The notes below the pieces were generated by a model. The model saw only the letters and a program-made list of their open reading frames with translations. It did not search any database and was not told the DNA's origin. A stretch of 64,000 nt of DNA from sequence record PQ306573.1. One strand, 5' to 3'. Source of the stretch: Escherichia phage vB_EcoM_PTE-Eco05. The position numbers were made by a program, and so were the translations under genes. Position 1 is the first letter of the stretch; the number at the start of each line of letters is the position of its first letter. Of this stretch, positions 1 to 64,000 are shown one piece after another.

Positions 1-1
1 T

Positions 2-283
2 ACTCAGGAAGGATGGGATATTTGGTACCACGGGGCTTATTTAGGGACAATTGTAAAGATTAAAGCAGGCCAATATACGGTTATTCGTGAAAATAATGAC
101 GCACCATTTGGCCTTCGTAAAAACTACATGGCAGCGATCAGTTCATTTGTTGATGCAGCTTACGAAATCTATAAAGAAGATTATAAAGAATATCAGCAGT
201 CACAACCGGTTATTCGTTCGATTGGTGTAAATAAACAAGCACAAAAATCTATTTGGCAACGTATTAAAGGATGGTTTAAATGA
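2..283 (+). CDS. hypothetical early protein, 5'-truncated by window edge (C-terminal 93 codons)
   Basis: Open frame from position 2 to TGA at 281-283; stop overlaps ATG of next ORF (ATGA); product not recognised. Confidence 0.45.
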
Positions 284-741
284 AAACTTTTAAAGAACGT
301 TTAGCTCTGTTAGATAAAGCTTTGTCGCGTGAGACTCCGGAAAGTCTGGCTGCTAAATTAGCTTCTTACGGCGGCGAATATACAGAACAAAATGTTTTAG
401 ATGAAGTTCCTGAAATCTGTTGGCAGACTCTGTATTGGGATGAAAACCAAAAGTATCAACGTCGAATTGTCTGTGCAGCCAACCGTTTTAAATTAAAAGA
501 TGGACGAACTCTTATTATTCCAGGTGCTCGTCATTATTCTAAAGATATGGCAGAAGTTTTAGATGTAGTTAAACCTCAATTAGTTACTCAACAAGTTTGT
601 GGTGACGACCAAGGCTTTATCGACCAATATAGTAATTATTGGACACGTGAAGAAGCAATGATTATTGCAACTTACGCTGGACAAGTACGTATTGAACGTG
701 GTGGTAATGAAAAAGAACTTTACTCTGAGGACCTTTACTAA
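280..741 (+). CDS. hypothetical early protein (153 aa)
   Basis: ORF track; ATG start, stop overlaps next ORF start; in the motA-arn-asiA early region by synteny. Confidence 0.55.
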
Positions 742-1022
742 TGAATCTTAAACAACTCCAGATTGATGCTATTGAAGCCCACATTAATCATATCAAACGC
801 CTGAATGCTATGATGGAAGAAAATTATGGTATGTATGCTAATCAGCCTGGTTGGGATGCTTTAGACCATCCTTATTTGGTTAATTTATGTAAAGGTGATA
901 CGTTAGCAATTATTCGTGATGGGTTAAAACCTTTCTTGCGCGACATGTATATTAAAATGAACGAAGAAATTATTAGCTCGTTGCAATATCAATTAAGGAA
1001 ATTAGATGATGAGAATAATTGA
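741..1022 (+). CDS. hypothetical early protein (93 aa)
   Basis: ORF track; tightly packed between neighbouring early ORFs. Confidence 0.5.
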   Translation: MNLKQLQIDAIEAHINHIKRLNAMMEENYGMYANQPGWDALDHPYLVNLCKGDTLAIIRDGLKPFLRDMYIKMNEEIISSLQYQLRKLDDENN

Positions 1023-1224
1023 TTCTAAAGCAGATTATTTTAATTCTGTTAATGATAAGAATAAAGCTTTAATTCGCCACTTTATTACTGAGATGGGATA
1101 TACCGACTCTAAAGATTTGAAAGAGCACATTATCGAATGTTCTGTGGCTAAAAAGTTTTCTTTCACAGACAAATGTTTAAACGAGGTTATAAATCATTAT
1201 GAACAATCTTGTAGCAAAACATGA
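1006..1224 (+). CDS. hypothetical early protein (72 aa)
   Basis: ORF track; overlaps upstream ORF end by 17 nt. Confidence 0.45.
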   Translation: MMRIIDSKADYFNSVNDKNKALIRHFITEMGYTDSKDLKEHIIECSVAKKFSFTDKCLNEVINHYEQSCSKT

Positions 1225-1307
1225 TTTCAATAAGGCTTCTGTTCATAAGGACAAGAAGAAATCGGAACTTCAATCTAAACGCAAACAAAAACATAAGGGT
1301 AAAGACT

Positions 1308-1595
1308 ATGCTTACTAAAATCAAAGAAAATCCTGCCACTGAACTTGTTATTCGATGTGAAGAACTTGCAGAGCTTTATCAGGTTAACCGAGAAGTGTAT
1401 CGTAGTGTTGTTGTAGATATGGCAGACGAAGTATGTTCTCGTATTCCTTTTAGTGTCGATTTCAATCACATGAAGCCTGGTGAAATCACTATCGTCTTTG
1501 GTTCTGACTATACTGAAGAACGGGCTCTTAATGTCCTAGAATATGAAATGTCATTCTTTGACATACAGGACTACATTGATAGTTATAAGGAATGA
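1308..1595 (+). CDS. small acidic protein (95 aa), Arn-like by position and size
   Basis: ORF track 1221-1595 trimmed to internal ATG at 1308 preceded by AAGGGT; acidic composition; sits where arn lies upstream of asiA in T4; sequence identity to Arn not verified. Confidence 0.5.
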   Translation: MLTKIKENPATELVIRCEELAELYQVNREVYRSVVVDMADEVCSRIPFSVDFNHMKPGEITIVFGSDYTEERALNVLEYEMSFFDIQDYIDSYKE

Positions 1596-1596
1596 T

Positions 1597-1758
1597 ATGA
1601 GCCATAATCTTCAGAACGTAGTAGAGGCAGAACGTGAGCGTGAGGCTTTAGTCTATAATGAACTATTAGCCACGTTCTTGGCCTTACACTCGTATGAACA
1701 GGAAGACTACACTGATTACGTTAAAAGTGTAGAAAAAGCTGTTTACAATCAACACTGA
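1597..1758 (+). CDS. hypothetical small protein (53 aa)
   Basis: ORF track 1543-1758 trimmed to ATG at 1597, 1 nt after the upstream stop. Confidence 0.35.
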   Translation: MSHNLQNVVEAEREREALVYNELLATFLALHSYEQEDYTDYVKSVEKAVYNQH

Positions 1759-1770
1759 TAATGGTACTAT
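1741..1770 (+). promoter_or_regulatory. early-type promoter (GTTTAC -35, 18-nt spacer, TACTAT -10) upstream of asiA
   Basis: GTTTAC at 1741-1746 and TACTAT at 1765-1770; same architecture recurs upstream of many plus-strand early genes in this window. Confidence 0.55.
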
Positions 1771-1804
1771 ACTCATATCAACTAAATGGAATGAATAAAA
1801 CGTT

Positions 1805-2077
1805 ATGAATAAAGATATTGAAATTGTACGTGAAATTATTACGGTTGCTTCTATTTTGATTAAATTCTCGAGGGAAGATATTGTTGAAGACCGAGCAAAT
1901 TTCATCGGATTCTTGAATGAGATTGGAATTAAAAAAGATGGTCGGCAGCTAAATCAGAATTCGTTCAGAAAACTAATTACAAATTTAACCGCCGAAGAAA
2001 AGAAAACACTGATTAGTGAATTCAATGAAGGTTTTGAAAATATTTATCGCCATTTGACGATGTATTCTAACAACTAA
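1805..2077 (+). CDS. asiA: anti-sigma70 factor AsiA
   Basis: 90 aa, MNKDIEIVREIITVASILIKFSREDIVE... near-identical to T4 AsiA as recalled; converges on holin t as in T4. Confidence 0.95.
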   Translation: MNKDIEIVREIITVASILIKFSREDIVEDRANFIGFLNEIGIKKDGRQLNQNSFRKLITNLTAEEKKTLISEFNEGFENIYRHLTMYSNN

Positions 2078-2737
2078 TTATTTAGCCCGCCCTAATATCC
2101 TTGCTGCTTGGTTGCATATTGCAGCCAAGCGTTCTTCATTTAACACATCCGACCCCTTATACCAATACATAGAAACAGTTCCAGCATATATGTTATCCAA
2201 ATTGAAGTAAGGACAACTATACATATACGCCAGTTCCGGAGTTTTTGATTTGGTAGGTAAGAAAGCAAAATCTGTTTTAGAAGTAAAGTGAAGTCCACTT
2301 AAATGGACCGAATATTCTGCTGTCGTTTTATCAACAGGAAATCCTCCCATAGATTTTTCAGTTACTGTGCTAGGTAACTTACCTTCATACGCAATAAGGT
2401 CGACGAAATAATTTAGATTTTTAGGTCTGAAAGAATACACCGAACTAAAATCCGCCCTTGATGTGACGTGGACTATTTGTAGTTGTTCTAAAGCCGCAGA
2501 TTCAAATCGTGTATTTCTTTCTTTTTGAATTACTTCTGTGTAAGTATCATATTTCGACCTCACGTAATAATCCATAAAAATATTCCCTTTGTACCATATT
2601 AGTGCCATTAGGAACAAAAGAACTACAACAGCAACTCTTGAAATAAGAATATTTCCGGAGGCGTTATCTTTGAAAATGCGGTCTAGCAACCCAAATAAAA
2701 TATCACTAGGCGAAAATGATACTTTTGGTGCTGCCAT
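2078..2737 (-). CDS. t: holin T (lysis inhibition holin)
   Basis: MAAPKVSFSPSDILFG...ICNQAARILGRAK matches T4 holin T; start set to ATG at 2737 behind GGGAGG; the ORF-track ATG at 2749 adds 4 residues not in T4. Confidence 0.95.
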   Translation of the reverse strand: MAAPKVSFSPSDILFGLLDRIFKDNASGNILISRVAVVVLLFLMALIWYKGNIFMDYYVRSKYDTYTEVIQKERNTRFESAALEQLQIVHVTSRADFSSVYSFRPKNLNYFVDLIAYEGKLPSTVTEKSMGGFPVDKTTAEYSVHLSGLHFTSKTDFAFLPTKSKTPELAYMYSCPYFNLDNIYAGTVSMYWYKGSDVLNEERLAAICNQAARILGRAK

Positions 2738-2756
2738 ATTACCTCCCATTTATCAA

Positions 2757-2764
2757 TATTTATA
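2757..2764 (-). promoter_or_regulatory. late promoter TATAAATA for gene t
   Basis: Reverse complement of plus-strand TATTTATA at 2757-2764, about 20 nt upstream of the t ATG. Confidence 0.7.
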
Positions 2765-2782
2765 ATTGAGAGGTATTATCGT

Positions 2783-3556
2783 TTAAATCCAGGAGCCGTA
2801 GATTGTGCCTGTAGCACCCCATGACGGTGAACTTCCGAATACTGCTCTGCCAGGAGAACCACCGCCGGATCTAGATAAGTGTTTACCCCATCCATCTCCG
2901 CCCCGACCTCCAGCATCACCGCCATTGCCTCCGCCGTATTGGGAAGTGTAACCGGCACTGCCCGGGGCGTCATAACTAGCATTACCGCCAGGCCAATTAA
3001 CGCCACCGCCGCCGAGGCCAAATGGTCTGCCGCCACCGCCACCTGCTGTAGCATTTGGCGCCCAGCTATTCTGTAATGACACTGCACCACCACCACCACC
3101 ACCTGATGCAATAACGCCATAGTTCCAAATACGAAGTCTTCCGCCGATATCATTTTGGATTACATCGCCACCATTTGTGCCTGGGTTTCCGTTTACAGTA
3201 CCGTTACCACCTCGTCCCCACATATGAACTCCACCATGAATATTCAAAGTAACATATTCATTTGGCGTATCGCCATACATAAAGAATAATGGAACATCTT
3301 TACTATATGATACTAAATTTCCAGTGATATTAAACACTATAGGTGCACTACCTGCCTCAAAACATCTATCTCGGAACCATTGACCATTGAAGTTATGGTC
3401 TGCTCCAAGTGTGTGAATTACTTCAACAGATCGACCTATCATATTACTCATCCAAAACGGAATTCCCATTCTCAATCTCTGTGCGGCACCACCCATCCAA
3501 TTTTGTCCTGTATTAACTACTGCAGACGATCCTACCCACGGTCCTGTTACTGCCAT
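2783..3556 (-). CDS. 38: long tail fibre tip adhesin gp38 (T2-type, glycine-rich motifs)
   Basis: About 257 aa with repeated glycine-rich motifs ([40 protein letters not shown]); follows gene 37; ORF-track start 3568 is TTG, ATG at 3556 has a GGAGG RBS. Confidence 0.88.
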
Positions 3557-3568
3557 ATAAACCTCCAA

Positions 3569-3580
3569 GGGCCGAAGCCC
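3569..3580 (-). other. intercistronic RNA hairpin GGGC-UUCG-GCCC (minus-strand sense) between genes 37 and 38
   Basis: Plus-strand GGGCCGAAGCCC; 4-bp GC stem with UUCG tetraloop on the late transcript, immediately upstream of the gene 38 RBS. Confidence 0.5.
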
Positions 3581-3586
3581 CTCTTA

Positions 3587-6500
3587 TTATTTTAACAATG
3601 ATTTAACTAATGCTTTAAGTTCTTCAATTTCTGATTTAAGTTCCGCAATTTCTGTAGTATGTTCATTTATTGCAGCTGTATTTAAACCAATTACACCGTT
3701 ATAGTTCAAACGAAGTAAAGCTTCGCCATCGGGGTCACCTTCAACTAATTCTGGTAAAATAGCTTGAACTTCTTGGGCTATCAAACCGGCGTTAGGTTCC
3801 CATTTCTGATTGCCTTCTTCGTCCGTTCCACGTTTCTGCATATAAGTGTAACCGTTAATTTTAGAAAGCTTCTCAGAAGCATTTTCAAATTTAACAAGGT
3901 CTTTTTTAACACGAATATCAGAACGGACATAAACATCACGGACAAACGTTGAATAACTATCATTTGCCTGAACGAGATGCCCATGAGAAACGATAGCTCT
4001 TCCAACTTCTGTCCAAAAAGCACCGGTTGAATCCCAAAGCCCAGGATGAGATTGATAGCCTGCTCCCCAGTTTGCAATATGTATACCATTGGCAACCATA
4101 TTGATTCGGCCGTCACCACCATGAACTAATCCGGTGTCATTATCACCAATAACAACACATGCGCCTGTCCATGCAGGGTCACCTCCACCAGCTGATATTC
4201 TTACTCCAGCTTTAACCATGTCAGGAACGTACATGTTTCCATTATGGTGGAATTCGAAGATAGCTTGTGGGTCGGAACCGTTTTCCTGATTACCTACACG
4301 AATAATACCTTGTGCCCAGTTATTAGGAATGCGTCGCATACCAAAATCAACACCAGATACGTATCCATCATTCGTAATAACAGATTTTCCTTTGATAATT
4401 GGATAATAACTATCATTACCGACGTAGCCAAAATCCACAAATACGGGAGCTTCCTGGCGCCATTGATTTCCCCAATCGCCGGCCTGGTGTGCGGTCCAGA
4501 CCGACCCATTTATATAAATTCGGTCCCTATTAAAATTAAAAGTGGCAGTCCCTTCCGGGTTTAAAGCAATATCACCACCATTATTAACATATATGCCTGA
4601 TCTATTTTGGAAACTATAAAACGATATGGCATTATCAGCACCACCATTACCTACATACCAGTTATCAACGCCTGCTTTTTGTCCTTTCAAATAGCCAGAT
4701 TCGGTTGCCGTGCTATTAATAACGATGGCATCAGAGTTTGCATTAAGAGTTAAGCGACCTGTCATCGTGTCGCCTTCTTTAGAAACACGGGTAGCTATTG
4801 CATCGCGAATATTTGTAGTGTCTCCTGCTGAAGTAAACGATTTCCAAATATCCGAGAAAATATTACCATTACGAGCAATAGTAGCTTCACCGCCGCCGAC
4901 CTGAACGTTATCTGGGAAGTTAACAGTACCGTCTTGATTAAAACGAGACGTATGGCCTTGTGAACCATCTTCTTTCAGATGATGAATAACGAATGTACCC
5001 GAACTAATTTCAGTACCTAAAGACCAAACAGCTTTACCATTTAAAAACTTCTGTTTAACAATAGGATAATATTTGCTTACAGCATCATCATCAATTTCCT
5101 GGAAAATAGGAGCCGCTTGAGCATATTGAATATCATAACCACCAGCGCCTGCGCCATGACCAGTAAATTTAATATAGCCGTTTGCTGCGAACGTATTGTA
5201 ACTTGATTGTAAATCTGGAATAGTAACTTTACCAGTATCTAAAGCCATACTAAACGGGCGAAGTGGACCGATATCACCATTTTTGCCTTCACCATAAGCA
5301 GTCGGAATAATATGAAGACTACCTTCTGAACGTCTAAAAATGGCTCCATAATCTGCGTTCCAAATACGAAGCGCATTCACTGCTCCAGATGAAATTTCGC
5401 CTGTTGTGTGAACTCCTCTATTTCCAGCAGTAACACCAGATGATTCAAATGAACCGTTAACGTTCATTTCTACTTCACCTGTTGTAAGTCTTTGAATATA
5501 GCTCATCCAACTAGTTGCATCAGAAATTTCCATGACGTTTTTACGATTACCTACACTAGGATTAGTAAACGTATTGCCCCACACAGAAATTGTCATATTA
5601 TCAACTGAACTAGCTCCGGTCGTGTTACCTCTAAACATCAGTGTAGAAGCATTATTTCTACCATCGATATTAACAGAACCACCAATAACGTCAATATTAC
5701 CAGGAGTAACTAACAAACCGCCGTGAGTATTAATGTTTGTGGTACCCTTGCCGCGGAAATAATGATGATAGTTACCGCCTTGATAATATCCTAAAAGAGT
5801 CTGACCATCTCCAAACGCGTTATTATCGTGATATGTCACGACAGTAGCGAGAGCATAGTTTTCAGTTGGAGGAGTAGTTAAATCGGTTCCGTTAGTAGAA
5901 TATCCAGCTACAAATTTTCTTAGGCTAGTTGTTTCGCTGGGACTAAATAAAAATGTTTTCGTTCCATTATTAACGCTAAAATAATATCCATCTTGATGCC
6001 ATTTAAATCCAGTATCATTATCGCCAAGAGAAATTGAAGCAGTCCCTAATTCAGAGTATCCTTTATTGCCACCAGGAGTACCAACAGAAATAGAATGGCC
6101 TGCTTTCAATCCACCTGACCAGGTAAACGACCAAAGATAAGTGTCTAAGCCATCTCCAGTATACCAAGTTATTCCATCATTATCTTTAACTTCATGGAAT
6201 ACACCAGCGCCTACAGCATTGCGCATAACACGGAGATGATTAATAGCAGTAGTGCTTTCAGACAATGGAACGTTGTCTGCCATAGAATAAATGTCATAAT
6301 CGCTCGTAGATTTATTATTAGTAATAACTCTATTTGTCAAAATCTGAGGAGTTGACATAGATTTCCATGCTGATACTTCAGGTGAAGTAAATAGTCCACT
6401 GCCCGAAAATGCATAGGTGCTTTCATCACCAGCGGCGTAGTCTTTAACGCGGATATTAACTACTTGCGTAGTTAATCCATCATTAGCCGGTGCATAAATA

Positions 6501-6898
6501 ATGCCACGTTCACGATCAGCCGAATCATGAAAACGAACATGTGCTGTACCTGAACTTTTTGTAATAAGTTCACCGCCTTCGGTCATAATCTGCCCAGCGG
6601 CAATAATATCACGAGTTACTCGAGCAATACCGGTTAAATTAAAATTACCTGTCTGAGTGAAGGTGCCATTTAAAGTATAATCGCCAGTTTGGTTATAATT
6701 GCCAGTATGAATAACATTCCCGTCAATACTACCACCTTTAGCAAAACCCAGATCAATAATATTTCCTTGGTCATCTTTAGTAAAAAGTACACGGTCTTTT
6801 AAGTTTATAGCCAATTCACCTTCGGCTAATACTGAAGCGGCAGGACGTGCTCCTGCAGTTTTGCTTCTTTTAAATTGTATTTGTTTTAAAGTAGCCAT
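3587..6898 (-). CDS. 37: long tail fibre distal subunit gp37 with C-terminal intramolecular chaperone domain
   Basis: 1103 aa; N-terminus MATLKQIQFKRSKTAGARPAASVLAEGELAINLKD matches T4 gp37; C-terminal ~110 aa (RSDIRVKKD...GLIAQEVQAILPELVEG...coiled coil) resembles endosialidase/S74-type intramolecular chaperone domains. Confidence 0.95.
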   Translation of the reverse strand: MATLKQIQFKRSKTAGARPAASVLAEGELAINLKDRVLFTKDDQGNIIDLGFAKGGSIDGNVIHTGNYNQTGDYTLNGTFTQTGNFNLTGIARVTRDIIAAGQIMTEGGELITKSSGTAHVRFHDSADRERGIIYAPANDGLTTQVVNIRVKDYAAGDESTYAFSGSGLFTSPEVSAWKSMSTPQILTNRVITNNKSTSDYDIYSMADNVPLSESTTAINHLRVMRNAVGAGVFHEVKDNDGITWYTGDGLDTYLWSFTWSGGLKAGHSISVGTPGGNKGYSELGTASISLGDNDTGFKWHQDGYYFSVNNGTKTFLFSPSETTSLRKFVAGYSTNGTDLTTPPTENYALATVVTYHDNNAFGDGQTLLGYYQGGNYHHYFRGKGTTNINTHGGLLVTPGNIDVIGGSVNIDGRNNASTLMFRGNTTGASSVDNMTISVWGNTFTNPSVGNRKNVMEISDATSWMSYIQRLTTGEVEMNVNGSFESSGVTAGNRGVHTTGEISSGAVNALRIWNADYGAIFRRSEGSLHIIPTAYGEGKNGDIGPLRPFSMALDTGKVTIPDLQSSYNTFAANGYIKFTGHGAGAGGYDIQYAQAAPIFQEIDDDAVSKYYPIVKQKFLNGKAVWSLGTEISSGTFVIHHLKEDGSQGHTSRFNQDGTVNFPDNVQVGGGEATIARNGNIFSDIWKSFTSAGDTTNIRDAIATRVSKEGDTMTGRLTLNANSDAIVINSTATESGYLKGQKAGVDNWYVGNGGADNAISFYSFQNRSGIYVNNGGDIALNPEGTATFNFNRDRIYINGSVWTAHQAGDWGNQWRQEAPVFVDFGYVGNDSYYPIIKGKSVITNDGYVSGVDFGMRRIPNNWAQGIIRVGNQENGSDPQAIFEFHHNGNMYVPDMVKAGVRISAGGGDPAWTGACVVIGDNDTGLVHGGDGRINMVANGIHIANWGAGYQSHPGLWDSTGAFWTEVGRAIVSHGHLVQANDSYSTFVRDVYVRSDIRVKKDLVKFENASEKLSKINGYTYMQKRGTDEEGNQKWEPNAGLIAQEVQAILPELVEGDPDGEALLRLNYNGVIGLNTAAINEHTTEIAELKSEIEELKALVKSLLK

Positions 6899-6906
6899 AA
6901 GTCCTC

Positions 6907-7563
6907 TTAATAATAGCCGAAATCTTGAACAGAATCCTTAATAACAATTTGGTCAAATCGTGGAACATGTGAGGGTTGAGATGCAGGATTCTGTGAGAAA
7001 AAGTTTGGGGCAGTTAGCGCGCCGGTCATCGTATCTCCTGAACGGAGTACACGACTGTTTGCATTAGCATTAACTGTATTTATTTGACTATCAACATAAT
7101 CTTTGCGAGTAAGGTCGTAATTATTTAAAGGTGCTAACGTTGTGGCTCTGAATTGAGATGCTTCAATAACGCCTTTAGAACTTATATTACCGGTGCGAGT
7201 ATCAATTACAACAGTTCTTTCACCTGTACCTTGAGATGATTTAAACCCAATACCATACCACGAAACAATATCCATGTTTGTTTGGTCGAATGTCGCGGCG
7301 TCAGCACCACCAGAAAAAATACCATTCGTTTGGTCATCTGCTGTTTTGACTGCAACACCTTCGTTAAAGATTACCTTTTTGAGATATGTCCCACCATTTG
7401 CTTTAGATACGAAATCGTTATCAGCCGCTTTTGGCTTGTTATATTCGGTGTATAATTTAAATGTTTTATATAGGATGTCATCGCCAGCTGGCATTAAAGG
7501 AAAATTGCCTTGATGCCATATGACGGAACCACCAACTGTACTTCCGGCTTTTAAATCGGCCAT
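6907..7563 (-). CDS. 36: long tail fibre proximal connector gp36
   Basis: Start set to ATG giving MADLKAGSTVGGSVIWHQGNFPL (T4 gp36-like, ~219 aa) with AGGAGA RBS; ORF-track start 7614 is a TTG extension. Confidence 0.9.
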   Translation of the reverse strand: MADLKAGSTVGGSVIWHQGNFPLMPAGDDILYKTFKLYTEYNKPKAADNDFVSKANGGTYLKKVIFNEGVAVKTADDQTNGIFSGGADAATFDQTNMDIVSWYGIGFKSSQGTGERTVVIDTRTGNISSKGVIEASQFRATTLAPLNNYDLTRKDYVDSQINTVNANANSRVLRSGDTMTGALTAPNFFSQNPASQPSHVPRFDQIVIKDSVQDFGYY

Positions 7564-7589
7564 TTCGTGTCTCCTTATTAATATTAAAG

Positions 7590-7597
7590 TATTTATA
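7590..7597 (-). promoter_or_regulatory. late promoter TATAAATA for gene 36
   Basis: Plus-strand TATTTATA at 7590-7597, about 27 nt upstream of the gene 36 ATG. Confidence 0.7.
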
Positions 7598-7605
7598 CGC
7601 GAAAA

Positions 7606-7621
7606 GGAGACCAAAGTCTCC
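7606..7621 (-). terminator. stem-loop with U-run after gene 35 (minus-strand terminator)
   Basis: GGAGAC/GTCTCC 6-bp stem with 4-nt loop, followed on the minus transcript by UUUU; lies between the gene 35 stop and the gene 36 late promoter. Confidence 0.55.
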
Positions 7622-7622
7622 T

Positions 7623-8747
7623 TTATTCTGTGTACTCTTTAAATTCCTGCCCAAATACCTTACCTGTGTCGTTAGATAACTGAGTAGGCAAGTCCATTAT
7701 ATCATTACCGGTTAATGATTCATCAATGTAATTAACACGAATACCGTTTATACCAAACTCGGCGGGTTTTGCTATACTTCCGTTACATGATACTTCAGTG
7801 AAAATAACATTTCTTAGTCCACCTTGACCGACTGAGGCCGTACGGTAACAATATACTGTAAAGCCATCAGCTTCAGCTGGTATTTCAACGTATTCTTCAT
7901 ATAGCTTCCACTCCCGGGCAGTTCCATCAAAGTTTATATCTTTAGATGATATAGGAGAGCTAGATGGAGACTTAAAGAAACGAATTGAAAGTCTTGTGGT
8001 TCCTTCCTCTAATAATTCTTCATCAGCCATTAATTGAAATTTCAAATAAAGAAAATCTGTAGGCTTTAATCCATAGTTTGCGATAGGAGTAACAAGGGAT
8101 GATGTAGGCATCCTTTTTATTTCATTGTTAGTTCCTCCAACAGGAGATAAAAACGTTTCTAGAGCTTCATATGTACGTCTAGGATAGCCGGTAGCACCTA
8201 TATCAGCAATAGAGTCATATACAATATCTAATGGAGTTGCGTAATCAGAAATTGTTTTCTTATTACTGTATTTTATGTGTTCTAATGCAATAGTATTTTT
8301 ACCTGAAACATAAAACGCTGAATATGAAATATCAACAAGACTAGCAACTTCAATCGACGGTATAACTGAACTCCCAGCAGCTTTAAACCATTCAATTATT
8401 TCTGGCGGCAAATTAAATTTGTTATTAGAAATAAATGCGAAAATGAAATTATCTGCGTATGTGTTAACAAACGAAATAAATGCAGCTGAAGTTGCATTAT
8501 TTGTAGGCGCAAAATTGTATAATTTACTATCAACTATAGTTCCATTTTCCGGATTTATCACCCTAACATTTAGTCCAATACCAAAAGACTGCAACCCTAA
8601 AGGCTCATTTTGGAATAAAATATACGGATTAGTTGTTGAAAGCGGGCATGAACCCGCTATACTTAGCTTAAATCTAACTGAATTGCTTTCCGATAAAAAC
8701 GGCGTTTGGACGTATCCCTGTCCAAACCTTGCCATAAATTTTTCCAT
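7623..8747 (-). CDS. 35: long tail fibre hinge connector gp35
   Basis: 374 aa; position between 34 and 36 and size match T4 gp35; AAGAGG RBS. Confidence 0.88.
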   Translation of the reverse strand: MEKFMARFGQGYVQTPFLSESNSVRFKLSIAGSCPLSTTNPYILFQNEPLGLQSFGIGLNVRVINPENGTIVDSKLYNFAPTNNATSAAFISFVNTYADNFIFAFISNNKFNLPPEIIEWFKAAGSSVIPSIEVASLVDISYSAFYVSGKNTIALEHIKYSNKKTISDYATPLDIVYDSIADIGATGYPRRTYEALETFLSPVGGTNNEIKRMPTSSLVTPIANYGLKPTDFLYLKFQLMADEELLEEGTTRLSIRFFKSPSSSPISSKDINFDGTAREWKLYEEYVEIPAEADGFTVYCYRTASVGQGGLRNVIFTEVSCNGSIAKPAEFGINGIRVNYIDESLTGNDIMDLPTQLSNDTGKVFGQEFKEYTE

Positions 8748-8755
8748 ATAACCTC

Positions 8756-11700
8756 TTATTCAACCCATATAAATTTAACTGTTTTGTTAACCGGGTCTGG
8801 AACAATTCTCACATTTCCTAATTGTAAGAAGTCTCGAACAGTAAGGTTTCCAATAACAGCATTATCAGATGGGATAGCACCGACATCGCTAGGTGAAGGT
8901 GGGTTGCCACTATCAAATACCATTGCAAATGAAGTCCAAGCATCTTTATTTTTCTGCCAGGTACGAGTATAACGAATACTACCACCATTTGCACCTGTAG
9001 GATAACAAATCCAATCCTGATAAAGCGAATCTAAGCTATTGCCGAATTGAGTCAAAGTACCAGGATATTTAATTTCTTGGTCACGGTTACCTTTGTTATC
9101 ACGCGTCCAGTATCCAGGGAATTGGCTATATACAGCAGAATCGTTAATGTCAATAGACCAAAAACCTACAGTAGAAGCTGTTGGTTTATCGGTATAAACA
9201 GTGGCAGTTTGAACGCCGTTAGAAATAATTCTGTTATTTACAGTTAACCCACCGGTAGTTATTGTTGCACCACTTGTGATTTGAACACCATTGTCAAGAC
9301 GAACTAAGCCTGTGGCGTTGTTAATCGTGATCGGGCGTAAGTTATTAAACGTCCCGGTCTGGTCACCTGAGTTAGTTAATGCAATATAAGAACTGTTACC
9401 AGCGTTATAAAGCATAACACCATAGTTACCGTTAATAGCTCTGAATGCAATAGGAGAACTAGAAACAATTTCGCCTGTAGCACTAATAGGCCCGGTAAAA
9501 GTAGAAACACCTGTAACATTTAATCCATTTGTAGAAACAATACCTGTTGAATAAAGTGTTCCATTAATATTAAATGATACTTTATTATCAGCAGCGCGCT
9601 GAGAATAGAAATGGTATCCGGTTTCGTCACCCGCTTCAAATACTGTATCACGGGCACCATCTGTAGCGCTATTGCCCCATGCTCTAACAACGAAATTCTC
9701 TTTATTACTAAGAGATTGGGTTCCTTTAGTGAAAACTATTTCGGAACCGCTAGAGTCATTAAGAGTTAATCTACGAGTAACAGATGCTTCGGAACCAAAA
9801 GAAGCAGTGCTTGTAGATACTAAAGGAGCACTCAGGTTGGTCTGTTTAGTAAGACTTAAAGAACCATTAACCGTCTGGTCGATGTCTCTACGGATGAACT
9901 GAAGAGAATCTAGACCATCTAACAAATTACTATCAGCTGCTTTAGCTTTCAACGGTAAGTAGTTAGCAAGTACACGGTTTAATTCATATGGAGAAATAGC
10001 ATAACTATTTTTCTCATAAAGATTCAAATCCTGGGTATTACCTTGAGTATCGTCACCGACAAATGTAATAGAACCAGATGAAGTTTTAACGAATCCACGA
10101 ATTGCCGTAGTAGCAGTCCATGATGGTTCTGATTGAACAATCCATTTTAAATTCTTAGGTGATACAGCAGTATTAGCAGAAGTTCCCGTTACAGTTTCAT
10201 CTTGAGTAGCAACCTTAATCACGCCTTCAGACGTTTCAGTGGACTTAGTCCCTAAAAGCTTTTTAGGAGTAATAAGAACATCATCTAAAGTTCCTGCATT
10301 AGATTCTGCCTGGGTCGCTACGCGAAGTGTACCGCGTTGTGTTTCATTTGCTTTAGAAATATCAAGAGTATAATGGTTCCACAAGGTTCCTTCTTCAATA
10401 AGTCCGGAATCAGAATTAACACTGGTACGGTCAGAAGAATCAAAATGAGTTTTAATTTTCAGTGGAGACGAGATACGAGTATCGTCAGTTCCAGTATCAA
10501 ATTCAACTTGCGTAGCAATTTCGGCTATGCCAGATAATCCTTCCGTAGCTTTCCTATCATTTAACGTCTTAGGCGTTACTGCTCTAGTATAATCAGTTCC
10601 AGTGTTAGTTTCTGCTTGCGTAGCAATTTCAATTAAACCAATACGACCATCAGTAGAAGTTTTCTTATGCAGAGTTTCAGGGGTCACTACAGCATTAGCC
10701 CAACCGGCTTGTGATTCGCCAGCGATAACTTCACTTTCAATAGCAAGAATTACTGCACCCTGCTGAGTAGGGGTAGCTTTATACTGGTCAAGAGCCTTTG
10801 GAGAAATAGTTAAATTATCTACGGCTTTGTTATAAACGTTAGTCCCAGCATTACCGCGAATAGTAGCAGCTGTAGTACCAGTCGTAGATGTGTATTTTAC
10901 AATACCAGATAAAACTTCAGAACCTTGACGGGCATCCAATTTCTTAGGAGTAATAATAGTGGTATCATCTGTGCCAGCATTAGTTTCAGCCTGAGTTGCA
11001 ACTTCAGCAACACCTCTACGGGTTTCAGTTGCTGTACGTTCATTCAATTTCTTAGGAGAAATAATCAAATCATCCTGGAATGCAAAATCGGTATTCTGGT
11101 TAACTTGTGCAGTTGTTGCAATACGAGCAATACCACGACGAGTTTCAGTTGCTGTACGATTTGCTAATGTTTCTGGAGTAATAGCCAGTTCTTTACCAGG
11201 AGCATTTTCTAAATCAACATTTGCTTGCGCTTGAGAAGCAAGAGCAATAACACCTAAACGAGCTCGAGTTGTATTGCTCGATGCATCGACTCGTTCGACG
11301 GTTACAGTGTTTTGTTGAACTACCCAATATTTTGTTTCAGATGAATAATCTTCTATATAAGCTAACTCAAGTACAGGTACATACGAAGTATCACCATTAA
11401 ATTCCAGCTCACTAACAGAAACCCATTGTGCATCAGGTGGATACTCCGAACGTTTTGGGAACTGTAATAAAGAAATACTGCTAGCAATTGTATCGCCTTC
11501 AGCAGCTTTAATTTTTACAGTTTGCCCTTTACGCATGTAATTCAACGATATTTTAACAGTATCGCCAGACAAAATATCTGTAGGCAAAGTAAGATTTACC
11601 GTCGAGATTGTATTATTATCAGTTCCAAAAACAAGAACTTCTTCATTAGGGTGTAAATCAGTATCATTACGAACTATACGTAAACGAGATTTCTGGTCAC

Positions 11701-12589
11701 CTTCCCAAACTCTCCACAAACTAGATGCTGCATCAAAAATAAAAAGAGCATCAGCAAAATTACGTCCTTCTGCTACATGAACACCGGCTTCTCGTATAGA
11801 AGTTGTATCATCGTAAGTTTTGACAATTGTGTGATATAATGGGTTTAATTTGTCTAAATCCACTAAATTAATAATATCGCCATTATTAGCATTACGAGGC
11901 AATGTAATATTAATAGGAGCGGCTGATGTAAAACGTCGAATGATAAAATCATTAGGTTGCGCTTGATATGGCGTAGCAGGAGTTACTGTGACTGCATTAC
12001 GTTCGTAATCAGAAACATACATTTGCCATAGGCGGTTGCTAAAAATGAAGACCATTTTAGATTTTGGGTGCGTCATTAAAACTGAACGAACCTGTTGTCC
12101 TCTAAAGTTTACAATACTTTGAGCCGCTGCAGTAATTTGAACTTTTACATAGCCTACTCTACCGCCAATATCAGACAAAATAACTGTATCGCCATCTAAA
12201 GGATTTTGAGGCAAAGTGAAATTAATATCAGTGCCAGCTGAAGTATCAACCGCAATAGAGTTACCTACTGATAATTGGAAATCTCCGCCTTGAACTGTAA
12301 TCCATTCTGCATCAGCACGAGTTGCCTTCCATTTAGCCAAAGAGAAAGGGCCTGCCGGAGCTGGAATATCGCTTAAAGCTTGATAAAAACGATTATTATA
12401 AAGAACAATAAAATCTTTTGTATACGCGCGCGTCTCGTCATAATTCTGTACGGTGTTTTCTTGCACCAAAAAGTCAACGTTCACGCCATCGGTGCCAACT
12501 GTGCGGTCGGCAAGCGCAACGTTAACTATCTTATCACCGCCTGCGTCAAGACCATCTTCGGCCCTGAACTTACGTTTGATGTCAACCAT
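8756..12589 (-). CDS. 34: long tail fibre proximal subunit gp34
   Basis: 1277 aa; long stretches identical to T4 gp34 as recalled (FRAEDGLDAGGDKI...TVKFIWVE), internal ATETRRG repeats. Confidence 0.97.
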   Translation of the reverse strand: MVDIKRKFRAEDGLDAGGDKIVNVALADRTVGTDGVNVDFLVQENTVQNYDETRAYTKDFIVLYNNRFYQALSDIPAPAGPFSLAKWKATRADAEWITVQGGDFQLSVGNSIAVDTSAGTDINFTLPQNPLDGDTVILSDIGGRVGYVKVQITAAAQSIVNFRGQQVRSVLMTHPKSKMVFIFSNRLWQMYVSDYERNAVTVTPATPYQAQPNDFIIRRFTSAAPINITLPRNANNGDIINLVDLDKLNPLYHTIVKTYDDTTSIREAGVHVAEGRNFADALFIFDAASSLWRVWEGDQKSRLRIVRNDTDLHPNEEVLVFGTDNNTISTVNLTLPTDILSGDTVKISLNYMRKGQTVKIKAAEGDTIASSISLLQFPKRSEYPPDAQWVSVSELEFNGDTSYVPVLELAYIEDYSSETKYWVVQQNTVTVERVDASSNTTRARLGVIALASQAQANVDLENAPGKELAITPETLANRTATETRRGIARIATTAQVNQNTDFAFQDDLIISPKKLNERTATETRRGVAEVATQAETNAGTDDTTIITPKKLDARQGSEVLSGIVKYTSTTGTTAATIRGNAGTNVYNKAVDNLTISPKALDQYKATPTQQGAVILAIESEVIAGESQAGWANAVVTPETLHKKTSTDGRIGLIEIATQAETNTGTDYTRAVTPKTLNDRKATEGLSGIAEIATQVEFDTGTDDTRISSPLKIKTHFDSSDRTSVNSDSGLIEEGTLWNHYTLDISKANETQRGTLRVATQAESNAGTLDDVLITPKKLLGTKSTETSEGVIKVATQDETVTGTSANTAVSPKNLKWIVQSEPSWTATTAIRGFVKTSSGSITFVGDDTQGNTQDLNLYEKNSYAISPYELNRVLANYLPLKAKAADSNLLDGLDSLQFIRRDIDQTVNGSLSLTKQTNLSAPLVSTSTASFGSEASVTRRLTLNDSSGSEIVFTKGTQSLSNKENFVVRAWGNSATDGARDTVFEAGDETGYHFYSQRAADNKVSFNINGTLYSTGIVSTNGLNVTGVSTFTGPISATGEIVSSSPIAFRAINGNYGVMLYNAGNSSYIALTNSGDQTGTFNNLRPITINNATGLVRLDNGVQITSGATITTGGLTVNNRIISNGVQTATVYTDKPTASTVGFWSIDINDSAVYSQFPGYWTRDNKGNRDQEIKYPGTLTQFGNSLDSLYQDWICYPTGANGGSIRYTRTWQKNKDAWTSFAMVFDSGNPPSPSDVGAIPSDNAVIGNLTVRDFLQLGNVRIVPDPVNKTVKFIWVE

Positions 12590-12623
12590 GGTAGTCCTCT
12601 TATCATTATGTGTTCTATTTTAC

Positions 12624-12631
12624 TATTTATA
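12624..12631 (-). promoter_or_regulatory. late promoter TATAAATA for gene 34
   Basis: Plus-strand TATTTATA at 12624-12631, about 35 nt upstream of the gene 34 ATG. Confidence 0.7.
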
Positions 12632-12646
12632 AATGAGTAAAAGACT

Positions 12647-12676
12647 ATTTACGCTTTCGAACTAGTATGTTACTAT
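12647..12676 (+). promoter_or_regulatory. early-type promoter upstream of rnh (ATTTAC -35, TACTAT -10)
   Basis: ATTTAC 12647-12652, 18-nt spacer, TGTTACTAT ending 12676; divergent from the gene 34 late promoter. Confidence 0.45.
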
Positions 12677-12709
12677 GGTCTAAGTTGACTAACTGAACAA
12701 GAGGTTCAT

Positions 12710-13627
12710 ATGGATTTAGAAATGATGTTGGATGAAGATTACAAAGAAGGTATTGCGCTTGCAGACTTTAGTAACATTGCATTGGCAGCTGCATTAAACA
12801 ACTTTGAAGACGGCGATAAAATTACTGTTCCGATGGTTCGCCATGTAATCTTGAATTCAATTCGTAAAAACGTAGTGATGTTCCGTAAGCAAGGCTATAC
12901 AAAATTTGTATTGTGTATGGATAATGCTACTTCAGGTTATTGGCGTCGTGACTTTGCTTACTATTACAAGAAAAATCGTAAAACCGATCGTGAAGCTTCA
13001 AAGTGGGATTGGGAAGGATATTTTACTGCACTCCATCAAGTTGTTGATGAGATTAAGAAATACATGCCATACGTTGTAATGGATATTGACAAGTATGAAG
13101 CGGATGACCATATCGGTGTATTAACTAAATATTTGTCATTAGCCGGTCATAAGGTATGTATTGTTGCATCAGACGGTGACTTTACACAATTACACAAATA
13201 TCCTAACGTTAAACAGTGGTCGCCACCACAGAAAAAATGGGTTAAAATTAAGAATGGTTCTGCTGAAATTGATTGCATGACTAAAATTCTTAAAGGTGAC
13301 CGTAAAGACGGCGTTGCATCTGTTCGAGTTCGTGGCGACTTCTGGTTTACCAGAGTTGATGGTGAACGAACTCCGAGCATGAAAACAACGATTATTGAAG
13401 CAATTGCCAATGACCGTTCTCAATCTGAAGTATTATTAAGTGCAGAAGAATATAAACGGTATCAAGAAAATTTGGTTCTCATTGATTTTGATTATATCCC
13501 TGATAATATTGCTTCAACCATTATAGAGTATTATAACTCATATAAACCACAACCTAAAGGCAAGATTTATTCATACTTTGTAAAATCCGGTCTTTCTAAA
13601 TTAACAAGTGTAATTAATGAATTCTGA
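12710..13627 (+). CDS. rnh: RNase H (5'-3' exonuclease / flap endonuclease)
   Basis: 305 aa, MDLEMMLDEDYKEGI...IYSYFVKSGLSKLTSVINEF, near-identical to T4 RNase H as recalled. Confidence 0.97.
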   Translation: MDLEMMLDEDYKEGIALADFSNIALAAALNNFEDGDKITVPMVRHVILNSIRKNVVMFRKQGYTKFVLCMDNATSGYWRRDFAYYYKKNRKTDREASKWDWEGYFTALHQVVDEIKKYMPYVVMDIDKYEADDHIGVLTKYLSLAGHKVCIVASDGDFTQLHKYPNVKQWSPPQKKWVKIKNGSAEIDCMTKILKGDRKDGVASVRVRGDFWFTRVDGERTPSMKTTIIEAIANDRSQSEVLLSAEEYKRYQENLVLIDFDYIPDNIASTIIEYYNSYKPQPKGKIYSYFVKSGLSKLTSVINEF

Positions 13628-13634
13628 GGTAAAC

Positions 13635-13904
13635 ATGGCTAAGAAAGAAGCAGTTGAATTTAATCAAGATGTGCATGGTGAAGAACTGGCTAAACTAGTC
13701 AAGGAAGCTTCCGATAACAAACTTAAAATTTCTGGTTATAATGAACTGATTAAAGACATTCGTACTCGTGCTAAAGAAGAGCTTGGTGTCGATGGAAAAA
13801 TGTTTAATCGTTTGTTAGCTCTTTATCATAAAGACGCTCGTGACCAATTTGAAGCTGAAAACGAAGAGGTAGTCGAGCTTTATGACACAGTTTTCACTAA
13901 GTGA
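13635..13904 (+). CDS. dsbA: dsDNA-binding protein DsbA (late transcription enhancer)
   Basis: Start moved to MAKKEAVEF...; 89 aa matching T4 DsbA. Confidence 0.9.
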   Translation: MAKKEAVEFNQDVHGEELAKLVKEASDNKLKISGYNELIKDIRTRAKEELGVDGKMFNRLLALYHKDARDQFEAENEEVVELYDTVFTK

Positions 13905-14220
13905 TATTAAACCGGTTGATGAGGCCGGTTTATCTGAACAAGAATTAGCAGTAAAACACGATAAAGATGATATCGCTAAATTGCTTGATCGGCAAGAAAA
14001 CGGATTTATTATCGAATCCATGGTTGAACAATTTGGTATGTCTTATTTAGAAGCAACAACTGCTTTCTTGGAAGAAAATTCTATTCCAGAAACACAATTT
14101 GCTAAATTTATTCCTACAGGAATTGTTGAAAAAATTACAAGCGAAGCAATTGACGAAAACATGCTTCGCCCATCAGTTGCTCGTGGTGAAAAAACTAATA
14201 CGTTAGATTTCTTATTATGA
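13882..14220 (+). CDS. 33: late transcription co-activator gp33
   Basis: 112 aa, MTQFSLSDIKPVDEAGLSEQEL...KTNTLDFLL matches T4 gp33. Confidence 0.95.
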   Translation: MTQFSLSDIKPVDEAGLSEQELAVKHDKDDIAKLLDRQENGFIIESMVEQFGMSYLEATTAFLEENSIPETQFAKFIPTGIVEKITSEAIDENMLRPSVARGEKTNTLDFLL

Positions 14221-14870
14221 TTAAAATACGCATGCCTCCTGATGGAGAACGTTATATTAACGGAAAATCGGTATACAAACTATACTTGATGTGCAAACAA
14301 CATTTTAATGGTCGGTATGACGTAATCAAATATAACTGGTGCATGCGTGTTTCGGATAATGCGTACCAAAAACGCCGAGATAAATATTTCTTTGAAAAAC
14401 TAGCAGAGAAATATAAATTGAAGGAACTCACCTTGATATTCATAAGCAACTTAGTTGCTAACCAAGACGCATGGATTGGTGAGATATCAGACGCTGATGC
14501 ATTAGTTTTCTATAGGGAATATATTGGACGTCTCAAACAAGCCAAGGAGACGTTTGCTGAAGATGTACGTAACATCTACTATTTCAGTAAGAAAGTTGAA
14601 GTTAGTGCGCTTCAAGAGATATTTGATTATAATAACAACGTTCAGTCGAGCTACATATTCAAATTGCTACAAAGCAATATAATTTCATTTGAGACTTTCT
14701 TATTGTTGGACTCATTTTTGAATATTATAGATAAGCACGACGAACTCACCGATAACTTAGTCTGGCAAAATTATTCTACCAAATTAAAGGCATATCGAAA
14801 AATACTTCAAATCGATGGAAATGCTGCTAAGAAATTGTTCATAGAAACAATCAAATCATGTAAGTATTAA
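14217..14870 (+). CDS. 59: helicase loader gp59
   Basis: 217 aa, MIKIRMPPDGERYINGKSVYKLYLM... matches T4 gp59. Confidence 0.95.
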   Translation: MIKIRMPPDGERYINGKSVYKLYLMCKQHFNGRYDVIKYNWCMRVSDNAYQKRRDKYFFEKLAEKYKLKELTLIFISNLVANQDAWIGEISDADALVFYREYIGRLKQAKETFAEDVRNIYYFSKKVEVSALQEIFDYNNNVQSSYIFKLLQSNIISFETFLLLDSFLNIIDKHDELTDNLVWQNYSTKLKAYRKILQIDGNAAKKLFIETIKSCKY

Positions 14871-14899
14871 GCTTTATTTCTTGTGTGTTAAAATTACTT

Positions 14900-14907
14900 T
14901 ATAAATA
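14900..14907 (+). promoter_or_regulatory. late-promoter consensus TATAAATA upstream of gene 32
   Basis: Exact TATAAATA on the plus strand in the 59-32 intergenic region. Confidence 0.5.
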
Positions 14908-14914
14908 AATCATA

Positions 14915-14987
14915 CCAGCTACGAGGTATAAGTGTCGTAGCAACCAACTGTAAAATTTAATTAATAATCTAAATAAAGGCAAATAAA
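14915..14987 (+). promoter_or_regulatory. gene 32 mRNA leader (autogenous translational operator region)
   Basis: Long AT-rich unstructured leader (TAAAATTTAATTAATAATCTAAATAAAGGCAAATAAA ATG) before gene 32; T4 gp32 is known to repress its own translation through such a leader; exact pseudoknot not mapped here. Confidence 0.5.
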
Positions 14988-15887
14988 ATGTTTAAACGTA
15001 AAAGTACCGCAGACCTCGCAGCTCAGATGGCTAAACTGAATGGTAACAAAGGTTTCTCTTCAGAAGATAAAGGTGAATGGAAGCTGAAACTCGACGCATC
15101 CGGTAATGGCCAAGCGGTAATTCGTTTCCTGCCGGCAAAAACAGATGACGCACTTCCGTTTGCAATTCTTGTTAACCACGGGTTCAAGAAAAATGGCAAA
15201 TGGTATATTGAAACCTGTTCATCTACACACGGCGATTATGACTCTTGTCCTGTATGTCAGTACATTAGTAAAAATGACCTGTACAATACCAACAAAACTG
15301 AATATTCTCAACTGAAACGTAAAACTTCTTATTGGGCTAATATCCTGGTTGTTAAAGACCCTCAAGCTCCAGATAATGAAGGTAAAGTATTCAAATATCG
15401 TTTCGGTAAAAAGATTTGGGACAAAATCAATGCAATGATTGCAGTCGATACTGAAATGGGTGAAACTCCTGTTGATGTAACTTGCCCGTGGGAAGGTGCT
15501 AACTTTGTGCTGAAAGTTAAACAGGTTTCTGGTTTCAGTAACTACGACGAATCTAAATTCCTGAATCAATCTGCGATTCCAAACATTGATGATGAATCTT
15601 TCCAGAAAGAATTGTTCGAACAAATGGTTGACCTTTCTGAAATGACTTCTAAAGATAAGTTCAAATCGTTTGAAGAATTGAATACTAAATTTAATCAAGT
15701 TCTTGGTACTGCCGCTCTGGGCGGTGCAGCAGCTGCCGCAGCTTCTGTTGCAGATAAAGTTGCTTCTGACCTTGACGATTTTGATAAAGACATGGAAGCC
15801 TTTAGTTCTGCAAAAACTGAAGATGACTTCATGAGTTCCTCGTCTTCTGACGATGGCGACCTCGATGACCTGTTAGCTGGTCTATAA
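14988..15887 (+). CDS. 32: ssDNA-binding protein gp32
   Basis: 299 aa, [36 protein letters not shown]... near-identical to T4 gp32; acidic C-terminus. Confidence 0.97.
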
Positions 15888-15893
15888 TAAATT

Positions 15894-15911
15894 GGGAGAC
15901 TTCGGTCTCCC
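15894..15911 (+). terminator. rho-independent terminator after gene 32 (GGGAGAC-UUCG-GUCUCCC plus U-run)
   Basis: 7-bp GC-rich stem, UUCG tetraloop, then TTTT. Confidence 0.7.
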
Positions 15912-15942
15912 TTTTGAGTATCTGTAAATTGCCGAAAAAGTT

Positions 15943-15971
15943 GTTTACTTCTTCCCTGGATGTGTTAGTAT
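15943..15971 (+). promoter_or_regulatory. early-type promoter (GTTTAC ... TGTGTTAGTAT) upstream of frd.3-like ORF
   Basis: GTTTAC 15943-15948 and extended -10 ending 15971. Confidence 0.55.
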
Positions 15972-16000
15972 AGACCTATCAACAACATGAGGAAATCAAA

Positions 16001-16393
16001 ATGGAAATCGGAAAATCTTATATCATTAACCCTTTATTTAAAGATGACTTTGTTCAAGAAGCACCACACAATAACGCTAAGATGTTAAAATTGATTGAAC
16101 TCCACGGGCCTAGTTTTGTTGTAAACGGAATGAAACCTGATTATGATAGCGATACGTCAAACGTAGTAAGTGTAACTATGGAAGATGGTACTGTATGTTC
16201 TGCCGGTGGTGAAATTGAAACTTATTTTGAGATTTATTATGATGAGTTCAAATACTTTACTGAGGTAGATTTAGTAAAGCCTCAACCTACTAACGAAGGT
16301 ATAACTTTAGGTATAACAAAAATCCATTGTATCGTAGATGAAACTAACGTCGACGAAATCATCAAACTTTTGCAAAAAACTTTTAAAAAGTAG
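16001..16393 (+). CDS. hypothetical protein (frd.3 position)
   Basis: 130 aa ORF with RBS GAGGAAAT; between 32 and frd as in T4. Confidence 0.6.
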   Translation: MEIGKSYIINPLFKDDFVQEAPHNNAKMLKLIELHGPSFVVNGMKPDYDSDTSNVVSVTMEDGTVCSAGGEIETYFEIYYDEFKYFTEVDLVKPQPTNEGITLGITKIHCIVDETNVDEIIKLLQKTFKK

Positions 16394-16422
16394 TTTATAA
16401 CAAGATAGGGCTATGTTATAGT
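16393..16422 (+). promoter_or_regulatory. possible early-type promoter (GTTTAT ... TATAGT)
   Basis: -35-like GTTTAT and -10-like TATAGT with 18-nt spacer; weaker match than the other sites. Confidence 0.35.
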
Positions 16423-16455
16423 AGTCCTATCAAATCAAAAGTGAAGGAGAATAAA

Positions 16456-16704
16456 ATGAGATTGCAACGCCAGAGCATCAAAGATTCTGAAGTTAGAGGT
16501 AAATGGTACTTCAACATCGTTGGTAAAGATTCTGAACTTGTTGAAAAAGCTGAACATCTTTTACGCGATATGGGATGGGAAGATGAATGCGATGGATGTC
16601 CTCTTTATGAAGACGGAGAAAGCGCAGGATTCTGGATTTACCATTCTGACGTCGAGCAGTTTAAAGCTGATTGGAAAGTTGTTAAGAAAAATCTGAGGAA
16701 ATAA
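16456..16704 (+). CDS. hypothetical protein (frd.2 position)
   Basis: ORF-track GTG start trimmed to ATG at 16456 behind AAGGAG; 82 aa. Confidence 0.55.
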   Translation: MRLQRQSIKDSEVRGKWYFNIVGKDSELVEKAEHLLRDMGWEDECDGCPLYEDGESAGFWIYHSDVEQFKADWKVVKKNLRK

Positions 16705-16706
16705 AA

Positions 16707-17294
16707 ATGCTTAAATTAGTATTCGCATGTGCTCCGACTAAAACAGTTGATGATAAACTGGAATATGCTTTTGGATTAGGTGATGGACTTCCATGGAAGC
16801 ATATCAAACAAGATATGAGTAACTTTGTTGCTCGCACTAAAAACACTGTAATGGTTATGGGTGCTAAGACATTTGCATCATTACCTCGTCTACTCCCAGA
16901 TCGTACTCATGTGGTTGTCACTGATATGGCCAGAGAACTGCCTAGGACCAAAACCAACGAACTTGCGCGTTTCTATATCACCCAATCTGAATTTATTACC
17001 TTGGTAATGGGTGGTGAAATTAACCTGTTTAGCACTGCAACTGACGTACCATTTAAACTTTCTACTGAACATGTTGATGTATCTGTTATTGGTGGCCCTG
17101 CTTTATTGAAACAAGCATTGCCTTATGCTGATGAAATCGTGATGACTAAAATCATTAAGAAATGTCGTGTTAATTCCGATGTTCAACTTGATAAAGATTT
17201 CGTCCAAGATATTATGCTTCAACGTTCTATGGTAGAATCTCATTACTACAGAATCGATGAACTCACCGAAATTACTGAGAGCGTTTATAAATGA
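16707..17294 (+). CDS. frd: dihydrofolate reductase
   Basis: 195 aa; GLGDGLPW, VMGAKTF, VIGGPALL motifs; strong similarity to T4 Frd. Confidence 0.92.
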   Translation: MLKLVFACAPTKTVDDKLEYAFGLGDGLPWKHIKQDMSNFVARTKNTVMVMGAKTFASLPRLLPDRTHVVVTDMARELPRTKTNELARFYITQSEFITLVMGGEINLFSTATDVPFKLSTEHVDVSVIGGPALLKQALPYADEIVMTKIIKKCRVNSDVQLDKDFVQDIMLQRSMVESHYYRIDELTEITESVYK

Positions 17295-19167
17295 AACAAT
17301 ACCAATACCTGATTAAAGATATCTTAGAAAATGGCTACGAAACAGACGACCGTACAGGTACAGGCACTATTGCCCTGTTCGGAACTAAATTGCGATGGGA
17401 TCTGACTAAAGGATTCCCTGCGGTAACAACTAAGAAATTAGCATGGAAAGCTTGTATTGCCGAGTTACTGTGGTTCATGTCTGGCTCTACCAATGTTAAT
17501 GATTTGCGTATTCGTACTCATGGTAGTCTTATTCAAGGTAAAACTATTTGGGACGACAACTATGAAAATCAGGCAAAAGACCTTGGATATCATAGCGGCG
17601 AACTTGGTCCTATTTATGGTAAGCAATGGCGTGATTTTGGTGGTGTAGACCAATTGGTCAAAACTATCGACCGTATTAAAGCTCTTCCTAATGATCGTCG
17701 TCAAATAGTTTCTGCATGGAACCCGGCTGAAATTGACCAAATGGCTCTTCCTCCTTGTCATATGTTCTATCAATTTAATGTGCGTAATGGACATCTTGAT
17801 TTACAATGGTACCAACGCAGTGTTGATGTTTTCTTAGGTTAATTTAGGCCTAGGTATAAGGTGACTTATACTTGTAATCTATCTAAACGGGGGACCTCTC
17901 TAGTAGACAATCCCGTGCTAAATTGTAGGACTACCCTTTAATAAATACTTCTATATAAAAAGAGGTGTTTATGAAAAGCGGAATTTATCAGATTAAAAAC
18001 ACTTTAAACGGTAAAGTGTATGTTGGAAGTGCTAAAGATTTTGAGAAAAGATGGAAGAGGCGTTTTAAAGACCTTGAAAACGGTGTTCACTCTTCTATAA
18101 AATTTCAAAGGTCTTTTAATAAACATGGTAATGTTTTTGAATGCTCTGTACTGGAAGAAATTCCATATGAGAAAGATTTGATTATTGAACGAGAAAATTT
18201 TTTGATTAAAGAGCTAAATTCTAAAATTAATGGATATAATATTGCTGATGCGTCTTTTGGCGATGTGCTTTCAAATCATCCATTAAAAGAAGAAATTGCT
18301 AAGAAACGAGCTGAAACTGTTAAAGCTAAGATGCTTAAGCTTGGTCCTGACGGTCGGAAAGCTCTTTATGGTAAACACGGAAGTAAAAATGGCCGATGGA
18401 ATCCAGAAAACCACAAGTTTTGTAAATGCGGTGTTCGCATACCATCTTCGGCCGATACTTGTGGAAAGTGCCGAAAACGTTCAGGTGAAAATAACCCGTT
18501 CTTTAATCACAAACATTCAGAAAAAACTAAAACTAAACTATCTGAAAAGATGAAAGGCAAAAAGCCAGCTAACATCAAAAAGATTTCATGCGATGGGATT
18601 ATTTTTGAATGTGCAGCCGATGCGGCTAGACATTTTGAAATTTCATCAGGATTAGTTACTTACCGTGTAAAATCTGATAAGTGGAATTGGTTCTACATAA
18701 ATGCCTAACGACTATCCCTTTAGGGAGTAGGGTCAAGTGACTCGAAACGATAGACAACTTGCTTTAACAAGTTGGAGATATAGTCTGCTCTGCATGGTGA
18801 CATGCAGCTGGATATAATTCCGGGATAAGATTAACGACCTTATCTGAACATAATGCTACCGTTCAACATTGCCTCGTACGCTGCCTTGACGCATATTGTA
18901 GCGAAGATGTGTAACCTTATCCCAGGTGATTTAGTGTTCTCAGGCGGCAACACGCATATCTACAGCAATCATGTAGAACAATGCAAAGAAGTTCTTCGTC
19001 GTGAACCTAAAGAGTTGTGTTCTCTTGAAATTAATTGGCCTAGTAATTTTGAGAATTGGCCTACAAAAATCCAAATGGACTGGGTTACTGGAACGATGAC
19101 ACATTCTGATTTCGTTCTTAAAAATTACGAATCTCATCCAACTATCAAAGCTAAAATGGCGGTATAA
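17291..19167 (+). CDS. td: thymidylate synthase, interrupted by a group I intron; CDS = join(17291..17839, 18856..19167)
   Basis: Exon 1 ends ...QRSVDVFLG, exon 2 continues LPFNIASYAALTHIVAKMCNLIPGD...; joined product 286 aa as in T4 Td. Confidence 0.93.
17840..18855 (+). mobile_element. self-splicing group I intron in td (1016 nt) carrying I-TevI
   Basis: Intron 5' end TAATTTAGGCCTAGGTATAAGGTGACTTATACTTGTAATCTATCTAAACGGGG... matches the T4 td intron as recalled; exon 1 ends with T, intron ends with G; length equals the T4 td intron. Confidence 0.9.
17971..18708 (+). CDS. I-TevI: GIY-YIG homing endonuclease I-TevI (intron-encoded)
   Basis: 245 aa from MKSGIYQIKNTLNGKVYVGSAKDFEKRWKRR...; GIY...YVG motif; near-identical to T4 I-TevI as recalled. 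Confidence 0.95.
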   Translation: MKSGIYQIKNTLNGKVYVGSAKDFEKRWKRRFKDLENGVHSSIKFQRSFNKHGNVFECSVLEEIPYEKDLIIERENFLIKELNSKINGYNIADASFGDVLSNHPLKEEIAKKRAETVKAKMLKLGPDGRKALYGKHGSKNGRWNPENHKFCKCGVRIPSSADTCGKCRKRSGENNPFFNHKHSEKTKTKLSEKMKGKKPANIKKISCDGIIFECAADAARHFEISSGLVTYRVKSDKWNWFYINA

Positions 19168-19422
19168 ATGATTTTACGTTTTATTAATTCATATGGCACC
19201 ACAATTTTTGAAATGAAAAATCCAAGTGAACTGGATATCCCTTCACCGAATAGTGAAATCACAGTTAAAGGTGAACGATTCATTTGTTATTCACATGAAC
19301 GAATTTATGAATATCGTGAATTTTGTGGTGGTTACGGTATGGAAAAAGAACCATTGGTTTATTTCGATATCACGGTCTTGACACCTAAAGAATACGAAGA
19401 AATTATTGCTGAGGATAATTAA
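19168..19422 (+). CDS. hypothetical protein (nrdA.1 position)
   Basis: 84 aa ORF starting 1 nt after the td stop. Confidence 0.55.
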   Translation: MILRFINSYGTTIFEMKNPSELDIPSPNSEITVKGERFICYSHERIYEYREFCGGYGMEKEPLVYFDITVLTPKEYEEIIAEDN

Positions 19423-19446
19423 CGCTTCAGTTTAAAAGTGTATAAT
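19423..19446 (+). promoter_or_regulatory. possible middle-type promoter upstream of nrdA (imperfect MotA box CGCTTCA plus TGTATAAT)
   Basis: GCTTCA at 19424-19429 and TATAAT at 19441-19446; first box position is C not T; a 7-bp stem-loop follows at about 19452-19474. Confidence 0.35.
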
Positions 19447-19509
19447 AAATTAACGGGATAAATACTATCCCGTTTGGAGTAATGTCTATCAACCTATACT
19501 GAGGAATAT

Positions 19510-20934
19510 ATGCAAGTAACTAAGAGCAGTGGTGTATCCCAAAATTTTGATGCACAGAAAATTATTCAAGTCTTAACTTGGCAATGTGAAGGAACACAAA
19601 TTGACCCATATGAATTGTACGAAGAAATTAAGACCCATCTTGTCGACGGGATGAGCACCAAAGATATCCAGAAGATTTGTATTAAAGTTGCAGCTAACTC
19701 GATTTCTGTCGAAGAACCTGATTATCAGTATGTCGCCGCCAAAGGGCTAATGTTTGCACTTCGTAAAGATGTATATGGGCAGTTTGAACCGCCTGCTTTT
19801 ATCGACCATATTTCTTATTGTGTTAATGAAGGCAAATATGACCCTGAGCTGTTGTCTAGATATTCTGCAGAAGAAATCATTTATCTTGATTCTCGGATTA
19901 AACATGAGCGAGATTTTGACCTGACTTATGCTGGTGCTATGCAGCTTAAAGAAAAATACCTGGTTAAAGATAAAACAACTGGGAAGATTTATGAAACTCC
20001 ACAGTTTGCTATCATGGCTATCGGTATGGCCTTACACCAAGACGAAACTCATGACCGTTTGAAACATATTATTCGTTTTTATGATGCCGTTTCTACTCAT
20101 CAAGTTTCATTGCCAACCCCAATTATGGCAGGTGCTCGTACTCCAACTCGCCAGTTCTCTAGTTGTGTAGTTATTGAAGCCGGTGATTCGTTAAAATCTA
20201 TTAACAAAACTTCAGCATCAATTATTGAATATATTTCTAAACGAGCTGGTATTGGTATCAACGTTGGTATGCTTCGTGCAGAAGGTTCTAAGATTGGTAT
20301 GGGTGAAGTTCGACATACAGGTGTTATTCCATTTTGGAAACATTTCCAAACTGCAGTAAAATCTTGTTCTCAAGGTGGTATTCGTGGTGGTGCTGCTACA
20401 GCGTATTATCCGATGTGGCACTTAGAAGTAGAGAACCTATTAGTTCTGAAAAATAACAAAGGCGTGGATGAAAACCGTATTCGACATATGGACTACGGAA
20501 TTCAGATTAATGACCTCATGATGGAACGCCTTGGTAAAAATGATTATATTACTTTATTTAGCCCTCACGAAATGTCAGGCGAACTATACTACTCGTTCTT
20601 TGAAGATCAAGATAAATTCCGTGAGCTTTATGAGAAAGCTGAAAAAGACCCAACAATCAGAAAGAAAAGAATCAAAGCACTAGAACTCTTTGAATTGTTC
20701 ATGACTGAACGTTCTGGTACTGCTCGAATTTATCCACAGTTTGTTGATAACACGAATAACTACACTCCGTTTATTCGTGAAAAAGCTCCAATTCGTCAGA
20801 GTAACTTATGTTGTGAAATCGCTATTCCAACTAATGATGTGAATAGCCAACAAACCCGTTTAATCAAAATTAAGAAGTCGGATGTAGCTAAGTTTTATGA
20901 AGCTAATCCTGGCGGTATAATTCAAAGCAAATAA
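19510..20934 (+). CDS. nrdA: ribonucleotide reductase alpha subunit, N-terminal piece (NrdA-a)
   Basis: 474 aa; ends ...SNLCCEIAIPTNDV (class Ia active-site Cys/Glu motif) followed by a 30-aa non-homologous tail and stop. Confidence 0.9.
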   Translation: MQVTKSSGVSQNFDAQKIIQVLTWQCEGTQIDPYELYEEIKTHLVDGMSTKDIQKICIKVAANSISVEEPDYQYVAAKGLMFALRKDVYGQFEPPAFIDHISYCVNEGKYDPELLSRYSAEEIIYLDSRIKHERDFDLTYAGAMQLKEKYLVKDKTTGKIYETPQFAIMAIGMALHQDETHDRLKHIIRFYDAVSTHQVSLPTPIMAGARTPTRQFSSCVVIEAGDSLKSINKTSASIIEYISKRAGIGINVGMLRAEGSKIGMGEVRHTGVIPFWKHFQTAVKSCSQGGIRGGAATAYYPMWHLEVENLLVLKNNKGVDENRIRHMDYGIQINDLMMERLGKNDYITLFSPHEMSGELYYSFFEDQDKFRELYEKAEKDPTIRKKRIKALELFELFMTERSGTARIYPQFVDNTNNYTPFIREKAPIRQSNLCCEIAIPTNDVNSQQTRLIKIKKSDVAKFYEANPGGIIQSK

Positions 20935-20979
20935 AGTACACAGACCGTTAATAAATAATCCATAACAAGAGGAAAAGTT

Positions 20980-21690
20980 ATGGATTATTCTAAAATTTAC
21001 AATAACCTTATTTCTAAAGCTAAGAATAGAAAATTAGATTGCTATACCGAATCACACCATATTATACCTCTGTGTATTGGTGGTTCTGATACAAAGGAAA
21101 ACCTGGTAGATTTGACACCAGAAGAGCATTACATAGCTCATCAATTATTAGTAAAGATATATCCAGATAATCATAAATTGATATTTGCCGCTAATATGAT
21201 GTGTGTTTATTCTAAAGATAATATTGAACGAAAGAACACCAATAAACGCCATGGGTGGCTTAGAAGAAAATTGGCTATTTCTGTATCTGAAAATAATAAA
21301 GGCAAACCAGCTTGGAACAAAGGTATTCCTATGTCTCCAGAAGTTAAATCTCGACTTCAAACATCTTGGGTGTTTACATTTCCGGATGGTCATGAGGAAA
21401 TTCATCGAGGTCTTAACGAATTTTGTAAAGAGCATAATTTAAATCCATCTGCAATGTCAGCCGTTTGTAAAGGTAAACGGGCGCATCACAAAGGATTTAA
21501 GTGTAAGAAATTGGATAAGATTTCAGAGCTTGATAATTTAGTTTTCGTCAGTAAACCTCATCCAAAGGGATTAAAACCCCATAACTTAATTGCTGTAAAA
21601 ATAAACGGTATAGAATATCAATCAATACATCGAGCATCTAAAGCTTTAGGAATTACTAGAAAAAAGGTAGAAGAATTAAATGAATATTGA
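20980..21690 (+). CDS. HNH homing endonuclease (MobE-like) inserted within nrdA
   Basis: 236 aa; HNH motif ESHHIIPLCIGGSDTKENLVDLTPEEHYIAH; own RBS GAGGAAAAG; stop overlaps the start of the downstream nrdA piece. Confidence 0.8.
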   Translation: MDYSKIYNNLISKAKNRKLDCYTESHHIIPLCIGGSDTKENLVDLTPEEHYIAHQLLVKIYPDNHKLIFAANMMCVYSKDNIERKNTNKRHGWLRRKLAISVSENNKGKPAWNKGIPMSPEVKSRLQTSWVFTFPDGHEEIHRGLNEFCKEHNLNPSAMSAVCKGKRAHHKGFKCKKLDKISELDNLVFVSKPHPKGLKPHNLIAVKINGIEYQSIHRASKALGITRKKVEELNEY

Positions 21691-22669
21691 TTATGAATTT
21701 GTAGATGAATTTTACGAAGATGATGAGTATACTACAATAAAAGTTATTGAAAACAAGGGAGAAGTGGGGCTTTGTACTCTCTCTGCATTCGTATTAGATA
21801 AATTTGATTGGCAAGACCAAGATAAAATTAATGAACTTGCTGAAGTACAAGTACGTGCACTTGATAACCTGTTAGACTATCAAGATTATCCGGTTCCAGA
21901 AGCTTTAAAAGCTAAAAAGCGTCGTAATCTTGGTGTTGGTGTTACGAACTATGCTGCATGGTTAGCTTCTAACTTTGCTTCATATGAAGACGCTAACGAT
22001 TTGACTCATGAATTGTTTGAGAGATTGCAATATGGCCTTATCAAAGCATCAATCAAACTCGCCAAAGAAAAAGGATGTTGCGAGTATTATTCAGACACTA
22101 AATGGTCTAGAGGCGAATTACCTATCGACTGGTACAATAAAAAGATTGACCAAATCGCAGCCCCGAACTACGTCTGTGACTGGGAAGAACTTCGAGCTGA
22201 ACTCAAAGAACATGGAATTCGTAACTCAACGTTGTCTGCACTCATGCCTTGTGAGTCAAGCAGTCAAGTATCGAACTCTACAAACGGGATTGAGCCCCCA
22301 CGTGGTCCAGTAAGTATTAAAGAATCTAAAGAAGGCAACTTCCGACAGGTTGTTCCTAATATCGAACATAACATGAGTCTTTACGACTACGCGTGGAAAC
22401 TTGCTAAGAAAGGTAATAAACCTTATTTGACCCAAGTTGCTATCATGTTGAAATGGGTGTGCCAATCTGCTTCTGCTAATACTTACTACGACCCTGCAGT
22501 ATTTGAGAAAGGTAAAGTGCCAATGTCAGTAATGCTTGACGATCTGCTTTACTTCTGGTACTTTGGCGGAAAAAACCTCTACTATCATAACACCCGTGAT
22601 GGGTCAGGTACAGATGACTATGAATTAGAAACACCTAAAGCTGAAGATTGCTCTGCTTGTAAGCTTTAA
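21680..22669 (+). CDS. nrdA: ribonucleotide reductase alpha subunit, C-terminal piece (NrdA-b)
   Basis: 329 aa; after a ~29-aa leader continues GEVGLCTLSAFVLD...; ends with C-terminal CSACKL cysteine pair typical of NrdA. Confidence 0.9.
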   Translation: MNIDYEFVDEFYEDDEYTTIKVIENKGEVGLCTLSAFVLDKFDWQDQDKINELAEVQVRALDNLLDYQDYPVPEALKAKKRRNLGVGVTNYAAWLASNFASYEDANDLTHELFERLQYGLIKASIKLAKEKGCCEYYSDTKWSRGELPIDWYNKKIDQIAAPNYVCDWEELRAELKEHGIRNSTLSALMPCESSSQVSNSTNGIEPPRGPVSIKESKEGNFRQVVPNIEHNMSLYDYAWKLAKKGNKPYLTQVAIMLKWVCQSASANTYYDPAVFEKGKVPMSVMLDDLLYFWYFGGKNLYYHNTRDGSGTDDYELETPKAEDCSACKL

Positions 22670-22724
22670 GACTTTTGATTATAATTTACTCATGGATGAG
22701 TTAATAACTAAGTGAGAAAATATA

Positions 22725-24994
22725 ATGAGTACAGTTTTTAATACACAACAAGTCGATGTTTTGAACGAACCGATGTTCTTTGGTTCTGGTCTTGGTCTTG
22801 CACGGTATGATATTCAGCGTCATAAAGTTTTTGAAGAACTTATAGAAAAATCCTTGTCATTTTTCTGGCGCCCCGAAGAGGTAAACTTAATGTTGGACTC
22901 TGCACAGTTCAATAAGCTTCCTCAGTTCCAACAGGACATCTTTACAAACAATCTTAAGTATCAATCATTATTGGATTCTATCCAAGGCAGGGCCCCATCT
23001 GCGGTACTTATGGCACTGCTTTCCGACCCTTCATTAGATACGTGGGTTGCAACATGGACATTCAGTGAAACTATTCACTCTCGTTCATATACTCATATTA
23101 TGCGAAATCTTTATACCGATCCATCCAAAGTATTTGATGAGATTGTATTAGACGAAGCAATCATGAAACGAGCTGAATCAATAGGTAAATATTACGATGA
23201 TGTTCTAGTCAAGACTCGTAATTGGGAAAATGCTAAAGAATTTGTAGAACTAGCTAAAGAATCTCCTGATGCCGACTTTCGTTTAAACCGAGCTATTAAA
23301 CAAGAAGCCGAAGCTAAACGTGCTTTAATGAAATCTCTTTACCTCTGTTTGCACGTTATTAATGCCTTAGAAGCTATTCGTTTTTATGTATCTTTTGCGT
23401 AAAATGCGCCTTTAAACGGTAACGTTTATCGAAAACTCCTTTAATTGCTGGAAAGTCCTTTATAGGAAAACTAGCAGCCAAGGTTTTGCTTGCACCTTTA
23501 ATTAGTATAATATAAATATGATTATACTTTTAAGAGGATGCACAATTGAACTATAGAAAAATTTGGATAGATGCTAACGGACCTATACCTAAAGATTCTG
23601 ATGGAAGAACATACGAAATCCATCATAAAGACGGTAACCGTGAAAATAATGATTTAGATAATTTGATGTGCCTTTCTATACAGGAACATTATGATATACA
23701 TTTAGCTCAAAAAGATTACCAGGCTTGTCATGCTATAAAGCTTAGAATGAAATATTCTCCTGAAGAAATTTCTGAATTAGCTTCTAAAGCCGCAAAATCT
23801 AGAGAAATCCAGATTTTTAATATCCCTGAAGTACGAGCTAAAAATATTGCCTCTATTAAATCTAAGATAGAAAATGGTACATTTCATCTTTTAGACGGTG
23901 AAATACAGCGTAAATCTAATTTAAATAGAGTTGCATTAGGTATACATAATTTTCAACAAGCTGAGCATATTGCAAAAGTTAAAGAACGCAATATTGCAGC
24001 TATAAAAGAAGGTACTCATGTATTTTGCGGTGGTAAAATGCAGTCAGAAACTCAATCAAAACGGGTAAATGACGGTTCACATCATTTCTTGTCAGAAGAC
24101 CATAAGAAAAGAACATCAGCAAAAACATTAGAAATGGTTAAGAACGGAACCCATCCTGCACAAAAAGAAATCACATGTGATTTCTGCGGTCACATTGGTA
24201 AAGGTCCTGGATTTTATCTAAAACATAATGACAGATGTAAATTAAATCCAAATAGAATTCAATTGAATTGTCCATATTGTGATAAGAAAGATTTATCACC
24301 ATCAACATATAAACGATGGCACGGCGACAATTGCAAAGCAAGGTTCAACGACTAGTCTTCGGACGTAGGGTCAAGCGACTCGAAATGGGGAGAATCCCTC
24401 TGGGATTGTGATATAGTCTGGTCTGCATAGTAATATGTAGCAGTTCATAAGAGAACGGGTTGAGAATTAGCGAGCTCAATCGAACATAACGGTACCTTTA
24501 ACTTCCATAAGAACATGGAAATTATGGAAGGTAATGCAAAGATTATGAAGTTCATTGCTCGTGACGAACAACTCCATCTCAAGGGTACTCAGTACATTAT
24601 CCGTCAACTTCAATCTGGTACTGATGGCGATGAGTGGGTTCAAATTGCTAAAGAATGTGAACAAGAAGCAGTTGACATTTTTATGGAAGTAAATCGTCAA
24701 GAGAAGGAATGGGCTGCACACCTCTTTAAAGACGGTACATGTCCAGGTATCAATACGCAGAGTATGTGTGCTTTTGTTGATTACTTGACTGTGTCTCGTA
24801 TGAAACAGTGTGGTTTGCCATGCCCAATCACTGATGCTCCGACCAAGCATCCGTATCCTTGGATTCGTGAATATCTTAACTCTGATTTAGTTCAAGCAGC
24901 TCCTCAGGAAGTTGAAATCAGTTCTTATCTTGTTGCACAAATTGATAATGATGTGGACCAAAATGTAATCAATTCATACAAAAAATATTTCTAA
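22725..24994 (+). CDS. nrdB: ribonucleotide reductase beta subunit, interrupted by a group I intron; CDS = join(22725..23400, 24492..24994)
   Basis: Exon 1 ...LEAIRFYVSFA plus T of a Cys codon; exon 2 resumes GT ACC TTT AAC... giving CTFNFHKNMEIMEGNAK...; joined product about 392 aa. Confidence 0.85.
23401..24491 (+). mobile_element. group I intron in nrdB (about 1091 nt) carrying I-TevIII
   Basis: Exon 1 ends with T (23400), intron ends with G (24491); frame is restored only by this join; boundaries inferred, not matched to a reference. Confidence 0.75.
23546..24355 (+). CDS. I-TevIII: HNH homing endonuclease I-TevIII (full-length, intron-encoded)
   Basis: 269 aa; HNH motif YEIHHKDGNRENNDLDNLMCLSIQEHYDIH and C-terminal Cys-rich zinc finger (CDFCGH...CPYC); length matches the intact RB3-type I-TevIII as recalled. 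Confidence 0.85.
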   Translation: MNYRKIWIDANGPIPKDSDGRTYEIHHKDGNRENNDLDNLMCLSIQEHYDIHLAQKDYQACHAIKLRMKYSPEEISELASKAAKSREIQIFNIPEVRAKNIASIKSKIENGTFHLLDGEIQRKSNLNRVALGIHNFQQAEHIAKVKERNIAAIKEGTHVFCGGKMQSETQSKRVNDGSHHFLSEDHKKRTSAKTLEMVKNGTHPAQKEITCDFCGHIGKGPGFYLKHNDRCKLNPNRIQLNCPYCDKKDLSPSTYKRWHGDNCKARFND

Positions 24995-24998
24995 GGAC

Positions 24999-25012
24999 GG
25001 GACTTCGGTCCC
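24999..25012 (+). terminator. UUCG-loop hairpin after nrdB
   Basis: GGGAC-TTCG-GTCCC directly after the nrdB stop, followed by a T-rich tract. Confidence 0.55.
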
Positions 25013-25020
25013 ACTTTATT

Positions 25021-25431
25021 ATGAAAGATATTGCCGCCGAATATTCCTTTATTAAATATATAGAATTGGAGCTATTAGAAGATGCAACAATTAAAACAGT
25101 TGATGTCCCTAATAAGAAAAATGTCATATATGCTATTGCTATAGATGACGAACTTGTGTATATTGGTAAAACCAAGAATTTAAAGAAACGCATTAACTAT
25201 TATCGAACAGCCATAAATCGAAAAGACCAGACTTCAGATTCAAGAAAATCACTTATGATTTTGGATGCCTTAATGCAAGGCAAAAAGGTTGAATTCTGGG
25301 CCCGCCAATGTTTTGACCTTTCAGTCACCAACGAACTTGGTTCAATGACCATCGCAACAATGGACCTTGAAGAACCACTTTTTATCAAAAAGTTCAACCC
25401 GCCTTGGAATATCCAACATAAGAAAAAGTAG
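25021..25431 (+). CDS. denA: endonuclease II (GIY-YIG family)
   Basis: 136 aa, MKDIAAEYSFIKYIELE...VYIGKTKNLKKRINYYRTAINRKD...NPPWNIQHKKK matches T4 DenA. Confidence 0.95.
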   Translation: MKDIAAEYSFIKYIELELLEDATIKTVDVPNKKNVIYAIAIDDELVYIGKTKNLKKRINYYRTAINRKDQTSDSRKSLMILDALMQGKKVEFWARQCFDLSVTNELGSMTIATMDLEEPLFIKKFNPPWNIQHKKK

Positions 25432-25460
25432 TTTACATACCACAAGGATTGTGGTACAAT
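25431..25460 (+). promoter_or_regulatory. early-type promoter upstream of rnlA (GTTTAC ... TACAAT)
   Basis: GTTTAC 25431-25436 overlapping the denA stop, 18-nt spacer, TGGTACAAT. Confidence 0.55.
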
Positions 25461-25477
25461 TTAAAAAAACTAACTGA

Positions 25478-26611
<1,134 letters not shown>

Positions 26612-26613
26612 TG

Positions 26614-26643
26614 GTTTACAAACACCAAGGAAGGTGTTACTAT
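26614..26643 (+). promoter_or_regulatory. early-type promoter (GTTTAC ... TGTTACTAT)
   Basis: GTTTAC 26614-26619 and TACTAT 26638-26643, upstream of the ATG at 26674. Confidence 0.55.
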
Positions 26644-26673
26644 GGCTTTTATCAACAACATGAGGAGAAAATT

Positions 26674-27174
26674 ATGAATATGCAATTGATTACTAATGAT
26701 ATGGTCGTAACCACTTTTGGAGACACAACTGACGGAATCCGGGTCTTTAAGAAAGGACGTCCAGTTGGTTATCTTACTGACCTCCGTGTTACACTGGCCA
26801 AAAATCTTAAAAAGAAAGTAAAACAAAAAGAGTATTCCACCCGATACGCTGAAGAGAAACGCGAAGCGATGCCGGAAGCAGTTAATGCCATGGTAGAATT
26901 TCTTCAAAACAATTTGACTAAATACGACGCTAATGTGTTTATTAATATTAGTCAACCAAACGTACATATCGCAGGTATAAAATTCTACATTATTTGCGAC
27001 CCTCTTACCGACAAATTCAACCGCCTCGGAATTTCAAGCCCGTATCATACAGCAGAAGAGTTGTGTGTATTGTTTGAATCGTACAAAATCCAGTGTGATG
27101 GTTTGAAAACCGTTCTTATCAATGGATTATCCCGAGATGAAATCATTGAGATTATTAAAACATGCTTAAAGTAA
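26674..27174 (+). CDS. hypothetical early protein, Alc-like by position and size (166 aa)
   Basis: ORF-track entry trimmed to the ATG at 26674 behind GAGGAG, downstream of the early promoter; T4 has alc (167 aa) between rnlA and the pseT.3/.2 spanins; identity not verified. Confidence 0.5.
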   Translation: MNMQLITNDMVVTTFGDTTDGIRVFKKGRPVGYLTDLRVTLAKNLKKKVKQKEYSTRYAEEKREAMPEAVNAMVEFLQNNLTKYDANVFINISQPNVHIAGIKFYIICDPLTDKFNRLGISSPYHTAEELCVLFESYKIQCDGLKTVLINGLSRDEIIEIIKTCLK

Positions 27175-27518
27175 ATCCTATTTACGCTATAGTAGCAGCT
27201 TTTGCTCTAGTTTCTACGGTAACAATAGTTGTCTTAAACAACAAAGTTGATTCGTTGAATACTGAATTAGCTTCTGTCAAAGAGACTGCTAAAAACAATG
27301 CTAAAGTATTAGATGACTTCAAGGTTCAATATCAGTCAATCGAAGAAATGACTTATAAGAACCGTGTTTTAGTTGACCAACTTAAGGCTGAAAATGAAAA
27401 GCTCCGTAAGGATTCGAAGAAGAAGAACGTGGTGGCAAGTAAACCAGGATTGGTCGAAAAACAAATCAACAGGTCCTTCGATTCCTTTGCAGAAGACCTC
27501 AGGAAGCTCTCAGAATGA
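27162..27518 (+). CDS. i-spanin (inner-membrane spanin, PseT.3-like)
   Basis: 118 aa; N-terminal transmembrane segment PIYAIVAAFALVSTVTIVVL followed by charged coiled-coil region; overlaps the o-spanin start. Confidence 0.8.
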   Translation: MLKVNPIYAIVAAFALVSTVTIVVLNNKVDSLNTELASVKETAKNNAKVLDDFKVQYQSIEEMTYKNRVLVDQLKAENEKLRKDSKKKNVVASKPGLVEKQINRSFDSFAEDLRKLSE

Positions 27519-27805
27519 TTAAATTAACCGCAGTTGTATTATCTATTGGCATTTTGGCTGGATGTGCCCAGGATGTGCTCTTAAGCCCTAAAGAAACTTT
27601 ACATCCGCCATGGCCTGAATCTATTGTTGAATATAACCAGAAATGGCAAGTAAAGGTTATTGATGGTAATCCGTGGGTTGGAATGCCATTTGAAGACTCT
27701 CAAGAATTTCGTATCTGGTTAAACGACGTAAAAAGATATGTACATGACCAGAAGACTATGTTATGTTATTATCGTAGTGGTTTAAAAGAGGAAAAATGCC
27801 AATGA
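27515..27805 (+). CDS. o-spanin (outer-membrane lipoprotein spanin, PseT.2-like)
   Basis: 96 aa; lipoprotein signal with lipobox LAGC (MIKLTAVVLSIGILAGCAQ). Confidence 0.8.
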   Translation: MIKLTAVVLSIGILAGCAQDVLLSPKETLHPPWPESIVEYNQKWQVKVIDGNPWVGMPFEDSQEFRIWLNDVKRYVHDQKTMLCYYRSGLKEEKCQ

Positions 27806-28020
27806 CTAAAGAACAGCATGAATACATTAAAGGGCTTATCTATGAATCTGAAATGGCGGCTATGATTTATGGACGCCAGATTCAACGATTAGAATCTTTG
27901 CCTCCGACTAATGACCGCTTGTTAGTTCAGTCTCGTGCTAATCTGAAAAATGAATATCAGAATAAGTGGGCAGTAGCGACTAAAGCTCTTCATGAGTATA
28001 TTGAATCTTTAGTAAAATAG
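27796..28020 (+). CDS. hypothetical protein (pseT.1 position)
   Basis: 74 aa ORF overlapping the o-spanin stop. Confidence 0.5.
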   Translation: MPMTKEQHEYIKGLIYESEMAAMIYGRQIQRLESLPPTNDRLLVQSRANLKNEYQNKWAVATKALHEYIESLVK

Positions 28021-28049
28021 TTTACAAACTCTCGGGAGCAGAGTATAAT
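28020..28049 (+). promoter_or_regulatory. early-type promoter (GTTTAC ... TATAAT)
   Basis: GTTTAC 28020-28025, 18-nt spacer, TATAAT 28044-28049, then RBS GAGGAAAT and ATG at 28078. Confidence 0.55.
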
Positions 28050-28077
28050 GCTCCTATGGATAATTGAGGAAATCTAA

Positions 28078-28376
28078 ATGAAAACATTACTAGAGAATTA
28101 CATCAAACGGTCTGATGAGTATATTGATATCTGCCGTGGAATGTCACTTGTAGATTATGGCAAAGATGCAGCAAAGGCACTAGATGAAGCAGGTAAAGCT
28201 CTTCGTAAAGCTGCTAAAGAAAAAGGGTTGGATTTGCAACAACTCAAAAGTCATATGATTAAATTTATTTCTTCAAACGTTAGAAGTACGTCAATTAATA
28301 AAAACGTTGCTGAAATTAATAAAGACCGGCGCGAGCATAACATTCGTATTCTTGAAACTTTCTTAGGAATAAAATA

Positions 28377-28377
<1 letters not shown>
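28078..28377 (+). CDS. hypothetical early protein (99 aa)
   Basis: ORF track; own promoter and RBS. Confidence 0.55.
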
Positions 28378-29464
<1,087 letters not shown>

Positions 29465-29656
29465 ATGAAACGATTATATGAAGTGATTGAGGCCATCGAA
29501 CATCATAAAGAATATTTGTTTGTAGCCTGGCCTTTAGTAAATGGACAGTTCGGTATTGATGTGCTGGACTATGAGCATGAAGAACGTTTGGACGGCGGTA
29601 TATTTGATAACGTCGACCAGGCAATTGAATGGTTAAATGAAAACTATGTACGATAA
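29465..29656 (+). CDS. hypothetical protein (63 aa)
   Basis: ORF track; starts 1 nt after the pseT stop. Confidence 0.5.
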   Translation: MKRLYEVIEAIEHHKEYLFVAWPLVNGQFGIDVLDYEHEERLDGGIFDNVDQAIEWLNENYVR

Positions 29657-29861
29657 ACATCATGAAATAGAAGATGAAGCATACAAAATGCTTCGTAAAC
29701 TAGTGGGACTTAATATGAGTCCTACATTAATCAACAAACTCGCAGGAATTCGTAATGATCTGAATACTCGTTACAAAGGTGAATATCATGTAGAGTTTGT
29801 TCCTGTAGGTGAACCAACCGAGCGATTTGTTGTTCGAGTTAAAGTAAATACTGTGCACTGA
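29637..29861 (+). CDS. hypothetical protein (74 aa; start uncertain)
   Basis: ORF track; alternative ATG a few codons in. Confidence 0.45.
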   Translation: MKTMYDKHHEIEDEAYKMLRKLVGLNMSPTLINKLAGIRNDLNTRYKGEYHVEFVPVGEPTERFVVRVKVNTVH

Positions 29862-29868
29862 GGTAATT

Positions 29869-30144
29869 ATGTTCCCTAAATATTCTGAAATTGTAAAGGT
29901 AGTCTTCAGTCAGATTATTGCTAATAATATGTTTGAAGTGCTTGATAATGCAGCCGAACTCAGAGTTCATGCTCAACTAACTCATGTACTCAATGCTTTG
30001 CTCCCAGACCAAGTAGATTCTATTGCTATTACTCTTCTCCCTGGGTCTGCACACGTCATAGTGGTATTTGATCTTGACGGCGATTTAGTTATCCAATGTG
30101 ATATCAATTTCGGTACACAAAAAATTGAATGCAAAGCAATTTAA
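29869..30144 (+). CDS. hypothetical protein (91 aa)
   Basis: ORF track. Confidence 0.5.
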   Translation: MFPKYSEIVKVVFSQIIANNMFEVLDNAAELRVHAQLTHVLNALLPDQVDSIAITLLPGSAHVIVVFDLDGDLVIQCDINFGTQKIECKAI

Positions 30145-30146
30145 TG

Positions 30147-30176
30147 GTTTACAACATGGTGGAGTTGTGATACTAT
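30147..30176 (+). promoter_or_regulatory. early-type promoter (GTTTAC ... TGTGATACTAT)
   Basis: GTTTAC 30147-30152 and TACTAT 30171-30176. Confidence 0.55.
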
Positions 30177-30204
30177 AACTCTACCAACAAATGAGGAAAT
30201 AGAA

Positions 30205-30441
30205 ATGCTAAGTGAAAACCCAATTACAGTACACGAATTTCAGATTAAAGTAAAAGAATTTGCTCAAGCACTCATCAATAAAGTGTCTGAACGTTTCCAA
30301 GATGCAACATTACGAGTTATTCAAGAATCTCCACGTTCTTTTCTCATAATCGTTAATCCTAAAGATGGTGACCAAATTACTAATCTTAAATTAGGCAGTG
30401 ATGGTCTTGTTGAAGCAACTCGAGTATATGGAACACTATAA
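30205..30441 (+). CDS. hypothetical protein (78 aa)
   Basis: ORF track; RBS GAGGAAAT. Confidence 0.5.
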   Translation: MLSENPITVHEFQIKVKEFAQALINKVSERFQDATLRVIQESPRSFLIIVNPKDGDQITNLKLGSDGLVEATRVYGTL

Positions 30442-30561
30442 TGAGAGCTATCTCATTACTATCGAGAATGGTCATAAATCTGAGCACTACCAACTTAGCC
30501 TGTCTAATCCGGTTAAAGGTATTGTTGAATCAGAATCTGTTTATATCTCCTAAGGATTGTT

Positions 30562-31554
30562 ATGTTACCTGTCGTCAGAAAACTTATTTCTCCAAAAGAA
30601 CTGGCTGAGATTATTCCTTTGTCGGAAGCTTACGCATCACAAGTGGCTTCTCATCGCGAACAAGTTAATTCGATTATGAACGGTGAAGACCCACGCAAAC
30701 TTATTGTTGTAGGTCCTTGTTCAATTCATGACCCTATTGCTGCTGTTGAATACGGCAAACGTCTGGCTGAACTTCAAACTCGTCTTCCTAATGTTCTGTT
30801 AGTGATGCGCGTTTATTTTGAAAAGCCTCGAACTACCGTAGGTTGGAAAGGTCTTGTAAATGATCCATATCTTGACGGAAGTTTTGATATGAACCACGGT
30901 CTTATAGTTGCACGAACATTGTGTCGTAAACTTCTACGTATGGGACTTCCATTAGCAACTGAAGTATTAGACCCATTCACGATTAAGTATCTTTCTGGTA
31001 TTTTCTCATGGGTTGCTATTGGCGCCCGTACGACTGAAAGTCAGACACATCGTGAAATTGCTTCAGGTCTACCGATGTGCGTAGGCTTCAAGAACGCAAC
31101 CAATGGTTCTATTAAAGTAGCTACAGACGCGATGTATAGTGCCGCGCGGCCTCATCGGTATATGGGTATGGACGTCGATGGTACTGTAGGCATTGTTGAA
31201 GCTGAAGGTAATCAGAATACGCATATCGTATTGCGTGGCGGGACTAACGGCCCGAACTATCATTCTTCTGATATTCAAGAAGCTTCTAACAAAGCAAGTG
31301 CAGTAGGTCTGAATCATTATGTAATGGTTGACTGTAGCCATGCAAACGCTGCTGGGCATTATAGCAATCAAATTGGTATTGGTAAAAATTTAGCAGCTAA
31401 TGATTTGGTCAAAGGAATTATGATAGAATCATTCCTACATGAAGGAAATCAAAAAATTTCTGATAATATGTCCTATGGCGTTTCCGTTACTGATGCGTGC
31501 ATCAGTTGGGAACAAACTAAAGAGCTGTTAACTTATATTAATAAGGTTCAATAA
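30562..31554 (+). CDS. 3-deoxy-D-arabino-heptulosonate-7-phosphate (DAHP) synthase, class I (AroG/AroF/AroH type)
   Basis: 330 aa; motifs GPCSIHDP, YFEKPRTTVGWKGL, IGARTTESQTHREIASGL, VGFKN, LRGG, DCSHANA align along the full length of E. coli AroG as recalled; RBS TAAGGA; stop overlaps the cd ATG by 1 nt. Confidence 0.88.
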   Translation: MLPVVRKLISPKELAEIIPLSEAYASQVASHREQVNSIMNGEDPRKLIVVGPCSIHDPIAAVEYGKRLAELQTRLPNVLLVMRVYFEKPRTTVGWKGLVNDPYLDGSFDMNHGLIVARTLCRKLLRMGLPLATEVLDPFTIKYLSGIFSWVAIGARTTESQTHREIASGLPMCVGFKNATNGSIKVATDAMYSAARPHRYMGMDVDGTVGIVEAEGNQNTHIVLRGGTNGPNYHSSDIQEASNKASAVGLNHYVMVDCSHANAAGHYSNQIGIGKNLAANDLVKGIMIESFLHEGNQKISDNMSYGVSVTDACISWEQTKELLTYINKVQ

Positions 31555-32135
31555 TGAAAGCTAGCACATACCTTCAGATTGCATATCTGATTTCTCAAGA
31601 ATCAAAATGTTGTTCATGGAAAGTTGGTGCCGTCATTGAAAAAGATGGACGCATTATTTCTACAGGTTATAATGGCTCTCCTTCAGGTGGTACAAACTGT
31701 TGCGAACATGCATCCGAAAACGGCTGGTTGAAGAATAAACCAAGCCCGGTCATCGTTGCTGGACATAAAGAAGGCACTACAGCATTTGGACGGGCAGATA
31801 ATTTTGTTTTGGCTAAAGAACATCGGGCCGCTCATAGTGCATGGTCTGCTAATAACGAAATCCATGCTGAATTGAATGCCATTTTGTTTGCAGCTCGTAA
31901 AGGTAATTCTATTGAAGGTGCTACGTTATATACGACACTTTCTCCATGTCCTGATTGCACTAAAGCTATCACACAGTCAGGCATTAAAAAGGTTGTATAT
32001 GCAGAATTATATGACCGGTCTCCTGAAAATTGGGCAGACATTCTAAAACAAGCCGGTATTGAAGTAATTCAGTACTCTCGTAATAATCTTCGTTCTCTGA
32101 ATTGGGAACAAATTCGAAACTTTTGTGGTGAATAA
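31554..32135 (+). CDS. cd: dCMP deaminase
   Basis: 193 aa, MKASTYLQIAYLISQESKCCSWKVGAVIEKDGRIISTGYNG...HAELNAI...SPCPDC matches T4 Cd. Confidence 0.95.
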   Translation: MKASTYLQIAYLISQESKCCSWKVGAVIEKDGRIISTGYNGSPSGGTNCCEHASENGWLKNKPSPVIVAGHKEGTTAFGRADNFVLAKEHRAAHSAWSANNEIHAELNAILFAARKGNSIEGATLYTTLSPCPDCTKAITQSGIKKVVYAELYDRSPENWADILKQAGIEVIQYSRNNLRSLNWEQIRNFCGE

Positions 32136-32136
32136 T

Positions 32137-32433
32137 ATGATTTTAACTGAACAAGAAACTATGGTTCTTCGTGAACGTATTAAAACTATTCTGTCTGTAG
32201 GTGTTCATTGTGTTGTATTTGAAAAGGCTAATGGTGATGTTCGTACGATGTTTGCCTCCCGTGATGAACTTGAAGTCAAATATGAAAATAGTAACCCATC
32301 AACAGAAGTTCGTTCTGAACCTCGTGAATCAGTTCGAGCATTCGATACCAAGTTAGGTCAGTGGCGTTCTTTCCGCCTTGATAAAGTAATTTCGGTTGAT
32401 GGTACTCCGGTAGAACGTTTGCTTCTTATGTAA
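32137..32433 (+). CDS. hypothetical protein (98 aa)
   Basis: ORF-track GTG start trimmed to ATG at 32137, directly after the cd stop. Confidence 0.5.
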   Translation: MILTEQETMVLRERIKTILSVGVHCVVFEKANGDVRTMFASRDELEVKYENSNPSTEVRSEPRESVRAFDTKLGQWRSFRLDKVISVDGTPVERLLLM

Positions 32434-32490
32434 TATGCTTTACGAATAGTATGGTATTATTAATCTATCGTCAAACAACAAGGAAATAAG

Positions 32491-32823
32491 ATGTCTGAAG
32501 TACAACTCCCAATTCGTGCTGTTGGTGAATATGTCATTCTGGTTTCTGAACCCGCTCAAGCAGGTGATGAAGAAGTTACCGAATCAGGACTTGTGATTGG
32601 TAAACGTGTTCAAGGTGAAGTTCCTGAACTATGTGTAGTTCATTCTGTAGGTCCTGATGTTCCTGAAGGTTTTGTTGAAGTCGGTGATTTGACTCCACTA
32701 CCAGTTGGACAAATTCGAAATGTTCCACATCCATTTGTGGCTTTGGGACTTAAACAACCTAAAGAAATTAAACAGAAATTCGTAACATGTCACTATAAAG
32801 CTATTCCGTGTCTTTATAAGTGA
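32491..32823 (+). CDS. 31: co-chaperonin gp31 (GroES-like)
   Basis: 110 aa, [34 protein letters not shown]...KAIPCLYK, near-identical to T4 gp31. Confidence 0.95.
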
Positions 32824-32947
32824 TATAAATAACTATATGAAGAGAACACTCTTCTAAGCGGTAGCCTACAACTGAGAGACTTGTCGAAAGAAGGTGAAAT
32901 TCAGACGAACGTGGCTACTAAATATTATCTCGAATTGAGAATTTAAA

Positions 32948-33196
32948 ATGATTAAACAATTACAACACGCTCTTGAACTGCAACGAAACGCATGGAATAA
33001 CGGTCACGAAAACTACGGCGCGTCAATTGATGTTGAAGCCGAAGCACTGGAAATCCTGCGTTATTTCAAACATCTGAACCCGGTACAGGCAGCTTTGGCC
33101 TCTGAACTGGAAGCAAAAGATGAACTGAAATATGCTAAGCCTTTGGCTTCTGCAGCTCGTAAAGCAGTACGTCATTTTGTTATTACCCTTAAATAA
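32948..33196 (+). CDS. rIII: lysis inhibition accessory protein RIII
   Basis: 82 aa, MIKQLQHALELQRNAWNNGHENYG...RKAVRHFVITLK, near-identical to T4 RIII. Confidence 0.95.
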   Translation: MIKQLQHALELQRNAWNNGHENYGASIDVEAEALEILRYFKHLNPVQAALASELEAKDELKYAKPLASAARKAVRHFVITLK

Positions 33197-33490
33197 GTTT
33201 TAGGTGATTCGCTACCTTAGTGCGGCTAGAAAATCGAGGAGCCGTCGAACTGTCTGATTAATGATTTGCGAATCATTATAGTTTTAAGACCCCGACAGTT
33301 TTACGGTGTACCTCTTGAATGTATTTTGTACTATCACGCGTCAGAAAAAGGTTATCTGTCTAAGTCGTGGTTGGTATGATGACGGGTTTATGGTTATCCT
33401 GTCGTTAAATATCCAAAACCTATGTTCCCCTTGAGGGCTTGCGCAGGCAATGTCAATAAGTCCTGCATTTTCATTTAAAGAGAATTTATA

Positions 33491-33670
33491 ATGGCAAAAC
33501 AAGCTAAAGCAAAGAAAGCAGTCGAAAAGAAAGTTGATGGTACCTCTAAACGCGCTGGATACAAGCGTGGGTCGAACTCTCGTATTAATCAAACAGTTGA
33601 GAAGATCATGCGCAGAGCACGTGCAGTTCTTCGAGATGATGCTTCTCGTTTTGGAAAGGTTGTTGCATAA
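33491..33670 (+). CDS. hypothetical small basic protein (59 aa), absent from the ORF track
   Basis: ATG at 33491 to TAA at 33668-33670; Lys/Arg-rich (MAKQAKAKKAVEKKVDGTSKRAGYKRGSNSR...); followed at once by a UUCG terminator hairpin. Confidence 0.45.
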   Translation: MAKQAKAKKAVEKKVDGTSKRAGYKRGSNSRINQTVEKIMRRARAVLRDDASRFGKVVA

Positions 33671-33675
33671 TTTTA

Positions 33676-33693
33676 GGGAGACTTCGGTCTCCC
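33676..33693 (+). terminator. rho-independent terminator (GGGAGAC-UUCG-GUCUCCC plus U-run)
   Basis: Same 18-nt hairpin as after gene 32, followed by TTTT. Confidence 0.7.
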
Positions 33694-33730
33694 TTTTGTG
33701 AGTTTAGGGCAGAAAAAGTTTAAAAAAGAT

Positions 33731-33759
33731 GTTTACTCTCCTGTAGGATGTGTTACTAT
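33731..33759 (+). promoter_or_regulatory. early-type promoter (GTTTAC ... TGTGTTACTAT)
   Basis: GTTTAC 33731-33736, 17-nt spacer, TACTAT 33754-33759; precedes the block of ORFs upstream of ligase. Confidence 0.55.
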
Positions 33760-33800
33760 AGACTTGTACCACCTAATCAATAAAACAACCGGAGAATAAA

Positions 33801-34166
33801 ATGAACTACATCAACTTCGAACGCAAATATGTTTCTAACGGTATCGCTGGTTCTATCGATATGGTTTGCTTGTGGAAGCATAAAAATGGTTCAGTATGTG
33901 AAATTGAGCAGTATATGACTCCTAATTACGTTTATATGCGCTTTGAAAATGGTATCACGGTTTCAATCACGATGGAAGGTTCCAACTTCAAAATTGCATT
34001 AGATGACGATTTCCGTCAACGTGATTTAGGTACTCATCCTTGCTGGAACGGTGTTAATCGTAAACTTCTGGTTAAAACTTGGATTCGTCATATCCTGAGT
34101 AACCGAGCTAAACCTGAACATCTCGAAGCAATCTTTGATGTAGTTCTTAACGAATTCGATATCTAA
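33801..34166 (+). CDS. hypothetical protein (121 aa)
   Basis: ORF track; RBS GGAGAATAAA. Confidence 0.55.
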   Translation: MNYINFERKYVSNGIAGSIDMVCLWKHKNGSVCEIEQYMTPNYVYMRFENGITVSITMEGSNFKIALDDDFRQRDLGTHPCWNGVNRKLLVKTWIRHILSNRAKPEHLEAIFDVVLNEFDI

Positions 34167-34173
34167 TTTAACT

Positions 34174-34189
34174 GGGAGCCGAAGCTCCC
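34174..34189 (+). other. GC-rich hairpin (GGGAGC-CGAA-GCTCCC)
   Basis: 6-bp stem with 4-nt loop between two ORFs; no U-run on the plus strand; reads as a UUCG loop on the minus strand. Confidence 0.4.
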
Positions 34190-34205
34190 TATTGAGGAAA
34201 ATATT

Positions 34206-34493
34206 ATGTTTATGACCACTTATTTCGATACTCGTAAAAATTTCTGTGAAGTTGTTTTCTCTAAAGCAGGTAAAGATGTTCCTGCCGACAAACAGCCCAC
34301 TCGTGAATCCATTAAGGCTTATGCTGATGTGGTTTGTCCAGTAGAATTCCGTACAGTCAATGGTCGTGACACCCTAGCAATCACTAAGCTCAACTATGAT
34401 ATTAACATCGACCCTAGCGCCGCAAGTGAAGTCAATACCTCTGACATCTATGGCGGTAATGTTAAATCACACGGATTTCAGATGAGGTTCTAA
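34206..34493 (+). CDS. hypothetical protein (95 aa)
   Basis: ORF track; RBS GAGGAAAAT. Confidence 0.5.
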   Translation: MFMTTYFDTRKNFCEVVFSKAGKDVPADKQPTRESIKAYADVVCPVEFRTVNGRDTLAITKLNYDINIDPSAASEVNTSDIYGGNVKSHGFQMRF

Positions 34494-34687
34494 TGCAACT
34501 ATTCTTATCACAAACTGTCCAGTTAAAAGGTATAGGTATCCCCGGAATGATTTCAAAGGTTTTACATGCTTTTAAAATTAACGGTAATGTAATTAAAGAA
34601 GCCTATGCAGTCCTGTGGGTTGATGGAACTGAAGACGTCCGCATGAGCCAAGAACTGTCTGTAATCAAATGTTTAAAGCGAGGATAA
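34493..34687 (+). CDS. hypothetical protein (64 aa)
   Basis: ORF track; overlapping start/stop with neighbours. Confidence 0.45.
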   Translation: MQLFLSQTVQLKGIGIPGMISKVLHAFKINGNVIKEAYAVLWVDGTEDVRMSQELSVIKCLKRG

Positions 34688-34688
34688 T

Positions 34689-34907
34689 ATGTTTAAGAAA
34701 CTGATGCAGAAATTGTTTGGTACGGAAATGATCGAAGTTACTTATCGTGTAACAGACGTTTTTCCATATTATGCAGAAAACCGTTTAGAACCATACGTTA
34801 CGTCAATTAAAATGCCTAAAAACGATGGAAATTTATCTATCGAAGACCGTATACCTGGATACGGTCATTGGGCTGATGTTGAAATTATAAGTGTTAAAGA
34901 TGTCTGA
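34689..34907 (+). CDS. hypothetical protein (72 aa)
   Basis: ORF track. Confidence 0.45.
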   Translation: MFKKLMQKLFGTEMIEVTYRVTDVFPYYAENRLEPYVTSIKMPKNDGNLSIEDRIPGYGHWADVEIISVKDV

Positions 34908-35358
34908 ATTAGAAATAAGAAGTAATTTCAAGTGGCCGTCATGTGCATTAAGTAACTTTGCTCAATGGTCTTTTGTTATGGATGGTATTCAATTCGGAGG
35001 TCTTGAAGGATTTCTCCAAGGATGTAAGGTGAAAAATGTTGAACAACAAAGACGTATATTTGGGCTGTCTGGATTGGCTGCACAGCAAGCTGGAAGGTCT
35101 TATGCAAGAGCTCAGGACCGTGGGACTCTCTTCTGGTTAGGAGTTCCATTTTCAAGATACTCCGAAGCATGGAAAGAATTATACACAAATGCATATTTTG
35201 AAGCCGCGATCCAAAACAAAGGGTTTCGTGATGCGTTACAAGCCTCTAAAGGAAAAATTTTGAAGCACAGCATGGCCAGCCACCTAACAAAAGATGATAC
35301 AATACTAACTGAAGCTGAATTTATTGATGTGTTAAACCTATTAAGAGACTCTTTATGA
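34891..35358 (+). CDS. NADAR-like (YbiA/DUF1768-like) domain protein
   Basis: 155 aa; SNFAQW...DG...LEGFLQGCKV and ...AAQQAGRSYARA...EAWKELYTNAYFEAAIQNKGFRDAL resemble the SNFA.W / E.YFQ..KF / AARMGR motifs of E. coli YbiA as recalled; start may be the internal ATG at about 34900. Confidence 0.55.
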   Translation: MLKMSELEIRSNFKWPSCALSNFAQWSFVMDGIQFGGLEGFLQGCKVKNVEQQRRIFGLSGLAAQQAGRSYARAQDRGTLFWLGVPFSRYSEAWKELYTNAYFEAAIQNKGFRDALQASKGKILKHSMASHLTKDDTILTEAEFIDVLNLLRDSL

Positions 35359-36179
35359 AGCCTACTATTTTGACTGATATTGATGGTGTATGTTTAAGCT
35401 GGCAATCTGGACTTCCTTATTTTGCCCAAAAATATAATCTCCCATTAGAACATATTTTAAAAATGATTCAGGACGAAAAATTTATTTCTCCTGGTAAACT
35501 ATTCAATACCGACGATAACCTTGGTAAACAATTAATAGAAAAATATAATAGCTCTGATTTTATTCGTTACTTAGCGCCTTATTCGGATGCTCTTCGAGTT
35601 ATCAATAAACTAAAAGAAGACTATAATTTTGTAGCCGTGACGGCGCTAGGTGATTCAATTGATGCTCGATTGAATAGACAATTTAATTTGAATGCTTTGT
35701 TCCCAGGCGCTTTCTCTGAAGTAATGATGTGTGGTCATGATTCTTCAAAGGAACAATTATTTGAACTAGCTAAAACAAAATATAACGTGATTTGTTACGT
35801 TGACGATTTAGCTCATCACTGTGACCATGCAGCAGAAATTCTTAATGTACCGATTTATTGGTTGGCTCGTGGTGAACGTGATGCCATTCCTCGTACTGCA
35901 CAACGTGTACACACGTGGGATGATATTGAATCTCATTTGGTTCCACCTGAGCATAATTCAGATTCAGATCGTGAAGACCTTTTAAAACGATTGGCGGATT
36001 TGCTTAAAGAATCTGGTGCAACAAGTCCAGGTGCATGGCCTAATCAAATTGGTGGCCCCTCGACAACACGTACTCCATATACCTGGCGAACCCCAGGACC
36101 AACTGATATGCAGCCGTGGTGGACGATTCAAAACTTTCCTTTAGATTCGTCTAAATGGACTTGGTCTATAAATTGTTAA
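35355..36179 (+). CDS. HAD-superfamily hydrolase-like protein (putative nucleotidase/phosphatase)
   Basis: 274 aa; N-terminal HAD motif I ILTDIDGV; C-terminal ~50 aa has unusual Pro/Trp/Thr-rich composition. Confidence 0.6.
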   Translation: MKPTILTDIDGVCLSWQSGLPYFAQKYNLPLEHILKMIQDEKFISPGKLFNTDDNLGKQLIEKYNSSDFIRYLAPYSDALRVINKLKEDYNFVAVTALGDSIDARLNRQFNLNALFPGAFSEVMMCGHDSSKEQLFELAKTKYNVICYVDDLAHHCDHAAEILNVPIYWLARGERDAIPRTAQRVHTWDDIESHLVPPEHNSDSDREDLLKRLADLLKESGATSPGAWPNQIGGPSTTRTPYTWRTPGPTDMQPWWTIQNFPLDSSKWTWSINC

Positions 36180-36188
36180 GGGTTAATT

Positions 36189-36458
36189 ATGTTTGTAGTT
36201 CATGATATTACAGATGGCAAAAATACCACACGTGACTACGGTCACGTTAACATGTTCTTTCGAGACTGGCCATTGTTTCGTTCAGTAAAAGACGCAGAAA
36301 TATTTAAAGAGTGTGTTGAACAAGGGTTCATCTACATTTCAGAATACTATGTTGAAGGACTCGGTAAATGGATTACCACTTATCAGAAAACGCTGAAATC
36401 GCTTCTAGATGAAGTGGCTTATAATAGAACCGTAACCAAAATCGAGGACATCAAATGA
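36189..36458 (+). CDS. hypothetical protein (89 aa)
   Basis: ORF track; stop overlaps the ligase start. Confidence 0.5.
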   Translation: MFVVHDITDGKNTTRDYGHVNMFFRDWPLFRSVKDAEIFKECVEQGFIYISEYYVEGLGKWITTYQKTLKSLLDEVAYNRTVTKIEDIK

Positions 36459-37948
36459 TTTTAGATATTTTAAACCAAATAGCTGCGATCGGTTCTACTA
36501 AAACAAAACAAGAAATCCTTAAGAAAAATAAGGACAACAAATTACTTGAACGTGTGTATCGTTTAACATATGCACGTGGTATCCAGTATTATATTAAGAA
36601 ATGGCCAGGACCAGGTGAAAGGTCTCAAGCGTATGGTCTTCTCGAATTAGATGACATGTTGGATTTTATTGAGTTCACATTAGCCACTCGTAAACTCACT
36701 GGTAATGCTGCAATTAAAGAGCTCATGGGTTATATCGCTGACGGTAAACCTGATGATGTAGAAGTCCTTCGTCGTGTAATGATGCGCGACCTTGAAGTAG
36801 GTGCTTCAGTGTCTATCGCGAATAAGGTGTGGCCTGGACTTATTCAATTGCAACCACAGATGTTAGCATCTGCATATGATGAGAAATTGATTACTAAAAA
36901 TATTAAATGGCCTGCATTTGCTCAATTAAAAGCCGATGGTGCTCGTTGTTTCGCTGAAGTTCTCGATGATGGTGTTCAATTCTTTTCTCGTGCCGGTAAC
37001 GAATACCATGGTCTTACTCTATTAGCGGATGAACTAATGGAAATGACTAAAGAAGCTCGTGAAAGACACCCTAATGGGGTTTTAATCGACGGCGAATTAG
37101 TTTATCATTCATTTGATATTAAAAAGGCTGTGAGCTCAGGAAATGACCTGTCGTTCTTATTTGGTGATAATGAAGAATCCGAAGAAGTACAGGTTGCAGA
37201 CCGTAGCACTTCAAATGGTTTAGCAAATAAATCTCTTCAAGGGACTATTTCTCCTAAAGAAGCGGAAGGTATGGTTCTTCAAGCCTGGGACTATGTTCCT
37301 TTAGATGAAGTCTATTCTGATGGCAAAATTAAAGGTCAGAAATACGATGTTCGTTTTGCTGCTCTTGAAAATATGGCTGAAGGCTTTAAGCGAATTGAGC
37401 CGATTGAAAATCAGTTAGTTCGTAATCTTGATGAAGCTAAATTGGTTTATAAAAAATATGTTGACCAAGGTCTTGAAGGTATTATCCTTAAAAACCGTGA
37501 TTCATATTGGGAAAACAAACGCTCTAAGAACCTAATTAAATTTAAAGAAGTTATTGATATCGCTTTAGAAGTTGTAGGATATTATGAACACTCTAAAGAC
37601 CCTAACAAATTAGGTGGTGTCGAACTCGTATCACGTTGTCGTCGTATTACAACCGATTGTGGTTCAGGGTTTAAAGATACAACTCATAAAACAGTTGATG
37701 GTGTAAAGGTTCTTATTCCTTTAGATGAGCGTCATGATTTAGACCGTGAACGATTAATGTCCGAAGCTCGTGAAGGTAAATTGATTGGACGTATTGCTGA
37801 TTGTGAATGCAATGGTTGGGTTCATTCTAAAGGACGTGAAGGCACTGTAGGTATTTTCCTTCCAATTATTAAAGGGTTCCGTTTTGATAAAACAGAAGCG
37901 GATTCATTTGAAGACGTATTTGGACCGTGGTCCCAGACAGGTTTATAA
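36455..37948 (+). CDS. 30: ATP-dependent DNA ligase
   Basis: 497 aa, MILDILNQIAAIGSTKTKQEILKKNKDNKLLERVYRLTY...KADGARCFAEV (adenylation lysine motif KADG), near-identical to T4 ligase in conserved blocks. Confidence 0.96.
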   Translation: MILDILNQIAAIGSTKTKQEILKKNKDNKLLERVYRLTYARGIQYYIKKWPGPGERSQAYGLLELDDMLDFIEFTLATRKLTGNAAIKELMGYIADGKPDDVEVLRRVMMRDLEVGASVSIANKVWPGLIQLQPQMLASAYDEKLITKNIKWPAFAQLKADGARCFAEVLDDGVQFFSRAGNEYHGLTLLADELMEMTKEARERHPNGVLIDGELVYHSFDIKKAVSSGNDLSFLFGDNEESEEVQVADRSTSNGLANKSLQGTISPKEAEGMVLQAWDYVPLDEVYSDGKIKGQKYDVRFAALENMAEGFKRIEPIENQLVRNLDEAKLVYKKYVDQGLEGIILKNRDSYWENKRSKNLIKFKEVIDIALEVVGYYEHSKDPNKLGGVELVSRCRRITTDCGSGFKDTTHKTVDGVKVLIPLDERHDLDRERLMSEAREGKLIGRIADCECNGWVHSKGREGTVGIFLPIIKGFRFDKTEADSFEDVFGPWSQTGL

Positions 37949-38136
37949 TGAAAGCTTATTTAGAAACAGTTATTGTAGCTAAGAAGGATGGTGGAGATGT
38001 TTCCACCTCTTGCTCTCAGATTATATTAGATTTTCCTAATGAAAATTCGTATCGGGTTTTCGTAGATAACGTTAATGGGTACGAAAAAGGCCCCAATTTT
38101 GAAGTTTATCGTACTTTGCTCCCGATTGTGGATTAA
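37948..38136 (+). CDS. hypothetical small protein (62 aa)
   Basis: ORF-track entry trimmed to ATG overlapping the ligase stop (TAATG). Confidence 0.45.
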   Translation: MKAYLETVIVAKKDGGDVSTSCSQIILDFPNENSYRVFVDNVNGYEKGPNFEVYRTLLPIVD

Positions 38137-38150
38137 GAGCCTTCGGGCTC
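38137..38150 (+). terminator. rho-independent terminator (GAGCC-UUCG-GGCUC plus UUUUU)
   Basis: 5-bp stem, UUCG loop, five T residues, immediately after the ORF stop. Confidence 0.65.
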
Positions 38151-38191
38151 TTTTTGGCATAAATATAAATTATTACTAAAAGGAAAACACT

Positions 38192-40279
38192 ATGTCTGAA
38201 CAATTAAATGAAGTGTTTGAATCTGAAGGCAGTCTTCCTGTCGTCAATTTGAACCCTAAAGCTAAAGTTCCACAAGTCTGGAAAATTGGTGATATCGATA
38301 CAAACATCGTAGTTCGCTTATTCTCTTACCTTTCTGAAGGCGATGCTGTAAAACAAGTTAAACTTGGCGACAAATACGCTCATGTTGTTATTATGAGTCT
38401 GTCTGAAAAGGGTAATCTCGCTGAATTGAAAAATGGCCTTGGTCCTACTCCTATTGATGCAATCAACACCATTTTCAATACAGTATATGAACAGGTTAAA
38501 GCTCTTCGTATGGATGCAGTTCTGTTCCGATTCCCTACCAAGAAATTGAAAGGACGTGGACAGCAGCTTCAAACTCTTCTTGCTCGTTTAGTTTCTACTA
38601 AAACCGGTGGTCGTTTTAAAGTATTGTCGGCAATGTATCAATTCACAGGTAAACACACCTATGTGATGATGGTTCGTAAAAATGCCAACATTGAAGATAT
38701 TAAAGGCATCCCTAACATTAACACAGAGTTGTACACGAAAGTAGATTCTGATGTTGGCGAAGTTTATGTGAGTAAAAAGACTGGCGAAAAGGTCACCAAA
38801 GAAACGGCTATCGCTGGTTCTATTGCTGCTGTAGAAGAAAAACGTAAAGATAAGCCTGTTATTGCTCGTACTAAAATTTCTCGTCGCGCTATTGCCGCAA
38901 GCCAATCTTTAGAAGCTGACCGCCAAGAAGGTGAGTTATTCCAGAAATATGAAAATTCTGCTAAAGAAGTTAGTGGCCCGGCTACAGCCGAATTACTTCC
39001 TGAAGCATATGAAATCGTACTAGCCCAAGCATCGTCCACAGCAAAAGGCACTTTAGTTGCTGATATCGAAAATAAGATTTATAATCGTATTGATGAATCC
39101 TTTAGATTTGCTGATGAAGTTTCTTATGGTAGTGTTATTAAGCCAACTTTAGAAAAGTTTGCTAAAAAAATTAAAACTGAAAAAACAACATCTGTTAAAG
39201 CATTAGCTGCTTTTGTTGAAGCTGCAAATGAAATTGCAGACTCTATTAAAGACGAATGGTTTGAAGATTTTAGACGTGATAATTTCCAACTGGCCGACGA
39301 TGTTTTAGCTGAAGTATCTGAAAAAACTTGGAAACAACGTAAATCAGCGTTCTTGTCTAATGTGATGTATACTTATGCACGAGAATCGGCTAGAGGCACC
39401 TTTAATATAACAATGAATCGGGACCCTAAACAATACTCTGTTGCTGAAAAACGAGCTATTCGTGAATATGCCTCTTCTGCGTATACCGATATCAATAATA
39501 TGTTGTTAGGTCGTTATAAACCAGATTTTTACGATGTTGCGGATGAAGATGAAGTTAAACGCGCTATTGATGGTCTTGATTCGGCGTTTTTAAATGGAGA
39601 CCGTTTACCTGAAGGACTAACGTTATATAGAGCTCAGTCTATCAGAATGCCTATTTACGAAGCAATGGTTAAAAATAAGGTATTCTACTTCAGAAACTAT
39701 GTTTCCACTTCACTAGCTCCTATTATTTTTGGTGGGTTTAAAGAGAACGTTGCCCTTGGACTTGCTCCTGAAGAAGTTCGCAAAGAGCTTAACATTGACA
39801 ATAATGACGAAGGTGTTACTATTTCTCCTAGTCAAGTAAGAACAGCTATGCATGCTCCAGAACAAATCCGTGTTAACGTTGGATGGGCTATTGATGGCGC
39901 CCATAAAGTTAACGTGATTTATCCAGGACAGTTGAGTAATCACCCTAATGAGCAAGAAATTATTTTGCCTAGAGGCATTCTCTTGCAGATAAATAAAATT
40001 ACAGATGCGTCATCTGACACCGGTGCAGGTTTAGAATCCAACCTTAAATTTATTCAAGCTGAAGTCATGTCCTCAGACCAGTTGGATGAAGCCGTCATTT
40101 ATGATGGTGATGTTCTCATGGAAACAGGCGAGGTGGTTGCTATGACGGGTGAAATCGAATCGGATGAGCCGGTATCGTTCTCCTCATTTGTAGAAAAAAC
40201 TAGTGCACCTAAAGGTTTGAAATTGTTAGCATCTTTAATGGATTTAGAATCAGTTCCGTTTAAATTTGTCCAAGGATAG
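38192..40279 (+). CDS. alt: ADP-ribosyltransferase Alt (capsid-packaged, modifies host RNA polymerase)
   Basis: 695 aa; N-terminus ...LPVVNLNPKAKVPQVW... and length similar to T4 Alt; R-S-E type ART motifs (YRAQS, YVSTSLAP, HPNEQEIILP); located between ligase 30 and baseplate gene 54 as in T4. Confidence 0.82.
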   Translation: MSEQLNEVFESEGSLPVVNLNPKAKVPQVWKIGDIDTNIVVRLFSYLSEGDAVKQVKLGDKYAHVVIMSLSEKGNLAELKNGLGPTPIDAINTIFNTVYEQVKALRMDAVLFRFPTKKLKGRGQQLQTLLARLVSTKTGGRFKVLSAMYQFTGKHTYVMMVRKNANIEDIKGIPNINTELYTKVDSDVGEVYVSKKTGEKVTKETAIAGSIAAVEEKRKDKPVIARTKISRRAIAASQSLEADRQEGELFQKYENSAKEVSGPATAELLPEAYEIVLAQASSTAKGTLVADIENKIYNRIDESFRFADEVSYGSVIKPTLEKFAKKIKTEKTTSVKALAAFVEAANEIADSIKDEWFEDFRRDNFQLADDVLAEVSEKTWKQRKSAFLSNVMYTYARESARGTFNITMNRDPKQYSVAEKRAIREYASSAYTDINNMLLGRYKPDFYDVADEDEVKRAIDGLDSAFLNGDRLPEGLTLYRAQSIRMPIYEAMVKNKVFYFRNYVSTSLAPIIFGGFKENVALGLAPEEVRKELNIDNNDEGVTISPSQVRTAMHAPEQIRVNVGWAIDGAHKVNVIYPGQLSNHPNEQEIILPRGILLQINKITDASSDTGAGLESNLKFIQAEVMSSDQLDEAVIYDGDVLMETGEVVAMTGEIESDEPVSFSSFVEKTSAPKGLKLLASLMDLESVPFKFVQG

Positions 40280-40308
40280 TTTACAAACACACAGATGTGT
40301 GATACTAT
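40279..40308 (+). promoter_or_regulatory. early-type promoter (GTTTAC ... TGTGATACTAT)
   Basis: GTTTAC 40279-40284 overlapping the alt stop, TACTAT 40303-40308. Confidence 0.55.
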
Positions 40309-40337
40309 CATCCCATCAACAACATGAGGAAAACGTT

Positions 40338-40631
40338 ATGAAATCTATGCTTCGCTTTAATGGTCAAGAACTAGTAGTTGAAGATGCTATCCCAGCGGAT
40401 GATGCTTTTAACGAAGCTGTGATTGACGAATTGAATCGAGTATTCCCAGGTGCATTCCATATTGCTATGGAACCTCTTAAAAACTTTCGTGACCCTGAGC
40501 ACACTGATCAAATTTTTATCGGTGTAGTGACAGGTCATTTAGAAACAGAGGTACCAATGGTCGTATTAGTTAAATACTCTAAAGATGATACTCCATTTCG
40601 AGCACCAGCATTCCTTTCATTCCGTAAATAA
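40338..40631 (+). CDS. hypothetical protein (97 aa)
   Basis: ORF-track entry trimmed to the ATG behind GAGGAAAAC, downstream of the promoter. Confidence 0.5.
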   Translation: MKSMLRFNGQELVVEDAIPADDAFNEAVIDELNRVFPGAFHIAMEPLKNFRDPEHTDQIFIGVVTGHLETEVPMVVLVKYSKDDTPFRAPAFLSFRK

Positions 40632-40640
40632 ACCCCTAAA

Positions 40641-40657
40641 GGGAGACAACGTCTCCC
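40641..40657. terminator. bidirectional terminator hairpin between convergent early (+) and late (-) units
   Basis: GGGAGAC-AAC-GTCTCCC 7-bp stem, TTTTT on the plus side and T-rich on the minus side; lies between the plus ORF stop (40631) and the gene 54 stop (40664). Confidence 0.65.
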
Positions 40658-40663
40658 TTTTTC

Positions 40664-41626
40664 TTATAGTCCTAAAACTCTTGACGCAGAATTCACCACA
40701 CCTGTCAATGTGTTTATATTAGACACACCACCGGCAGTCCCACCTAATCTAGAAAGTCTTGATACTGCACTTCCTAGTCCAGAATCATTCTGATTATTTC
40801 CAAACATTCCTGAAACACTACTAATAAGTCCTGATTCCAGCCATTCTAAAGCAGCCTGTCTATTTACAGCACCTGATTGCATAACGCGATAAGCAAATGT
40901 TACGTCAAAAACTGTTATCTGATTATCACCATCATACGTTAACTCAGGAGAAGAGACACTAACAGGAATACATCCGGTGAACATGACAGCGGTATGTGGT
41001 AAACCATTTCTCGCATGTAAATTAACCTGAATATCTGCTTCGACGTCTTGTGGTAAAGCGCGAAGACCTGTTACAGGGTCTTGGACTGAGTTTACCCAGT
41101 CCTGCATTGCTCTAAAGTTAGATGCTTCGGAATCCATTCTAAAGCTTATTACTAACGGATCCATTTCTCGACCGGTAATTCGGATGTTCGGGGAGTTATA
41201 GTTGAAATCCGTTTCATAAGATAATCGGTTCTCAGGCATTTTTACAGAATAAATCATTAAACCTGTATTATTATATGCCATATTGAAGAAGTCTATCAGA
41301 TAAGCTCCTACTGTGAACTCACCTAACAAGCTTTGTACCGTACGTTGACTCATTGCTCCAATCAGATATTTACTTACACCTGATTTTCGAATTAATTTCT
41401 GTGTTCCTGCTGTAATCAGGGTTGTTACGCCCTGATTGATATCACCTTGAGTCAATCCTAGCCAATCTGAATCCAACCCTAAGTTATTATAAGCAAAACT
41501 ACCAATTGACGAAATTAGTGAAGACGATTTGGTCGATGGCGTAGTAGCAAATACACAACTAAACATATTGTTTCGTTGGAAATCTGCATTTATAGCTTGG
41601 TTATTAAATTCTTCTAAAGAGTACAT
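40664..41626 (-). CDS. 54: baseplate tail tube initiator gp54
   Basis: 320 aa; size and position (after 48) match T4 gp54. Confidence 0.9.
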   Translation of the reverse strand: MYSLEEFNNQAINADFQRNNMFSCVFATTPSTKSSSLISSIGSFAYNNLGLDSDWLGLTQGDINQGVTTLITAGTQKLIRKSGVSKYLIGAMSQRTVQSLLGEFTVGAYLIDFFNMAYNNTGLMIYSVKMPENRLSYETDFNYNSPNIRITGREMDPLVISFRMDSEASNFRAMQDWVNSVQDPVTGLRALPQDVEADIQVNLHARNGLPHTAVMFTGCIPVSVSSPELTYDGDNQITVFDVTFAYRVMQSGAVNRQAALEWLESGLISSVSGMFGNNQNDSGLGSAVSRLSRLGGTAGGVSNINTLTGVVNSASRVLGL

Positions 41627-42735
41627 TAGAAAGTCCCCGCATAAAGTGAAGAACGGTTTAATGTAATAATTTCTCGCATTGTTATCTCTAACGTAAATGT
41701 TGACGGTAAGTTAGGAGCAACAGCGAGACCATTAAATTGTCCATTTGGAGTTTTATCAAAACGTACGCTTTGAATTTGACACGGGCCAAATACATCAGTT
41801 AACCCGTCAAATTTAGATGTGTGTCCAAAGTTTTTAACCATCCAAATTGTAGGGTTGCTTACAACTAATACATTTGTTAATGACGCAGTAATCTTTTCAA
41901 ACAATGTCTTATTTTTTACTGCATCGTCTGGTGTCATAGGCTCAATAAACGTTGAACGGTACCATTCGTCTAAATAACTTTTAATCTCTTGGGCGTACTG
42001 CGATTTACCAGTCTCACCATATGAGAAATAGTTAAAATACTGGTAAATGTTTATAATAGCCATAAGGTCTTCAGTTGAACGTGGAGTTAAATCCCATGTA
42101 AAGACTTTAGTACGGTTCTCAGCACCGCCATACATACTACGAGAAGTCGTATAAATCTGTTCGTTATTATCAGCCATAAGCCCTTGAGTAATAGAATCTA
42201 ATGCACCAAAAACTGCAGTAGAAGCAATGTTACTTAAAACACCCGTAGCAGTACCTCCACCTTTAGTAATAAGGCTATCACCGATATCATTAAAACGATG
42301 TGAAGTTGTATCAACGTCAGATTTGGAACGTGGCAAAAGGATATTGGCAACAGGAGTTTTATTTATAGTAGATTTATTAGCTCCAGCAGGAAGCAATCCA
42401 TTTGAGAATTTAGTCACTGCATCTTTCACATTATCAGTTAAATCTGATATGATACCATTAGATGAAGTCCCGGCATACGCCGGACGTAAATTCCTGAGGG
42501 ATCCTGAATCGCGTGCAGACATATTGTACGCGGTAAATAATAATCCATTCTTATAAAGGTCTGTTACCTGGAAGTCTCCTGTGGAGTCATTTCCGGCTGC
42601 TCTTCCTGTAGGAAATTGAGCAACATAAGTTTTAGTAGTTGTTTCGGTTTTAGTGCTTTGCCCAGCACTTTCTGAGACTGGGATTGCTTTATTTAAATCC
42701 TTTGCATCTACTACTATTTCTTTTACACTAATCAT
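41626..42735 (-). CDS. 48: baseplate tail tube cap gp48
   Basis: 369 aa; follows gene 29; stop overlaps the gene 54 start. Confidence 0.9.
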   Translation of the reverse strand: MISVKEIVVDAKDLNKAIPVSESAGQSTKTETTTKTYVAQFPTGRAAGNDSTGDFQVTDLYKNGLLFTAYNMSARDSGSLRNLRPAYAGTSSNGIISDLTDNVKDAVTKFSNGLLPAGANKSTINKTPVANILLPRSKSDVDTTSHRFNDIGDSLITKGGGTATGVLSNIASTAVFGALDSITQGLMADNNEQIYTTSRSMYGGAENRTKVFTWDLTPRSTEDLMAIINIYQYFNYFSYGETGKSQYAQEIKSYLDEWYRSTFIEPMTPDDAVKNKTLFEKITASLTNVLVVSNPTIWMVKNFGHTSKFDGLTDVFGPCQIQSVRFDKTPNGQFNGLAVAPNLPSTFTLEITMREIITLNRSSLYAGTF

Positions 42736-42743
42736 AATAATCC

Positions 42744-44516
42744 TTAATTAACACCGGTGGCATGGAAAATTCCAGGAGCCGTTGTACTTGTTACAGGGGT
42801 CATATTCTGGACTACGGTATTCTTTTTGACGACATTATTTGTGTTACTAATCGCCGCTACCGGTTGCTGTTGTTTAGATTCAGAAGCACGTCCTTTCTCT
42901 ATTGACTGAACTTGTTTTGCTTCCGGAGATTTAGACGAAGATTCAGGCTTAACTGTTGTCTGAGCCTTTTTGGCTTCAGCCATTTTATTATTTAGCTTTT
43001 CAAATCTAGCATCTAGTTCCTTTTTAACAACAGGAGTTTTATTAAGTTCAGGGTCTTTAATAAGTTTACTTAAATCAGCATAAGACTTCTCGACGTTTTT
43101 AGCATTTTCCGGATTAGTCATATCGATTTTATCGATATAATCCTCAAATCTAACTAGTGCCGCACGAGTTTCATTAGCTTTTATATACGCCTCTTTACGC
43201 TCCTCTTCAGGTAACTCTTTTAATTTTGCTGATTCCGCAGCACGCTCATCGCTTGTACTAAACTCTTCTTTATTGTCATTACCACGAACCCAGTTAGTAA
43301 CGAATGTTTTGCCGCGTTGTAACATATCAAGACCTTTAGAAACGGTTCCTAATTCCCCATCGTCACGTTTCATTTGATATTTAGCGACTTTCTCTTGGTC
43401 TTCTTTCTTTAATTTGTTCCCAGTAGTTTCTTGGAATCCTTCTAAAGCACGTCCTTCTATTTCGTCCGCGGTATCGCCAAAACCTATAGCACGCAATATA
43501 GACGCAGAGAGTTTAGCCATTCCTAATTGAATTAGTTCACCTAAGTTCATTAATGCTGTTCTTACACCTTTGACAATAGCAACGGTTAAACCACCCCAGT
43601 CTCCAGCTTCCCACAATTGTTTTATAGAGTCAATAGAAGTGAATATATCACTTAAGAATTTACCCCACTCTTTAGCTTCATCGGAGAATTTAGTAAAGTT
43701 TTCATCAAATAAATCCCAGGCAGAAGTGAACTTGTCTGTCCAATATTTGAAATGGACTATCAATAAATCAATACCGATAACAATACCAAGAATAAGTGCG
43801 GCCATTTTTGCTGCTTCAATAGCAGCCGTTATAGTGTATTTGAAAAGCATTCCAGCAATTCTGTCTGAAATTGATATTGATTTATTAAACCCGGTTTGAA
43901 CTGTTTTGGTGAGCATTGCAATTTTATCGCTCAATTTAAAGCTAATTCCGCCTTTAGAATCGGAAGTAGAATTAGCACTTTCTTGAACCGGTGTTGGGAA
44001 GAAATCTTCGTCTGGCTTATTATCAATCTTTTCAGGTGTAGGGAATGCTTTAAACAACTCATCAGAAGTTTCATTCTCAACCACTTTAACAGGTATTGCG
44101 TTCTCAATTACTTCAAGAGAGGTGCCTCCTGTATTTTGAATAGCGGTAGATGTTTGTAATTTTTGCTCTAATAATGTAGCTAATCGGTCTAACTTAGAGC
44201 TTATTGCACTAGAAACTTCGTTTATACTTTTAGTGACTTCAGTTTGTTTTTCAATAACTTCTGCGATAAGCTCTGTGCCTTCAGCAGTATTATCTGTCGA
44301 ATTCTTTAAGTCTCCAATTGATTCAATAATTCCATTGCCTTTATCTTCTACACTTTGTGATGTGAGTTCAGACGCGGCTTGGACATCGTCTAGTTTTGAT
44401 GAAATGTTATTCAATGCTTCTAATGAATCGGTAGCTGCATCAGCAGCTACTTTTTGTGGTTTATTATCGGCAATGACCTTATTTCTACGCATGGATTTCA
44501 TTTCTTCAGGTTTCAT
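42744..44516 (-). CDS. 29: baseplate hub subunit / tail length determinator (tape measure) gp29
   Basis: 590 aa, same length as T4 gp29; extended helical/coiled-coil composition. Confidence 0.92.
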   Translation of the reverse strand: MKPEEMKSMRRNKVIADNKPQKVAADAATDSLEALNNISSKLDDVQAASELTSQSVEDKGNGIIESIGDLKNSTDNTAEGTELIAEVIEKQTEVTKSINEVSSAISSKLDRLATLLEQKLQTSTAIQNTGGTSLEVIENAIPVKVVENETSDELFKAFPTPEKIDNKPDEDFFPTPVQESANSTSDSKGGISFKLSDKIAMLTKTVQTGFNKSISISDRIAGMLFKYTITAAIEAAKMAALILGIVIGIDLLIVHFKYWTDKFTSAWDLFDENFTKFSDEAKEWGKFLSDIFTSIDSIKQLWEAGDWGGLTVAIVKGVRTALMNLGELIQLGMAKLSASILRAIGFGDTADEIEGRALEGFQETTGNKLKKEDQEKVAKYQMKRDDGELGTVSKGLDMLQRGKTFVTNWVRGNDNKEEFSTSDERAAESAKLKELPEEERKEAYIKANETRAALVRFEDYIDKIDMTNPENAKNVEKSYADLSKLIKDPELNKTPVVKKELDARFEKLNNKMAEAKKAQTTVKPESSSKSPEAKQVQSIEKGRASESKQQQPVAAISNTNNVVKKNTVVQNMTPVTSTTAPGIFHATGVN

Positions 44517-45046
44517 TCAAGCAATCCAATAATTTCTGCTATACCCTTAATAGGACCATTAGGGCCGGGAATAGCAATAGTTGTCGAAAGGTCTTCTGCC
44601 CATTTGATTACAAAAGCAGGCATCTCAAGGAAAGAAATTTCTTTCTCTTCGTCATTAACTTTTATTAAGCAATTTGATAGCATTTCACTGATTGTAGCGA
44701 ATTGTTCAAATTTGCCTGGGGGTCTAAAATAAAAAGTATTACCTTGAAATTGGAATTCTGTTCGTTGGCATACATAGACGTCATCTAGTCTATAAGTGAA
44801 TCCATCTTTTTCAACTTCAGACTTAAGTTTGTTATTAAATTCCAATATGTGTAGACATGCAAAATCAAAATCTGCGGGACTCATATTTTTACAAATAGAA
44901 TCGGCTAAGATTTTCATGTTTTCGTCAGGACCTTTAACGTCCTTTAAAAGATTATAATGTTTGAGTCCAAATTTGGGAATCATTACTTTTTTATTAGACT
45001 GTGGTAGAATTATTTTCTTTAGAGGTAGAATCAGATTTAAGTTCAT
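44513..45046 (-). CDS. 28: baseplate hub distal subunit gp28
   Basis: 177 aa, same length and position as T4 gp28; ATGA overlap with gene 29. Confidence 0.9.
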
Positions 45047-46166
45047 TTTTAACCTTAACTGGGTTAACAGGTTCTAACACCATTGAGTTGGTAAACATGT
45101 ACAGATGAGTTTGTGAGTTGTTATTTGATAACTCATGAATAACTTCATCTACGTAAAATTCGGATTTGAATTGGTTCTTTTGGTCGACAAATATAATTTT
45201 AGTAGCAGGCGTTATGTTAAAATTACCTGTAGTAGTGCATTTAGCATATCCATCATATTGAGCCATTGTCTGAAGACGACTTGCTTCTTCAAATCCATTA
45301 CGATAGGTCATTTCAGAATATCCACCGGATCTTGACACAAGAATAGCATTATCACCATCGCCTGTAACAATAACCGGAATAGATGTATCTAAAAATGAAT
45401 GAGCGAATATCGTGGCGTTTTTAATAGGGTCTCGTGTAAATTGGTTAGCTTTAGTCATCCAGGTGAAATCCCATACTAATGGATACTCAAGCTCTTGAAT
45501 ATACTGACCTACGGTATTTGGCTCGCCTACAACCATCTTAATGCCTTCCTGACCAATAAGAGTATCGTAGTCAATCATGTTTACGCCTAAAATATCTTGC
45601 CATACGAATACGAACTTATCACTCGCTGTAGCAAGTCCTAATTCTCTGACATATGCCAAATAATCATCAAATGTGCTTGTCCAAGGAATATCAGGAACAT
45701 AAGCATTAATAGTGTTTATTGGCGGAGTAATTAACGTACGGTCTTTATATATGACACCTAACATTTCACGTATAGATTCTCCTGCGTCTGGGAAGAATGG
45801 TCGCCCAAATTTAAGGTTCTCTATAGAATGTATTGTTCCAAGCTCAATTGCAATAATATTGTCGCCTTTTGAGTCCACAGACACAGAATAATGTCTACAT
45901 CCGTAAATTCGAGTTCTAACTTGGAGAGGTGTGTTTGAATTTGAAACAGAGATTTGGACTATCTGTCTACCATCCATTTTAGTGTGGATGTTTTTAGTGT
46001 CATAAAATTGAAGAATCCCTTCATTTCTTCCATATAACGAATCTCGCATGGTTAAAGTTGTTATTGTTGCCGCGAGTTCAACGTATCTATTTTCTTGCCA
46101 AGCCGAATAATCTTGATATAATTTAACGCTTAAGTTAGGATATCCTGGACGTTGGAATACTGTCAT
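44994..46166 (-). CDS. 27: baseplate hub subunit gp27
   Basis: 390 aa; size and position match T4 gp27; 3' end overlaps the gene 28 start by about 50 nt. Confidence 0.92.
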
Positions 46167-46915
46167 TTTTTATGGTCCTTTTCTACTAATGTTAAAGCAA
46201 TACCACGTTCAACAGGAATCATTTGCATAATAGAATCCAATGTGTATTGACTCTTTACTAGTGAATGGTTTATCTGATAGAATGTAAAAATCTCATCAGG
46301 GTTAACTAACAATTTAAAAACCTCTAAGATATCAGTATATGTTTTAACATGACGTTCACAACAACCTAATCTAAGGGTCAAATTAATAGGATTCATAGAA
46401 GCAATAACCTTCTCGAGCGAGTCAATGTCTATTGCTTCTATTACTTGGATTTGGTTCTCTTCAGTCAAATCATTCCATGGGTACCATTCATCATTATAAT
46501 ATATTTCTTTTATGTTTTCACTTATCATTAATGCCTTGTTGTCATAAAACTTTTCAGGGAAAGAAAAACGTATTTTTATACCAGCAACATCAAGTTCAGG
46601 TTCGACTAGTTCTTTTTGATATATCTCAAATGGTGCAGTTTTTTCTTTAGAGCATTTAGGGCAAGTGAAAATAACGGGAACTTTTGTTTTGCCTATAGAG
46701 CCTGCAAAAACTTGCAGGAATATAAATGGTTGCCATGTTTTAGGGTATTCGTTAAAATAATCATCAATCAGATCGGCAATTATTTCTTTTTGTTCTTGTG
46801 GCGAACGATGTTCGATATCATTTCTAACTAGTAAAAAGTCTCTATAATCCGCTACGGTGAACGGCTTGAAACGATGAACACCATCCGGTAATTTACAACG
46901 AATTATATTAGCCAT
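46163..46915 (-). CDS. 51: baseplate hub assembly protein gp51
   Basis: 250 aa; position upstream of 27 and size match T4 gp51. Confidence 0.88.
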
Positions 46916-46932
46916 AATTACTCCTTTTCTAT

Positions 46933-46944
46933 TATTTATAAATA
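46933..46944. promoter_or_regulatory. overlapping divergent late promoters (TATTTATAAATA) for gene 51 (-) and gene 26 (+)
   Basis: Plus strand reads TATAAATA at 46937-46944 (19 nt before the gene 26 ATG); minus strand reads TATAAATA from 46940 to 46933 (18 nt before the gene 51 ATG); the two octamers share 4 bp. Confidence 0.65.
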
Positions 46945-46962
46945 CACAATAAAGGAGTTAAC

Positions 46963-47589
46963 ATGTACAAATATACGTTTACCGTACGTTTAGGCGATAA
47001 AGAAGTGAATTGTAGAGCCTTTACTTTAAAAGAATATTTAGGACTCATAGGTGCGCGGGCTACCGGTACTATTGAATCAGCAGTGAACAATATTATCACT
47101 AATTGCTCTAACGCTAAAAACTTGACTAAACAAGAAGCCGAGTTATTGTTGGTAAATCTGTGGGCACATTCATTAGGTGAAGTGAATCAAGAACACACCT
47201 GGAATTGTTCCTGTGGGCATTCATTTCAAGTCTATATGAATTTATTGCACACTCAATTAGATGAACAGGCCGATCCCTGGTATTCGTTTAGTGGTATTAA
47301 AATTAAGTTCCGTCAACCTAAATTATTTGACGATAAAAATATCGCATTAATGATTGCTTCATGTATTGAGGCCGTTTTTGTCAATGGAGAGTCCATCCCT
47401 GTTGAAGATTTAACTGAAGCAGAAATAAACGACCTTTATGGCCTTATAACGGAAGATGACATGATCAATATTAAAAATCTTTTAGTATCACCATCAATTT
47501 ATCTAGCAACCCCTATTAAATGTCCCAAATGTGGGGCGTCACACGTTCACACAATACGAGGCCTCAAAGAATTCTTTGAGTTACTATAA
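46963..47589 (+). CDS. 26: baseplate hub subunit gp26
   Basis: 208 aa, same length as T4 gp26; C-terminal CPKCG zinc-ribbon-like motif; divergent from gene 51. Confidence 0.88.
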   Translation: MYKYTFTVRLGDKEVNCRAFTLKEYLGLIGARATGTIESAVNNIITNCSNAKNLTKQEAELLLVNLWAHSLGEVNQEHTWNCSCGHSFQVYMNLLHTQLDEQADPWYSFSGIKIKFRQPKLFDDKNIALMIASCIEAVFVNGESIPVEDLTEAEINDLYGLITEDDMINIKNLLVSPSIYLATPIKCPKCGASHVHTIRGLKEFFELL

Positions 47590-47987
47590 TGTCTAATATC
47601 AATAAACTTTATTCAGATATCGACCCAGAAATGCGTATGGATTGGAACAAGGACGTTGCTCGTTCTGTAGGACTTCGTTCTATTAAAAATAGTCTTCTTG
47701 GCATAGTGACAACTAGAAAAGGCTCACGCCCCTTCGACCCTGAATTTGGATGCGATTTGGTTGATGAACTTTTCGAGAATATGACACCACTTACAGCCGA
47801 TACGATTGAGCGTAATATCCAGGCAGCTGTTCGTAACTACGAGCCACGCATCGACAAACTTTCTGTAAGTGTAACGCCAGTATATGATGACTATACGGTT
47901 ATAGTAGAGATTAGATTTTCGGTCGTAGACAACCCTGACGATATTGAACAAATTAAACTTCAGTTAGCGTCAAGCAATAGAGTGTAA
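47589..47987 (+). CDS. 25: baseplate wedge subunit gp25
   Basis: 132 aa, MSNINKLYSDIDPEMRMDWNKDVARS...IKLQLASSNRV, near-identical to T4 gp25. Confidence 0.95.
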   Translation: MSNINKLYSDIDPEMRMDWNKDVARSVGLRSIKNSLLGIVTTRKGSRPFDPEFGCDLVDELFENMTPLTADTIERNIQAAVRNYEPRIDKLSVSVTPVYDDYTVIVEIRFSVVDNPDDIEQIKLQLASSNRV

Positions 47988-48012
47988 TGCTTCAAGGCAA
48001 CCTATGTATAAT
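47986..48012 (+). promoter_or_regulatory. MotA-dependent middle promoter for uvsY (MotA box AATGCTTCA plus TATAAT)
   Basis: TGCTTCA at 47988-47994 and TATAAT at 48007-48012 with middle-promoter spacing. Confidence 0.6.
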
Positions 48013-48067
48013 GGTTTTAGGTCCTTCCGATACAGCCGGGAGATTATTAGTTAAAAGAGAGAATATT

Positions 48068-48481
48068 ATGAAGCTGGAAGATTTACAGGAAGAGTTAGAC
48101 GCAGACTTAGCTATTGATACGACAAAGTTGCAATATGAGACGGCGAATAATGTTAAGTTATACAGCAAATGGCTACGTAAGCACTCATTTATTCGTAAAG
48201 AAATGTTGCGTATAGAGACTCAGAAGAAAACTGCTCTAAAAGCAAGATTAGACTACTACTCGGGACGAGGTGACGGTGATGAATTCAGTATGGACCGATA
48301 CGAGAAATCTGAAATGAAAACTGTCCTGGCTGCAGATAAAGATGTGCTTAAAATAGAGACTACTTTACAATACTGGGGAATTTTACTTGAGTTCTGTAGT
48401 GGTGCACTTGACGCAGTTAAATCTCGTAGTTTTGCACTTAAACATATCCAGGATATGCGAGAATTTGAAGCGGGGCAATAA
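48068..48481 (+). CDS. uvsY: recombination mediator UvsY
   Basis: Start trimmed to MKLEDLQEEL...; 137 aa, near-identical to T4 UvsY. Confidence 0.95.
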   Translation: MKLEDLQEELDADLAIDTTKLQYETANNVKLYSKWLRKHSFIRKEMLRIETQKKTALKARLDYYSGRGDGDEFSMDRYEKSEMKTVLAADKDVLKIETTLQYWGILLEFCSGALDAVKSRSFALKHIQDMREFEAGQ

Positions 48482-48705
48482 TGCGTTATTCAATTGAAGA
48501 TGCCTTTAATAATGATGAAGAATTTGAAACTGAAATTAAATTCTTAATGGAAAAGTATCGTCTACGTCGTCAGGATATTCGTATCCTGGCAGACCACCCT
48601 TGTGGCGAAGACGTCCTTTATATTAAAGGAAAATTTGCCGGATATCTTGATGAATATTTTTATTCTAAAGATATGGGCATTGATATGCATATGAGAGTTG
48701 TATAA
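48481..48705 (+). CDS. hypothetical protein (74 aa, uvsY-distal)
   Basis: ORF track; start overlaps the uvsY stop. Confidence 0.5.
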   Translation: MRYSIEDAFNNDEEFETEIKFLMEKYRLRRQDIRILADHPCGEDVLYIKGKFAGYLDEYFYSKDMGIDMHMRVV

Positions 48706-48737
48706 ATAGATATGTAATTTCAACTTAGGAGGCAATC

Positions 48738-48905
48738 ATGTCAGATAAGATTTGTGTTGTCTGTAAAACTCCAATCGATTCTGCATTGGTTGTTGAAACA
48801 GACAAAGGTCCAGCACATCCTGGTCCTTGTTATAATTATGTCCAACAATTGCCGGTTTCAGAAAGTTCAGAAGAGCAATTGAACGAAACCCAACTTTTAC
48901 TATAG
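48738..48905 (+). CDS. hypothetical small Cys-containing protein (55 aa), absent from the ORF track
   Basis: ATG at 48738 behind TTAGGAGG; MSDKICVVCKTPIDS...; followed by a terminator region. Confidence 0.4.
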   Translation: MSDKICVVCKTPIDSALVVETDKGPAHPGPCYNYVQQLPVSESSEEQLNETQLLL

Positions 48906-48926
48906 TGTTACCTTTTTTGCCTATGG

Positions 48927-48960
48927 TTTTTGGCCCTTCCAAAAAGGTCGGGCCTTTTTT
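48927..48960. terminator. terminator region between convergent transcripts (alternative hairpins plus T6 run)
   Basis: TTTTTGG-CCCTT-CCAAAAA hairpin or GGCCC...GGGCC stem followed by TTTTTT; between the plus ORF stop (48905) and the minus ORF stop (48964). Confidence 0.5.
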
Positions 48961-48963
48961 TAA

Positions 48964-49194
48964 TTAGAAGTCTTCTTCCGCATCCTCATCATCGCCTTCA
49001 AGTTCGGCACGCTTACCTGCTAAGGCATCCCTGACAGAAATATCATCTGTATCTTTTAATTCCGTTTCTTTTATACGTTTCTTATAATAAGCTTCCAATT
49101 CTTCAAGCCCTTCTAGGGTATGACAACTAGCAATTTTACTCATGAATTCGTCAATAGATGCTTCGTATAAAAATTGTTTAAATTCAAGTACCAT
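48964..49194 (-). CDS. UvsW.1-like small acidic protein
   Basis: 76 aa directly downstream of uvsW on the same strand; acidic C-terminus. Confidence 0.7.
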   Translation of the reverse strand: MVLEFKQFLYEASIDEFMSKIASCHTLEGLEELEAYYKKRIKETELKDTDDISVRDALAGKRAELEGDDEDAEEDF

Positions 49195-49207
49195 TTTTAT
49201 CTCCTAA

Positions 49208-49219
49208 GGGCCGAAGCCC
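49208..49219 (-). other. intercistronic RNA hairpin GGGC-UUCG-GCCC between uvsW and uvsW.1
   Basis: Plus-strand GGGCCGAAGCCC identical to the element between genes 37 and 38; again immediately upstream of an AGGAGA RBS on the minus transcript. Confidence 0.5.
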
Positions 49220-50734
49220 TTATAAATTAATTGTTTTCATTACATAGTTAAATTTCTCATCAGCGTATCGTTGGATACGATCAATACCGTGTTTTAACAA
49301 GTAATTAAGATGAGTATACTTCTTTTTAGTATTTAATGATTTAGGTTTTACACCTGCATCGTCGATGAGATCCCAAACTGTAGCAACAGATTTAGAACCA
49401 TGCTTACGAAGCACGCGACCTACGGTTTGAAGTACGATAATTTTTGATTTAACACCATGGGCAAAAATAACATGATGAAGATTCTTGACTGAAATACCAG
49501 TAGAGAATACTCCATATGATGCAACAATAATAATGCCTTTACCATTTTCTGCCATGACTTTAAGCGCGTTACGTGTTTCAGTATCAACTTCACCTGATAC
49601 GTAATAAACTTTTTCGTATCCAAGCTCTTTAATAGCTTCAAATATTTCTTTACCGTGTGTAACGTGTTTAAACATTACAAAGGCGTTCTCGTCTTTCTTA
49701 GCCAATTTGACCGAAAGTTGAGCAATCCACTTTGTACGTCGTTTTAGTCCGGTAATAATTTTAACTTCTTCTTGGTATGTTTTACCTTTTAATTTAATGG
49801 TGAATTCGTCCGGATAACGAAGGAAAATACTATTAATCTTAAGCTCAGTTACCTGTCCGTCTTCCATTAATTTAGACGTGCTAACAGGACGGAAGATTTC
49901 GCCGAACATACCTACGTACTGCATTACATTGGCTTTTCCGTCTCTTAATGAGCCAGATAAACCGAATTTAAACATGCAATTATTTAATCCCGAGATGATT
50001 GAAGAAATACTTTTGCCTGTTGCTAAGTGGCATTCATCGTTCATCATCATACCGAACTGAGAGAACCATTCTTTAGGCTGCTTAACTACTGTTTGCCATG
50101 TGCCAACAATAATTGGAGCGTCGTTTTTAGATTTGTCTGCTTTATCAGCACCACCGCCAATTTTCTTAATCATCGAATGACTAAACAAGCGATAATCAAC
50201 AAAATCATTAGCCATCTGGGTTGTCAATGCTGTTGTAGGGACGATAATGAGAATTTTACCTTCATAATTCTCTAGATAATATCGAGCTAAAAGTGCTTGG
50301 ATTAGTGATTTACCTGCTGATGTCGGAAGGTTTAAAATTCGACGACGATTAACCAGACCTTCATATACTGCATCTTTTTGATACCAATGTGGTTCGATTT
50401 TGGCGTTGCCTGAATAAATTTCTTGTTTAGAAAGCCACGCGTCAAAATCTTCCCTGGTAAGGTCTTCGGTCTCAAAGATTTTAGGGTCAATCCATACAGA
50501 ATAACTCATATTGCTACAGAACTTTTTTATTTGTCCTACAAGTCCATATGGTAACAAACGGTTGTAATCTAAAAGTCGAATTCTACCATCCCAGTTCCCA
50601 TAGCGATATTTTGGGTTAAATTTATACCCGTCAGCTTCAAAGCTAAAAAAGTCACGAAGTTCGTAAAACGTACTTTCGTCGCATTCAATGCGCACGTGAC
50701 TAAAATCATAAAAATGTACTTTAATGTCAGTCAT
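49220..50734 (-). CDS. uvsW: UvsW ATP-dependent DNA/RNA helicase
   Basis: 504 aa; SF2 helicase motifs (LPTSAGKS Walker A, DECH box); strong similarity to T4 UvsW. Confidence 0.93.
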   Translation of the reverse strand: MTDIKVHFYDFSHVRIECDESTFYELRDFFSFEADGYKFNPKYRYGNWDGRIRLLDYNRLLPYGLVGQIKKFCSNMSYSVWIDPKIFETEDLTREDFDAWLSKQEIYSGNAKIEPHWYQKDAVYEGLVNRRRILNLPTSAGKSLIQALLARYYLENYEGKILIIVPTTALTTQMANDFVDYRLFSHSMIKKIGGGADKADKSKNDAPIIVGTWQTVVKQPKEWFSQFGMMMNDECHLATGKSISSIISGLNNCMFKFGLSGSLRDGKANVMQYVGMFGEIFRPVSTSKLMEDGQVTELKINSIFLRYPDEFTIKLKGKTYQEEVKIITGLKRRTKWIAQLSVKLAKKDENAFVMFKHVTHGKEIFEAIKELGYEKVYYVSGEVDTETRNALKVMAENGKGIIIVASYGVFSTGISVKNLHHVIFAHGVKSKIIVLQTVGRVLRKHGSKSVATVWDLIDDAGVKPKSLNTKKKYTHLNYLLKHGIDRIQRYADEKFNYVMKTINL

Positions 50735-50763
50735 GTCAAATTACCATGTAATAAATATAGTTA

Positions 50764-50771
50764 TATTTATA
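50764..50771 (-). promoter_or_regulatory. late promoter TATAAATA for uvsW
   Basis: Plus-strand TATTTATA at 50764-50771, 30 nt upstream of the uvsW ATG. Confidence 0.6.
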
Positions 50772-50784
50772 ATGAGGAAATACC

Positions 50785-51453
50785 ATGATCGATAAAGACT
50801 ATATTGAAGAGTTACGTGCTCTTTCTGATAAAAAGGAAGCCAAAGCTAAACTGTTCGAATATGCGAAACAATTTGGCATTAGCGTTAAGAAAACAAAATC
50901 ATTCGATAATATTGTTATTGATATCGAAGAAGCTCTTAACGCACTGGCTGATGAACCATTACCTGAAACCGATGGATTATCTATCACTGATTTAATTACT
51001 GCCGCAGATGATGTGGACGGTGTTAATTTCACCAACGAAGAAGTTAAAGAAGAAGCTATTCTGTTGTTTGATTCTCCAACAGAACAAGTTGAAGTATTAG
51101 AAGTTGTCGAACAAGAAAAAGAATTCGACCATGATAAATTCGAAGACGCAATTACTCAGGTTGTTGAATCTGAAAAAGAGCCTGAGACAGAGGTAAATAA
51201 AGAAGTAAAATTTGTTCTGCCTGAAAATTTTAGTCCTACACTCATTAAATTAGGCAAAGGCCCAGGATATGTTACTGTTCCTTGGTGGATTTATCAATGG
51301 ATAGCCGAAACCCCAGATTGGAAATCTCGTCCAACCAGTTTTGTGCACGCTTCTGCTCACCAAACATTATTTAGCTTAATTTATTATATTAATCGCGATG
51401 GATCAGTTCTAATTCGTGAAACTCGTAATTCTTCTTTCGTAACATTAAAATAA
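50785..51453 (+). CDS. inh: Inh-like protein (inhibitor of prohead protease gp21), assignment by position
   Basis: 222 aa acidic protein immediately upstream of hoc, as inh is in T4; sequence identity not verified from memory. Confidence 0.6.
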   Translation: MIDKDYIEELRALSDKKEAKAKLFEYAKQFGISVKKTKSFDNIVIDIEEALNALADEPLPETDGLSITDLITAADDVDGVNFTNEEVKEEAILLFDSPTEQVEVLEVVEQEKEFDHDKFEDAITQVVESEKEPETEVNKEVKFVLPENFSPTLIKLGKGPGYVTVPWWIYQWIAETPDWKSRPTSFVHASAHQTLFSLIYYINRDGSVLIRETRNSSFVTLK

Positions 51454-51462
51454 GGATAACTT

Positions 51463-52593
51463 ATGGCTTTTACAGTTGATATAACTCCTAAAACACCTAC
51501 TGGAGTTATAGATGAGACTAAGCAGTTTACTGCTACTCCCGGTGGTGAAACTGGAGGTGGAACTATTACCTATGCATGGAGTGTAGACGATGCTCCTCAA
51601 GTAGGATCGGCCGAAACTTTTGATTACGTGTTAAAAGGACCTGCTGGAACAAAAACAATTAAAGTTGTTGCAACAAATACTATTCCTGATACTGATGCTG
51701 AAACAGCAGAAATTACTACGACTATCACGGTTAAAAATAAAACTCAGTCAACTACGTTGGCAGTAACTCCAAATAGTCCTTCAGCTGGAGTAATTGGAAC
51801 CCCAGTTCAATTTACTGCTGCCTTAGCTTCTCAACCGGCTGGAGCGTCTGCTACGTATCAGTGGTATGTAGATGATTCACAGGTTGGTGGAGAAACTAAC
51901 TCTACATTTAGCTATACTCCAACTACAAGTGGAGTAAAAAGAATTAAATGTGTAGCCCAAGTAACTGCGACAGATTATGATGCAAAGGAAGTTATTTCGA
52001 ATGAAGTATCATTAACGGTTAATAAGAAGTCAATGAATCCACAGGTTACATTGACTCCTCCTTCTATTAACGTTCAGCAAGATGCTTCGGCTACATTTAC
52101 GGCTAATGTTACGGATGCTCCAGAAGAAGCGCAAATTGCGTATTCATGGAAGAAAGATTCTTCTCCTGTAGAAGGGTCAACTAATGTATATACCGTTGAT
52201 ACCTCGTCTATTGGAAGTCAAACTATTGAAGTTACTGCAACTATTATTGCAACTGATTACGATAGCAAAACTATTACAGCAGAAGGTCAAGTTCAGGTAA
52301 CTGATAAAGTTGCTCCGGAACCAGAAGGTGAACTACCTTATGTTCATCCTCTTCCACATCGTACTTCAGCTTACATCTGGTGCGGTTGGTGGGTTATGGA
52401 TGAAATCCAAAAAATGACTGAAGAAGGTAAAGATTGGAAAACTGAAGATCCAGATAGTAAATACTACCTACATCGTTACACTCTTCAGAAGATGATGAAA
52501 GACTATCCAGAAGTTGATGTTCAAGAATCACGTAATGGATACATCATCCATAAAACTGCTTTGGAAACTGGTATCATCTATACATATCCATAA
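51463..52593 (+). CDS. hoc: highly immunogenic outer capsid protein Hoc
   Basis: 376 aa, same length as T4 Hoc; tandem Ig-like Thr/Val-rich repeats and conserved C-terminal capsid-binding region. Confidence 0.9.
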   Translation: MAFTVDITPKTPTGVIDETKQFTATPGGETGGGTITYAWSVDDAPQVGSAETFDYVLKGPAGTKTIKVVATNTIPDTDAETAEITTTITVKNKTQSTTLAVTPNSPSAGVIGTPVQFTAALASQPAGASATYQWYVDDSQVGGETNSTFSYTPTTSGVKRIKCVAQVTATDYDAKEVISNEVSLTVNKKSMNPQVTLTPPSINVQQDASATFTANVTDAPEEAQIAYSWKKDSSPVEGSTNVYTVDTSSIGSQTIEVTATIIATDYDSKTITAEGQVQVTDKVAPEPEGELPYVHPLPHRTSAYIWCGWWVMDEIQKMTEEGKDWKTEDPDSKYYLHRYTLQKMMKDYPEVDVQESRNGYIIHKTALETGIIYTYP

Positions 52594-52599
52594 TCGTAA

Positions 52600-52613
52600 G
52601 GGGCTTCGGCCCC
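52600..52613 (+). terminator. rho-independent terminator after hoc (GGGGC-UUCG-GCCCC plus U-rich)
   Basis: 5-bp GC stem, UUCG loop, TTTCTTCGTTTTT tail. Confidence 0.65.
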
Positions 52614-52694
52614 TTTCTTCGTTTTTAAAGCATACAAAACACAACTTGAGATTGATGTATATAATGGCACAAACCAAATAATACGGGATTGATT

Positions 52695-52889
52695 ATGAGA
52701 GCTGAAGTTGAAGTTTATACATTACATGAGGCGGGATTTTCATTCGTAGAAATTGCTCAAAAAATTGGTTTACAACCTAAAGAAGTTGGATTACTATGGA
52801 CTAAAGCCGAGACAGCTCGGTCAAAGTTTAAAGCAAAAGAAAAAGTTGTATACCGTAAACGTTTGATTAACAAAAAGGTGAAGAAATGA
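52695..52889 (+). CDS. hypothetical small protein with possible helix-turn-helix (64 aa)
   Basis: ORF-track TTG start trimmed to ATG at 52695; segment FSFVEIAQKIGLQPKEVGLLW is HTH-like. Confidence 0.45.
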   Translation: MRAEVEVYTLHEAGFSFVEIAQKIGLQPKEVGLLWTKAETARSKFKAKEKVVYRKRLINKKVKK

Positions 52890-53137
52890 GTTTTGCACAG
52901 GAATTAAGAGAAAGGGCTCTGGCCACTAAAGCTAATTTGTTGAGTGATTTTATTACTAACTTCTCTGCGATGGCAGAGAAAGCCGCTGACAAAGGTCAGA
53001 CACAATTCACGTACTACCCGTCAAAGAACGATTTAACTATAACTGAACAAGTCGGTCAATGGCTTCGTGATAACGGCTTTCAGTACAAAATTAATCACGA
53101 CCAGCGTGATGGTCATTGGATAGAAATCAAGTTCTAA
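52886..53137 (+). CDS. hypothetical protein (83 aa)
   Basis: ORF track; ATGA overlap with the upstream ORF. Confidence 0.5.
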   Translation: MSFAQELRERALATKANLLSDFITNFSAMAEKAADKGQTQFTYYPSKNDLTITEQVGQWLRDNGFQYKINHDQRDGHWIEIKF

Positions 53138-53139
53138 TA

Positions 53140-53165
53140 TGCTTTACATTTTTTGATGGTATAAT
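53140..53165 (+). promoter_or_regulatory. MotA-box middle promoter candidate upstream of rnlB (ATTGCTTTA plus TATAAT)
   Basis: TGCTTTA at 53140-53146 and TATAAT at 53160-53165, 15-nt gap. Confidence 0.5.
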
Positions 53166-53256
53166 GAATCTAGGTTCTATCCATTCAAATTAAACATTGG
53201 GCCGAAGATAGAGTCTCTGCTAATTATTTTGATATTATTATTTATAATGGTGATTT

Positions 53257-54255
53257 ATGTTTAAGAAATACAGCAGTCTTGAAAACCACTACAACTCTAA
53301 GTTTATTGAAAAACTCTACACTAATGGTTTGACTACTGGTGTTTGGGTAGCACGTGAGAAAATCCATGGGACCAACTTCTCGTTAATAATTGAACGTGAC
53401 AACGTCACATGCGCCAAGCGCACAGGCCCTATTCTTCCAGCAGAAGATTTTTATGGTTATGAAATCGTACTCAAGAAGTATGATAAAGCTATTAAAGCCG
53501 TTCAGAAATTCATGTACACAGCTCGAGCCGTATCATATCAAGTATTCGGTGAATTCGCTGGTGGTGGAATCCAGAAAGGTGTTGACTATGGTGAAAAAGA
53601 TTTTTATGTGTTCGATATCCTTATCAATACAGAAAGTGGTGATAATACGTATTTGACTGATTACGAAATGCAAGATTTCTGTAATGAATTCGGTTTTAAA
53701 ATGGCACCAATGCTTGGTCGTGGCACATTTGATGCTCTTATCATGATTCCAAACGACCTTGATTCTGTCTTAGCCGTTTATAATGCTACAGCGTCAGAAG
53801 ACCTTGTCGAAGCAAATAATTGCGTATTTGATGCTAATGTTATTGGTGATAATACTGCGGAAGGTTATGTTCTGAAGCCTTGTTTCCCTAAATGGCTGCC
53901 AAACGGTACTCGTGTAGCTATTAAGTGCAAGAACTCTAAATTCAGTGAAAAGAAAAAGTCTGATAAGCCTATTAAAACTCAGGTTCAATTAACCGAAATT
54001 GACAAAAACTTGCTTGATGTTCTAGCTTGTTATGTTACATTAAATCGTGTTAATAATGTTATTTCTAAGATTGGGACTGTAACGCCAAAAGATTTTGGCA
54101 AAGTGATGGGATTGACTGTTCAAGATATTCTGGAAGAAACTTCTCGTGAAGGTATTGTATTAACATCATCTGATAATCCGAATCTTGTTAAGAAAGAATT
54201 AGTCCGAATGGTGCAAGATGTTCTGCGTCCTGCATGGATTGAATTAGTATCATAA
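53257..54255 (+). CDS. rnlB: RNA ligase 2
   Basis: 332 aa, [21 protein letters not shown]...[16 protein letters not shown]...RPAWIELVS, near-identical to T4 Rnl2 (ligase lysine in KIHGTN). Confidence 0.95.
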
Positions 54256-54262
54256 CGAAAAA

Positions 54263-54278
54263 GGGACCGTAAGGTCCC
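54263..54278. terminator. bidirectional terminator hairpin (GGGACC-GUAA-GGUCCC) between rnlB (+) and gene 24 (-)
   Basis: 6-bp stem with GNRA-type loop, flanked by AAAAA upstream and TTTTT downstream. Confidence 0.7.
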
Positions 54279-54286
54279 TTTTTCGT

Positions 54287-55570
54287 TTATTCATCTATAA
54301 TAATTTTAGGCAATTTAACACCGAGTAAAACAGACAAGTCTGAACGTCCCGCCATTTTATCCATGTCCCCGCCATCAATTATTCTCGCTTCTTTTTCATC
54401 TTTTGCTACTGTGTAAGGATTTGCTGATAAAGCGTATCTAACCAATAAACCAATAGACGGTTGCAAGCTTTCTGGATCAACTACAACTTTAAAAGCACCG
54501 ACATGTTCCGGGTCATCTAAATCTACTCCTTCAGTGTATGGAGCATAAAAGATGGACCCTACAATTTCTTTTTCGCCGATATTTTCTACAACACCCACAA
54601 TAACATAATCTAACGGACTGTTGGTATCGCAGTAAAGAGGTAATCCATTTGCCAAGAATCCATAAGCATTTTGTGAAAGATACTTGTCATCTTCGGGCTT
54701 ATGTTTTAACCAACCAGAAGCAGCAAGAATAGCAGCTGCACGAGCTGAGGCTACACAAAACGTCGCAGTATAAGTTGACTCTTTTTGAATGTGTGATACC
54801 ATTTCACACACCATTCGATATAATGAACGACCTGCTTCTGGAGCTGATGCATAGCTCAAGTCAATAAATCCAGTGTCAGTAATTCCAGTAACTTTATAAC
54901 GTTTCGATACAGTAATTAAAGACTGAAGAATATCTTTATTAATTTCATCTGCCATTTCAGTAGCAAGCAAATCTTCTAAGAAGTTAGGGGCATCAAATCC
55001 ATTCGCTTCCAAATCTTGCGCTAATTCAACCGTGAGACCAGTTTTAAGTTTACGAGATTTGACTGAAGTTTGCCATTTATTAATCTGGAATCTTGCATCA
55101 GAAATTTCGCTACCAGAGCTTTCAAATTTGCTTGTTACCGCTGCATCTGAAAATAACCGTACCTTTAAATGAACGACTGCAATCTGAAGAGCTAATTCTA
55201 GATCACTTTCTTGAATATCTGCAAATGGTGTATCTTCTAACACTTTATAGACGATATTATTATATTTGAAAAAATCGCCTTTATTTAGTGTGACTTTTGA
55301 TTCTTCTGTGAGCTCAGTAATTTTTTCTCGGTCTACATATCCAACTTCACCCGCATAAGTAGCGCCAGTTTTAAATGTGAATTCGTTATCTGGGTTAAGA
55401 TATTTGATACCATAAAAAGCAGCAACAGGTTGATTAGTTCTTTGTGTTGCTACAATGTCAGAATATATTAATTTAGTCGTAGCGCGAGTCAAAGCAACGA
55501 GATTTGGGCGACCAATTGAGTTGCTAGTAGACGTTGTAGATTCACGCAATAATTTTTGGATTTTACTCAT
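54287..55570 (-). CDS. 24: capsid vertex protein gp24
   Basis: 427 aa, same length as T4 gp24 and paralogous to gp23. Confidence 0.95.
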   Translation of the reverse strand: MSKIQKLLRESTTSTSNSIGRPNLVALTRATTKLIYSDIVATQRTNQPVAAFYGIKYLNPDNEFTFKTGATYAGEVGYVDREKITELTEESKVTLNKGDFFKYNNIVYKVLEDTPFADIQESDLELALQIAVVHLKVRLFSDAAVTSKFESSGSEISDARFQINKWQTSVKSRKLKTGLTVELAQDLEANGFDAPNFLEDLLATEMADEINKDILQSLITVSKRYKVTGITDTGFIDLSYASAPEAGRSLYRMVCEMVSHIQKESTYTATFCVASARAAAILAASGWLKHKPEDDKYLSQNAYGFLANGLPLYCDTNSPLDYVIVGVVENIGEKEIVGSIFYAPYTEGVDLDDPEHVGAFKVVVDPESLQPSIGLLVRYALSANPYTVAKDEKEARIIDGGDMDKMAGRSDLSVLLGVKLPKIIIDE

Positions 55571-55597
55571 TGCATTTTTTCCTTATGTGATATAGAT

Positions 55598-55605
55598 TAT
55601 TTATA
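55598..55605 (-). promoter_or_regulatory. late promoter TATAAATA for gene 24
   Basis: Plus-strand TATTTATA at 55598-55605, about 28 nt upstream of the gene 24 ATG. Confidence 0.7.
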
Positions 55606-55611
55606 AAGATT

Positions 55612-55641
55612 GTTTACAACGTATTTGGTATGTGATACTAT
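55612..55641 (+). promoter_or_regulatory. early-type promoter (GTTTAC ... TGTGATACTAT) for the ORF between genes 24 and 23
   Basis: GTTTAC 55612-55617 and TACTAT 55636-55641, back-to-back with the gene 24 late promoter. Confidence 0.55.
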
Positions 55642-55671
55642 AGACTTATCAACTACAGAGGAGTAAACAAA

Positions 55672-55941
55672 ATGACTAAAGCACGTTTCTTACGAGATAC
55701 TTTAAAAGTTCTGGAAGCTGAAGCAGTTAAGTTAGTAGAAAAATATGGTGCAAAAGTTAATGGTAATGCCTTCAACAAAGTATGGATGAAAGTTGACTCT
55801 GAAGCTCGAGCTAAAGGTTATTGGGCCACTGATAAACTTGCATCATTCAAAAACAAAGACGGTTCTCCGGCATATGTCCAAGAAGGTATGCCTAATTGGC
55901 AAAATATTTTGAAAACTTACATCGAAATTGCACAGAAATAA
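55672..55941 (+). CDS. hypothetical early protein (89 aa) embedded between late genes 24 and 23
   Basis: ORF track; own early-type promoter, RBS GAGGAGTAAACAAA and downstream hairpin; occupies the slot where T4 carries segD (as recalled) but has no GIY-YIG motif. Confidence 0.55.
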   Translation: MTKARFLRDTLKVLEAEAVKLVEKYGAKVNGNAFNKVWMKVDSEARAKGYWATDKLASFKNKDGSPAYVQEGMPNWQNILKTYIEIAQK

Positions 55942-55951
55942 AACCAAAAAT

Positions 55952-55969
55952 GGGAGACCGAAGTCTCCC
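55952..55969 (-). terminator. terminator hairpin downstream of gene 23 (GGGAGAC-UUCG-GUCUCCC on the minus transcript, then U-run)
   Basis: Plus strand GGGAGACCGAAGTCTCCC, the reverse complement of the element at 15894 and 33676; minus transcript continues AUUUUUGG. Confidence 0.65.
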
Positions 55970-55993
55970 AAAATAAGATTTAATCAATTAAGA

Positions 55994-57562
55994 TTAGATG
56001 CCTTTTACATATACACGGCGGAAGTAAGCGTTCTTACCAAGGCTGTTCAGGATAGACGGCATACCTGACTGGATGCGAGCACCTGGAGCCTGCAGGGAAC
56101 TTTCAGCAAACGGGTTAACACCGATACCGTAACGAGTTTTAAAGCCCATTACCGGCTGGAAGTTCTTAGGATCGGAACCACGCAGTGGGGTAAGTGCAAC
56201 GTAAGGAGCATAGTAAATACCTGCATCCATTTCGTTAGCGCCTTTGTAACCAACGGTGAAGTAATCCTGTTTAGCATACTGGTCGATGTATACGCGGTAT
56301 TTACCACCAAGTACACCGGCAAATACAGACTTAGTAGTGTCGGTATTAAAACCAGAAGCTAGACCCTGTGCAGCGTAAGAAATACCAGTATCAACTGAAG
56401 CCAGTACGTTAACTACGTTACGGGAAGCGATAATGAAGTTACCTTCACCACGACCGGTTTGACGAGCAATTTCAACTGCTTCTTTATCAATCTGGAACAA
56501 CAGAGATTTAAAGCTTTCACCGGCCCAACGAGCACCACGGATATCAATCGGGTCCTGGAAGTCAAATACACCAGCTTTAGAACCCGGAGTCAGGGTCATA
56601 CCAGATTTACCAACCTGTGCTGAGTAGTTAATCCAATCAACAACTTCACGGTTGATTTCTAGCATAATTTCTGTAGCCAGAATACCGCTCAGTTCAGCAT
56701 CAGCATCCATACCGTGTACTGCACGGAGGTCTTGTGCTAATTCGATAGAGTAAGCAGCTTTCAGCTGGCGAGATTTAGCTTCGATAACTTGTTTATCGAT
56801 ACGGAAGCCCATTTCATTCCATGGGTTATCGGTAGAACCGTTGAAACCTTCCTGGAGTTCAGCGATAGAAGTAGCCATACCTTCAGCGATTTCTACCAGT
56901 GCACCAGCTTCCATTTGTTTCTTAACTTCTGCATCTAATTTAGCTGCATCAGTTGCACCAGAATCAAGTGTTACGACAGCAGAAGCTTGCAGATATACAG
57001 TACCAGTTTCTTGGAAGAAGTGAGTATAGATATCACCTACAACAGTAGTAGTGTCAGCAGCCAGAGCTGGGAATTTCTTAGCAGCACCCTGACCAGAGAA
57101 CATCGCGTCTGGGGCATACATCGGATGGAAAGCTTCTTTAGCGCCGGCAGCGATAGGGTCTTTACCATATACCGCACGGAGAGCAAATACCTGACCGGTC
57201 GGGCTGTTCATAGGCTGAACACCACAAATATCAAAAGCGATCAGATTAGGAATAGCACGACGAACCATACCCATAACTGCCGGCCCAATTTGGGTTACTG
57301 CACCAGAGGTTTGACCCGCTGCGATGTTCTGAGCATTATAACCATGGTCACCACCAATTTCAGCTTCGGTCAAGAAAGAACCAAATGCCTGAGCGATTTT
57401 CTCGTCTTTATATTCAGGGGATACTTCGAAATCTTTTTCCTGGTTTTCGAAGATTTTAGCGATAATAGCCTGCTTGCTATTAGCGATTTCCGGCAGGCCT
57501 TCACCTTCCAGCAGTTCTTTCCATTTGTCTACGAGCTGAGCTTTAGTTTTGATAGTAGTCAT
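55994..57562 (-). CDS. 23: major capsid protein gp23 (precursor)
   Basis: 522 aa, MTTIKTKAQLVDKWKELLEGEGLPEIANSKQAIIAKIFENQEKDF..., near-identical to T4 gp23. Confidence 0.98.
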   Translation of the reverse strand: MTTIKTKAQLVDKWKELLEGEGLPEIANSKQAIIAKIFENQEKDFEVSPEYKDEKIAQAFGSFLTEAEIGGDHGYNAQNIAAGQTSGAVTQIGPAVMGMVRRAIPNLIAFDICGVQPMNSPTGQVFALRAVYGKDPIAAGAKEAFHPMYAPDAMFSGQGAAKKFPALAADTTTVVGDIYTHFFQETGTVYLQASAVVTLDSGATDAAKLDAEVKKQMEAGALVEIAEGMATSIAELQEGFNGSTDNPWNEMGFRIDKQVIEAKSRQLKAAYSIELAQDLRAVHGMDADAELSGILATEIMLEINREVVDWINYSAQVGKSGMTLTPGSKAGVFDFQDPIDIRGARWAGESFKSLLFQIDKEAVEIARQTGRGEGNFIIASRNVVNVLASVDTGISYAAQGLASGFNTDTTKSVFAGVLGGKYRVYIDQYAKQDYFTVGYKGANEMDAGIYYAPYVALTPLRGSDPKNFQPVMGFKTRYGIGVNPFAESSLQAPGARIQSGMPSILNSLGKNAYFRRVYVKGI

Positions 57563-57579
57563 TTGTGTTAACCTTTAAA

Positions 57580-58392
57580 TTAGAAACGAGATGCGACTTT
57601 CGCATATAAACTTACATTAGAATTCTGTTCTACCTGAGTTGTGGTAGTGTCAACTGCTTCGGCAACAAAATTAAGACCGGCAGCGTCATTGTCAACTGTA
57701 TTTATACTTTCGGTAATAGCGGCTTCTTCTTTAGTAGAACCTTTAACCATTTCTACAATAGCAGTTAACTTAGTACCAAATGCGTCAGAATAATCCATAC
57801 CTTCAACCAGGCCAATAACTTTTTCTTTCTGAGATTCAGTCAGGTCTTTTACGCTTTCATTAATAGCGGTTTCACGCTGAACGTAATTGATATATGCATC
57901 ACGTTTGGTAACTTCTTCGAACAAACGAGCGGTTTCTTCTTTATGTTCGGCCAGCTCTTCTTCCATTTCTGCTACAACATCTACAGATTCTTCTGGAACA
58001 ACAACGTTATGTTCAACAAACAGTTCTTTCAGACCACCAAGCATGGATTCGAACAAATCAGCTTTAATGCCTTTATCAACTGCGATTTGGTTTTCTGCGA
58101 GCCATTCTTTTGCAAGATGGTCTAGGAATTTAGAAGCTTGTTCAGCCAATTTTTTATCAGCTTTCTCTTCAGCATCTTCTTTGGCCTTTTCAACTTCTTC
58201 TTCAGCCTTTTCGGCGATGGCTTTGATATGAGATTCAGCCAGTTTGACTGCTTCCTGCTTAACGGTGGCTTCGAATACAGTGCTGAAATTAGCTTTAACG
58301 TCCGGAGACAGTTCTACTGATTCGAAAACACTATTAAGAGCAACTGAAGTCTCGATGTTCTGAGCTTCTTTCAAAAGTTGTTCTTTGATCAT
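57580..58392 (-). CDS. 22: prohead core scaffold protein gp22
   Basis: 270 aa, highly acidic/helical; matches T4 gp22. Confidence 0.93.
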   Translation of the reverse strand: MIKEQLLKEAQNIETSVALNSVFESVELSPDVKANFSTVFEATVKQEAVKLAESHIKAIAEKAEEEVEKAKEDAEEKADKKLAEQASKFLDHLAKEWLAENQIAVDKGIKADLFESMLGGLKELFVEHNVVVPEESVDVVAEMEEELAEHKEETARLFEEVTKRDAYINYVQRETAINESVKDLTESQKEKVIGLVEGMDYSDAFGTKLTAIVEMVKGSTKEEAAITESINTVDNDAAGLNFVAEAVDTTTTQVEQNSNVSLYAKVASRF

Positions 58393-58422
58393 TTTAGTGT
58401 CCTGTGGTTTAGATTACATTAT

Positions 58423-58430
58423 TATTTATA
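58423..58430 (-). promoter_or_regulatory. late promoter TATAAATA for gene 22 (overlaps the gene 21 stop codon)
   Basis: Plus-strand TATTTATA at 58423-58430, about 31 nt upstream of the gene 22 ATG. Confidence 0.6.
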
Positions 58431-59067
58431 ATGCTTTTAAACTCTCTGCGAGAGCTTTAAATGCTTCATCAGCACTGTTTTTGGTGGTTTCCACCGAATT
58501 TTCTGATTCTGATATTTGTTTAGGAGTAACCCAAGCATCTGGAGCAGAAGGTCCCCATACGGCATCTACGCCGACGGTTAATTTAAATCCTTCGTTCACG
58601 ATACGGTACCCTTTATTGGTGTCGGTTAAAGAACCAAGACCACGAGAGGAAACACCTGGAATCCAACCAGCTCGTATATTAGCAGCTAATTTATCACCGG
58701 GACCATGGTCGCCTTCAATAATTCTAGCACGTCCATATACATCGTTTCCTTTCCACCACATATCTTCAATAATGATAGCGGCTTGCATAGGGTCAACATT
58801 TGCACGAGGTGGATGGTTTAATTCTCCAAGGGCTTGTTTGGTTGCGACTTGTTCTTTAATATAGTCACTTACTGCTTTTTCCAAAACGCGTTTAGGATAT
58901 AAACGTTTATTTCGGTTAACAACCTCTGCCTGAAGAAAAATACCTTCTATATAAAGCCCTGGTTTTAAGCCAGAATCTTTTCCATCATGAGATTCCAACA
59001 TTGGAACGCCATCAATAATCTCACCGGGTTGACCCCAAGTTTCAATAAGTAACTCGGGTTTATTCAT
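58426..59067 (-). CDS. 21: prohead core protease gp21
   Basis: 213 aa, [31 protein letters not shown]..., near-identical to T4 gp21. Confidence 0.95.
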   Translation of the reverse strand: MNKPELLIETWGQPGEIIDGVPMLESHDGKDSGLKPGLYIEGIFLQAEVVNRNKRLYPKRVLEKAVSDYIKEQVATKQALGELNHPPRANVDPMQAAIIIEDMWWKGNDVYGRARIIEGDHGPGDKLAANIRAGWIPGVSSRGLGSLTDTNKGYRIVNEGFKLTVGVDAVWGPSAPDAWVTPKQISESENSVETTKNSADEAFKALAESLKAL

Positions 59068-59492
59068 TAGCTTAATCCTAATGCTTTACGACGTTTAAGA
59101 GCCTTTTTACGCTTACGCAAGCCTTTAACTTGGCCTGAAGGGTTAGCTTTTTTAGCTTTAACGACCTTACGAGCGATTTGTCTACGTTTTGCTTTAGAAA
59201 GACCAGTGGTTTGGAACGCGTTACGTTCACGAGTTTTACGGTCTTTAGTGCGGGTGACTTCACCACGAGAAGAAACATGTTTAACGATAAACTCATTTAA
59301 CTGTTCTTCATTAATAATGGAAGCCATTGCAACAGCTAAATCCGTTTCAGTTTCAAGCATGTTCTCGATAATAGTATTTATATCGTCAATATCGAGAGCA
59401 GAAGACAATGCATCGATTCGGCCCTGTGCTTCAGGAATAAGTGCTTCGACATTTTCGAGTACCAATTCATAAGATTCAGGGATAAGATACAT
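59067..59492 (-). CDS. 68: prohead core protein gp68
   Basis: 141 aa, same length and position as T4 gp68. Confidence 0.85.
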
Positions 59493-59728
59493 TATTCATC
59501 GTCCTCATCATCTTCGTCTTCGTCGTCATCGCCTTCATCAGCGTCGTCTTCCGAAGCTTTCTTTTCTTCTTCTTCTTCAGGTTCTTCGCCTTCAATCAAA
59601 AATTGAGAAGCGATTTCTGCTTTGCGTGCTTCAATCAAACGAACCGTTTTTTCTGCCATTGCACTTTCAAAAAACTTTCGAGTAGCAACGAGGTCGTTTG
59701 ATTTAATAGCTTGAATTAAATCGTCCAT
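59492..59728 (-). CDS. 67: prohead core protein gp67
   Basis: 78 aa with poly-acidic C-terminus ([28 protein letters not shown]); position as T4 gp67. Confidence 0.85.
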
Positions 59729-61299
59729 TAAAAATCCTCTTGTTCTTGGTCGGGGTCTTGGAAACGAGCCTCTTTCGACTCTTCTTCAATTTGCTTAGCC
59801 TCTTGTTCAATTTCCTCGTCAGACATCTGAAGAATATCTTTCATAGCTGTTCTGTGAGAAATATATTTACCAATAAATGGTTCGGCCATCTGAAGCATAT
59901 TAATGCGACGCTCCAGAATCTCAGCATCCTTTAATTCCGAGAAATAACTATCCCGATGAAATTTTATCTTAATATTATTTATTTCATCATTCCACTCATC
60001 TTCTGTAATAATTCCTTTAAGAATTAAATTAGTTTTAAGCGGGTCTAGGAATATCTCTTCAAATTTATGTTGCAGCTCACGAATAAATTTACCAAATGAT
60101 AATTCATCTCGTGTAATAGAAGTACCAGCATCAAACTGTATACCACCTTGGTCACTTGGAATACGGGTAATAGGAATACGTAAAGCCATATAAAGCGCAT
60201 TACGGAACCAACGTACATCTTCCATATTTCCAGTATTATCTGCACCCGGTAATGTGTCAACTTCTGTTACTGCTTTACCATCACGTCGTTGTAACCAATA
60301 ATCCTCGGTCATCGACATAATATGCTGCTGGTTTTTAATCTTGCCTGTAGTAGCATCATATGCAATACGGTTTTTCATCGTATTCATAACATGTTGCATA
60401 TGTTCTGCTGCTTTTCTTGAAGGCATATTACCTGTATCAACGTACCATACACGACGATCGGGAGCACGAGTAATACGATAAATTACGACGGCATCTTCAA
60501 GAAGTTTTAATTGGTTCGCCGGCTTAATAGCCCGATGCAAATAACCAATGATATTTTTACCACAACAATCAACTAAACCAGAATGGGCATAAACAATCGC
60601 GGCTTTAGGGATTTTTATTTTTGTGCCAGCTTCATATATGCGACCATCACAAGCATAAGATTCGTGTGATGTGTCATAAATGAAATATTCTTTATAACCC
60701 TTGACTATTTTAACACCGGCTTCAGTGGTTGTAATAACTTCACGGACATATTGAACTTGACGTGGGTCTAAACGACGAAGCTCTTTAATACCTTCTTTAG
60801 GGCGTTTAGGGTCAATAATTTTATGGAAGAAAATTCGAGAATCCACATACCAACGTCTAAAATGATCTGAACCTTTACGTTGGAAAGATAAATGATTCAA
60901 CACTTCGTTAAATTCATCCAACATCATTGATTTTATATTTGGACTAAATTTTGTGTTGTCTAAATTTATAGAAACGACTTCTGTATCATCTTCATATACG
61001 ATAGCATCAGAAACTATTTCAGAGACTGCATTATCCACTTCATAGTTCGTCATCAAATTTCGATACGTATCGATTAATTCACGGGTTGATTTGAGCCCTG
61101 GTTCTTGACTACCAAACATTCTCTGAAACATAGCATTATATGTTTGCTGTGCTTCATTTTCAGATACTTCGTATTCTTTAGCACCATCGTCTAATTTTGG
61201 TGTGGTGATAGATTCTAAATTTTCTTTTTCTTGGTCTTTGTAATCACGTTCGTCCATTTTTGCCCATGGAGCAAACAAACTTAAGATATTAAATTTCAT
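59728..61299 (-). CDS. 20: portal vertex protein gp20
   Basis: 523 aa; size and position match T4 gp20. Confidence 0.96.
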
Positions 61300-61327
61300 T
61301 GTATTCTCCGAATGGGAATTATAGTTA

Positions 61328-61335
61328 TATTTATA
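61328..61335 (-). promoter_or_regulatory. late promoter TATAAATA for gene 20
   Basis: Plus-strand TATTTATA at 61328-61335, about 29 nt upstream of the gene 20 ATG. Confidence 0.7.
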
Positions 61336-61383
61336 TGGACTTCTCCGTCATCACGGGAAGCTGGGGATTTCTCCCCAACAAGA

Positions 61384-61875
61384 TTATTCCCACCAATCAA
61401 GAGCAAGAGTTACTTCGAACGTTTCAATCTCGTTATTGCTGTCCCAGTCAAGAGATACTTCGCCAACGTTAGTAGGCCACAAGCCAACAATTTCAACTTC
61501 TTTAGTGACAGTTTTAGCATCACGAGCAAATTGACGAACGATAGCAGACTTTTTATATTCAGCAGGTTTACCACCGGTAATTTCATTACCTTGTCCTGCT
61601 GCAATACCTTGCCAATCAACGAATTTCTGACGAATACTATGAGCATCGTCGTTCATTACTGTAATAGTCCAATCATCGAATGTACGGTCACCGGCCACGT
61701 TAATTTTACGGTTCATATAAGAAACAGGAACCTTTTCAACGATCGCAGCAGGAAGAGCAGTAGCACGACACTGGAAGCTAAAGTTTTGCCCAAGATAAGA
61801 GATTTCTACTTCGAACAGGTTAGGGCGAGCGAAATCACCAGATTCGAAGGCACGAGTTACGTCATCTACAAACAT
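61384..61875 (-). CDS. 19: tail tube protein gp19
   Basis: 163 aa, MFVDDVTRAFESGDFARPNLFEVEISYLGQNF..., near-identical to T4 gp19. Confidence 0.96.
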   Translation of the reverse strand: MFVDDVTRAFESGDFARPNLFEVEISYLGQNFSFQCRATALPAAIVEKVPVSYMNRKINVAGDRTFDDWTITVMNDDAHSIRQKFVDWQGIAAGQGNEITGGKPAEYKKSAIVRQFARDAKTVTKEVEIVGLWPTNVGEVSLDWDSNNEIETFEVTLALDWWE

Positions 61876-61947
61876 ATTAGCCTCTGTAGTAATATGGGCT
61901 TAGGATTAACCGGATGCCCATAGAATTAATTTTTAAACGATATAGTA

Positions 61948-61955
61948 TATTTATA
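61948..61955 (-). promoter_or_regulatory. late promoter TATAAATA for gene 19
   Basis: Plus-strand TATTTATA at 61948-61955, between the gene 18 terminator hairpin and gene 19. Confidence 0.6.
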
Positions 61956-61956
61956 T

Positions 61957-61974
61957 GGGCTACCGAAATAGCCC
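61957..61974 (-). terminator. hairpin downstream of gene 18 (GGGCUA-UUUCGG-UAGCCC on the minus transcript)
   Basis: 6-bp stem directly after the gene 18 stop; no clear U-run, so it may act as a partial terminator or stability element. Confidence 0.45.
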
Positions 61975-61987
61975 ATCAGGCGTCTTA

Positions 61988-63970
61988 TTAGCCACCTACA
62001 GCACCAATTAGTTCGTCGAAATCGGCACCCGTTGCTGTTGCTACAAAGTTCAACGTAATATAATTTATCGATCTTGCAGGTTGTAAGTAGAAAGTAGCTA
62101 CAAATTCATTACGGTCGATAACTGCTGGGGTGTTATTGGTAGTATCACAAACAACTTTAAAGTTATATACACCACCAAGAGCTTTAATACCCTGTAGATA
62201 TTGAGAAGTCTCTGTACGGAAAGAAGAACGGGTAAACGCGTTGTTCAATTCAAATAGGCGATATTTGGATGCTGAACCAATGTTCATTTTAACCATGTTA
62301 AACAAACGACGTACGTTAATACGGTCAAATGGCGAAGGAACAGAAGTGGCAGTTTTATCACCGTACAGAACATATCCATCACCACCGGTACCAGTAACAG
62401 GGTTAATAGCTTCCTGATACAAACGATCTCGTTGTGCTTGACGAGTTTCAATTGCAAGCTTAATAACGTTAAGAATTTGACCGCGGTTATAACCGGCTGG
62501 AGACATCCAAGGCTGAGAAATATTGTCTGTTCGAGCACAAAGACCGGCGATATCAGCAGCTAATGGAACCCAACGATTCACATCGTTATATTTGTCATAT
62601 TGATATTTATAGTTACCATCAATAGCAGCATAAGTAGAACTTATATTAAAGTTATTATCAGTGTAAGTTCCTGACGCTGTACGCCAATCAACCAGATTAT
62701 CAACTGCACGATTAACAGGAATACCGACTATAGTTGCACGTGGCGGTGAGCAAAGAACCAAGCAATCTTGACGAGAATCACCAATTGCTACAACATGTTT
62801 CTGAACTGTAGAAGCAACTTCTAAAGATTCACCAGCACAAGAACCAGCAATAAACAACTGTGCATTAACCGATTCACGGTCAGCAAACAAATCCCAAGCT
62901 TCCATTAAATCACCGGCTTCAACCGTTTCATTAGATGATAAGCCACCATTCAGTTTGATTACGCCAGAGAAACCTTTTGGCCAACCTTGTGCCGTAGCGA
63001 AAATATAATTGCTTGCGCCTTTAGCAAAGAAATCATCAATGAAGATATTGCTACCATAAATATCGCGTTCACCACGTTTAGTAGAAAGAACTACGCTCTG
63101 GACTACCGCGTCGTTGCGACGAACGATAATTGCATATTGGTCATCAGTCTGTGGGCCATACCCAAAGATTGCTTTAGCAGTAGATGCACGAGTACCACCA
63201 TCAGGATAAATTTTTAACTGGGCCGAAGCACCTTTGTCATAGTCTGCTTTAGATACGATTTCAATTTCGAGCTGGTCGCCAAGTTCGCCAGGATAAAGAG
63301 CAACTACGCCTGGGACGCCATATTTTTTAATAGATTCTTGGAAAGTTAGAGAAGTAATAGCTTCTTCTGAAGTTTCAACTTCAGTCAACAGAATACCAGA
63401 ATCCATTACAACAGAATCAATAGTAATTACTGCAGACAGACCAGAAGAAGACCCAGACATTTCGGCAGTCCAGTTTGAACCTAATTCAGGATATTCGCCG
63501 ATTTCTTTCGCTTTAGCGATAATTTTACCTGAAGGAATAAAGATATTCAAAATTTTACCGTCAGAATCGACTGAAGTAACTTCACCGTCCGGTTCGATAA
63601 TATCTGTAGAATATTTAACTACAACTTTATCACCGACTCTGTAGTTGGTGCCAGCCGAAGAAATAGTAAAATTAATGTTTCCTGCCACAGGAGATGAGTT
63701 CTTAGCAGTATCACGATCAACAGCGCGTACAACACGAAGGTCGTTACCATATTGAAGGAAGTTCATAGCAGACATGAAATAATCTGCTGTATCCGTATTA
63801 GGAGTACCAAACATATCAACTAATGCAACTTCATCAGTGATTTGTTTAATCTGGAATGCCGGTCCCCATTGGAATTTTCCAGCCAGGGCAGCAGTACCAG
63901 TGGAGTTATTAACTACAGTACTCTGTACGGTAGTTTCTTTGAGCTCAACGCCCGGAGAGAGAAGTGCCAT
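61988..63970 (-). CDS. 18: contractile tail sheath protein gp18
   Basis: 660 aa, MALLSPGVELKETTVQSTVVNNSTGTAALAGKFQWGPAFQIKQ..., near-identical to T4 gp18. Confidence 0.97.
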   Translation of the reverse strand: MALLSPGVELKETTVQSTVVNNSTGTAALAGKFQWGPAFQIKQITDEVALVDMFGTPNTDTADYFMSAMNFLQYGNDLRVVRAVDRDTAKNSSPVAGNINFTISSAGTNYRVGDKVVVKYSTDIIEPDGEVTSVDSDGKILNIFIPSGKIIAKAKEIGEYPELGSNWTAEMSGSSSGLSAVITIDSVVMDSGILLTEVETSEEAITSLTFQESIKKYGVPGVVALYPGELGDQLEIEIVSKADYDKGASAQLKIYPDGGTRASTAKAIFGYGPQTDDQYAIIVRRNDAVVQSVVLSTKRGERDIYGSNIFIDDFFAKGASNYIFATAQGWPKGFSGVIKLNGGLSSNETVEAGDLMEAWDLFADRESVNAQLFIAGSCAGESLEVASTVQKHVVAIGDSRQDCLVLCSPPRATIVGIPVNRAVDNLVDWRTASGTYTDNNFNISSTYAAIDGNYKYQYDKYNDVNRWVPLAADIAGLCARTDNISQPWMSPAGYNRGQILNVIKLAIETRQAQRDRLYQEAINPVTGTGGDGYVLYGDKTATSVPSPFDRINVRRLFNMVKMNIGSASKYRLFELNNAFTRSSFRTETSQYLQGIKALGGVYNFKVVCDTTNNTPAVIDRNEFVATFYLQPARSINYITLNFVATATGADFDELIGAVGG

Positions 63971-64000
63971 TTTAATTCCTCTTAATTTGCTTTATTTTAT

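Follow-up and report, generated by a model that had tools for sequence, protein, structure and literature searches.

The distal tip of the T2/S16-type long tail fibre is already known among T-even phages, with thorough descriptions and solved structures from close relatives of the phage studied here. In T2 and T6, gp37 is cleaved at its C-terminus and capped by gp38, and T6 gene 38 mutants lose adsorption with their fibre morphology intact (PMC3157838). In S16, the chaperone of gp37 is autocleaved at S^SDRRIKK (PMC7917993), and three conserved tryptophans of gp38 plug into pockets of gp37 (PMC6851490). Structures are available for S16 and PP01, and their receptor-binding loops have been described (PMC6851490, PMC12892980).

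Here, we describe the corresponding locus of Escherichia phage vB_EcoM_PTE-Eco05, a Mosigvirus and thus an RB69-like T-even coliphage. The window, i.e. the whole stretch of DNA that was analysed, comprises 64,000 nucleotides, and the locus occupies positions 2783-6898; all features given in the following lie on the minus strand. Its bounds coincide exactly with the stop codon of gene 38 and the start codon of gene 37. We read it as a standard distal long-tail-fibre tip module of the T2/S16 type, at a probability of roughly 0.9, and the sequence contains nothing that speaks against this reading. Gene 37 (3587..6898) is an open reading frame of 1103 codons plus stop for the distal subunit of the long tail fibre, equal in length to RB69 gp37 and 95.4% identical to it at the amino acid level. 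Gene 38 (2783..3556; 257 codons plus stop) is assigned to the fibre-tip adhesin by Pfam matches, PDB matches and its relatives. It is located directly downstream of gene 37, whose C-terminal domain is predicted to be cleavable, and is followed by the holin gene t, in the gene order 34-35-36-37-38-t-asiA; the layout around genes 37 and 38 is the same in RB69, RB51 and FL31. A pattern search for the T4-type late promoter consensus yielded a copy (TATAAATA) upstream of gene 36 (7590..7597) and none between genes 37 and 38, and the former is probably the start of a 36-37-38 late transcript.

The spacer between the two genes holds the UUCG-loop hairpin that the initial annotation had placed there. 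This C(UUCG)G tetraloop hairpin, AGGGGC-UUCG-GCCCUU (3567..3582), is apparent from both sequence and fold and has a G+C-rich stem of 6 bp, with a C-G pair closing the loop. It lies 5 nt past the stop codon of gene 37 and abuts the Shine-Dalgarno sequence of gene 38, which reads GGAGG (3562..3566) and precedes the ATG by 5 nt. The TTG at 3568, given by the ORF lister as the start of gene 38, falls within the hairpin/Shine-Dalgarno region and is not a real start; the ATG at 3556 was used.

Each of the eight phages compared (PTE-Eco05, RB69, RB51, FL31, T2, T4, T6 and S16) has a hairpin at this junction, including T4, whose coding sequences on either side are unrelated, and S16, where the stem is a different one and the loop is UACG. 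Moreover, in T4 a Shine-Dalgarno sequence lies 22 nt upstream of the AUG, and the equivalent hairpin reduces this gap to within 5 nt (PMC3014915). Both observations would suit a specific regulator of gene 38, acting either as part of a split ribosome-binding site or as a terminator that sets a 3:1 ratio of gp37 to gp38, but we consider such a regulator doubtful. The hairpin is not situated between Shine-Dalgarno sequence and start codon, as in the split arrangement of T4 gene 38; rather, GGAGG lies 3' of it at the normal 5-nt spacing, with only a weak AAGAG on its 5' side, so that a split-site mechanism is not needed. Likewise, it was not among the terminators called by a scan, no U-tract follows it and the z-score of its local fold is only -1.46. 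Finally, near-identical hairpins stand after many other genes, with 11 C(UUCG)G hairpins in the 64-kb window against 3 expected by chance. The hairpin belongs to the generic class of T4-type C(UUCG)G intercistronic hairpins, and a dedicated role in setting the subunit ratio is a weaker possibility than the host-range switch considered below.

Within gp37, residues 418-561 (5216..5647) constitute a gp34-like trimerisation/shaft domain (Pfam Gp34_trimer, E = 1.5e-7); it also finds 4UXE and 5NXF, two solved structures of T4 gp34, with E-values of about 1e-12. Homology to T4 gp37 is limited to residues 1-640, at 34% identity, and the Collar domain and HxH fibre repeats found by Pfam at the C-terminus of T4 gp37 are absent from the PTE-Eco05 protein. 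Residues 911-1103 match S16 gp37 in the 6F45 complex (E = 1e-43), and alignment with this S16 fragment delimits a distal tip, residues 911-992 (3923..4168), which is predicted to be beta-helical and to serve, once the fibre is mature, as the platform on which gp38 docks.

The remaining 111 residues, 993-1103 (3590..3922), form an intramolecular chaperone domain that is predicted to be released after trimerisation. Peptidase_S74 (PF13884) matches residues 993-1052 with an E-value of 9.6e-13 and 48.7 bits, at a curated cutoff of 22 bits; T2 and S16 gp37 match this family as well, whereas T4 gp37 does not. A profile built from the C-termini of T-even gp37 proteins additionally finds the MYRF homologue 7DC3 (2.5e-10), 8JOV (3.7e-7) and 3GUD (1.5e-3), the neck-appendage chaperone of GA-1, whose chain begins at a serine aligned with S993. 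No direct sequence match of the domain to chains of T5 pb1 or endoNF was obtained, and the link to these proteins runs via the Pfam family and 3GUD. By these matches and the alignment with S16, the proposal that the last ~110 residues of gp37 are an endosialidase-type intramolecular chaperone is borne out.

The domain opens with a predicted autoproteolysis motif, S993-D-I-R-V-K998 (3905..3922), proposed on the basis of its conservation, its alignment with the S16 site and the start of the S74 match at residue 993; the C-terminal segment (..R SDIRVKKD..), which begins at Ser993, contains GLIAQEVQAILPELVEG. The predicted cut, R992^S993, would free the 111 residues. At the opposite end of the domain, an amphipathic helix with a heptad pattern can be read from the sequence at about residues 1073-1103 (3590..3682), with I, L or V at the a and d positions (IAELKSE IEELKAL VKSLLK), and probably serves the chaperone as a trimeric coiled coil. 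When the gp37 C-terminus was modelled as a monomer by AlphaFold2 from a single sequence, residues 1056-1102 formed one long helix with a pLDDT of 85-89 at its end; with an overall pLDDT of 44, however, the model is of too low quality to lend structural support.

The Pfam S74 match spans only the first 58 domain positions, as one might expect if the domain were an uncleaved, degenerate remnant that is kept on the fibre, with gp38 docking elsewhere or not at all. We regard such a remnant as very improbable. Over all of its 111 residues, the domain can be aligned with 6F45_A, the S16 chaperone (E = 3.9e-32), and the S, D, R and K of the catalytic motif SDxRxK, which aligns with the S16 site S^SDRRIKK, are invariant in seven phages (T2, T6, S16, RB69, RB51, FL31 and PTE-Eco05). 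The domain is also 98% conserved with RB69, RB51 and FL31, although the neighbouring tip has been swapped, which argues for purifying selection on the chaperone. Furthermore, docking of gp38 in S16 requires the fibre end that is exposed by cleavage (PMC7917993).

The adjacent gene 38 product matches the Pfam family GP38 (PF05268; cutoff 25 bits) over profile positions 1-218 of 218, with an E-value of 6.3e-84 and 281.6 bits, and Gp38_N (PF21721) over positions 1-40 of 40, with 1.8e-21 and 76.3 bits. Among solved structures, it finds 9V85 from PP01 (2.3e-75) and, over its full length, 6F45_D from S16 (2.6e-50). With Pfam E-values of 6e-84, 2e-21 and 1e-12 and structure matches from 1e-43 to 2e-75, the matches of gp37 and gp38 are not due to chance. 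The Gp38_N match delimits an N-terminal attachment domain, residues 1-40 (3437..3556), which contains Trp7, Trp20 and Trp35, all three invariant in 7 of 7 aligned adhesins. Glycine accounts for 24.9% of gp38 overall and for 34% of residues 110-257, and it occurs in runs at 152-157 (GGGGGG), 172-176 (GGGGG), 182-185 (GGGG), 208-210 (GGG) and 231-233 (GGG).

According to the alignment of the seven adhesins, glycine-rich motifs and hypervariable loops alternate over residues 114-236 (2849..3217), the region assigned to the polyglycine-II sandwich and the receptor-binding loops. Glycine columns are invariant at 114-119, 126-130, 152-157, 172-176, 180/183, 199, 210-213, 216, 219, 232-233 and 236, with variable stretches in between. 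Mapped through the alignment with 9V85, the PP01 loops A to E fall at about residues 120-128, 158-171, 184-188, 203-207 and 223-228, respectively. The initial annotation had taken the ~257-residue gp38 for an adhesin of the T2/S16 type, different from T4 gp38, with several polyglycine motifs between variable segments that are the probable host-range determinants; the family and structure matches and the alignment agree with this, and the part of the variable segments in host range is established in the literature (PMC3157838, PMC12032242, PMC12892980). The opposite view makes gp38 an assembly chaperone of the T4 type that virions lack and leaves receptor binding to gp37; it can draw on the shared position of gene 38 in T4 and PTE-Eco05 and on the wording 'distal long tail fiber assembly catalyst' in the annotations of RB69, ECP52, UPEC01, JS10 and phiC120, but it is hardly credible: BLASTP finds no similarity to T4 gp38 (E = 0.86), which itself yields no PF05268 match, T4 gp37 carries Collar and Phage_fiber in place of Peptidase_S74 and shares no needle with a PTE-Eco05 protein whose T4 homology stops at about residue 640, PTE-Eco05 gp38 matches crystallised adhesins over their full length, and the RB69 record's own note calls gp38 of the T2 subfamily the adhesin.

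Returning to the T2/S16-type adhesin, its most probable receptor would be OmpF, with reliance on the LPS core, an assignment that we hold with moderate confidence. It is suggested by the near-identical adhesins of RB69, RB51 and FL31, which use OmpF: RB69 and RB51 depend on OmpF and additionally on FhuA and the LPS core (PMC3157838), and the infectivity of FL31 is lower on ompF and tolC mutants, the OmpF dependence being a one-log effect only (PMC12032242). Four substitutions in PTE-Eco05 gp38, G200S, F207Y, N225K and A234S, occur in none of these three phages and are located within loops D and E or beside them. Tyr207 aligns with Tyr209 of PP01, which is essential there, and the counterpart of Lys225 is PP01 Ala228, a position at the loop-E tip that must be hydrophobic for OmpC to be bound (PMC12892980). 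This argues for a receptor surface different from that of PP01. Since the four substitutions could shift receptor preference, our confidence in OmpF stays at a moderate level; that they in fact direct the adhesin away from the OmpF used by RB69, RB51 and FL31, or widen its specificity, seems unlikely to us. If they did, they would represent a natural host-range switch by a few residues.

Recombination mosaicism is classically known for this tail-fibre locus. In PTE-Eco05, the best-matching donor changes along the locus, from RB69 in the middle of gp37 to FL31 in the gp37 tip and RB51 in the chaperone and the 5' half of gene 38. The tip segment, residues 911-992, has 100% nucleotide identity to FL31 and only 75-77% to RB69, and the flanks of the mosaic are 99-100% identical. 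Judged by these identities, the fibre-tip locus is a recombination mosaic. In a collection of 15 billion proteins, the exact gp37 sequence is absent and the exact gp38 sequence is limited to two Logan assemblies without annotation.

By homology, assembly of this tip may be envisaged as follows. Genes 36, 37 and 38 would be read together from the late promoter, and gp37, assisted by its own chaperone (residues 993-1103), would assemble into a trimeric beta-helical fibre. Trimer formation would be followed by a cut between R992 and S993, with Ser993 the nucleophile and Lys998 the base, and the fibre end would thereby be exposed; the domain and its motif are present in gp37, and the cleavage itself is predicted from S16, T2 and T6. 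One gp38 monomer would then cap the trimer and hence be part of the virion, with Trp7, Trp20 and Trp35 of its three-helix attachment domain inserted into three equivalent pockets of gp37. The conserved glycine motifs of gp38 would form a polyglycine-II sandwich, from which the hypervariable loops would extend and bind an outer-membrane receptor.

Among described phages, the closest systems are those of RB69, RB51/RB68 and FL31 (Mosigvirus and Tequatrovirus), which share with PTE-Eco05 the gene order, the lengths of 1103 and 257 residues, the hairpin and the spacer. Their gp38 proteins are 97.7% (RB51/RB68/FL31) and 95.7% (RB69) identical to that of PTE-Eco05, and one base pair of the PTE-Eco05 hairpin is G-U instead of the G-C of RB69, RB51 and FL31. 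The (gp37)3-gp38 tip complex of S16 is available as PDB 6F45 (Dunne et al. 2018). S16 gp38 is ~50% identical over the full length, its three tryptophans and glycine motifs line up with those of PTE-Eco05, and S16 gp37 has the same SDxRxK motif and aligns in tip and chaperone. S16 differs in its hypervariable loops, its host and its receptor (Salmonella OmpC), in the much shorter gp37 (749 residues) and in the residue before the cleavage serine, which is Ser rather than Arg. The receptor-binding domain of PP01 gp38 (9V85; OmpC, E. coli O157) is the best template for gp38 residues 37-256 and has the same beta-helix, polyglycine-II sandwich and five-loop layout, but loops B to E differ in sequence.

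T4 shares the gene order, and its genes 37 and 38 are likewise separated by a near-identical C(UUCG)G hairpin, but its hairpin stands between Shine-Dalgarno sequence and AUG (PMC3014915), whereas that of PTE-Eco05 stands 5' of the Shine-Dalgarno sequence. Moreover, at its C-terminus T4 gp37 has a Collar and HxH needle and lacks S74, and T4 gp38 is unrelated to PTE-Eco05 gp38. Outside the T-even phages, kinship of the chaperone is at the family level only: the Peptidase_S74 chaperones of K1F endoNF, GA-1 gp12, T5 pb1 and MYRF fall into a common Pfam family with the PTE-Eco05 domain. As in PTE-Eco05, their domain opens with a Ser and a Lys spaced five residues from it; they are located C-terminally on a trimeric beta-helical fibre and end in a C-terminal helix, as is predicted for PTE-Eco05. 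Cleavage in PTE-Eco05 would uncover a docking site for a separate adhesin rather than the receptor-binding tip.

The fiber locus at 2783-6898 (minus strand) is best read as a distal tip module of the T2/S16 type. The initial annotation had proposed this from the sequence, and all the elements it described were found where it had placed them, so that its observation is confirmed and its interpretation supported. The locus comprises gene 37 (3587-6898, minus strand; 1103 aa in the ORF listing) and gene 38 (2783-3556, minus strand; 257 aa, start ATG at 3556). A TTG start at 3568, used by a mechanical ORF of 261 aa, was rejected for gene 38, as this codon lies within hairpin and Shine-Dalgarno sequence. 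The neighborhood follows the T-even order (asiA, t, 38, 37, 36, 35, 34), with asiA at 1805-2077 (plus strand), the holin gene t at 2078-2737 or 2749 (minus strand; Phage_holin_T, E 5.6e-89), gene 36 at 6907-7563 (minus strand; Phage_T4_gp36), gene 35 at 7623-8747 (minus strand) and gene 34 at 8756-12589. Two further mechanical ORF starts also lie too far 5': ATG 2749 of gene t, for which ATG 2737 with a preceding GGGAGG is likelier, and TTG 7614 of gene 36, compared with ATG 7563. In GenBank, the RB69 record has the long form of gene t and the FL31 record a shorter one. The hinge protein gp35 carries a domain with an unexpected name for a fiber hinge, ILEI (FAM3/PANDER-like; residues 58-131, E 6.5e-7, over the Pfam cutoff); it is also matched by T4 and T2 gp35 and is therefore a feature of the gp35 family.

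We assign gp38 to the T2/S16-type adhesins rather than to the T4-type chaperones because of its family and structure matches, its retained tryptophan and glycine motifs, and its dissimilarity from T4 gp38. In Pfam, it matches GP38 over the whole profile (E 6.3e-84) and Gp38_N (E 1.8e-21). Its alignment with the S16 adhesin of the gp37-gp38 tip complex extends over the full length (6F45_D, E 2.6e-50), and residues 37-256 match the receptor-binding domain of PP01 (9V85, E 2.3e-75). By contrast, similarity to T4 gp38 is absent (E 0.86), and T4 gp38 itself, used as a control, has no GP38 family match in Pfam. In an alignment with T2, T6, S16, RB69, RB51 and FL31, three tryptophans (W7, W20 and W35) are invariant, which in S16 gp38 are the docking tryptophans (PMC6851490). 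The comparison with T2, T6 and S16, which had been suggested as a check, delimits the invariant glycine motifs: GRGGNG 114-119, G126/GG129-130, GGGGGG 152-157 and GGGGGRP 172-178, followed toward the C-terminus by G180/G183, G199, GNGG 210-213, G216, G219, GG232-233 and G236. The segments separating them vary in the seven-adhesin alignment. Based on the 9V85 alignment and the loop definitions of PMC12892980, the predicted receptor loops are approximately A (120-128), B (158-171), C (184-188), D (203-207) and E (223-228). The GenBank records of RB69, ECP52, UPEC01, JS10, phiC120, Shf125875 and CAU_ECP01 still call this adhesin either a 'distal long tail fiber assembly catalyst' or an 'assembly chaperone'; the label is inherited from the unrelated T4 gene 38. 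The locus also illustrates that this adhesin is mislabelled as an assembly catalyst in many database records.

In the partner protein gp37, Pfam places a Peptidase_S74 domain ('chaperone of endosialidase') over residues 993-1052 (E 9.6e-13; 48.7 bits, with a cutoff of 22 bits), together with a gp34-like trimerization domain at 450-550 and a weak match to gp37_trimer. The fragment of S16 gp37 that was co-crystallized with gp38 aligns with residues 911-1103 (6F45_A, E 1.1e-43) and also with the last 111 residues alone (E 3.9e-32, phmmer against the PDB). The S74 domain is also present in the T2 and S16 controls, whereas T4 gp37 lacks it and has Collar and Phage_fiber instead; the window protein shows homology to T4 gp37 only over its residues 1-640. 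The domain begins with S993-D-I-R-V-K998, a motif whose S, D, R and K do not vary among the window phage, RB69, RB51, FL31, T2, T6 and S16. In T2 and T6, gp37 is cleaved at the C-terminus before gp38 caps it (Trojet et al., PMC3157838), and the alignment predicts R992^S993 as the cut site here. The suggested kinship of this domain with endosialidase and T5 fiber chaperones holds at the level of the Pfam family and the released chaperone of the GA-1 neck appendage (3GUD), but a direct match to the endoNF or T5 pb1 chains in the PDB was not obtained, even with a profile of seven gp37 C-termini. With the chaperone alone, phmmer returned only S16 as a strong PDB match, MYRF and 8JOV being marginal. 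The seven-sequence profile matches the MYRF autoprocessing domain (7DC3, E 2.5e-10) and the tail fiber 8JOV, and it was needed to reach 3GUD (E 1.5e-3), in which the serine aligned with the gp37 motif is the first residue. In the tail of the 111-residue domain, where a coiled coil had been noted, I, L or V occupies positions a and d of the heptads read from the sequence. AlphaFold2, run on residues 900-1103 as a single sequence, gave one long terminal helix in a low-confidence model (mean pLDDT 44), which was too poor to support a fold search.

By overall identity, the window phage is classified as an RB69-like T-even phage: the locus is 93.7% identical to RB69 at the nucleotide level over its full length, and the remaining window shares 96-98% identity with Mosigvirus genomes (PhAPEC2, SF, FL31, APCEc01 and ChristianSchoenbein, among others). 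The module itself is already known, being 95-98% identical to described alleles. gp38 shares 97.7% identity with RB51, RB68 and FL31 and 95.7% with RB69, while gp37, 1103 aa long in the window phage, RB69, FL31 and RB51 alike, shares 95.4% with RB69, 91.2% with FL31 and 87.3% with RB51. The exact gp37 sequence was absent from a 15-billion-protein collection. For gp38, the sole exact occurrences were in SRR12795745 and SRR12795782, both unannotated Logan assemblies. A sliding-window comparison gave 99-100% identity to RB69 and FL31 in the flanks, which comprise t, genes 35 and 36 and the 5' end of gene 37. Within the locus, the best-matching donor changes from segment to segment. Positions 4435-4800 match RB69 only (~90%), and 3835-4134, encoding the gp37 tip and cleavage site, are 100% identical to FL31 and 75-77% to RB69. 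Positions 3161-3609, which run from the 5' half of gene 38 across the spacer into the end of the chaperone, are 99% identical to the RB51 comparison sequence (L002). RB51 is a Tequatrovirus whose flanking genes, including t, are ~65-77% identical to the window; gene t of the window is 99-100% identical to that of the Mosigvirus phages RB69 and FL31. The segment thus reads as a clean case of a fiber-tip cassette swapped between genera, and such modular swapping is classical behavior of this locus (PMC3157838).

OmpF is needed by RB69 and RB51, which also depend on FhuA and the full LPS core (PMC3157838), plating of FL31 is lowered on ompF and tolC mutants (PMC12032242), and the Mosigvirus isolate Bas47 targets OmpF (PMC8594841). 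OmpF is therefore, with moderate certainty, the best receptor prediction for the window phage; a search for the receptor of the relative ChristianSchoenbein gave none. Four gp38 residues, G200S, F207Y, N225K and A234S, differ from RB69, RB51 and FL31 alike, amid synonymous differences at 18-28 codons per comparison. No closer donor for the 3' third of gp38 was found in the phage collection, where FL31 was best (96.3%). Y207 aligns in 9V85 with Tyr209 of PP01 loop D, at which the changes Y209A, Y209S and Y209L abolish infectivity (PMC12892980), and K225 aligns with Ala228, the residue at the loop E tip, a position that must be hydrophobic for OmpC binding (PMC12892980). The four substitutions could fine-tune receptor recognition and offer a natural experiment on receptor specificity, small but testable.

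The family to which this module belongs has crystal structures, its cleavage site is defined, its receptor loops are mapped and its receptors are known, and none of the field's open questions hinges on the locus at 2783-6898. Its value is practical rather than conceptual: it predicts the host receptor (probably OmpF and LPS core), marks loops to engineer for host-range change in therapeutic or typing phages, and, with 99% identity to the Tequatrovirus RB51 between flanks that are only about 70% identical to that phage, illustrates cassette movement between genera.

Across the window, the T4 late-promoter consensus TATAAATA occurs 19 times (8.2 expected by chance), including minus-strand copies upstream of gene t (2757-2764), gene 36 (7590-7597) and gene 34 (12624-12631). 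Since it precedes gene 36 and a pattern search found none between genes 37 and 38, genes 36, 37 and 38 are probably co-transcribed. Scans for tRNA genes and Rfam families returned none in the whole 64-kb window, whose sole G+C bump (0.44, against ~0.37) falls on the major capsid protein gene 23 (55994-57562, minus strand).

The hairpin reported between genes 37 and 38 is present at 3567-3582 (minus strand; AGGGGC-UUCG-GCCCUU), in the 19-nt spacer from the gene 37 stop to the gene 38 Shine-Dalgarno sequence. The latter (GGAGG, 3562-3566, minus strand) lies directly 3' of it, with the ATG 5 nt beyond. The hairpin is one of 11 of the C(UNCG)G kind in the window (3.0 +/- 1.8 in shuffles), with stems of 4-8 bp, the majority directly downstream of a stop codon, such as that of the major capsid gene at 55994. 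The others lie at 15894-15911, 24999-25012, 33675-33694, 36230-36247, 38135-38152 and 52598-52615 on the plus strand, and at 34174-34189, 49205-49222, 55951-55970 and 58299-58310 on the minus strand. The C(UUCG)G type was originally observed in T4 mRNA (PMC4371310), and this enrichment of hairpins is a genome-wide punctuation feature of T4-type phages. At the 37-38 junction, a G+C-rich stem with a UNCG or UUU loop is common to RB69, RB51 and FL31 (GGGGC-UUCG-GCCCC), T2 (GAGGGC-UUCG-GCCCUC), T4 (GAGGGGC-UUCG-GCCCUUC), T6 (GGGGC-UUU-GCCCC) and S16 (AGAGCC-UACG-GGCUCU). RNAalifold formally counted one compensatory pair in these spacers, which understates the reading by eye because MAFFT misaligned the S16 and T6 stems.

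Candidate roles for the hairpin are to act as a barrier at the mRNA 3' end, to nucleate folding or to modulate gp38 translation. In T4 gene 38, a hairpin between Shine-Dalgarno and AUG cuts the 22-nt spacing to 5 nt (PMC3014915); this split ribosome-binding site was rejected as a reading here, since the hairpin precedes a normally spaced Shine-Dalgarno sequence. Within 3562-3586 (minus strand), only a weak AAGAG is left 5' of the hairpin. A terminator was rejected as well, given the lack of a following U-tract and of a call in the terminator scan. The hairpin is near-identical in the T4 comparison sequence (L006:7618-7652), and the surrounding 3' end of gene 37 and gene 38 coding sequences are unrelated between the two phages. 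Unlike T4, the window phage and the other adhesin-type phages carry the gene 38 Shine-Dalgarno sequence downstream of this hairpin, at a normal distance from the start codon.

Follow-up and report, generated by a model that had tools for sequence, protein, structure and literature searches.

In the 64,000-nucleotide stretch of Escherichia phage vB_EcoM_PTE-Eco05 analysed here (PQ306573.1; hereafter the window), the large subunit of class Ia ribonucleotide reductase (RNR) is encoded as two proteins: nrdA is interrupted by a mobile HNH endonuclease gene (Table 1). The three ORFs are found exactly where the initial annotation had placed them; mapping on E. coli R1 likewise bears out its breakpoint between the equivalents of Cys439/Glu441 and Cys462, and the endonuclease gene does sit between the pieces with its stop overlapping the nrdA-b start, by 11 nt. 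NrdA-a extends from the ATP-cone through the all-alpha domain into the barrel, the first half of which it contains. By the same mapping it carries Cys219 (E. coli C225), Asn432, Cys434 (C439) and Glu436 (E441); NrdA-b contains Cys32, equivalent to Cys462, together with the radical-path Tyr-Tyr and the C-terminal CSACKL, both read from the sequence. When C225, N437, C439, E441, C462, Y730/Y731 and the C-terminal Cys pair are used as a checklist, the features of a class Ia NrdA (ATP-cone, all-alpha domain, ten-stranded barrel and catalytic residues) are complete, albeit spread over two ORFs. Since the Pfam barrel profile is matched at positions 1-221 by NrdA-a (E 2.6e-64) and at positions 219-523 by NrdA-b (E 3.9e-64), the two pieces are exactly complementary. 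They share 99.6 and 99.0% amino-acid identity with residues 1-445 and 449-751, respectively, of an intact relative, and this is the single nrdA locus of the window.

The nrdA-a and HNH ORFs share one reading frame, with stop codons between them, and nrdA-b lies in another; a purine-rich Shine-Dalgarno (SD)-like motif precedes the nrdA-b ATG in every lineage. A transcript carrying nrdA-a, mobE, nrdA-b and nrdB probably starts at the two sigma-70-like matches upstream of nrdA-a, a start that the consensus scan indicates only weakly, and neither a plus-strand terminator-like site nor an exact late promoter was found between 19510 and 22725. The operon does hold three homing endonuclease genes of two families, as first proposed: an I-TevI-like GIY-YIG ORF in td, a MobE-like HNH gene in nrdA and an I-TevIII-like HNH ORF in nrdB.

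Table 1. Features of the split nrdA region, in window coordinates
Feature	Position	Strand	Basis
Two sigma-70-like promoter matches, upstream of nrdA-a	19378..19446	+	Consensus scan
nrdA-a, N-terminal part of class Ia RNR alpha subunit (474 aa)	19510..20934	+	ORF, Pfam, identity to intact relative, E. coli R1 mapping
Whole cassette: CTE, spacer with hairpin, mobE, NTE	20849..21760	+	Junction alignments with intact alleles
C-terminal extension (CTE) of NrdA-a, QQTRLIKIKKSDVAKFYEANPGGIIQSK, plus stop codon	20849..20934	+	No counterpart in intact nrdA alleles
RNA hairpin, 13-bp stem	20954..20989	+	RNA fold, z -2.7; covariation
mobE-type free-standing HNH homing endonuclease gene (236 aa)	20980..21690	+	Aeh1/T4 MobE, PHROG, Pfam and AF2 matches
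nrdA-b, C-terminal part of RNR alpha subunit (329 aa)	21680..22669	+	ORF, Pfam, identity to intact relative, R1 mapping
N-terminal extension (NTE) of NrdA-b, MNIDYEFVDEFYEDDEYTTIKVIENKG	21680..21760	+	Matches Aeh1 leader; kept in 12 lineages
Co-conversion tract, Tequatrovirus (T4)-type nrdA codons in Mosigvirus-type gene	21761..21796	+	Diagnostic-site comparison

The inserted cassette and its protein extensions

The search for an uninterrupted nrdA, which had been suggested as the way to locate the insertion site, led to a relative with 98.6% identity, and the boundaries of the insert could be defined from the junction alignment. Compared with T4-type nrdA, 912 nt stand in place of CTGATGCT; compared with the intact Mosigvirus allele, 916 nt (20845-21760) stand in place of 12 nt. 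The insertion therefore amounts to 912-916 nt for 8-12 nt of a loop that separates the Cys439/Glu441 equivalents from that of Cys462, a net gain of 904 nt. With a GC content of 32%, against 38-40% in its flanks, the cassette consists of 28 codons plus a stop (the NrdA-a tail), a 45-nt spacer, mobE, and 27 codons with their own start (the NrdA-b leader). That the two pieces carry extensions was correctly seen at the outset, and only the lengths need amending: the tail has 28-29 residues instead of 30, and the leader 27 instead of about 29.

The two extensions are oppositely charged. The CTE is basic (pI 10.0, charge +3.8) and bears the family motif L[IVF]K[IV][KR]K[SKC][DE][IV]xxF; the NTE is acidic (pI 4.05, charge -7.5) and bears the family motif YE[FIV]VxEFYED[DE]EYTT. 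Between the window and the diverged lineage L091, dN/dS is 0.23 for the CTE (21 differences) and 0.14 for the NTE (11 differences), both values resting on few sites, as compared with 0.16 for mobE and 0.03-0.06 for the nrdA core.

MobE and the hairpin at its start codon

The N-terminal part of the window MobE is an HNH domain (His26/His27, Asn41, His50/His54) whose residues are invariant or nearly so among 30 homologues, and whose ESHHIIP...N41...H50...H54 pattern aligns with the HNH domain of McrA (6ghc, E 0.0035). Downstream follow I-HmuI/NUMOD-like DNA-binding modules, so that the HNH motif and the C-terminal DNA-binding modules by which an I-HmuI-like HNH homing endonuclease is recognized are both present. 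The protein matches PHROG 655 (E 5e-59) and Pfam PF22083 (I-HmuI NUMOD-like, E 1.7e-9), and I-HmuI itself (1u3e) is matched in sequence at E 0.0024 and, as the best PDB fold match of the AF2 model (pLDDT 89), at E 1.3e-4 with a probability of 1.0. The model places strands at 24-27 and 42-45, followed by a helix at 47-60.

The endonuclease ORF has a ribosome-binding site of its own, as had been noticed, and this SD element (GAGG) is sited in the loop, AAGAGGAAAA, of an RNA hairpin whose 3' arm, GUUAUGGAUUAUU, contains the mobE AUG (20980-20982). A hairpin over the mobE start codon is common to 7 of the 12 lineages examined; in lineages L095, L097 and L098 it is missing or different. Among the seven distinct sequences that make up the covariation set, in which one arm of the stem is coding, 92% of the alignment cells are paired and three pairs show compensatory changes, giving a covariation score of 0.232; shuffles score 0.135, with none of 500 attaining 0.232, and slid controls at most 0.10. 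By burying the AUG, a structure with this covariation support probably restrains MobE translation.

Relation to known elements

An nrdA of this build is known from Aeromonas phage Aeh1, whose element was reportedly found by Friedrich in 2007 to be neither a self-splicing intron nor an intein. In the window and in Aeh1 the insertion occupies the same place in the same register, in the loop that leads from the C439/E441 equivalents to that of C462; in both, the mobE stop overlaps the nrdA-b start, the cassette is AT-rich and an RNA hairpin lies where mobE translation begins, and the spacers measure 45 and 46 nt, respectively. The two MobE proteins (236 and 237 aa) are 45% identical over 227 aa (E 1e-57), and CTE and NTE align with the Aeh1 tails in unchanged register. 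When the Aeh1 tail was searched against 50,697 phage records, the top non-self matches were exactly the 34 split coliphage alleles described below. The comparison with Aeh1 drawn in the initial annotation hence extends beyond analogy to homology, in MobE as well as in both tails. Even the isoelectric points agree (10.4 and 3.8 in Aeh1, 10.0 and 4.05 in the window; PMC3045599). All this makes it very probable that the region is an Aeh1-type 'genes-in-pieces' nrdA, i.e. a mobile cassette copied by homing between the barrel strands of Cys439/Glu441 and Cys462.

The Aeh1-type cassette as such is already known, having been characterized in 2007 (Friedrich et al. PNAS) and 2011 (Crona et al. NAR, PMC3045599). 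On publication the split RNR of Aeh1 was presented as unique, the authors' database searches with the tails having given no matches, and a 2022 preprint refers to unpublished insertions of this kind that have conserved tails. The Aeh1 holoenzyme is reported to be fully functional with the composition (NrdA-a/NrdA-b)2/NrdB2, and deletion of the tails lowers its activity about 2000-fold (PMC3045599). The window differs from Aeh1 in several respects. Its phage is a Tevenvirinae coliphage (Mosigvirus) and not an Aeromonas Cinqassovirus; it keeps the T4 operon position beside td and nrdB, whereas the Aeh1 nrdAB genes have been relocated; and its hairpin covers the AUG, whereas that of Aeh1, at the same place, covers the SD (PMC3045599, Fig. 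5 legend). For the window, unlike for Aeh1, one can also draw on close relatives whose site is empty and on donor-type co-conversion tracts, so that traces of recent homing are directly visible.

T4 itself offers two further points of comparison. Its MobE is 46% identical to the window MobE over residues 1-133 (tblastn), i.e. in a related N-terminal HNH domain, and since the match ends there, the C-terminal ~100 aa of the window and Aeh1 MobE proteins have no match in T4 MobE. Both mobE genes are free-standing (intronless) and belong to the same operon, but T4 mobE is intergenic between nrdA and nrdB and splits no gene, whereas the window mobE splits nrdA; no endonuclease gene occurs in the 55-nt spacer between nrdA-b and nrdB of the window. 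The other case is T4 gene 39/mobA/gene 60, where a Mob-family HNH gene likewise splits the gene of an essential enzyme (topoisomerase), and where the products have extensions, C-terminal on one and N-terminal on the other, whose charge pattern resembles that of the window and which are thought to aid reassembly (PMC3045599; bioRxiv 10.1101/2022.08.31.505936). There, however, the target gene is another one, the tails are unrelated in sequence and mobA comes with a translational bypass element.

Distribution and probable recent homing

The cassette is present in 34 GenBank coliphage records and in at least nine divergent metagenomic lineages (Logan/ENA contigs). Across 12 lineages, with MobE identity down to 45-50%, the architecture, tail motifs and charge pattern are kept in all, the charge ranging from +2.8 to +6.4 for the CTE and from -7.5 to -13.5 for the NTE; MobE intermediates are graded from 82 to 50% identity, all in the same nrdA context.

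Two variants of the cassette exist, each found in both Mosigvirus and Tequatrovirus. Against Tequatrovirus fPS-2 the cassette of the window is 99-100% identical, while its nrdA flanks are only 79% (left) and 85.7% (right) identical. At the sites that distinguish T4 from the intact Mosigvirus allele, the window has the T4 state at 20845, 20847 and 21775-21796 and the Mosigvirus state at or before 20832 and from 21802 onwards; at the left junction only 20845-20848 (AGCC) is T4-type. Because the cassette is near-identical across genera with diverged flanks, and a donor-type co-conversion tract is kept, these sequence comparisons point to spread by recent homing. The nrdA halves are 99% identical to the intact relative, and the insertion in the window lineage is therefore recent. 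It follows that the window's own sequence cannot show selection on the split enzyme, an argument that can be made only from the divergent lineages.

Alternative explanations

Could the split be something other than an Aeh1-type gene in pieces? That an error of sequencing or assembly, or a frameshift, makes the gene merely look split is next to inconceivable: the insert is a net 904 nt containing a complete endonuclease gene, and an artefact is refuted by the recurrence of the same architecture in 34 independent GenBank records, deposited by many laboratories, as well as in independent Logan/ENA contigs. A group I (or other) self-splicing intron with an endonuclease ORF, from which a spliced mRNA would yield a contiguous nrdA, would be in good company, given that td and nrdB of the same operon contain just such group I introns and that RNR genes are often intron targets (PMC3653736). 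Against this reading stands that in one and the same Rfam run (E <= 1) these neighbouring introns were detected at 18577-18807 and 24200-24440 (Intron_gpI, E 2e-6 and 9e-6), and no group I core in 20845-21760. The non-coding part of the insert comes to only 45 nt, in agreement with the earlier remark that it leaves too little room for such a core. Moreover, the 28 and 27 codons on either side show conservation at the protein level (dN/dS 0.14-0.23, motifs in 12 lineages), which an intron does not need, and the homologous Aeh1 element is reported to be neither a self-splicing intron nor an intein (PMC3653736; PMC7344957), so that an intron is very improbable. Inactivation of nrdA by the insertion, with the ORFs as decaying remnants and the host NrdAB or the phage anaerobic RNR used instead, would be compatible with the listing of T4 nrdA as auxiliary and required only in nrd-defective hosts (table in PMC5931544), and the insertion in the window is so recent that missing decay proves little. 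Nonetheless, lineages with MobE at 50-67% identity retain both nrdA halves at full length, with complete Pfam coverage and conserved tails, the nrdA core evolves at the low dN/dS given above for the window and L091, and the Aeh1 split enzyme has a wild-type-like specific activity (PMC3045599); loss of function is accordingly quite improbable.

Inteins deserve closer attention, for close to this site there are genuine split-intein nrdA genes whose halves flank a free-standing endonuclease (L028 and L032; PMC2677866). Like the window, these 'fractured' genes (Dassa et al. 2009, PMC2677866) comprise two ORFs near an active-site cysteine with a homing endonuclease between them, but their halves are bounded by intein fragments at NLC/C, and trans-splicing is expected to ligate them. 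That the tails of the window are likewise split-intein halves, through which NrdA-a and NrdA-b would be joined by protein trans-splicing, might also be read from their charge complementarity, which resembles that of split inteins, and an origin from a degenerate intein was considered by Crona et al. (PMC3045599). Yet the tails lie about 12 codons downstream of the NLC/C split point and measure 28 and 27 aa, as against about 100 and 35 aa in real intein halves; they lack the starting Cys/Ser of N-intein block A and the terminal His-Asn, the NTE ending in ...NKG with Glu as +1 residue; and Pfam Intein_splicing, at E <= 10, hits no window or Aeh1 tail, whereas the L028 controls score 6e-9 and 5e-6. 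Since the pieces lie in different frames and give no Hint signal, the element is very probably not an intein; the Aeh1 tails, furthermore, stay on the mature proteins (PMC3045599), and trans-splicing is left with very little chance.

A related idea, which we regard as unlikely, sees in the tails what is left of a split intein that has lost its splicing chemistry and retains only the electrostatic association of the halves; the cassette would then descend from a 'fractured gene' element (N-intein/free-standing endonuclease/C-intein). Hints in its direction are the genuine split-intein genes about 12 codons away (L028, L032), a lineage (L031) whose nrdA is split in this loop by a GIY-YIG gene, with a weakly intein-like tail left behind (E 0.011), and another (L093) that has both an intein and the mobE cassette. 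Were it true, the halves would represent a portable non-covalent reassembly tag by which an endonuclease gene enters an ORF without intron or intein.

A model for expression, reassembly and spread

How, then, might a functional enzyme arise from an Aeh1-type nrdA in pieces? nrdA-a, mobE, nrdA-b and nrdB would be co-transcribed, MobE translation presumably being held down by the hairpin, and neither RNA nor protein splicing would take place, as suggested by the missing signatures and shown for Aeh1. NrdA-a and NrdA-b would then associate, rebuilding the barrel and a composite active site, so that, by homology with Aeh1, the two polypeptides may be expected to restore the active enzyme. The oppositely charged tails would promote formation of (NrdA-a/NrdA-b)2 and of the holoenzyme with NrdB2, a role that is shown for Aeh1 and to which the homology and conservation of the tails point here. 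In mixed infections, MobE would cut or nick intact nrdA near the insertion site, and repair would copy the cassette with a few flanking bases, as the co-conversion tracts and the cross-genus identity suggest.

Tails and endonuclease gene move together as a unit, so that the element brings its own 'antidote', which speaks for the origin that Crona et al. proposed. The Aeh1-type cassette, tails included, now circulates in two genera of T4-like coliphages as well as in numerous uncultured relatives. With empty-site relatives at 98.6% identity, E. coli phages are far more tractable than Aeh1 and suit homing crosses, MobE target mapping and the study of how a split active site is rebuilt, and the conserved motifs that emerge from twelve diverged versions of the tails and the mobE start-codon hairpin are open to mutational testing. 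In several deposited genomes the two nrdA pieces have been left unannotated, and one paper records nrdA as absent from a related phage.

The split gene and its insert

The nrdA gene of this Mosigvirus (Tevenvirinae; best match Escherichia phage JM17, 98.3% over the region) is divided into two pieces by mobE, an ORF for an HNH endonuclease, and the three ORFs lie exactly where the initial annotation had placed them (see table). NrdA-a comprises the ATP-cone, the all-alpha domain and positions 1-221 of the barrel profile, and NrdA-b takes over at positions 219-523 (Pfam; barrel E about 1e-64 for each piece). No more than this single nrdA locus was detected in the whole window by tblastn with NrdA of the intact relative, residues 1-445 of which match at 99.6% and residues 449-751 at 99.0%. 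The proposed division of the active site between two polypeptides was borne out by alignment to E. coli R1: Cys434 and Glu436 of NrdA-a correspond to Cys439 and Glu441, Cys32 of NrdA-b corresponds to Cys462, and the break falls at about R1 residue 455/456. Cys219 of NrdA-a, as well as the Tyr-Tyr pair and the C-terminal CSACKL of NrdA-b, could be read from the sequence.

An uninterrupted nrdA, which the initial annotation had suggested seeking among relatives, occurs in phage vB_EcoM-172859UKE1 (MZ234025; 751 aa, with 98.6% identity to either side of the insert). In base-level alignments, 20845-21760 (916 nt) stands in place of GGTCCTGATGCT of this allele, and 20849-21760 (912 nt) in place of CTGATGCT of T4, the intact allele around the insertion site reading AATGATGTGAAT(GGT/AGC)CCTGATGCTGAAATTGG (vB_EcoM-172859UKE1 or T4); the net gain from the insertion is 904 nt. 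The resulting cassette, i.e. the basic C-terminal tail of NrdA-a (CTE), a spacer with a hairpin, mobE and the acidic N-terminal leader of NrdA-b (NTE), has a GC content of 32%, against 38-40% in flanking nrdA. The stretch ENKGEVGLC, spanning the leader end and the core start (21749-21772), fits E. coli R1 454-462 (DENGEIALC) better than the T4-type SPDAEIGLC, a likeness suggesting that a few codons may have come in with the cassette from a longer nrdA loop of an ancestor. In some deposited genomes (GenBank KF925357, HY01; KX009778, UFV-AREG1) annotation is lacking for one nrdA piece or for both, and nrdA was given as 'not predicted' for the related phage vB_EcoM-UFV13 (PMC5931544).

Coordinates of the split nrdA genes and of the other endonuclease-bearing elements
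Sequence	Feature	Coordinates	Product	Match
Window	td exon 1	17291-17842
Window	I-TevI-like GIY-YIG ORF in td	17965-18708
Window	td Intron_gpI	18577-18807		Rfam, E 2e-6
Window	td exon 2	18853-19167
Window	nrdA-a	19510-20934	474 aa
Window	HNH ORF (mobE)	20980-21690	236 aa
Window	nrdA-b	21680-22669	329 aa
Window	I-TevIII-like HNH ORF in nrdB intron	23546-24355	full-length, 269 aa	PHROG 12324, E 2e-193
Window	group I intron in nrdB	24200-24440		Rfam, E 9e-6
Aeh1 (NC_005260)	nrdA-A	43207-44628
Aeh1 (NC_005260)	mobE	42447-43160
Aeh1 (NC_005260)	nrdA-B	41489-42460

Intron, intein or artefact?

Could the insert be spliced out, at the level of either RNA or protein? No group I intron was found in the insert when 16500-25500 was scanned with Rfam at E <= 1, and the same scan detected the group I introns of td and nrdB; the earlier remark that too little non-coding sequence is left for such an intron also stands, the whole insert holding 45 nt of it, and splicing at the split nrdA is presumably absent. 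As for an intein, neither tail has a Pfam intein match even at E <= 10, a permissive threshold at which intein ancestry of the tails is likewise not supported, and the run did pick up true split inteins, the halves of which, from related metagenomic nrdA genes, gave 6e-9 and 5e-6. The leader does resemble part of VR7-type NrdA, where, however, it matches only an ordinary loop, because the VR7-type gene has normal length. An assembly error is excluded by recurrence of the same arrangement in 34 GenBank records and in independent Logan/ENA contigs. As judged from sequence, the insert is neither intron, intein nor artefact.

Other elements do occupy this part of nrdA elsewhere. Two IMG/VR contigs (L028 and L032) carry a split-intein 'fractured' nrdA, in which the break is at NLC|C and the two halves are separated by a free-standing gene of HNH or GIY-YIG type. 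In a third (L031) nrdA is divided by a GIY-YIG-like ORF in the loop that mobE also occupies, and the tail left behind (43 aa) gives a weak intein-splicing match (E 0.011). An ENA contig (ERZ14207129; L093, 607-4187) encodes an NrdA-a of 614 aa that includes an intein (PT-HINT / Intein_splicing) ending ...ILVHN directly before the Cys439 equivalent. The mobE cassette follows some 12 codons further downstream, so that one active-site loop houses two different mobile elements.

Relation to Aeh1 and the wider cassette family

The kind of split nrdA found in Aeromonas phage Aeh1 (nrdA-a/mobE/nrdA-b) was reportedly described in PNAS in 2007. It was dissected biochemically in 2011 (PMC3045599). The resemblance to Aeh1 noted in the initial annotation is confirmed for MobE (45% identical over 227 residues, E 1e-57) and extends to both tails, which align without indels in their conserved part (C-tail, window against Aeh1, ...RLIKIKKSDVAKF... 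against ...MLFKVKKSEVDKF...; N-leader MNIDYEFVDEFYEDDEYTTIKV...EVGLCTL against MIEHERIYEVYEDEEYTTVEI...EISLCTL). Reciprocally, when 50,697 phage records were searched with the Aeh1 tail, the best non-self matches were exactly the split coliphage alleles. The spacer measures 46 nt in Aeh1 and 45 nt in the window, the overlap between the mobE stop and the nrdA-b start 14 and 11 nt, respectively, and nrdAB lies away from its T4 position in Aeh1. The Aeh1 tails, with pI values of 10.4 and 3.8, remain on the mature proteins, and activity is about 2000-fold lower once they are removed (Crona et al. 2011, PMC3045599); those of the window have pI values of 10.0 (charge +3.8) and 4.05 (charge -7.5), and the two pieces would be expected to function as a split enzyme in this phage as well.

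Full-length homologues of the window MobE were recovered by protein search at steadily falling identity, from 82% to 50%, and in all nine whose contigs were inspected mobE lies between an NrdA-a of about 475 aa and an NrdA-b of about 325 aa, its stop overlapping the nrdA-b start. With HY01 and Aeh1 added, the set comprises 12 lineages, every one of which keeps the CTE motif L[IVF]K[IV][KR]K[SKC][DE][IV]xxF (net charge +2.8 to +6.4) and the NTE motif YE[FIV]VxEFYED[DE]EYTT (net charge -7.5 to -13.5). Between the window and L091, a third, 80%-identical cassette variant, dN/dS is 0.16 for mobE, 0.03-0.06 for the nrdA core and, from few sites, 0.23 for the CTE and 0.14 for the NTE. These comparisons show a large cassette family whose tails are conserved as much as its endonuclease.

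L091 itself was reached through the one candidate that a 75-aa leader-region query yielded in a 5.8-billion-protein collection; a fused-protein query returned only near-identical intact T4-type NrdA. A scan of IMG/VR with a MobE profile recovered the intragenic arrangement in Aeh1 itself only; the remaining matches were to split-intein genes or to mobE genes lying between genes, as in T4. Two metagenomic lineages have an extra ORF between nrdA-b and nrdB (L092, 4169-4810, 213 aa with a faint NUMOD3 match; L099, 2219-2995, 258 aa), which is the T4 mobE position, so that intragenic and intergenic sites may be occupied together.

The endonuclease and its expression

MobE belongs to PHROG 655 ('homing endonuclease', E 5e-59) and carries an I-HmuI NUMOD-like domain (Pfam); its HNH motif aligns with McrA (6ghc) and its middle part with I-HmuI (1u3e), which is also the best PDB fold match (E 1.3e-4, probability 1.0) of an AlphaFold2 model built from 30 homologues (mean pLDDT 89). 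T4 MobE is 46% identical over the N-terminal 133 residues of the window protein. MobE would be expected to be an active endonuclease. The segment 21326-21545 (220 nt, mid-mobE), encoding the NUMOD-like DNA-binding part, is 68% identical between the two coliphage cassette variants, compared with 97-100% at both ends; mobE is therefore a mosaic in its own right, perhaps through the swapping of DNA-binding modules.

A 13-bp hairpin at 20954-20989 (z -2.7) holds GAGG in its loop and the mobE AUG in its 3' arm. Such a start-codon hairpin is present in 7 of the 12 lineages, in whose alignment 92% of cells are paired and compensatory double changes affect three pairs (GC/AU, UA/CG and AU/GC); at 0.232, the covariation score exceeds those of shuffles (0.135; 0/500 reach 0.232) and of slid controls (<= 0.10). 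Aeh1 has a hairpin in the same place that instead covers the Shine-Dalgarno sequence (also PMC3045599, Fig. 5 legend). The hairpin would be expected to repress mobE translation. Directly upstream of mobE there is no sigma-70-like promoter and no exact late promoter; promoter-like sites occur at 19378-19446, upstream of nrdA-a, and a purine-rich SD-like motif precedes the nrdA-b ATG in each lineage.

Probable recent homing across genera

Between the window and the Tequatrovirus fPS-2 the cassette shows 99-100% identity, and the nrdA sequence beside it 79% on the left and 85.7% on the right. Each of two cassette variants, which share about 91% identity overall, is present in both genera. Where T4 and the intact Mosigvirus allele differ, the window follows T4 at 20845, 20847 and 21775-21796 and Mosigvirus beyond these points, and the T4-type tracts are shorter or patchy in JM17 and AV111. 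A break repaired from a Tequatrovirus-derived donor would be expected to leave just such a footprint beside the cassette, and the pattern provides evidence for recent homing. The insertion in the window lineage happened too recently for selection to be judged from that lineage's own sequence.

In the literature searched, the coliphage split nrdA was found described only in a one-sentence remark in a preprint (bioRxiv 10.1101/2022.08.31.505936). The window gene, nearly identical to alleles already in GenBank, is therefore an uncharacterised further case of the known Aeh1 kind. Its comparative analysis confirms the Aeh1 model rather than overturning it, and goes beyond the published work found by adding the tail motifs across 12 lineages, the start-codon hairpin together with its covariation, and the transfer between genera with its co-conversion tracts.

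Other endonuclease elements of the operon

The two introns recognised in the initial annotation are both present: a group I intron with an I-TevI-like GIY-YIG ORF interrupts td (17291-19167), and another interrupts nrdB (22725-24994). The I-TevIII of T4 itself is truncated. Just upstream of its full-length counterpart in the window lies an exact late-promoter motif, TATAAATA (23511-23518). In vB_EcoM-172859UKE1, compared with the window over 17000-25000, td, nrdA (about 98.6% identical) and nrdB are all uninterrupted, and the three endonuclease-bearing elements of the operon are therefore polymorphic among very close Mosigviruses.

Follow-up and report, generated by a model that had tools for sequence, protein, structure and literature searches.

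A phage-lineage class I-alpha DAHP synthase gene in the pseT-cd region of Escherichia phage vB_EcoM_PTE-Eco05 and the predicted loss of aromatic feedback control

Positions 30562..31554 (+ strand) of the window, i.e. the 64,000-nucleotide stretch of Escherichia phage vB_EcoM_PTE-Eco05 (PQ306573.1) analysed here, raise the question of what an enzyme at the entry to aromatic metabolism might do in a T4-like phage. An ATG-initiated ORF of 330 amino acids was located there, as claimed in the original prediction, and all five DAHP synthase motifs quoted for it were present in the translation, namely GPCSIHDP (51-58), KPRTTVGWKGL (88-98), IGARTTESQTHRE (153-165), VGFKN (174-178) and DCSHANA (257-263). 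The novelty implied for the gene did not hold, since its existence is already known: far more than a hundred phage genomes carry the annotation, GenBank records it as a DAHP synthase, and PHROG 5045 carries it in the category 'moron, auxiliary metabolic gene and host takeover', with JS09_0232, phiC120 ORF64 and the Kanagawavirus KLB31 DAHP synthetase as orthologues representing the same gene. Phage DAHP synthase is also mentioned in PMC8022965 and PMC11845039, as an annotation or an AMG hypothesis only, and the literature searched contained annotation-level mentions and no functional, biochemical or genetic work on any phage DAHP synthase. The enzyme family and fold, the intact catalytic residues, the phage-like composition, the purifying selection, the conserved locus, the lateral insertion and the replaced residues of the inhibitor pocket are established here; a phage-only clade at one locus, the insertion as a cassette and the clade-wide rebuilding of the pocket are what is added to the earlier annotations.

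The ORF was assigned to its family by the Pfam model PF00793 (253.5 bits, 2.2e-75, cutoff of 25.5), by NCBIfam TIGR00034, the aroFGH equivalog (428.8 bits, passed against a cutoff of 173.2), by NCBIfam NF009395 (457 bits, cutoff of 343) and by PHROG 5045 (3e-181), and the matches to PF00793 and TIGR00034 are far beyond chance. The isozyme-specific NCBIfam models were not passed, with 365.6 bits for the AroG equivalog (cutoff of 568) and 385.6 bits for the AroH subfamily (cutoff of 463), respectively. The best match among solved structures was the Tyr-sensitive AroF (PDB 6agm, 5e-105), and E. coli AroF was 51% identical to the phage protein over the full length. The AF2 model (pLDDT 93.3, pTM 0.92) was superposed by Foldseek on NmeDAH7PS and AroG with TM values of 0.95-0.97 and rmsd of 1.2-1.5 A. 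It contains the (beta/alpha)8 barrel together with the I-alpha decorations, i.e. the N-terminal helices and the beta6a/6b hairpin, whose strands were modelled at 198-203 and 209-214.

The alignment of catalytic residues had been named beforehand as a possible source of refutation, and every metal, PEP and E4P residue was found to be retained. The metal ligands, which are Cys61, His268, Glu302 and Asp326 in AroG numbering (structures of Shumilin et al.), correspond to C53, H260, E289 and D311; they did not vary among the query, 10 phage homologues and the three E. coli isozymes, or within the 123-sequence alignment. The PEP residues (AroG R92, K97, G163, A164, R165, K186 and R234) were all kept, as was the KPRT(T/S) motif for the E4P phosphate, the PEP/E4P equivalents in the query being R83, K88, P89, R90, T91, G154, A155, R156, K177 and R225. 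In the query and the 10 phage homologues, AroG C61, H268, E302, D326, R92, K97, P98, R99, T100, G163, A164, R165, K186 and R234 were all invariant. Family models, fold and intact catalytic residues thus agree on a class I DAHP synthase, as had been proposed, and the ORF is assigned to class I-alpha and predicted to be catalytically competent.

A different chemistry was weighed against this assignment, in which PEP would be joined to a pentose phosphate in a KDO8P-like reaction, giving a sugar by which DNA or a surface would be modified. DAHP and KDO8P synthases do share a single Pfam family, LPS is loosely mentioned in the phiC120 genome paper, and arabinosyl-hmC occurs in Mosigvirus DNA (PMC6024577). 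Such a reaction is nevertheless extremely improbable here, given that the KPRTT E4P-phosphate motif and all DAHP synthase substrate residues are intact, that none of the KdsA (KDO8P synthase) models matched and NCBIfam at E<=0.001 returned DAHP synthase models only, and that sugar-activating genes flank the gene in no genus examined. A link to arabinosyl-hmC DNA modification was rejected, because the gene is absent from RB69, the phage that led to the discovery of arabinosyl-hmC, and goes unmentioned in the RB69 paper.

That the gene is resident in the phage, rather than host contamination or part of a chimeric assembly, had been asserted from its operon context and is borne out by the phage-like composition together with identical junctions in ~139 independent genomes. 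GC3 of the gene was 0.287, inside the range of its phage neighbours (0.14-0.36), whereas E. coli aroFGH had values of 0.50-0.57 (0.50 for aroF); the gene is fully ameliorated to phage codon composition. About 139 of ~150 Mosigvirus-like records carry it at 95-100% nucleotide identity, and these Mosigvirus orthologues are the same gene as the present copy. The homologue search placed the closest relatives in a phage-only clade, separate from AroF and monophyletic with a neighbour-joining bootstrap of 100/100. The nearest bacterial homologues were 48-55% identical to the phage enzyme, and enterobacterial AroF was no nearer than homologues from Planctomycetota or Pontiella. Recent capture from an enterobacterial host was rejected on the basis of this clade and of the identity of only 51% to E. 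coli AroF. The neighbour-joining sister pair P0109/P0110 was also discarded as a source, the two being normal genes of bacterial chromosomes whose products have long N-termini; their grouping with the phage clade may reflect convergence or long-branch attraction.

Among T4-like phages, seven or more genus-level groups hold a DAHP synthase of the phage clade in the slot between pseT and cd, at 55-77% amino acid identity between this copy and those of other genera. The arrangement pseT...cd.2-DAHP synthase-(cd.1)-cd was observed in Mosigvirus, Kanagawavirus, Winklervirus, Kagamiyamavirus, Marfavirus and Bragavirus, and no companion shikimate genes were seen next to the gene in other genera. In the present phage the flanking genes are pseT, cd.2-cd.4, cd, gp31 and rIII. 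In T4 the slot is filled by cd.1, in agreement with the statement in the original prediction that T4 has no such gene. RB69 and ~10 other Mosigvirus records also lack it, for which reason the gene is considered accessory and laterally inserted in this lineage.

The insertion itself can be read from the junctions, and in this lineage the gene arrived in an RB69-like backbone as a 1113-bp cassette accompanied by a scrap of a foreign cd.2. The resident cd.2 of RB69 type (30205..30441, + strand; Pfam DUF7320, 1.5e-35) is 96% identical in amino acid sequence to cd.2 of RB69. It is followed, at the left end of the cassette, by a small ORF (30398..30553, + strand) that retains the 3' half of another cd.2, of foreign origin (SYLITIE...VESxSVY). 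This ORF matched DUF7320 positions 43-76 at 1.3e-6 and PHROG 1504 positions 41-76, and it aligned with cd.2 of Kanagawavirus and Marfavirus and not with the resident copy. Collinearity with RB69 stops at 30456 and restarts at 31551. A 14-nt imperfect direct repeat marks a microhomology junction at which the cassette was inserted: the left copy, TAATGAGAGCTATC (30439..30452, + strand), consists of the cd.2 stop and a vestigial cd start and agrees at 12 of 14 bases with the right copy and with the single cd.2/cd junction of RB69, and the right copy, TAATGAAAGCTAGC (31552..31565, + strand), contains the true cd start 1113 bp away. The N-terminal 43 residues of cd are identical among the phage cd proteins compared and would therefore offer a substrate for homologous recombination.

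These features bear on whether the gene is a passenger, i.e. a moron spread by recombination among T4-like phages with little or no benefit to them. Insertion at a microhomology junction and the accessory distribution would suit a passenger, and pS against JS09 was 0.022 for the gene as compared with 0.21-0.22 for the flanking cd and pseT, a pattern consistent with recent horizontal spread. A selective sweep is not favoured as the reading of this low pS; a sliding comparison showed a region-wide mosaic with patches of 83-100% identity. The copy of phage G53 is frameshifted by a 55-bp duplication, which likewise fits a passenger. We nevertheless judge a mere passenger to be very unlikely, because purifying selection acts across genera (dN/dS 0.14-0.24), the catalytic residues are 100% retained, codon composition is fully ameliorated, one locus is kept in the seven or more genus-level groups and ~139 of the ~150 Mosigvirus-like records are positive. 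Some relatives evidently do without the gene (RB69, the ~10 Mosigvirus records, T4 and, by its frameshift, G53), which counts against the explanation favoured below. The designation as a candidate auxiliary metabolic gene stands, as a host-type enzyme lies in a bona fide phage genome with junctions shared by ~139 records.

The translation signals agreed with those described earlier. By sequence reading, a Shine-Dalgarno AAGGA (30552..30556, + strand) precedes the ATG with a 5-nt spacer, and Entb_45, PEi26 and P545 also have AAGG ahead of their orthologues. The TAA stop (31552-31554) and the cd ATG (31554-31556) share the last A of the former in a TAATG overlap (31552..31556, + strand), and the downstream ORF (31554..32135, + strand; 193 aa) was identified as cd, dCMP deaminase, by Pfam dCMP_cyt_deam_1 (1.6e-26). 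Both the ribosome-binding site and the one-nucleotide overlap proposed for this gene pair are thus present, and the arrangement suggests that the DAHP synthase and cd are translationally coupled. In RB69, cd.2 is joined to cd by an identical TAATG. The tight linkage holds here and is a local feature, because in other genera cd.1 or other small ORFs intervene; such ORFs are homologous to cd.1 (30% identity, E 2e-10) or devoid of Pfam matches, and one gave a weak HNH/NUMOD3 match.

For transcription, a consensus scan located an early-promoter-like site (TTTACA-17-TACTAT with TG; 30148..30176, + strand) between cd.3 and cd.2. The scan as a whole gave 20 sites against 21.7 in shuffled sequence and thus no excess, but this site is conserved with the T4 region in which the early promoter Pe133295 is annotated between cd.2 and cd.3. 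No terminator-like sites were found on the + strand from this site to cd, and the Rfam scan of the window returned nothing at gathering thresholds. The site probably drives cd.2, the DAHP synthase gene and cd, and early expression of the enzyme would be expected accordingly from the T4 parallel.

Whether such an enzyme would be controlled by aromatic amino acids was approached through the inhibitor pocket and the N-terminus. The query has 52 residues ahead of the catalytic Cys, as compared with 60 in AroG, 61 in AroF and 59 in AroH, which upholds the earlier claim of a shorter N-terminus than in AroG (and makes it 9 residues shorter than in AroF). The number was 48-52 throughout the phage clade and, apart from a single sequence with 53, 58-95 in bacteria; all 24 clade members lack 8-9 N-terminal residues in the region of the AroG segment 1-9. 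Within the pocket, the AroG Gln151 position was Lys/Arg in 24 of 24 phage-clade members and Gln in 93 of the 95 nearest bacteria, the Ser180 position was Pro in 24 of 24 and Ser in 92 of 95, and the Pro150 position was Ile in 23 of 24 and Pro in 87 of 95, respectively; the first two correspond to K142 and P171 of the query. Gln151, Ser180 and the N-terminal segment, typical of feedback-regulated isozymes, are therefore absent from the query and from the whole clade. Compared with E. coli AroF (class I-alpha; PDB 6AGM/6AGL), with which it shares the fold and every metal, PEP and E4P residue, the phage enzyme has Lys for Q152, Pro for S181, Ile for P151 and Tyr for F210.

The side chains of Q151/Q152 and S180/S181 touch the main chain of bound Phe/Tyr, and AroG P150L and S180F are feedback-resistant (PMC9529685); yeast ARO4 Q166K is also a feedback-resistant allele (PMC5879953). 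As ARO4 Q166 was aligned with AroG Q151, the phage clade natively bears a substitution of the ARO4 Q166K type. The engineered or selected resistant set (AroG P150L, S180F and D146N; AroF P148L; ARO4 Q166K and K229L) and the phage enzyme have pocket positions of substitution in common (Q151/Q166, in both cases to Lys, as well as S180 and P150), but the phage changes are natural, combined, fixed in the clade and accompanied by the N-terminal truncation, and D146 and P148 are unchanged; resistance is suggested by this analogy. P. aeruginosa PhzC (PMC6435475) is similar in concept as an unregulated DAH7PS freed from aromatic feedback for a specialised demand; it is reported to be a type II enzyme in which allosteric elements are missing, whereas in the type I-alpha phage enzyme the elements are kept and residues are changed.

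With the pocket rebuilt and the N-terminal residues that help to close it lost, the response to Tyr, Phe and Trp is likely to be gone. The feedback escape that had been raised as a possibility from the N-terminus is strengthened by the clade-wide replacement of two inhibitor-contacting residues, and insensitivity itself is a prediction from sequence. The phage protein is most likely an early-expressed, feedback-insensitive DAHP synthase. Set against this is an ordinary tyrosine-regulated isozyme of AroF type, by which extra DAHP synthase capacity would be provided and the pocket substitutions tolerated with feedback inhibition still in force. In its favour are the closest solved structure, which is the Tyr-sensitive AroF, and the retention of AroF D147 and P148, of the beta6a/6b hairpin and of a Gly where AroG has S211, a Gly being the Tyr-type residue at this Tyr/Phe selectivity position. 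Since these pocket features remain wild-type and AroF-like, residual or altered regulation is possible. We consider such an isozyme unlikely, however, because the main-chain-binding Q151 and S180 are replaced in 24 of 24 clade members as against <4% of the nearest bacteria, the 8-9 N-terminal residues are gone, and the same or similar substitutions confer feedback resistance in ARO4 and AroG.

The conservation of the rebuilt pocket was a further consideration. In the phage clade the entropy was 0.07 bits for the segment AroG 144-153 and 0.00 bits for 175-181, with 0.96 bits for the whole protein and members that are mutually only 53-99% identical; the values in bacteria were 0.78 and 0.44 bits, respectively. 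Such invariance suggests a site kept for some function rather than one that has been disabled, and this weighs against the feedback-insensitive reading. The inhibitor pocket appears deliberately rebuilt. The pocket might accordingly have been re-tuned for another effector, whether a protein partner or a metabolite of relevance to the phage (for example chorismate, prephenate or a nucleotide), with a phage-specific signal governing entry into the shikimate pathway. Besides the near-invariant segments, more conserved than in bacteria, the charged Lys/Arg as the new residue in 24 of 24 members would fit such re-tuning, as would a location among allosterically controlled nucleotide-metabolism genes (cd here; frd, td and nrdAB upstream). 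The candidate ligand is purely hypothetical, however, the segments lie ~8.5 A from the active site (PMC9529685) so that their invariance may be structural or catalytic, and the N-terminal loss points to a less complete rather than a new pocket; a re-tuned pocket is therefore rather unlikely.

For the feedback-insensitive enzyme, the following course of infection may be proposed. The gene would be transcribed early from the conserved promoter that precedes cd.2, its translation running in tandem with that of cd, and the predicted enzyme would join PEP and erythrose-4-phosphate to give DAHP. With host transcription blocked by the phage and host DNA degraded, host aroF/G/H could not be derepressed, and the pre-existing host DAHP synthase would remain feedback-inhibited. 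The phage enzyme would ignore Tyr, Phe and Trp, its pocket being rebuilt and its pocket-closing N-terminal residues lost, and would sustain carbon flow into the shikimate pathway and so the supply of these three amino acids and of folate and other cofactors made from chorismate. That a catalytically competent, phage-lineage, early and feedback-unresponsive DAHP synthase feeds the shikimate pathway in infection seems to us reasonably probable, and a fitness benefit to the phage might follow. The wider proposal, i.e. a private, exchanged phage lineage whose pocket was rebuilt (Ile-Lys for Pro-Gln, Pro for Ser and a truncated N-terminus) into a shikimate gatekeeper that is feedback-proof or controlled by a phage effector, with the phage controlling carbon entry into aromatics and folate, is one that we hold in even balance.

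If naturally feedback-insensitive, the enzyme would offer the engineering of aromatic compounds a feedback-resistant DAHP synthase that is ready for use and already tested by evolution. The natural variants in presence and absence (RB69 versus phages of JS09 type) are suited to fitness tests. Mosigvirus and related T4-like phages are common isolates in phage therapy and biocontrol. The majority bear this gatekeeper of host aromatic metabolism, which, if its feedback insensitivity is natural, would be a clean example in enteric phages of an auxiliary metabolic gene that bypasses both the allosteric and the transcriptional control of the host.

The ORF at 30562..31554 on the plus strand (ATG start, 330 aa) contained in its translation all five DAHP synthase motifs quoted in the original prediction, and passed the cutoffs of Pfam DAHP_synth_1 (253 bits; cutoff 25.5) and of the NCBIfam aroFGH equivalog (429 bits; cutoff 173); its scores were under both cutoffs of the AroG- and AroH-specific NCBIfam models. 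The top solved-structure match was E. coli Tyr-sensitive AroF (6AGM, 4.8e-105), and identities to E. coli AroF, AroG and AroH were 51%, 47% and 43%, respectively. The AroG metal ligands were taken to be C61, H268, E302 and D326, the PEP-binding residues to be R92, K97, G163, A164, R165, K186 and R234, and KPRTT to be the E4P-phosphate motif; all of them were kept in the alignment of the query with ten diverse phage homologues. The AF2 model built from a 57-sequence alignment (pLDDT 93.3, pTM 0.92) matched N. meningitidis and E. coli DAH7PS with TM of 0.95-0.97 and rmsd of 1.2-1.5 Å. The predicted class I identity, here class I-alpha, is supported as firmly as sequence analysis can support it, and the protein is very probably an active DAHP synthase.

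The gene (DAHPS) was surrounded by pseT, cd.4, cd.3, cd.2 (DUF7320) and the genes for a WYL_2/31.1 protein, gp31 and rIII, and the ORF downstream encoded dCMP deaminase (cd; Pfam, 1.6e-26). Because of these neighbours, the window is identified as belonging to a T4-like phage and representing its pseT-cd-31 segment. The closest records were those of JS09/HX01-type Mosigvirus, and the DAHPS protein was 100% identical in phage vB_EcoM_G2285. As predicted, a phage-type ribosome-binding site (AAGGA) was located five nt 5' of the ATG on the plus strand, and the last base of the TAA stop was the first base of the cd ATG (TAATG), an overlap compatible with translational coupling to cd. It is not a conserved trait of this gene pair, since it derives from the backbone's own cd.2/cd junction and other genera have intervening ORFs. 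By consensus scan, a promoter-like site (-35/-10 with extended TG) was found on the plus strand at 30148-30176 between cd.3 and cd.2, aligning to the T4 cd.2/cd.3 intergenic region with the annotated early promoter Pe133295, and no terminator-like site was detected on this strand from there to cd. On these grounds cd.2, DAHPS and cd are likely co-transcribed early, though by inference, as the matches of the promoter scan overall were not above those of shuffled sequence.

Elsewhere in the window, three nucleotide genes were seen in parts. Thymidylate synthase (17291-18708) was seemingly interrupted, with an N-terminal portion that covered Pfam positions 1-175 of 266, stopped at 17842 and was followed by an I-TevI-like GIY-YIG endonuclease ORF (17965-18708), an arrangement like that of the T4 td group I intron; at the gathering threshold, Rfam reported no intron in this region. 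nrdA (19510-22669) was present as two parts, covering barrel positions 1-221 and 219-523, with an I-HmuI/NUMOD-like homing endonuclease ORF (20980-21690) between them. A total of 34 phage records were annotated with this split, among them some from Tequatrovirus-type phages (99% identity), whereas nrdA is intact (751 aa) in Shigella phage JK45. nrdB (22725-24994) was also in two parts (22725-23402 and 24515-24994), between which an HNH_3 endonuclease ORF (23546-24355) matched the JK45 'intron-like DNA endonuclease'.

The GC content of DAHPS was 0.41 and its GC3 was 0.29, within the 0.14-0.36 of the adjacent phage genes and far below the 0.50-0.57 of E. coli aroF, aroG and aroH. Among the best 120 database relatives, a phage-type group of 24 sequences (55-99% identity, 319-343 aa), called phage from its named members and those on ~170-kb contigs, was separated by a clean gap from bacterial proteins (at most 55% identity, 341-388 aa). 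This group was monophyletic in 100/100 bootstraps of a neighbour-joining tree of 123 sequences and lay at least as far from enterobacterial AroF as from homologues of other phyla, so the gene belongs to a phage clade and is not a recent capture from an enterobacterial host. The dN/dS across genera was 0.14-0.24. The locus order, pseT ... cd.3 - cd.2 - DAHPS - (0-2 small ORFs) - cd - 31.x - 31 - rIII, was kept in Mosigvirus, Kanagawavirus, Winklervirus, Kagamiyamavirus, Marfavirus and Bragavirus. The small ORF of Serratia phage X20 is a cd.1 homologue, and in T4, which lacks DAHPS as had been stated, the slot holds cd.1 alone. In Klebsiella phage vB_Kpn_P545 (L006, 3980-4549), a 189-aa ORF between DAHPS and cd gave weak HNH and NUMOD3 matches, the latter barely above the Pfam cutoff and the former under theirs; it possibly encodes a homing endonuclease occupying this slot.

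DAHPS is an accessory gene in Mosigvirus: ~139 records carry it, and ~11 Mosigvirus-like records have an uninterrupted cd.2/cd junction. One of the latter type is RB69, in which cd.2 is joined to cd by the same TAATG without DAHPS. RB69 was collinear with the window at 96.5% up to 30456 and resumed at 31551. The inserted DNA opened with half of a further cd.2 (DUF7320), its 3' portion and of foreign type, which corresponds to a small ORF (30398-30553) and was followed by DAHPS; the sequence of this partial cd.2 (SYLITIE...VESxSVY) resembled cd.2 of Kanagawavirus/Marfavirus, unlike the resident copy. A 14-nt imperfect direct repeat, TAATGA(G/A)AGCTA(T/G)C, representing the cd.2-stop/cd-start junction, flanked the inserted unit at 30439-30452 and 31552-31565, 1113 bp apart. 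Together, the partial cd.2 and the repeat mark the insertion of a 1113-bp cassette when compared with RB69. In the simplest history, a [cd.2 - DAHPS - cd] cassette from another T4-like phage would have recombined into an RB69-like backbone, with a homologous right crossover within the cd 5' end (cd residues 1-43 were identical in all phage cd proteins compared) and an illegitimate left crossover at the AGCTA microhomology. The gene had been predicted to be a resident of the phage, which its phage-like GC3 and its occurrence in 139 phage records at ≥95% identity bear out; in this lineage it is a laterally acquired module, resident in the sense of phage-adapted.

In phage G53 (L014; vB_EcoM_G53, MK327943; 601-1648), a 55-bp tandem duplication frameshifted DAHPS after about residue 249, ahead of the DCSHAN motif, and the record annotates a misc_feature alone. 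Either the gene is naturally knocked out in G53 or the duplication is a sequencing artefact; in the former case, DAHPS would be dispensable for laboratory propagation. The identity of JS09 (L001) to window 25562-35700 was mosaic, with patches of 83-92% and 97-100%; DAHPS lay in a 98-100% patch (pS 0.022) and the flanking cd and pseT had pS of 0.21-0.22, a pattern that fits Mosigvirus genomes recombining often with one another. JK45 (L013, NC_054940) has a Tequatrovirus taxonomy line, but its DAHPS region was 99.4% identical to the Mosigvirus-type window and its gene order was RB69-like; the record is possibly misclassified or a mosaic genome. RB69 cd (L002, 7743-8252) is annotated as 169 aa ending in '...ILKPSWY*', whereas cd of the window, JS09 and other genera runs on as '...ILKQAGIEVIQYSRNN...' to 193 aa; the shortening looks like an RB69-specific frameshift or a sequencing error.

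The N-terminus was indeed shorter, with 48-52 residues before the catalytic Cys in the phage clade versus 58-95 among the closest 95 bacterial homologues (53 in a single exception), and the equivalents of AroG 1-8, including Asp6 and Asp7, were missing. The feedback escape guessed from this was supported, with substitutions in the inhibitor pocket as the stronger evidence. The position of AroG Gln151 was Lys/Arg in 24/24 phage sequences (Gln in 93/95 bacteria), that of Ser180 was Pro in 24/24 (Ser in 92/95), that of Pro150 was Ile in 23/24 (Pro in 87/95), and that of Phe209 was Tyr in all 24. In AroG-Phe and AroF-Tyr the inhibitor main chain is held by the Q151/Q152 and S180/S181 side chains, Gln151 is implicated in Phe inhibition, and S180F and P150L are feedback-resistant AroG variants (PMC9529685). 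The yeast ARO4 allele Q166K is feedback-resistant (PMC5879953), and since Q166 aligned with AroG Q151 in the PDB alignment, the phage clade natively carries the same substitution. However, the AroF-type D147, P148 and Gly selectivity residue were all kept, and the two rebuilt segments were nearly invariant in the phage clade (entropy 0.07 and 0.00 bits; the protein overall had 0.96, and bacteria had 0.78 and 0.44 over these two segments), which does not resemble a decaying site. These points count against escape; the pocket may have been re-tuned, or the adjacent active site may impose structural constraint. On balance, escape of the phage enzyme from aromatic feedback is somewhat favoured. 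The inhibitor pocket was also altered in P0109/P0110, bacterial DAHP synthases neighbouring the phage clade in the tree (L015, 8001-9083), with Q, A, G, P and H at AroG 146, 150, 151, 180 and 209, respectively; their N-termini are long and their chromosomal setting is ordinary (uvrC, pgsA, TRAP transporter).

The gene is already known and catalogued. It was found at ≥95% identity in 139 phage records by megablast, and homologues were found in 212 records by tblastn, including T4-like phages of Klebsiella, Enterobacter, Edwardsiella, Serratia, Erwinia, Proteus and Providencia; in most records it already bears the name phospho-2-dehydro-3-deoxyheptonate aldolase, DAHP synthase or aroF. The genome paper of the Mosigvirus phiC120 (PMC8022965) includes among its ORFs one that has a DAHP synthetase domain. 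Its candidacy as an auxiliary metabolic gene agrees with its PHROGs family (phrog_5045, 'moron, auxiliary metabolic gene and host takeover'), but is not new, having been put forward for amino acid metabolism with the Kanagawavirus KLB31 copy in 2025 (PMC11845039). No experimental study of any phage DAHP synthase was found in the literature searched. The present analysis adds a pocket signature shared across the clade, the conservation of the locus and the scar left by the insertion, and the interest is modest unless biochemistry confirms a natural deregulated or re-regulated enzyme.

In T4-like phages, host transcription is stopped by Alc and host DNA is degraded by DenA, and both genes were in the window's neighbourhood. 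Host aroF, aroG and aroH are repressed by TyrR/TrpR and their products are feedback-inhibited. The phage proteins in the window contained 4.2% Phe, 3.9% Tyr and 1.3% Trp and are Tyr-rich relative to E. coli usage, but T4 has the same bias without a DAHPS gene. DAHPS sits inside the frd-td-nrd-cd nucleotide block, which makes a possible link to folate supply attractive. Any specific benefit to the phage is held with lower confidence than feedback escape; if made early and free of feedback, the enzyme would go on channelling PEP and E4P towards chorismate regardless of the aromatic amino acid pools.

Follow-up and report, generated by a model that had tools for sequence, protein, structure and literature searches.

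The 294-bp gap between rIII and gene 30.9 in this T4-type phage contains a string of at least six discrete, independently folding RNA modules on the sense strand, termed A, X, Y, B, D1 and D2, and such modules have been acquired, lost, exchanged and rearranged in the T4-like phages. The first of them, module A, is a homolog of one ToxI repeat unit in which both pseudoknot helices are kept, as judged from homology searches and covariation. ToxI, whose repeat units upstream of toxN measure 31-46 nt, is the RNA antitoxin that keeps the ToxN endoribonuclease inactive in type III toxin-antitoxin, or abortive-infection, systems. The reading that we favor, and consider reasonably probable, is that the rIII-to-30.9 stretch is transcribed into a non-coding RNA of modular build, in which the first module acts as a pseudo-ToxI decoy like that of phage phiTE. 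The series of conserved RNA modules around module A is previously undescribed.

The rIII-to-30.9 gap and its flanking genes

The window, which is the whole 64-kb stretch of DNA that was analyzed, belongs to a phage of the genus Mosigvirus (T4-type), to which two relatives at 98.7-99.1% identity are assigned. The nearest GenBank records are 99% identical across positions 32948-33800. The genes in this part of the window are ordered cd, 31.1, 31, rIII, the gap, an ORF of 59 amino acids (30.9), and 30.7. The features that surround the gap are the following.

32824-32831, + strand: TATAAATA, predicted late promoter 5' of rIII, a match to the T4 late-promoter consensus found by reading the sequence
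32860-32919, + strand: module I, GGTAGCC-TACAACTGAGAGACTTGTCGAAAGAAGGTGAAATTCAGACGAACGT-GGCTACT, a structured element in the 31-to-rIII intergenic region, that is, the rIII 5' UTR
32948-33196, + strand: rIII, lysis inhibition accessory protein, 82 amino acids, from the ORF list and so named in relatives
33478-33485, + strand: AAAGAGAA, a Shine-Dalgarno-like purine-rich stretch 5' of the 30.9 start, found by reading the sequence
33491-33670, + strand: basic gp30.9 homolog, 59 amino acids, assigned from its PHROG match, its identity with T4 and synteny
33676-33697, + strand: intrinsic terminator, GGGAGAC-TTCG-GTCTCCC-TTTT, read from the sequence and labeled as a terminator in the relative G53
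33731-33759, + strand: predicted T4 early-promoter-like site (GTTTAC, a 17-nt spacer and TACTAT), read from the sequence, which opens the next transcription unit

The consensus sequences used for the late and early promoters are those established for T4. The terminator was overlooked by a simple scan because its T run is only four nucleotides long.

The original prediction had placed a non-coding gap at 33197-33490, and these limits are correct: rIII ends at 33196 and the next ORF with an ATG start begins at 33491. Its further observations that the gap lacks a plus-strand ORF of at least 60 amino acids and a promoter consensus also hold, as the only plus-strand ORFs there have 37 and 42 amino acids and a scan found no sigma-70-like site in the gap. 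Likewise, a Lys/Arg-rich ORF of 59 amino acids is indeed present at 33491-33670 and is followed by the terminator. This ORF had been described as missing from the ORF track, which it was only because its 59 amino acids fall short of a 60-residue cut-off. However, it is not a new gene, but gp30.9, which is annotated in T4 and RB69.

Over residues 1-56, the gp30.9 protein has 96% identity with its T4 counterpart; it matches phrog_1427 (PHROG 1427, function unknown) with E = 2.4e-31, and is encoded after rIII, as in T4 and RB69. The rIII protein is 93% identical in amino acids to T4 rIII. No Pfam family was found for gp30.9. The family comprises 65 protein clusters, for which all source names given are those of T4-type phages, with one entry labeled Shigella flexneri. 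Its invariant motifs are SKRA.YKR.SN and RAR.V, and an AlphaFold model (mean pLDDT 65) consists of one long helix preceded by a basic, disordered N-terminus. That the protein binds nucleic acid, as had been proposed, is a guess. An analogy between gp30.9 and TifA was rejected on the basis of a BLASTP comparison with T4 gp61.4 (E = 15).

This phage is not alone in having the gap, for T4 has one of 244 bp at the same place. Although the T4 gap was formerly treated as empty, the constraint on it is stronger than that on the flanking genes: in nucleotide alignments of this phage with T4, the aligned gap is 96.2% identical, compared with 85.9% for rIII and 91.5% for 30.9. Because the gap is more conserved than the genes on either side, the suggestion that it might be the scar of a deleted gene is refuted, as is the notion of a poorly conserved spacer, for which an alignment with T4 relatives had been proposed as the check. 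Nearly all gap substitutions relative to T4 lie within the first 40 nt; module A is the sole fast-evolving segment between the two phages, and the remainder is nearly identical. The other differences are a 51-nt block found in the window only and three separate 1-nt indels. Because of these indels, no reading frame is conserved on either strand. The two plus-strand ORFs, of 37 amino acids (33266-33379) and 42 amino acids (33306-33434), both cross the 51-bp stretch that is missing in T4, and neither matches a PHROG family. On the minus strand, an ORF of 83 amino acids with a TTG start (33341-33592) is antisense to 30.9 and spans the three 1-nt indels.

A consensus scan found no terminator inside the gap, and a tRNA and tmRNA scan found nothing. 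The original prediction had proposed a search with covariance models for structured RNAs; Rfam 15 models, applied to this region of the window and to 10 related loci, gave only chance-level scores far below gathering thresholds. A weak match to a C/D-box snoRNA (UGAUGA, E = 0.92) was rejected as chance, and comparison with T4 rnaC and rnaD showed that these RNAs are unrelated to the gap. As for earlier work on a T4 small RNA or on this gap, only a 2003 reference on rIII and 30.9 expression was found (Driukas and Nivinskas, Biologija).

A ToxI-like unit downstream of rIII

Although no Rfam family was matched, the gap does hold structured RNA, one of the contents that the original prediction had suggested. 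At least three modules covary on the plus strand, and one of these includes an inverted repeat that had been pointed out at the outset. The modules follow each other in this order in the window.

33202-33235, + strand: module A, AGGTGATTCGCTACCTTAGTGCGGCTAGAAAATC, one ToxI-like unit (pseudo-ToxI), predicted from BLAST, HMM and pseudoknot covariation
33236-33314, + strand: module X, a long bulged hairpin (GAGG.GCCGT.GAACTGTC ... GACAGTT..ACGG....CCTC), from RNAalifold
33259-33278, + strand: the 8-bp inverted repeat, which is the apical hairpin of module X
33324-33374 (5' limit approximate), + strand: module Y, a cassette with the hairpin GTCAGA-AAAAGGTTA-TCTG within an outer stem, a 51-nt insertion relative to T4
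33375-33424, + strand: module B, an H-type pseudoknot with stem S1 GACGGG/CCTGTC and stem S2 formed by the loop GGTT with a downstream AACC
33425-33441, + strand: module D1, a small hairpin, GTTCCCC-TTGA-GGGCTTG, present with a variable loop in most relatives, as judged by eye
33441-33467, + strand: module D2, a hairpin with the conserved 13-nt loop CAAUGYCAAUAAG, just 5' of the 30.9 ribosome-binding site

A 44-nt query around module A produced BLAST matches in 58 plasmids, mostly at several tandem places per record. The matches are arrays of 36-38-nt repeats, each immediately followed by a gene with the annotation "type III toxin-antitoxin system ToxN/AbiQ family toxin." Such arrays are carried by pECA1039, which is the founding ToxIN plasmid, by the E. 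coli plasmids pTA141-2 and pU90-1, and by plasmids of Hafnia, Enterobacter, Klebsiella and Pantoea. They comprise 5.6 copies in pECA1039 (36-nt unit), 5.6 in pTA141-2, 4 in the IncX4 plasmid pU90-1 and 7 in a Hafnia plasmid. Further ToxI sequence classes are found in Enterobacter, Klebsiella, Pantoea and E. coli pB207_F.

When an HMM was built from natural ToxI units only, its single match in the 64-kb window was at 33201-33236 on the plus strand (E = 1.1e-5), and it also matched T4 and 20 related loci at the equivalent position. Module A shares 86-88% identity with the units of Pectobacterium, E. coli pU90-1 and Hafnia, and it forms all six pseudoknot pairs (AGG/CCU and CGC/GCG). With helices assigned from the sequences plus the ToxIN crystal structure rather than from coordinates, these pairs are 93.5% paired over 8 natural and 10 phage units, and four of the six have compensatory changes. 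The covariation score of the ToxI unit is 0.394, compared with 0.165 for shuffled alignments (none of 500 reaches the observed value) and at most 0.094 for slid controls. Every column that is invariant among natural ToxI classes is kept in the phage copies. The loop of module A in the window (CTACCTT-AGTG) is 1 nt shorter than that of natural units and of the related locus L070.

The closest natural class varies with phage lineage: it is that of Pectobacterium for L090, Enterobacter for L092 and L091, and pB207_F for L100. The T4 copy is more diverged, with an identity to natural units of 0.69-0.74. Its assignment to the Pantoea/pB207_F class was rejected, since it reaches these values with several classes and has no clear assignment.

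ToxN processes ToxI at A-rich sites of the AA^AU type. Sequences that resemble such sites flank module A, namely AAAU at 33191-33194, which overlaps the rIII stop codon, and GAAAAU at 33229-33234. The 3' flank matches that of natural units (GAAAAUC), and the 5' AAAU is 7 nt farther from AGGUG than in natural arrays.

A search of the 64-kb window with four ToxN variants (tblastn) gave chance matches only (E >= 0.2), and therefore module A is an orphan. Nor is it part of a tandem array, as the HMM detects one ToxI unit in the window, and natural ToxI arrays have 1.9-5.6 repeats (PMC3401426). Because both the tandem array and an adjacent toxN are lacking, we classify module A, on the strength of its sequence, as a phage-borne ToxI mimic and not as a toxin-antitoxin locus. 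Like a pseudo-ToxI, it is encoded by a phage, non-coding, similar to ToxI and without a toxin partner.

Additional structured modules

Module X has 25 consensus pairs according to RNAalifold, of which five are compensatory and several are invariant plus-strand G.U pairs. On the other strand, these invariant pairs would read A.C. Between this phage and T4, the module shows 100% identity. The original prediction had reported a perfect 8-bp inverted repeat, TAATGATT-TGCG-AATCATTA, which lies exactly at 33259-33278 and exceeds chance, for it is the apex of the consensus hairpin of 25 bp, and within the repeat itself two pairs are compensatory in a relative. Specifically, TAATGATT/AATCATTA alternates with TATCGATT/AATCGGTA, and columns 27-42 and 28-41 are changed on both sides in L074.

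The 13 pairs of the module B pseudoknot are 84.3% paired over 20 variants, compared with 68% in shuffles, and its covariation score is 0.435, compared with 0.168 in shuffles (0 of 500 reach the observed value) and 0.05-0.13 in slid controls. There are four compensatory pairs in both helices. In addition, complementarity between loop and tail is greater for cognate than for non-cognate combinations, with the observed value reached in 2 of 2000 permutations. The linker, GUUAAAUAUCCAAA, is A-rich and conserved. When viral contigs were scanned for the core pattern of module B, 29 loci were found, many of which are probably chance.

Two possible identities of module B were considered. It shares CGUUAAAUA and a loop-to-tail pseudoknot with the env25 pistol ribozyme sequence; this candidate was dropped because there is no covariance-model match even at E <= 10 (121 nt). 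The antitoxin RNAs of tenpIN and cptIN resemble module B (approximately 50 nt) by size alone, the mean TenpI repeat being 50.9 nt (PMC3401426). No TenpI locus was found in the first 50 kb of the Yersinia plasmid p_153kb, and a BLAST search with module B against all plasmids, including p_153kb, found nothing.

The remaining modules were judged in part by eye. The stem of module Y exists in the variants TCAGA/TCTG and TCAGC/GCTG, which appear to covary on inspection. Covariation is absent from D1 because its CCC/GGG stem is invariant. In D2, 100% of cells are paired over seven variants and one pair is compensatory, which is weak covariation; two stem versions, GCAGG/CCTGC and GAACTGG/CCAGTTC, share the same loop. 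However, RNAalifold prefers an alternative helix, GGGCUUG/UAAGUCC, and D2 is therefore less certain.

BLAST searches with modules X, Y, B and D gave only chance-level matches in 72,556 plasmids and none in 5,426 E. coli genomes. For the relative L089, modules H, B, C, D and I likewise had only chance-level matches in plasmids, and the part of that locus from C to D/I matched none of the complete E. coli genomes. When species-representative genomes of bacteria were scanned for AGGTGATTCGCTACCTT, the 38 matches were all single and scattered over unrelated taxa, as expected by chance, and none formed an array. Thus X, Y, B and D, unlike A, are without a bacterial counterpart, and nothing shows them to be mimics. 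Most likely, X, B and Y are further protein-binding or decoy RNAs, and D1 and D2 are leader elements that stabilize the transcript or control 30.9 translation.

Modular architecture among T4-like phages

Related loci were retrieved by using gp30.9 and rIII. In the 27 loci for which both genes were located, the distance from rIII to 30.9 is 120-419 bp, and the gaps draw on a small repertoire of short, conserved blocks, whose combinations and orders vary between loci. Each block is single-copy within the 64-kb window.

T4 lacks module Y, and the relatives L060, L069 and L071 have a 135-nt module C exactly in its place. Module A is absent, by precise excision, from RB69 and loci L066-L069. Klebsiella-type relatives have the order H-B-A-C-D1-D2, and in the distant relatives L097 and L098, 30.9 directly follows rIII with no leader. 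Module I, which has one copy in the 64-kb window, upstream of rIII, is found in other T4-like phages within a hairpin of the rIII-to-30.9 gap; its CYGA/TCRG helix covaries, as judged by eye.

Possible functions of the gap RNA

By analogy with phiTE, module A is probably a decoy against the suicide defense mounted by ToxIN. We infer that rIII, the gap and 30.9 share one transcript, since the gap is on the same strand as the two genes and no terminator intervenes; the late-promoter-like TATAAATA upstream of rIII also bears on the predicted expression of the gap. Infection of a cell with a matching toxIN locus would free ToxN, which could then bind the phage RNA and would probably trim it at the flanking AAAU and GAAAAU. 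The pseudoknot might subsequently keep ToxN inactive and spare phage transcripts, as the phiTE pseudo-ToxI does. The orphan pseudo-ToxI of phiTE is expressed in infection and, once expanded, suppresses ToxN by RNA mimicry; escape mutants of that phage have expanded repeat arrays (PMC3475682).

Several observations count against a decoy. T4 is strongly restricted by plasmid-borne toxIN, and RB69 is less restricted than T4 (PMC9391042). T4 is thus sensitive to toxIN even though it carries a diverged copy of module A. RB69 is without module A, and a pseudo-ToxI was consequently rejected as the cause of its weaker restriction. Therefore, module A leaves the known differences between these phages unexplained. 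However, ToxI-ToxN pairs are selective between classes, and so the toxIN of those studies may differ from the class that these copies match. Two further difficulties are that only one unit is present here, compared with 1.9 or more repeats in natural arrays, and that the loop of this unit lacks one nucleotide. Wild-type phiTE reportedly has 1.5 repeats.

A ToxI-like RNA beside rIII is unmentioned in PMC9391042, PMC10853763, PMC5449768, PMC5086642 and PMC3475682, although a report elsewhere is possible. That literature attributes the interplay of T4 and ToxIN to the protein TifA and to host shut-off. Single ToxI-like units are present without annotation in approximately 200 phage records from several families, and phiTE is the sole phage record that annotates such a unit among the matches listed. 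Studies of phage defense rely mainly on T4 and its relatives as a model, and ToxIN is routinely tested on them. An active unit would give many T-even-type phages a second, RNA-based anti-ToxN device, and the sequence class of the unit would predict which toxIN variants a phage overcomes. The covarying RNA structures outside Rfam are, in addition, candidates for new phage regulatory or anti-defense RNAs.

It is possible, although less probable, that the gap instead serves the 30.9 mRNA as a structured 5' leader and rIII as a 3' trailer, and so controls mRNA stability and 30.9 translation, and that the ToxI-like unit is a captured relic without anti-defense activity. D1 and D2 always adjoin the 30.9 ribosome-binding site, and module I is found approximately 30 nt 5' of the start codon both of rIII, as here, and of 30.9, as in other phages, positions that fit leader or stability elements. 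The single ToxI unit, the continued ToxIN sensitivity of T4 (PMC9391042) and the fact that RB69 dispenses with module A also suit this explanation. In a relic, however, one would not expect both pseudoknot helices to persist in different genera through compensatory changes, nor would different phage lineages be expected to track different natural ToxI classes. Moreover, the leaderless 30.9 genes of L097 and L098 indicate that 30.9 expression needs none of these modules.

A bolder extension of the decoy reading, which we put forward tentatively and think unlikely, is that the rIII-to-30.9 gap is an RNA counter-defense island of swappable decoys, each of which would mimic the RNA partner of a different RNA-binding defense effector. 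In such an island, the pseudo-ToxI would be the only decoy with a target that can be named, and B, X, Y, H, I and the 135-nt module C might be mimics or inhibitors for other systems, a proposal that is similarly doubtful.

That the modules act as DNA, whether as recombination cassettes or hot spots (compare the T4-type promoter-stem-loop cassettes), as a protein-binding site, or as a replication origin, is quite improbable. The shuffling, swapping and exact excision of modules among relatives does require recombination at their borders, and the near identity between two genera of the region outside module A could reflect recent exchange. DNA-level function is nonetheless difficult to reconcile with the many plus-strand G.U and U.G pairs, some of which are invariant and some of which are intermediates between Watson-Crick pairs. 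The covariation of the module B pseudoknot is sensible only for single-stranded RNA, the HMM of natural ToxI units matches the plus strand only, and the gap has no promoter-like site. Finally, the view that the gap is what is left of a lost, decaying gene, or that it encodes micro-proteins (the ORFs of 37, 42 and, antisense, 83 amino acids), can hardly be credited even though some automatic annotations call small ORFs here, because these ORFs have no PHROG match, the 51-nt deletion in T4 and the three 1-nt indels break them while the nucleotides stay 96% identical, and the substitutions are compensatory for helices and not codon-like.

Comparison with known systems

The closest known system to the proposed modular RNA with its pseudo-ToxI is the pseudo-ToxI of phiTE (Blower et al. 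2012, PMC3475682), which is likewise carried by a phage, non-coding, similar to ToxI and without a toxin gene. However, phiTE is an rV5-like myovirus, whereas this phage belongs to the Tevenvirinae and has its unit directly after rIII. Escape mutants of phiTE have expanded arrays, and here there is exactly one unit. Unlike that of phiTE, the unit described here sits among a series of other conserved RNA modules.

Module A shares several features with the ToxI of plasmids: the 34-36-nt unit, the two helices (AGG/CCU and YGC/GCR), the cores GCUAC and AGUG, which are invariant, and a 3' tail rich in A. The plasmid loci have a tandem array in a layout of promoter, repeats, terminator and toxN; module A is single, is without toxN and has a loop 1 nt shorter.

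The "anti-TA island" of T4, which encodes TifA (gp61.4), Dmd and AdfA, concerns the same phage group and the same class of target, and TifA inhibits ToxN (PMC9391042, PMC10853763). These three are proteins encoded near gene 61, whereas module A is an RNA beside rIII.

The mRNA leader of gene 32 in T-even phages contains an H-type pseudoknot upstream of the start codon. Module B is likewise an H-type pseudoknot in a T-even mRNA leader upstream of a start codon, but it differs in sequence and location, has no known autoregulatory protein, and moves as a cassette among phages.

RNA anti-CRISPRs are solitary CRISPR-repeat mimics carried by phages. Their logic is that proposed for module A, in which one orphan repeat of a defense RNA would serve as a decoy, although the defense system and the RNA are different.

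A candidate structured RNA in the rIII-to-30.9 gap

Many T4-like phages carry, in the gap between rIII and 30.9, an RNA of ~135 nt, termed module C (CGGCAAGUGCAUG ... GCUAACGGUGUGCAACAGAUAAGAG). In close relatives of the window phage, it lies precisely in the place taken here by module Y, one of the gap's RNA modules (33324-33374). RNAalifold predicts a consensus structure in which 18 of the 40 pairs have compensatory changes. Neither an Rfam search with module C nor BLAST against E. coli genomes and plasmids produced a match. Module C ranks as a strong candidate for a novel structured RNA. The structured elements considered here are as follows.

Module C, outside the window: L089 1867-2001 and L060 1886-2020 (T4-like phage loci); also L009, L069, L071, L087 and L096
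Element in the 31-to-rIII intergenic region: window 32860-32919, outer stem GGTAGCC/GGCTACT
Cassette H, outside the window: gaps of L079, L089, L096, L101 and L085, recognized by eye

The element upstream of rIII has, besides its outer stem, conserved UACAAC, GUCGAAAGA and AAGAACGU. Elsewhere among T4-like phages, it resides in the rIII-to-30.9 gap, where it is enclosed by a hairpin, GGGAGC/GCTCCC. Thus, one RNA cassette is used in the leaders of two different genes.

Cassette H is a recurrent hairpin with a conserved UGUACG loop, followed by GGUAAC. Its stems appear to covary (CCATG/CATGG, CTCTG/CAGAG, CTTTG/CAAAG), although both the motif and the covariation were identified only by eye.

Conservation of the gap between genera

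Outside module A, the single ToxI-like unit at 33202-33235, the non-coding gap (window 33236-33490) is almost identical to that of T4 (L001 3542-3750, minus strand), whereas the genes that flank it diverge by 8-14% between this Mosigvirus and T4. The near-identity of the gap therefore means either that constraint is extreme or that the genera have recently exchanged the cassette.

ToxI-like units were also observed in about 200 phage records from several unrelated families, including Salmonella phage 7-11, Escherichia phage vB-EcoP-XT32, Vibrio phage JSF10, Klebsiella phage pzk-kv7 and many Klebsiella T4-like phages. Among the matches listed, these units are 89-99% identical to the Pectobacterium repeat, and only that of phiTE is annotated.

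30.9 and downstream genes

T4 30.9 also exists in an older and longer version (P0005, 97 aa; UniRef [quoted passage not shown]), whose ORF reaches further upstream and enters the structured gap. Judged by sequence comparison, this extension is probably an over-call, because it is not conserved among the aligned 30.9 homologues. A 22-nt terminator, GGGAGACTTCGGTCTCCCTTTT, is present in two identical copies in the window, at 15894-15915 and 33676-33697.

The next gene past 30.9 (33801-34166) is a homologue of 30.7, with a match to Pfam Phage_T4_Gp30_7 at E = 3.8e-52. Gene 30.8, which is found in T4, in RB69 and in G53 and JM17, both nearly identical relatives, is absent here.
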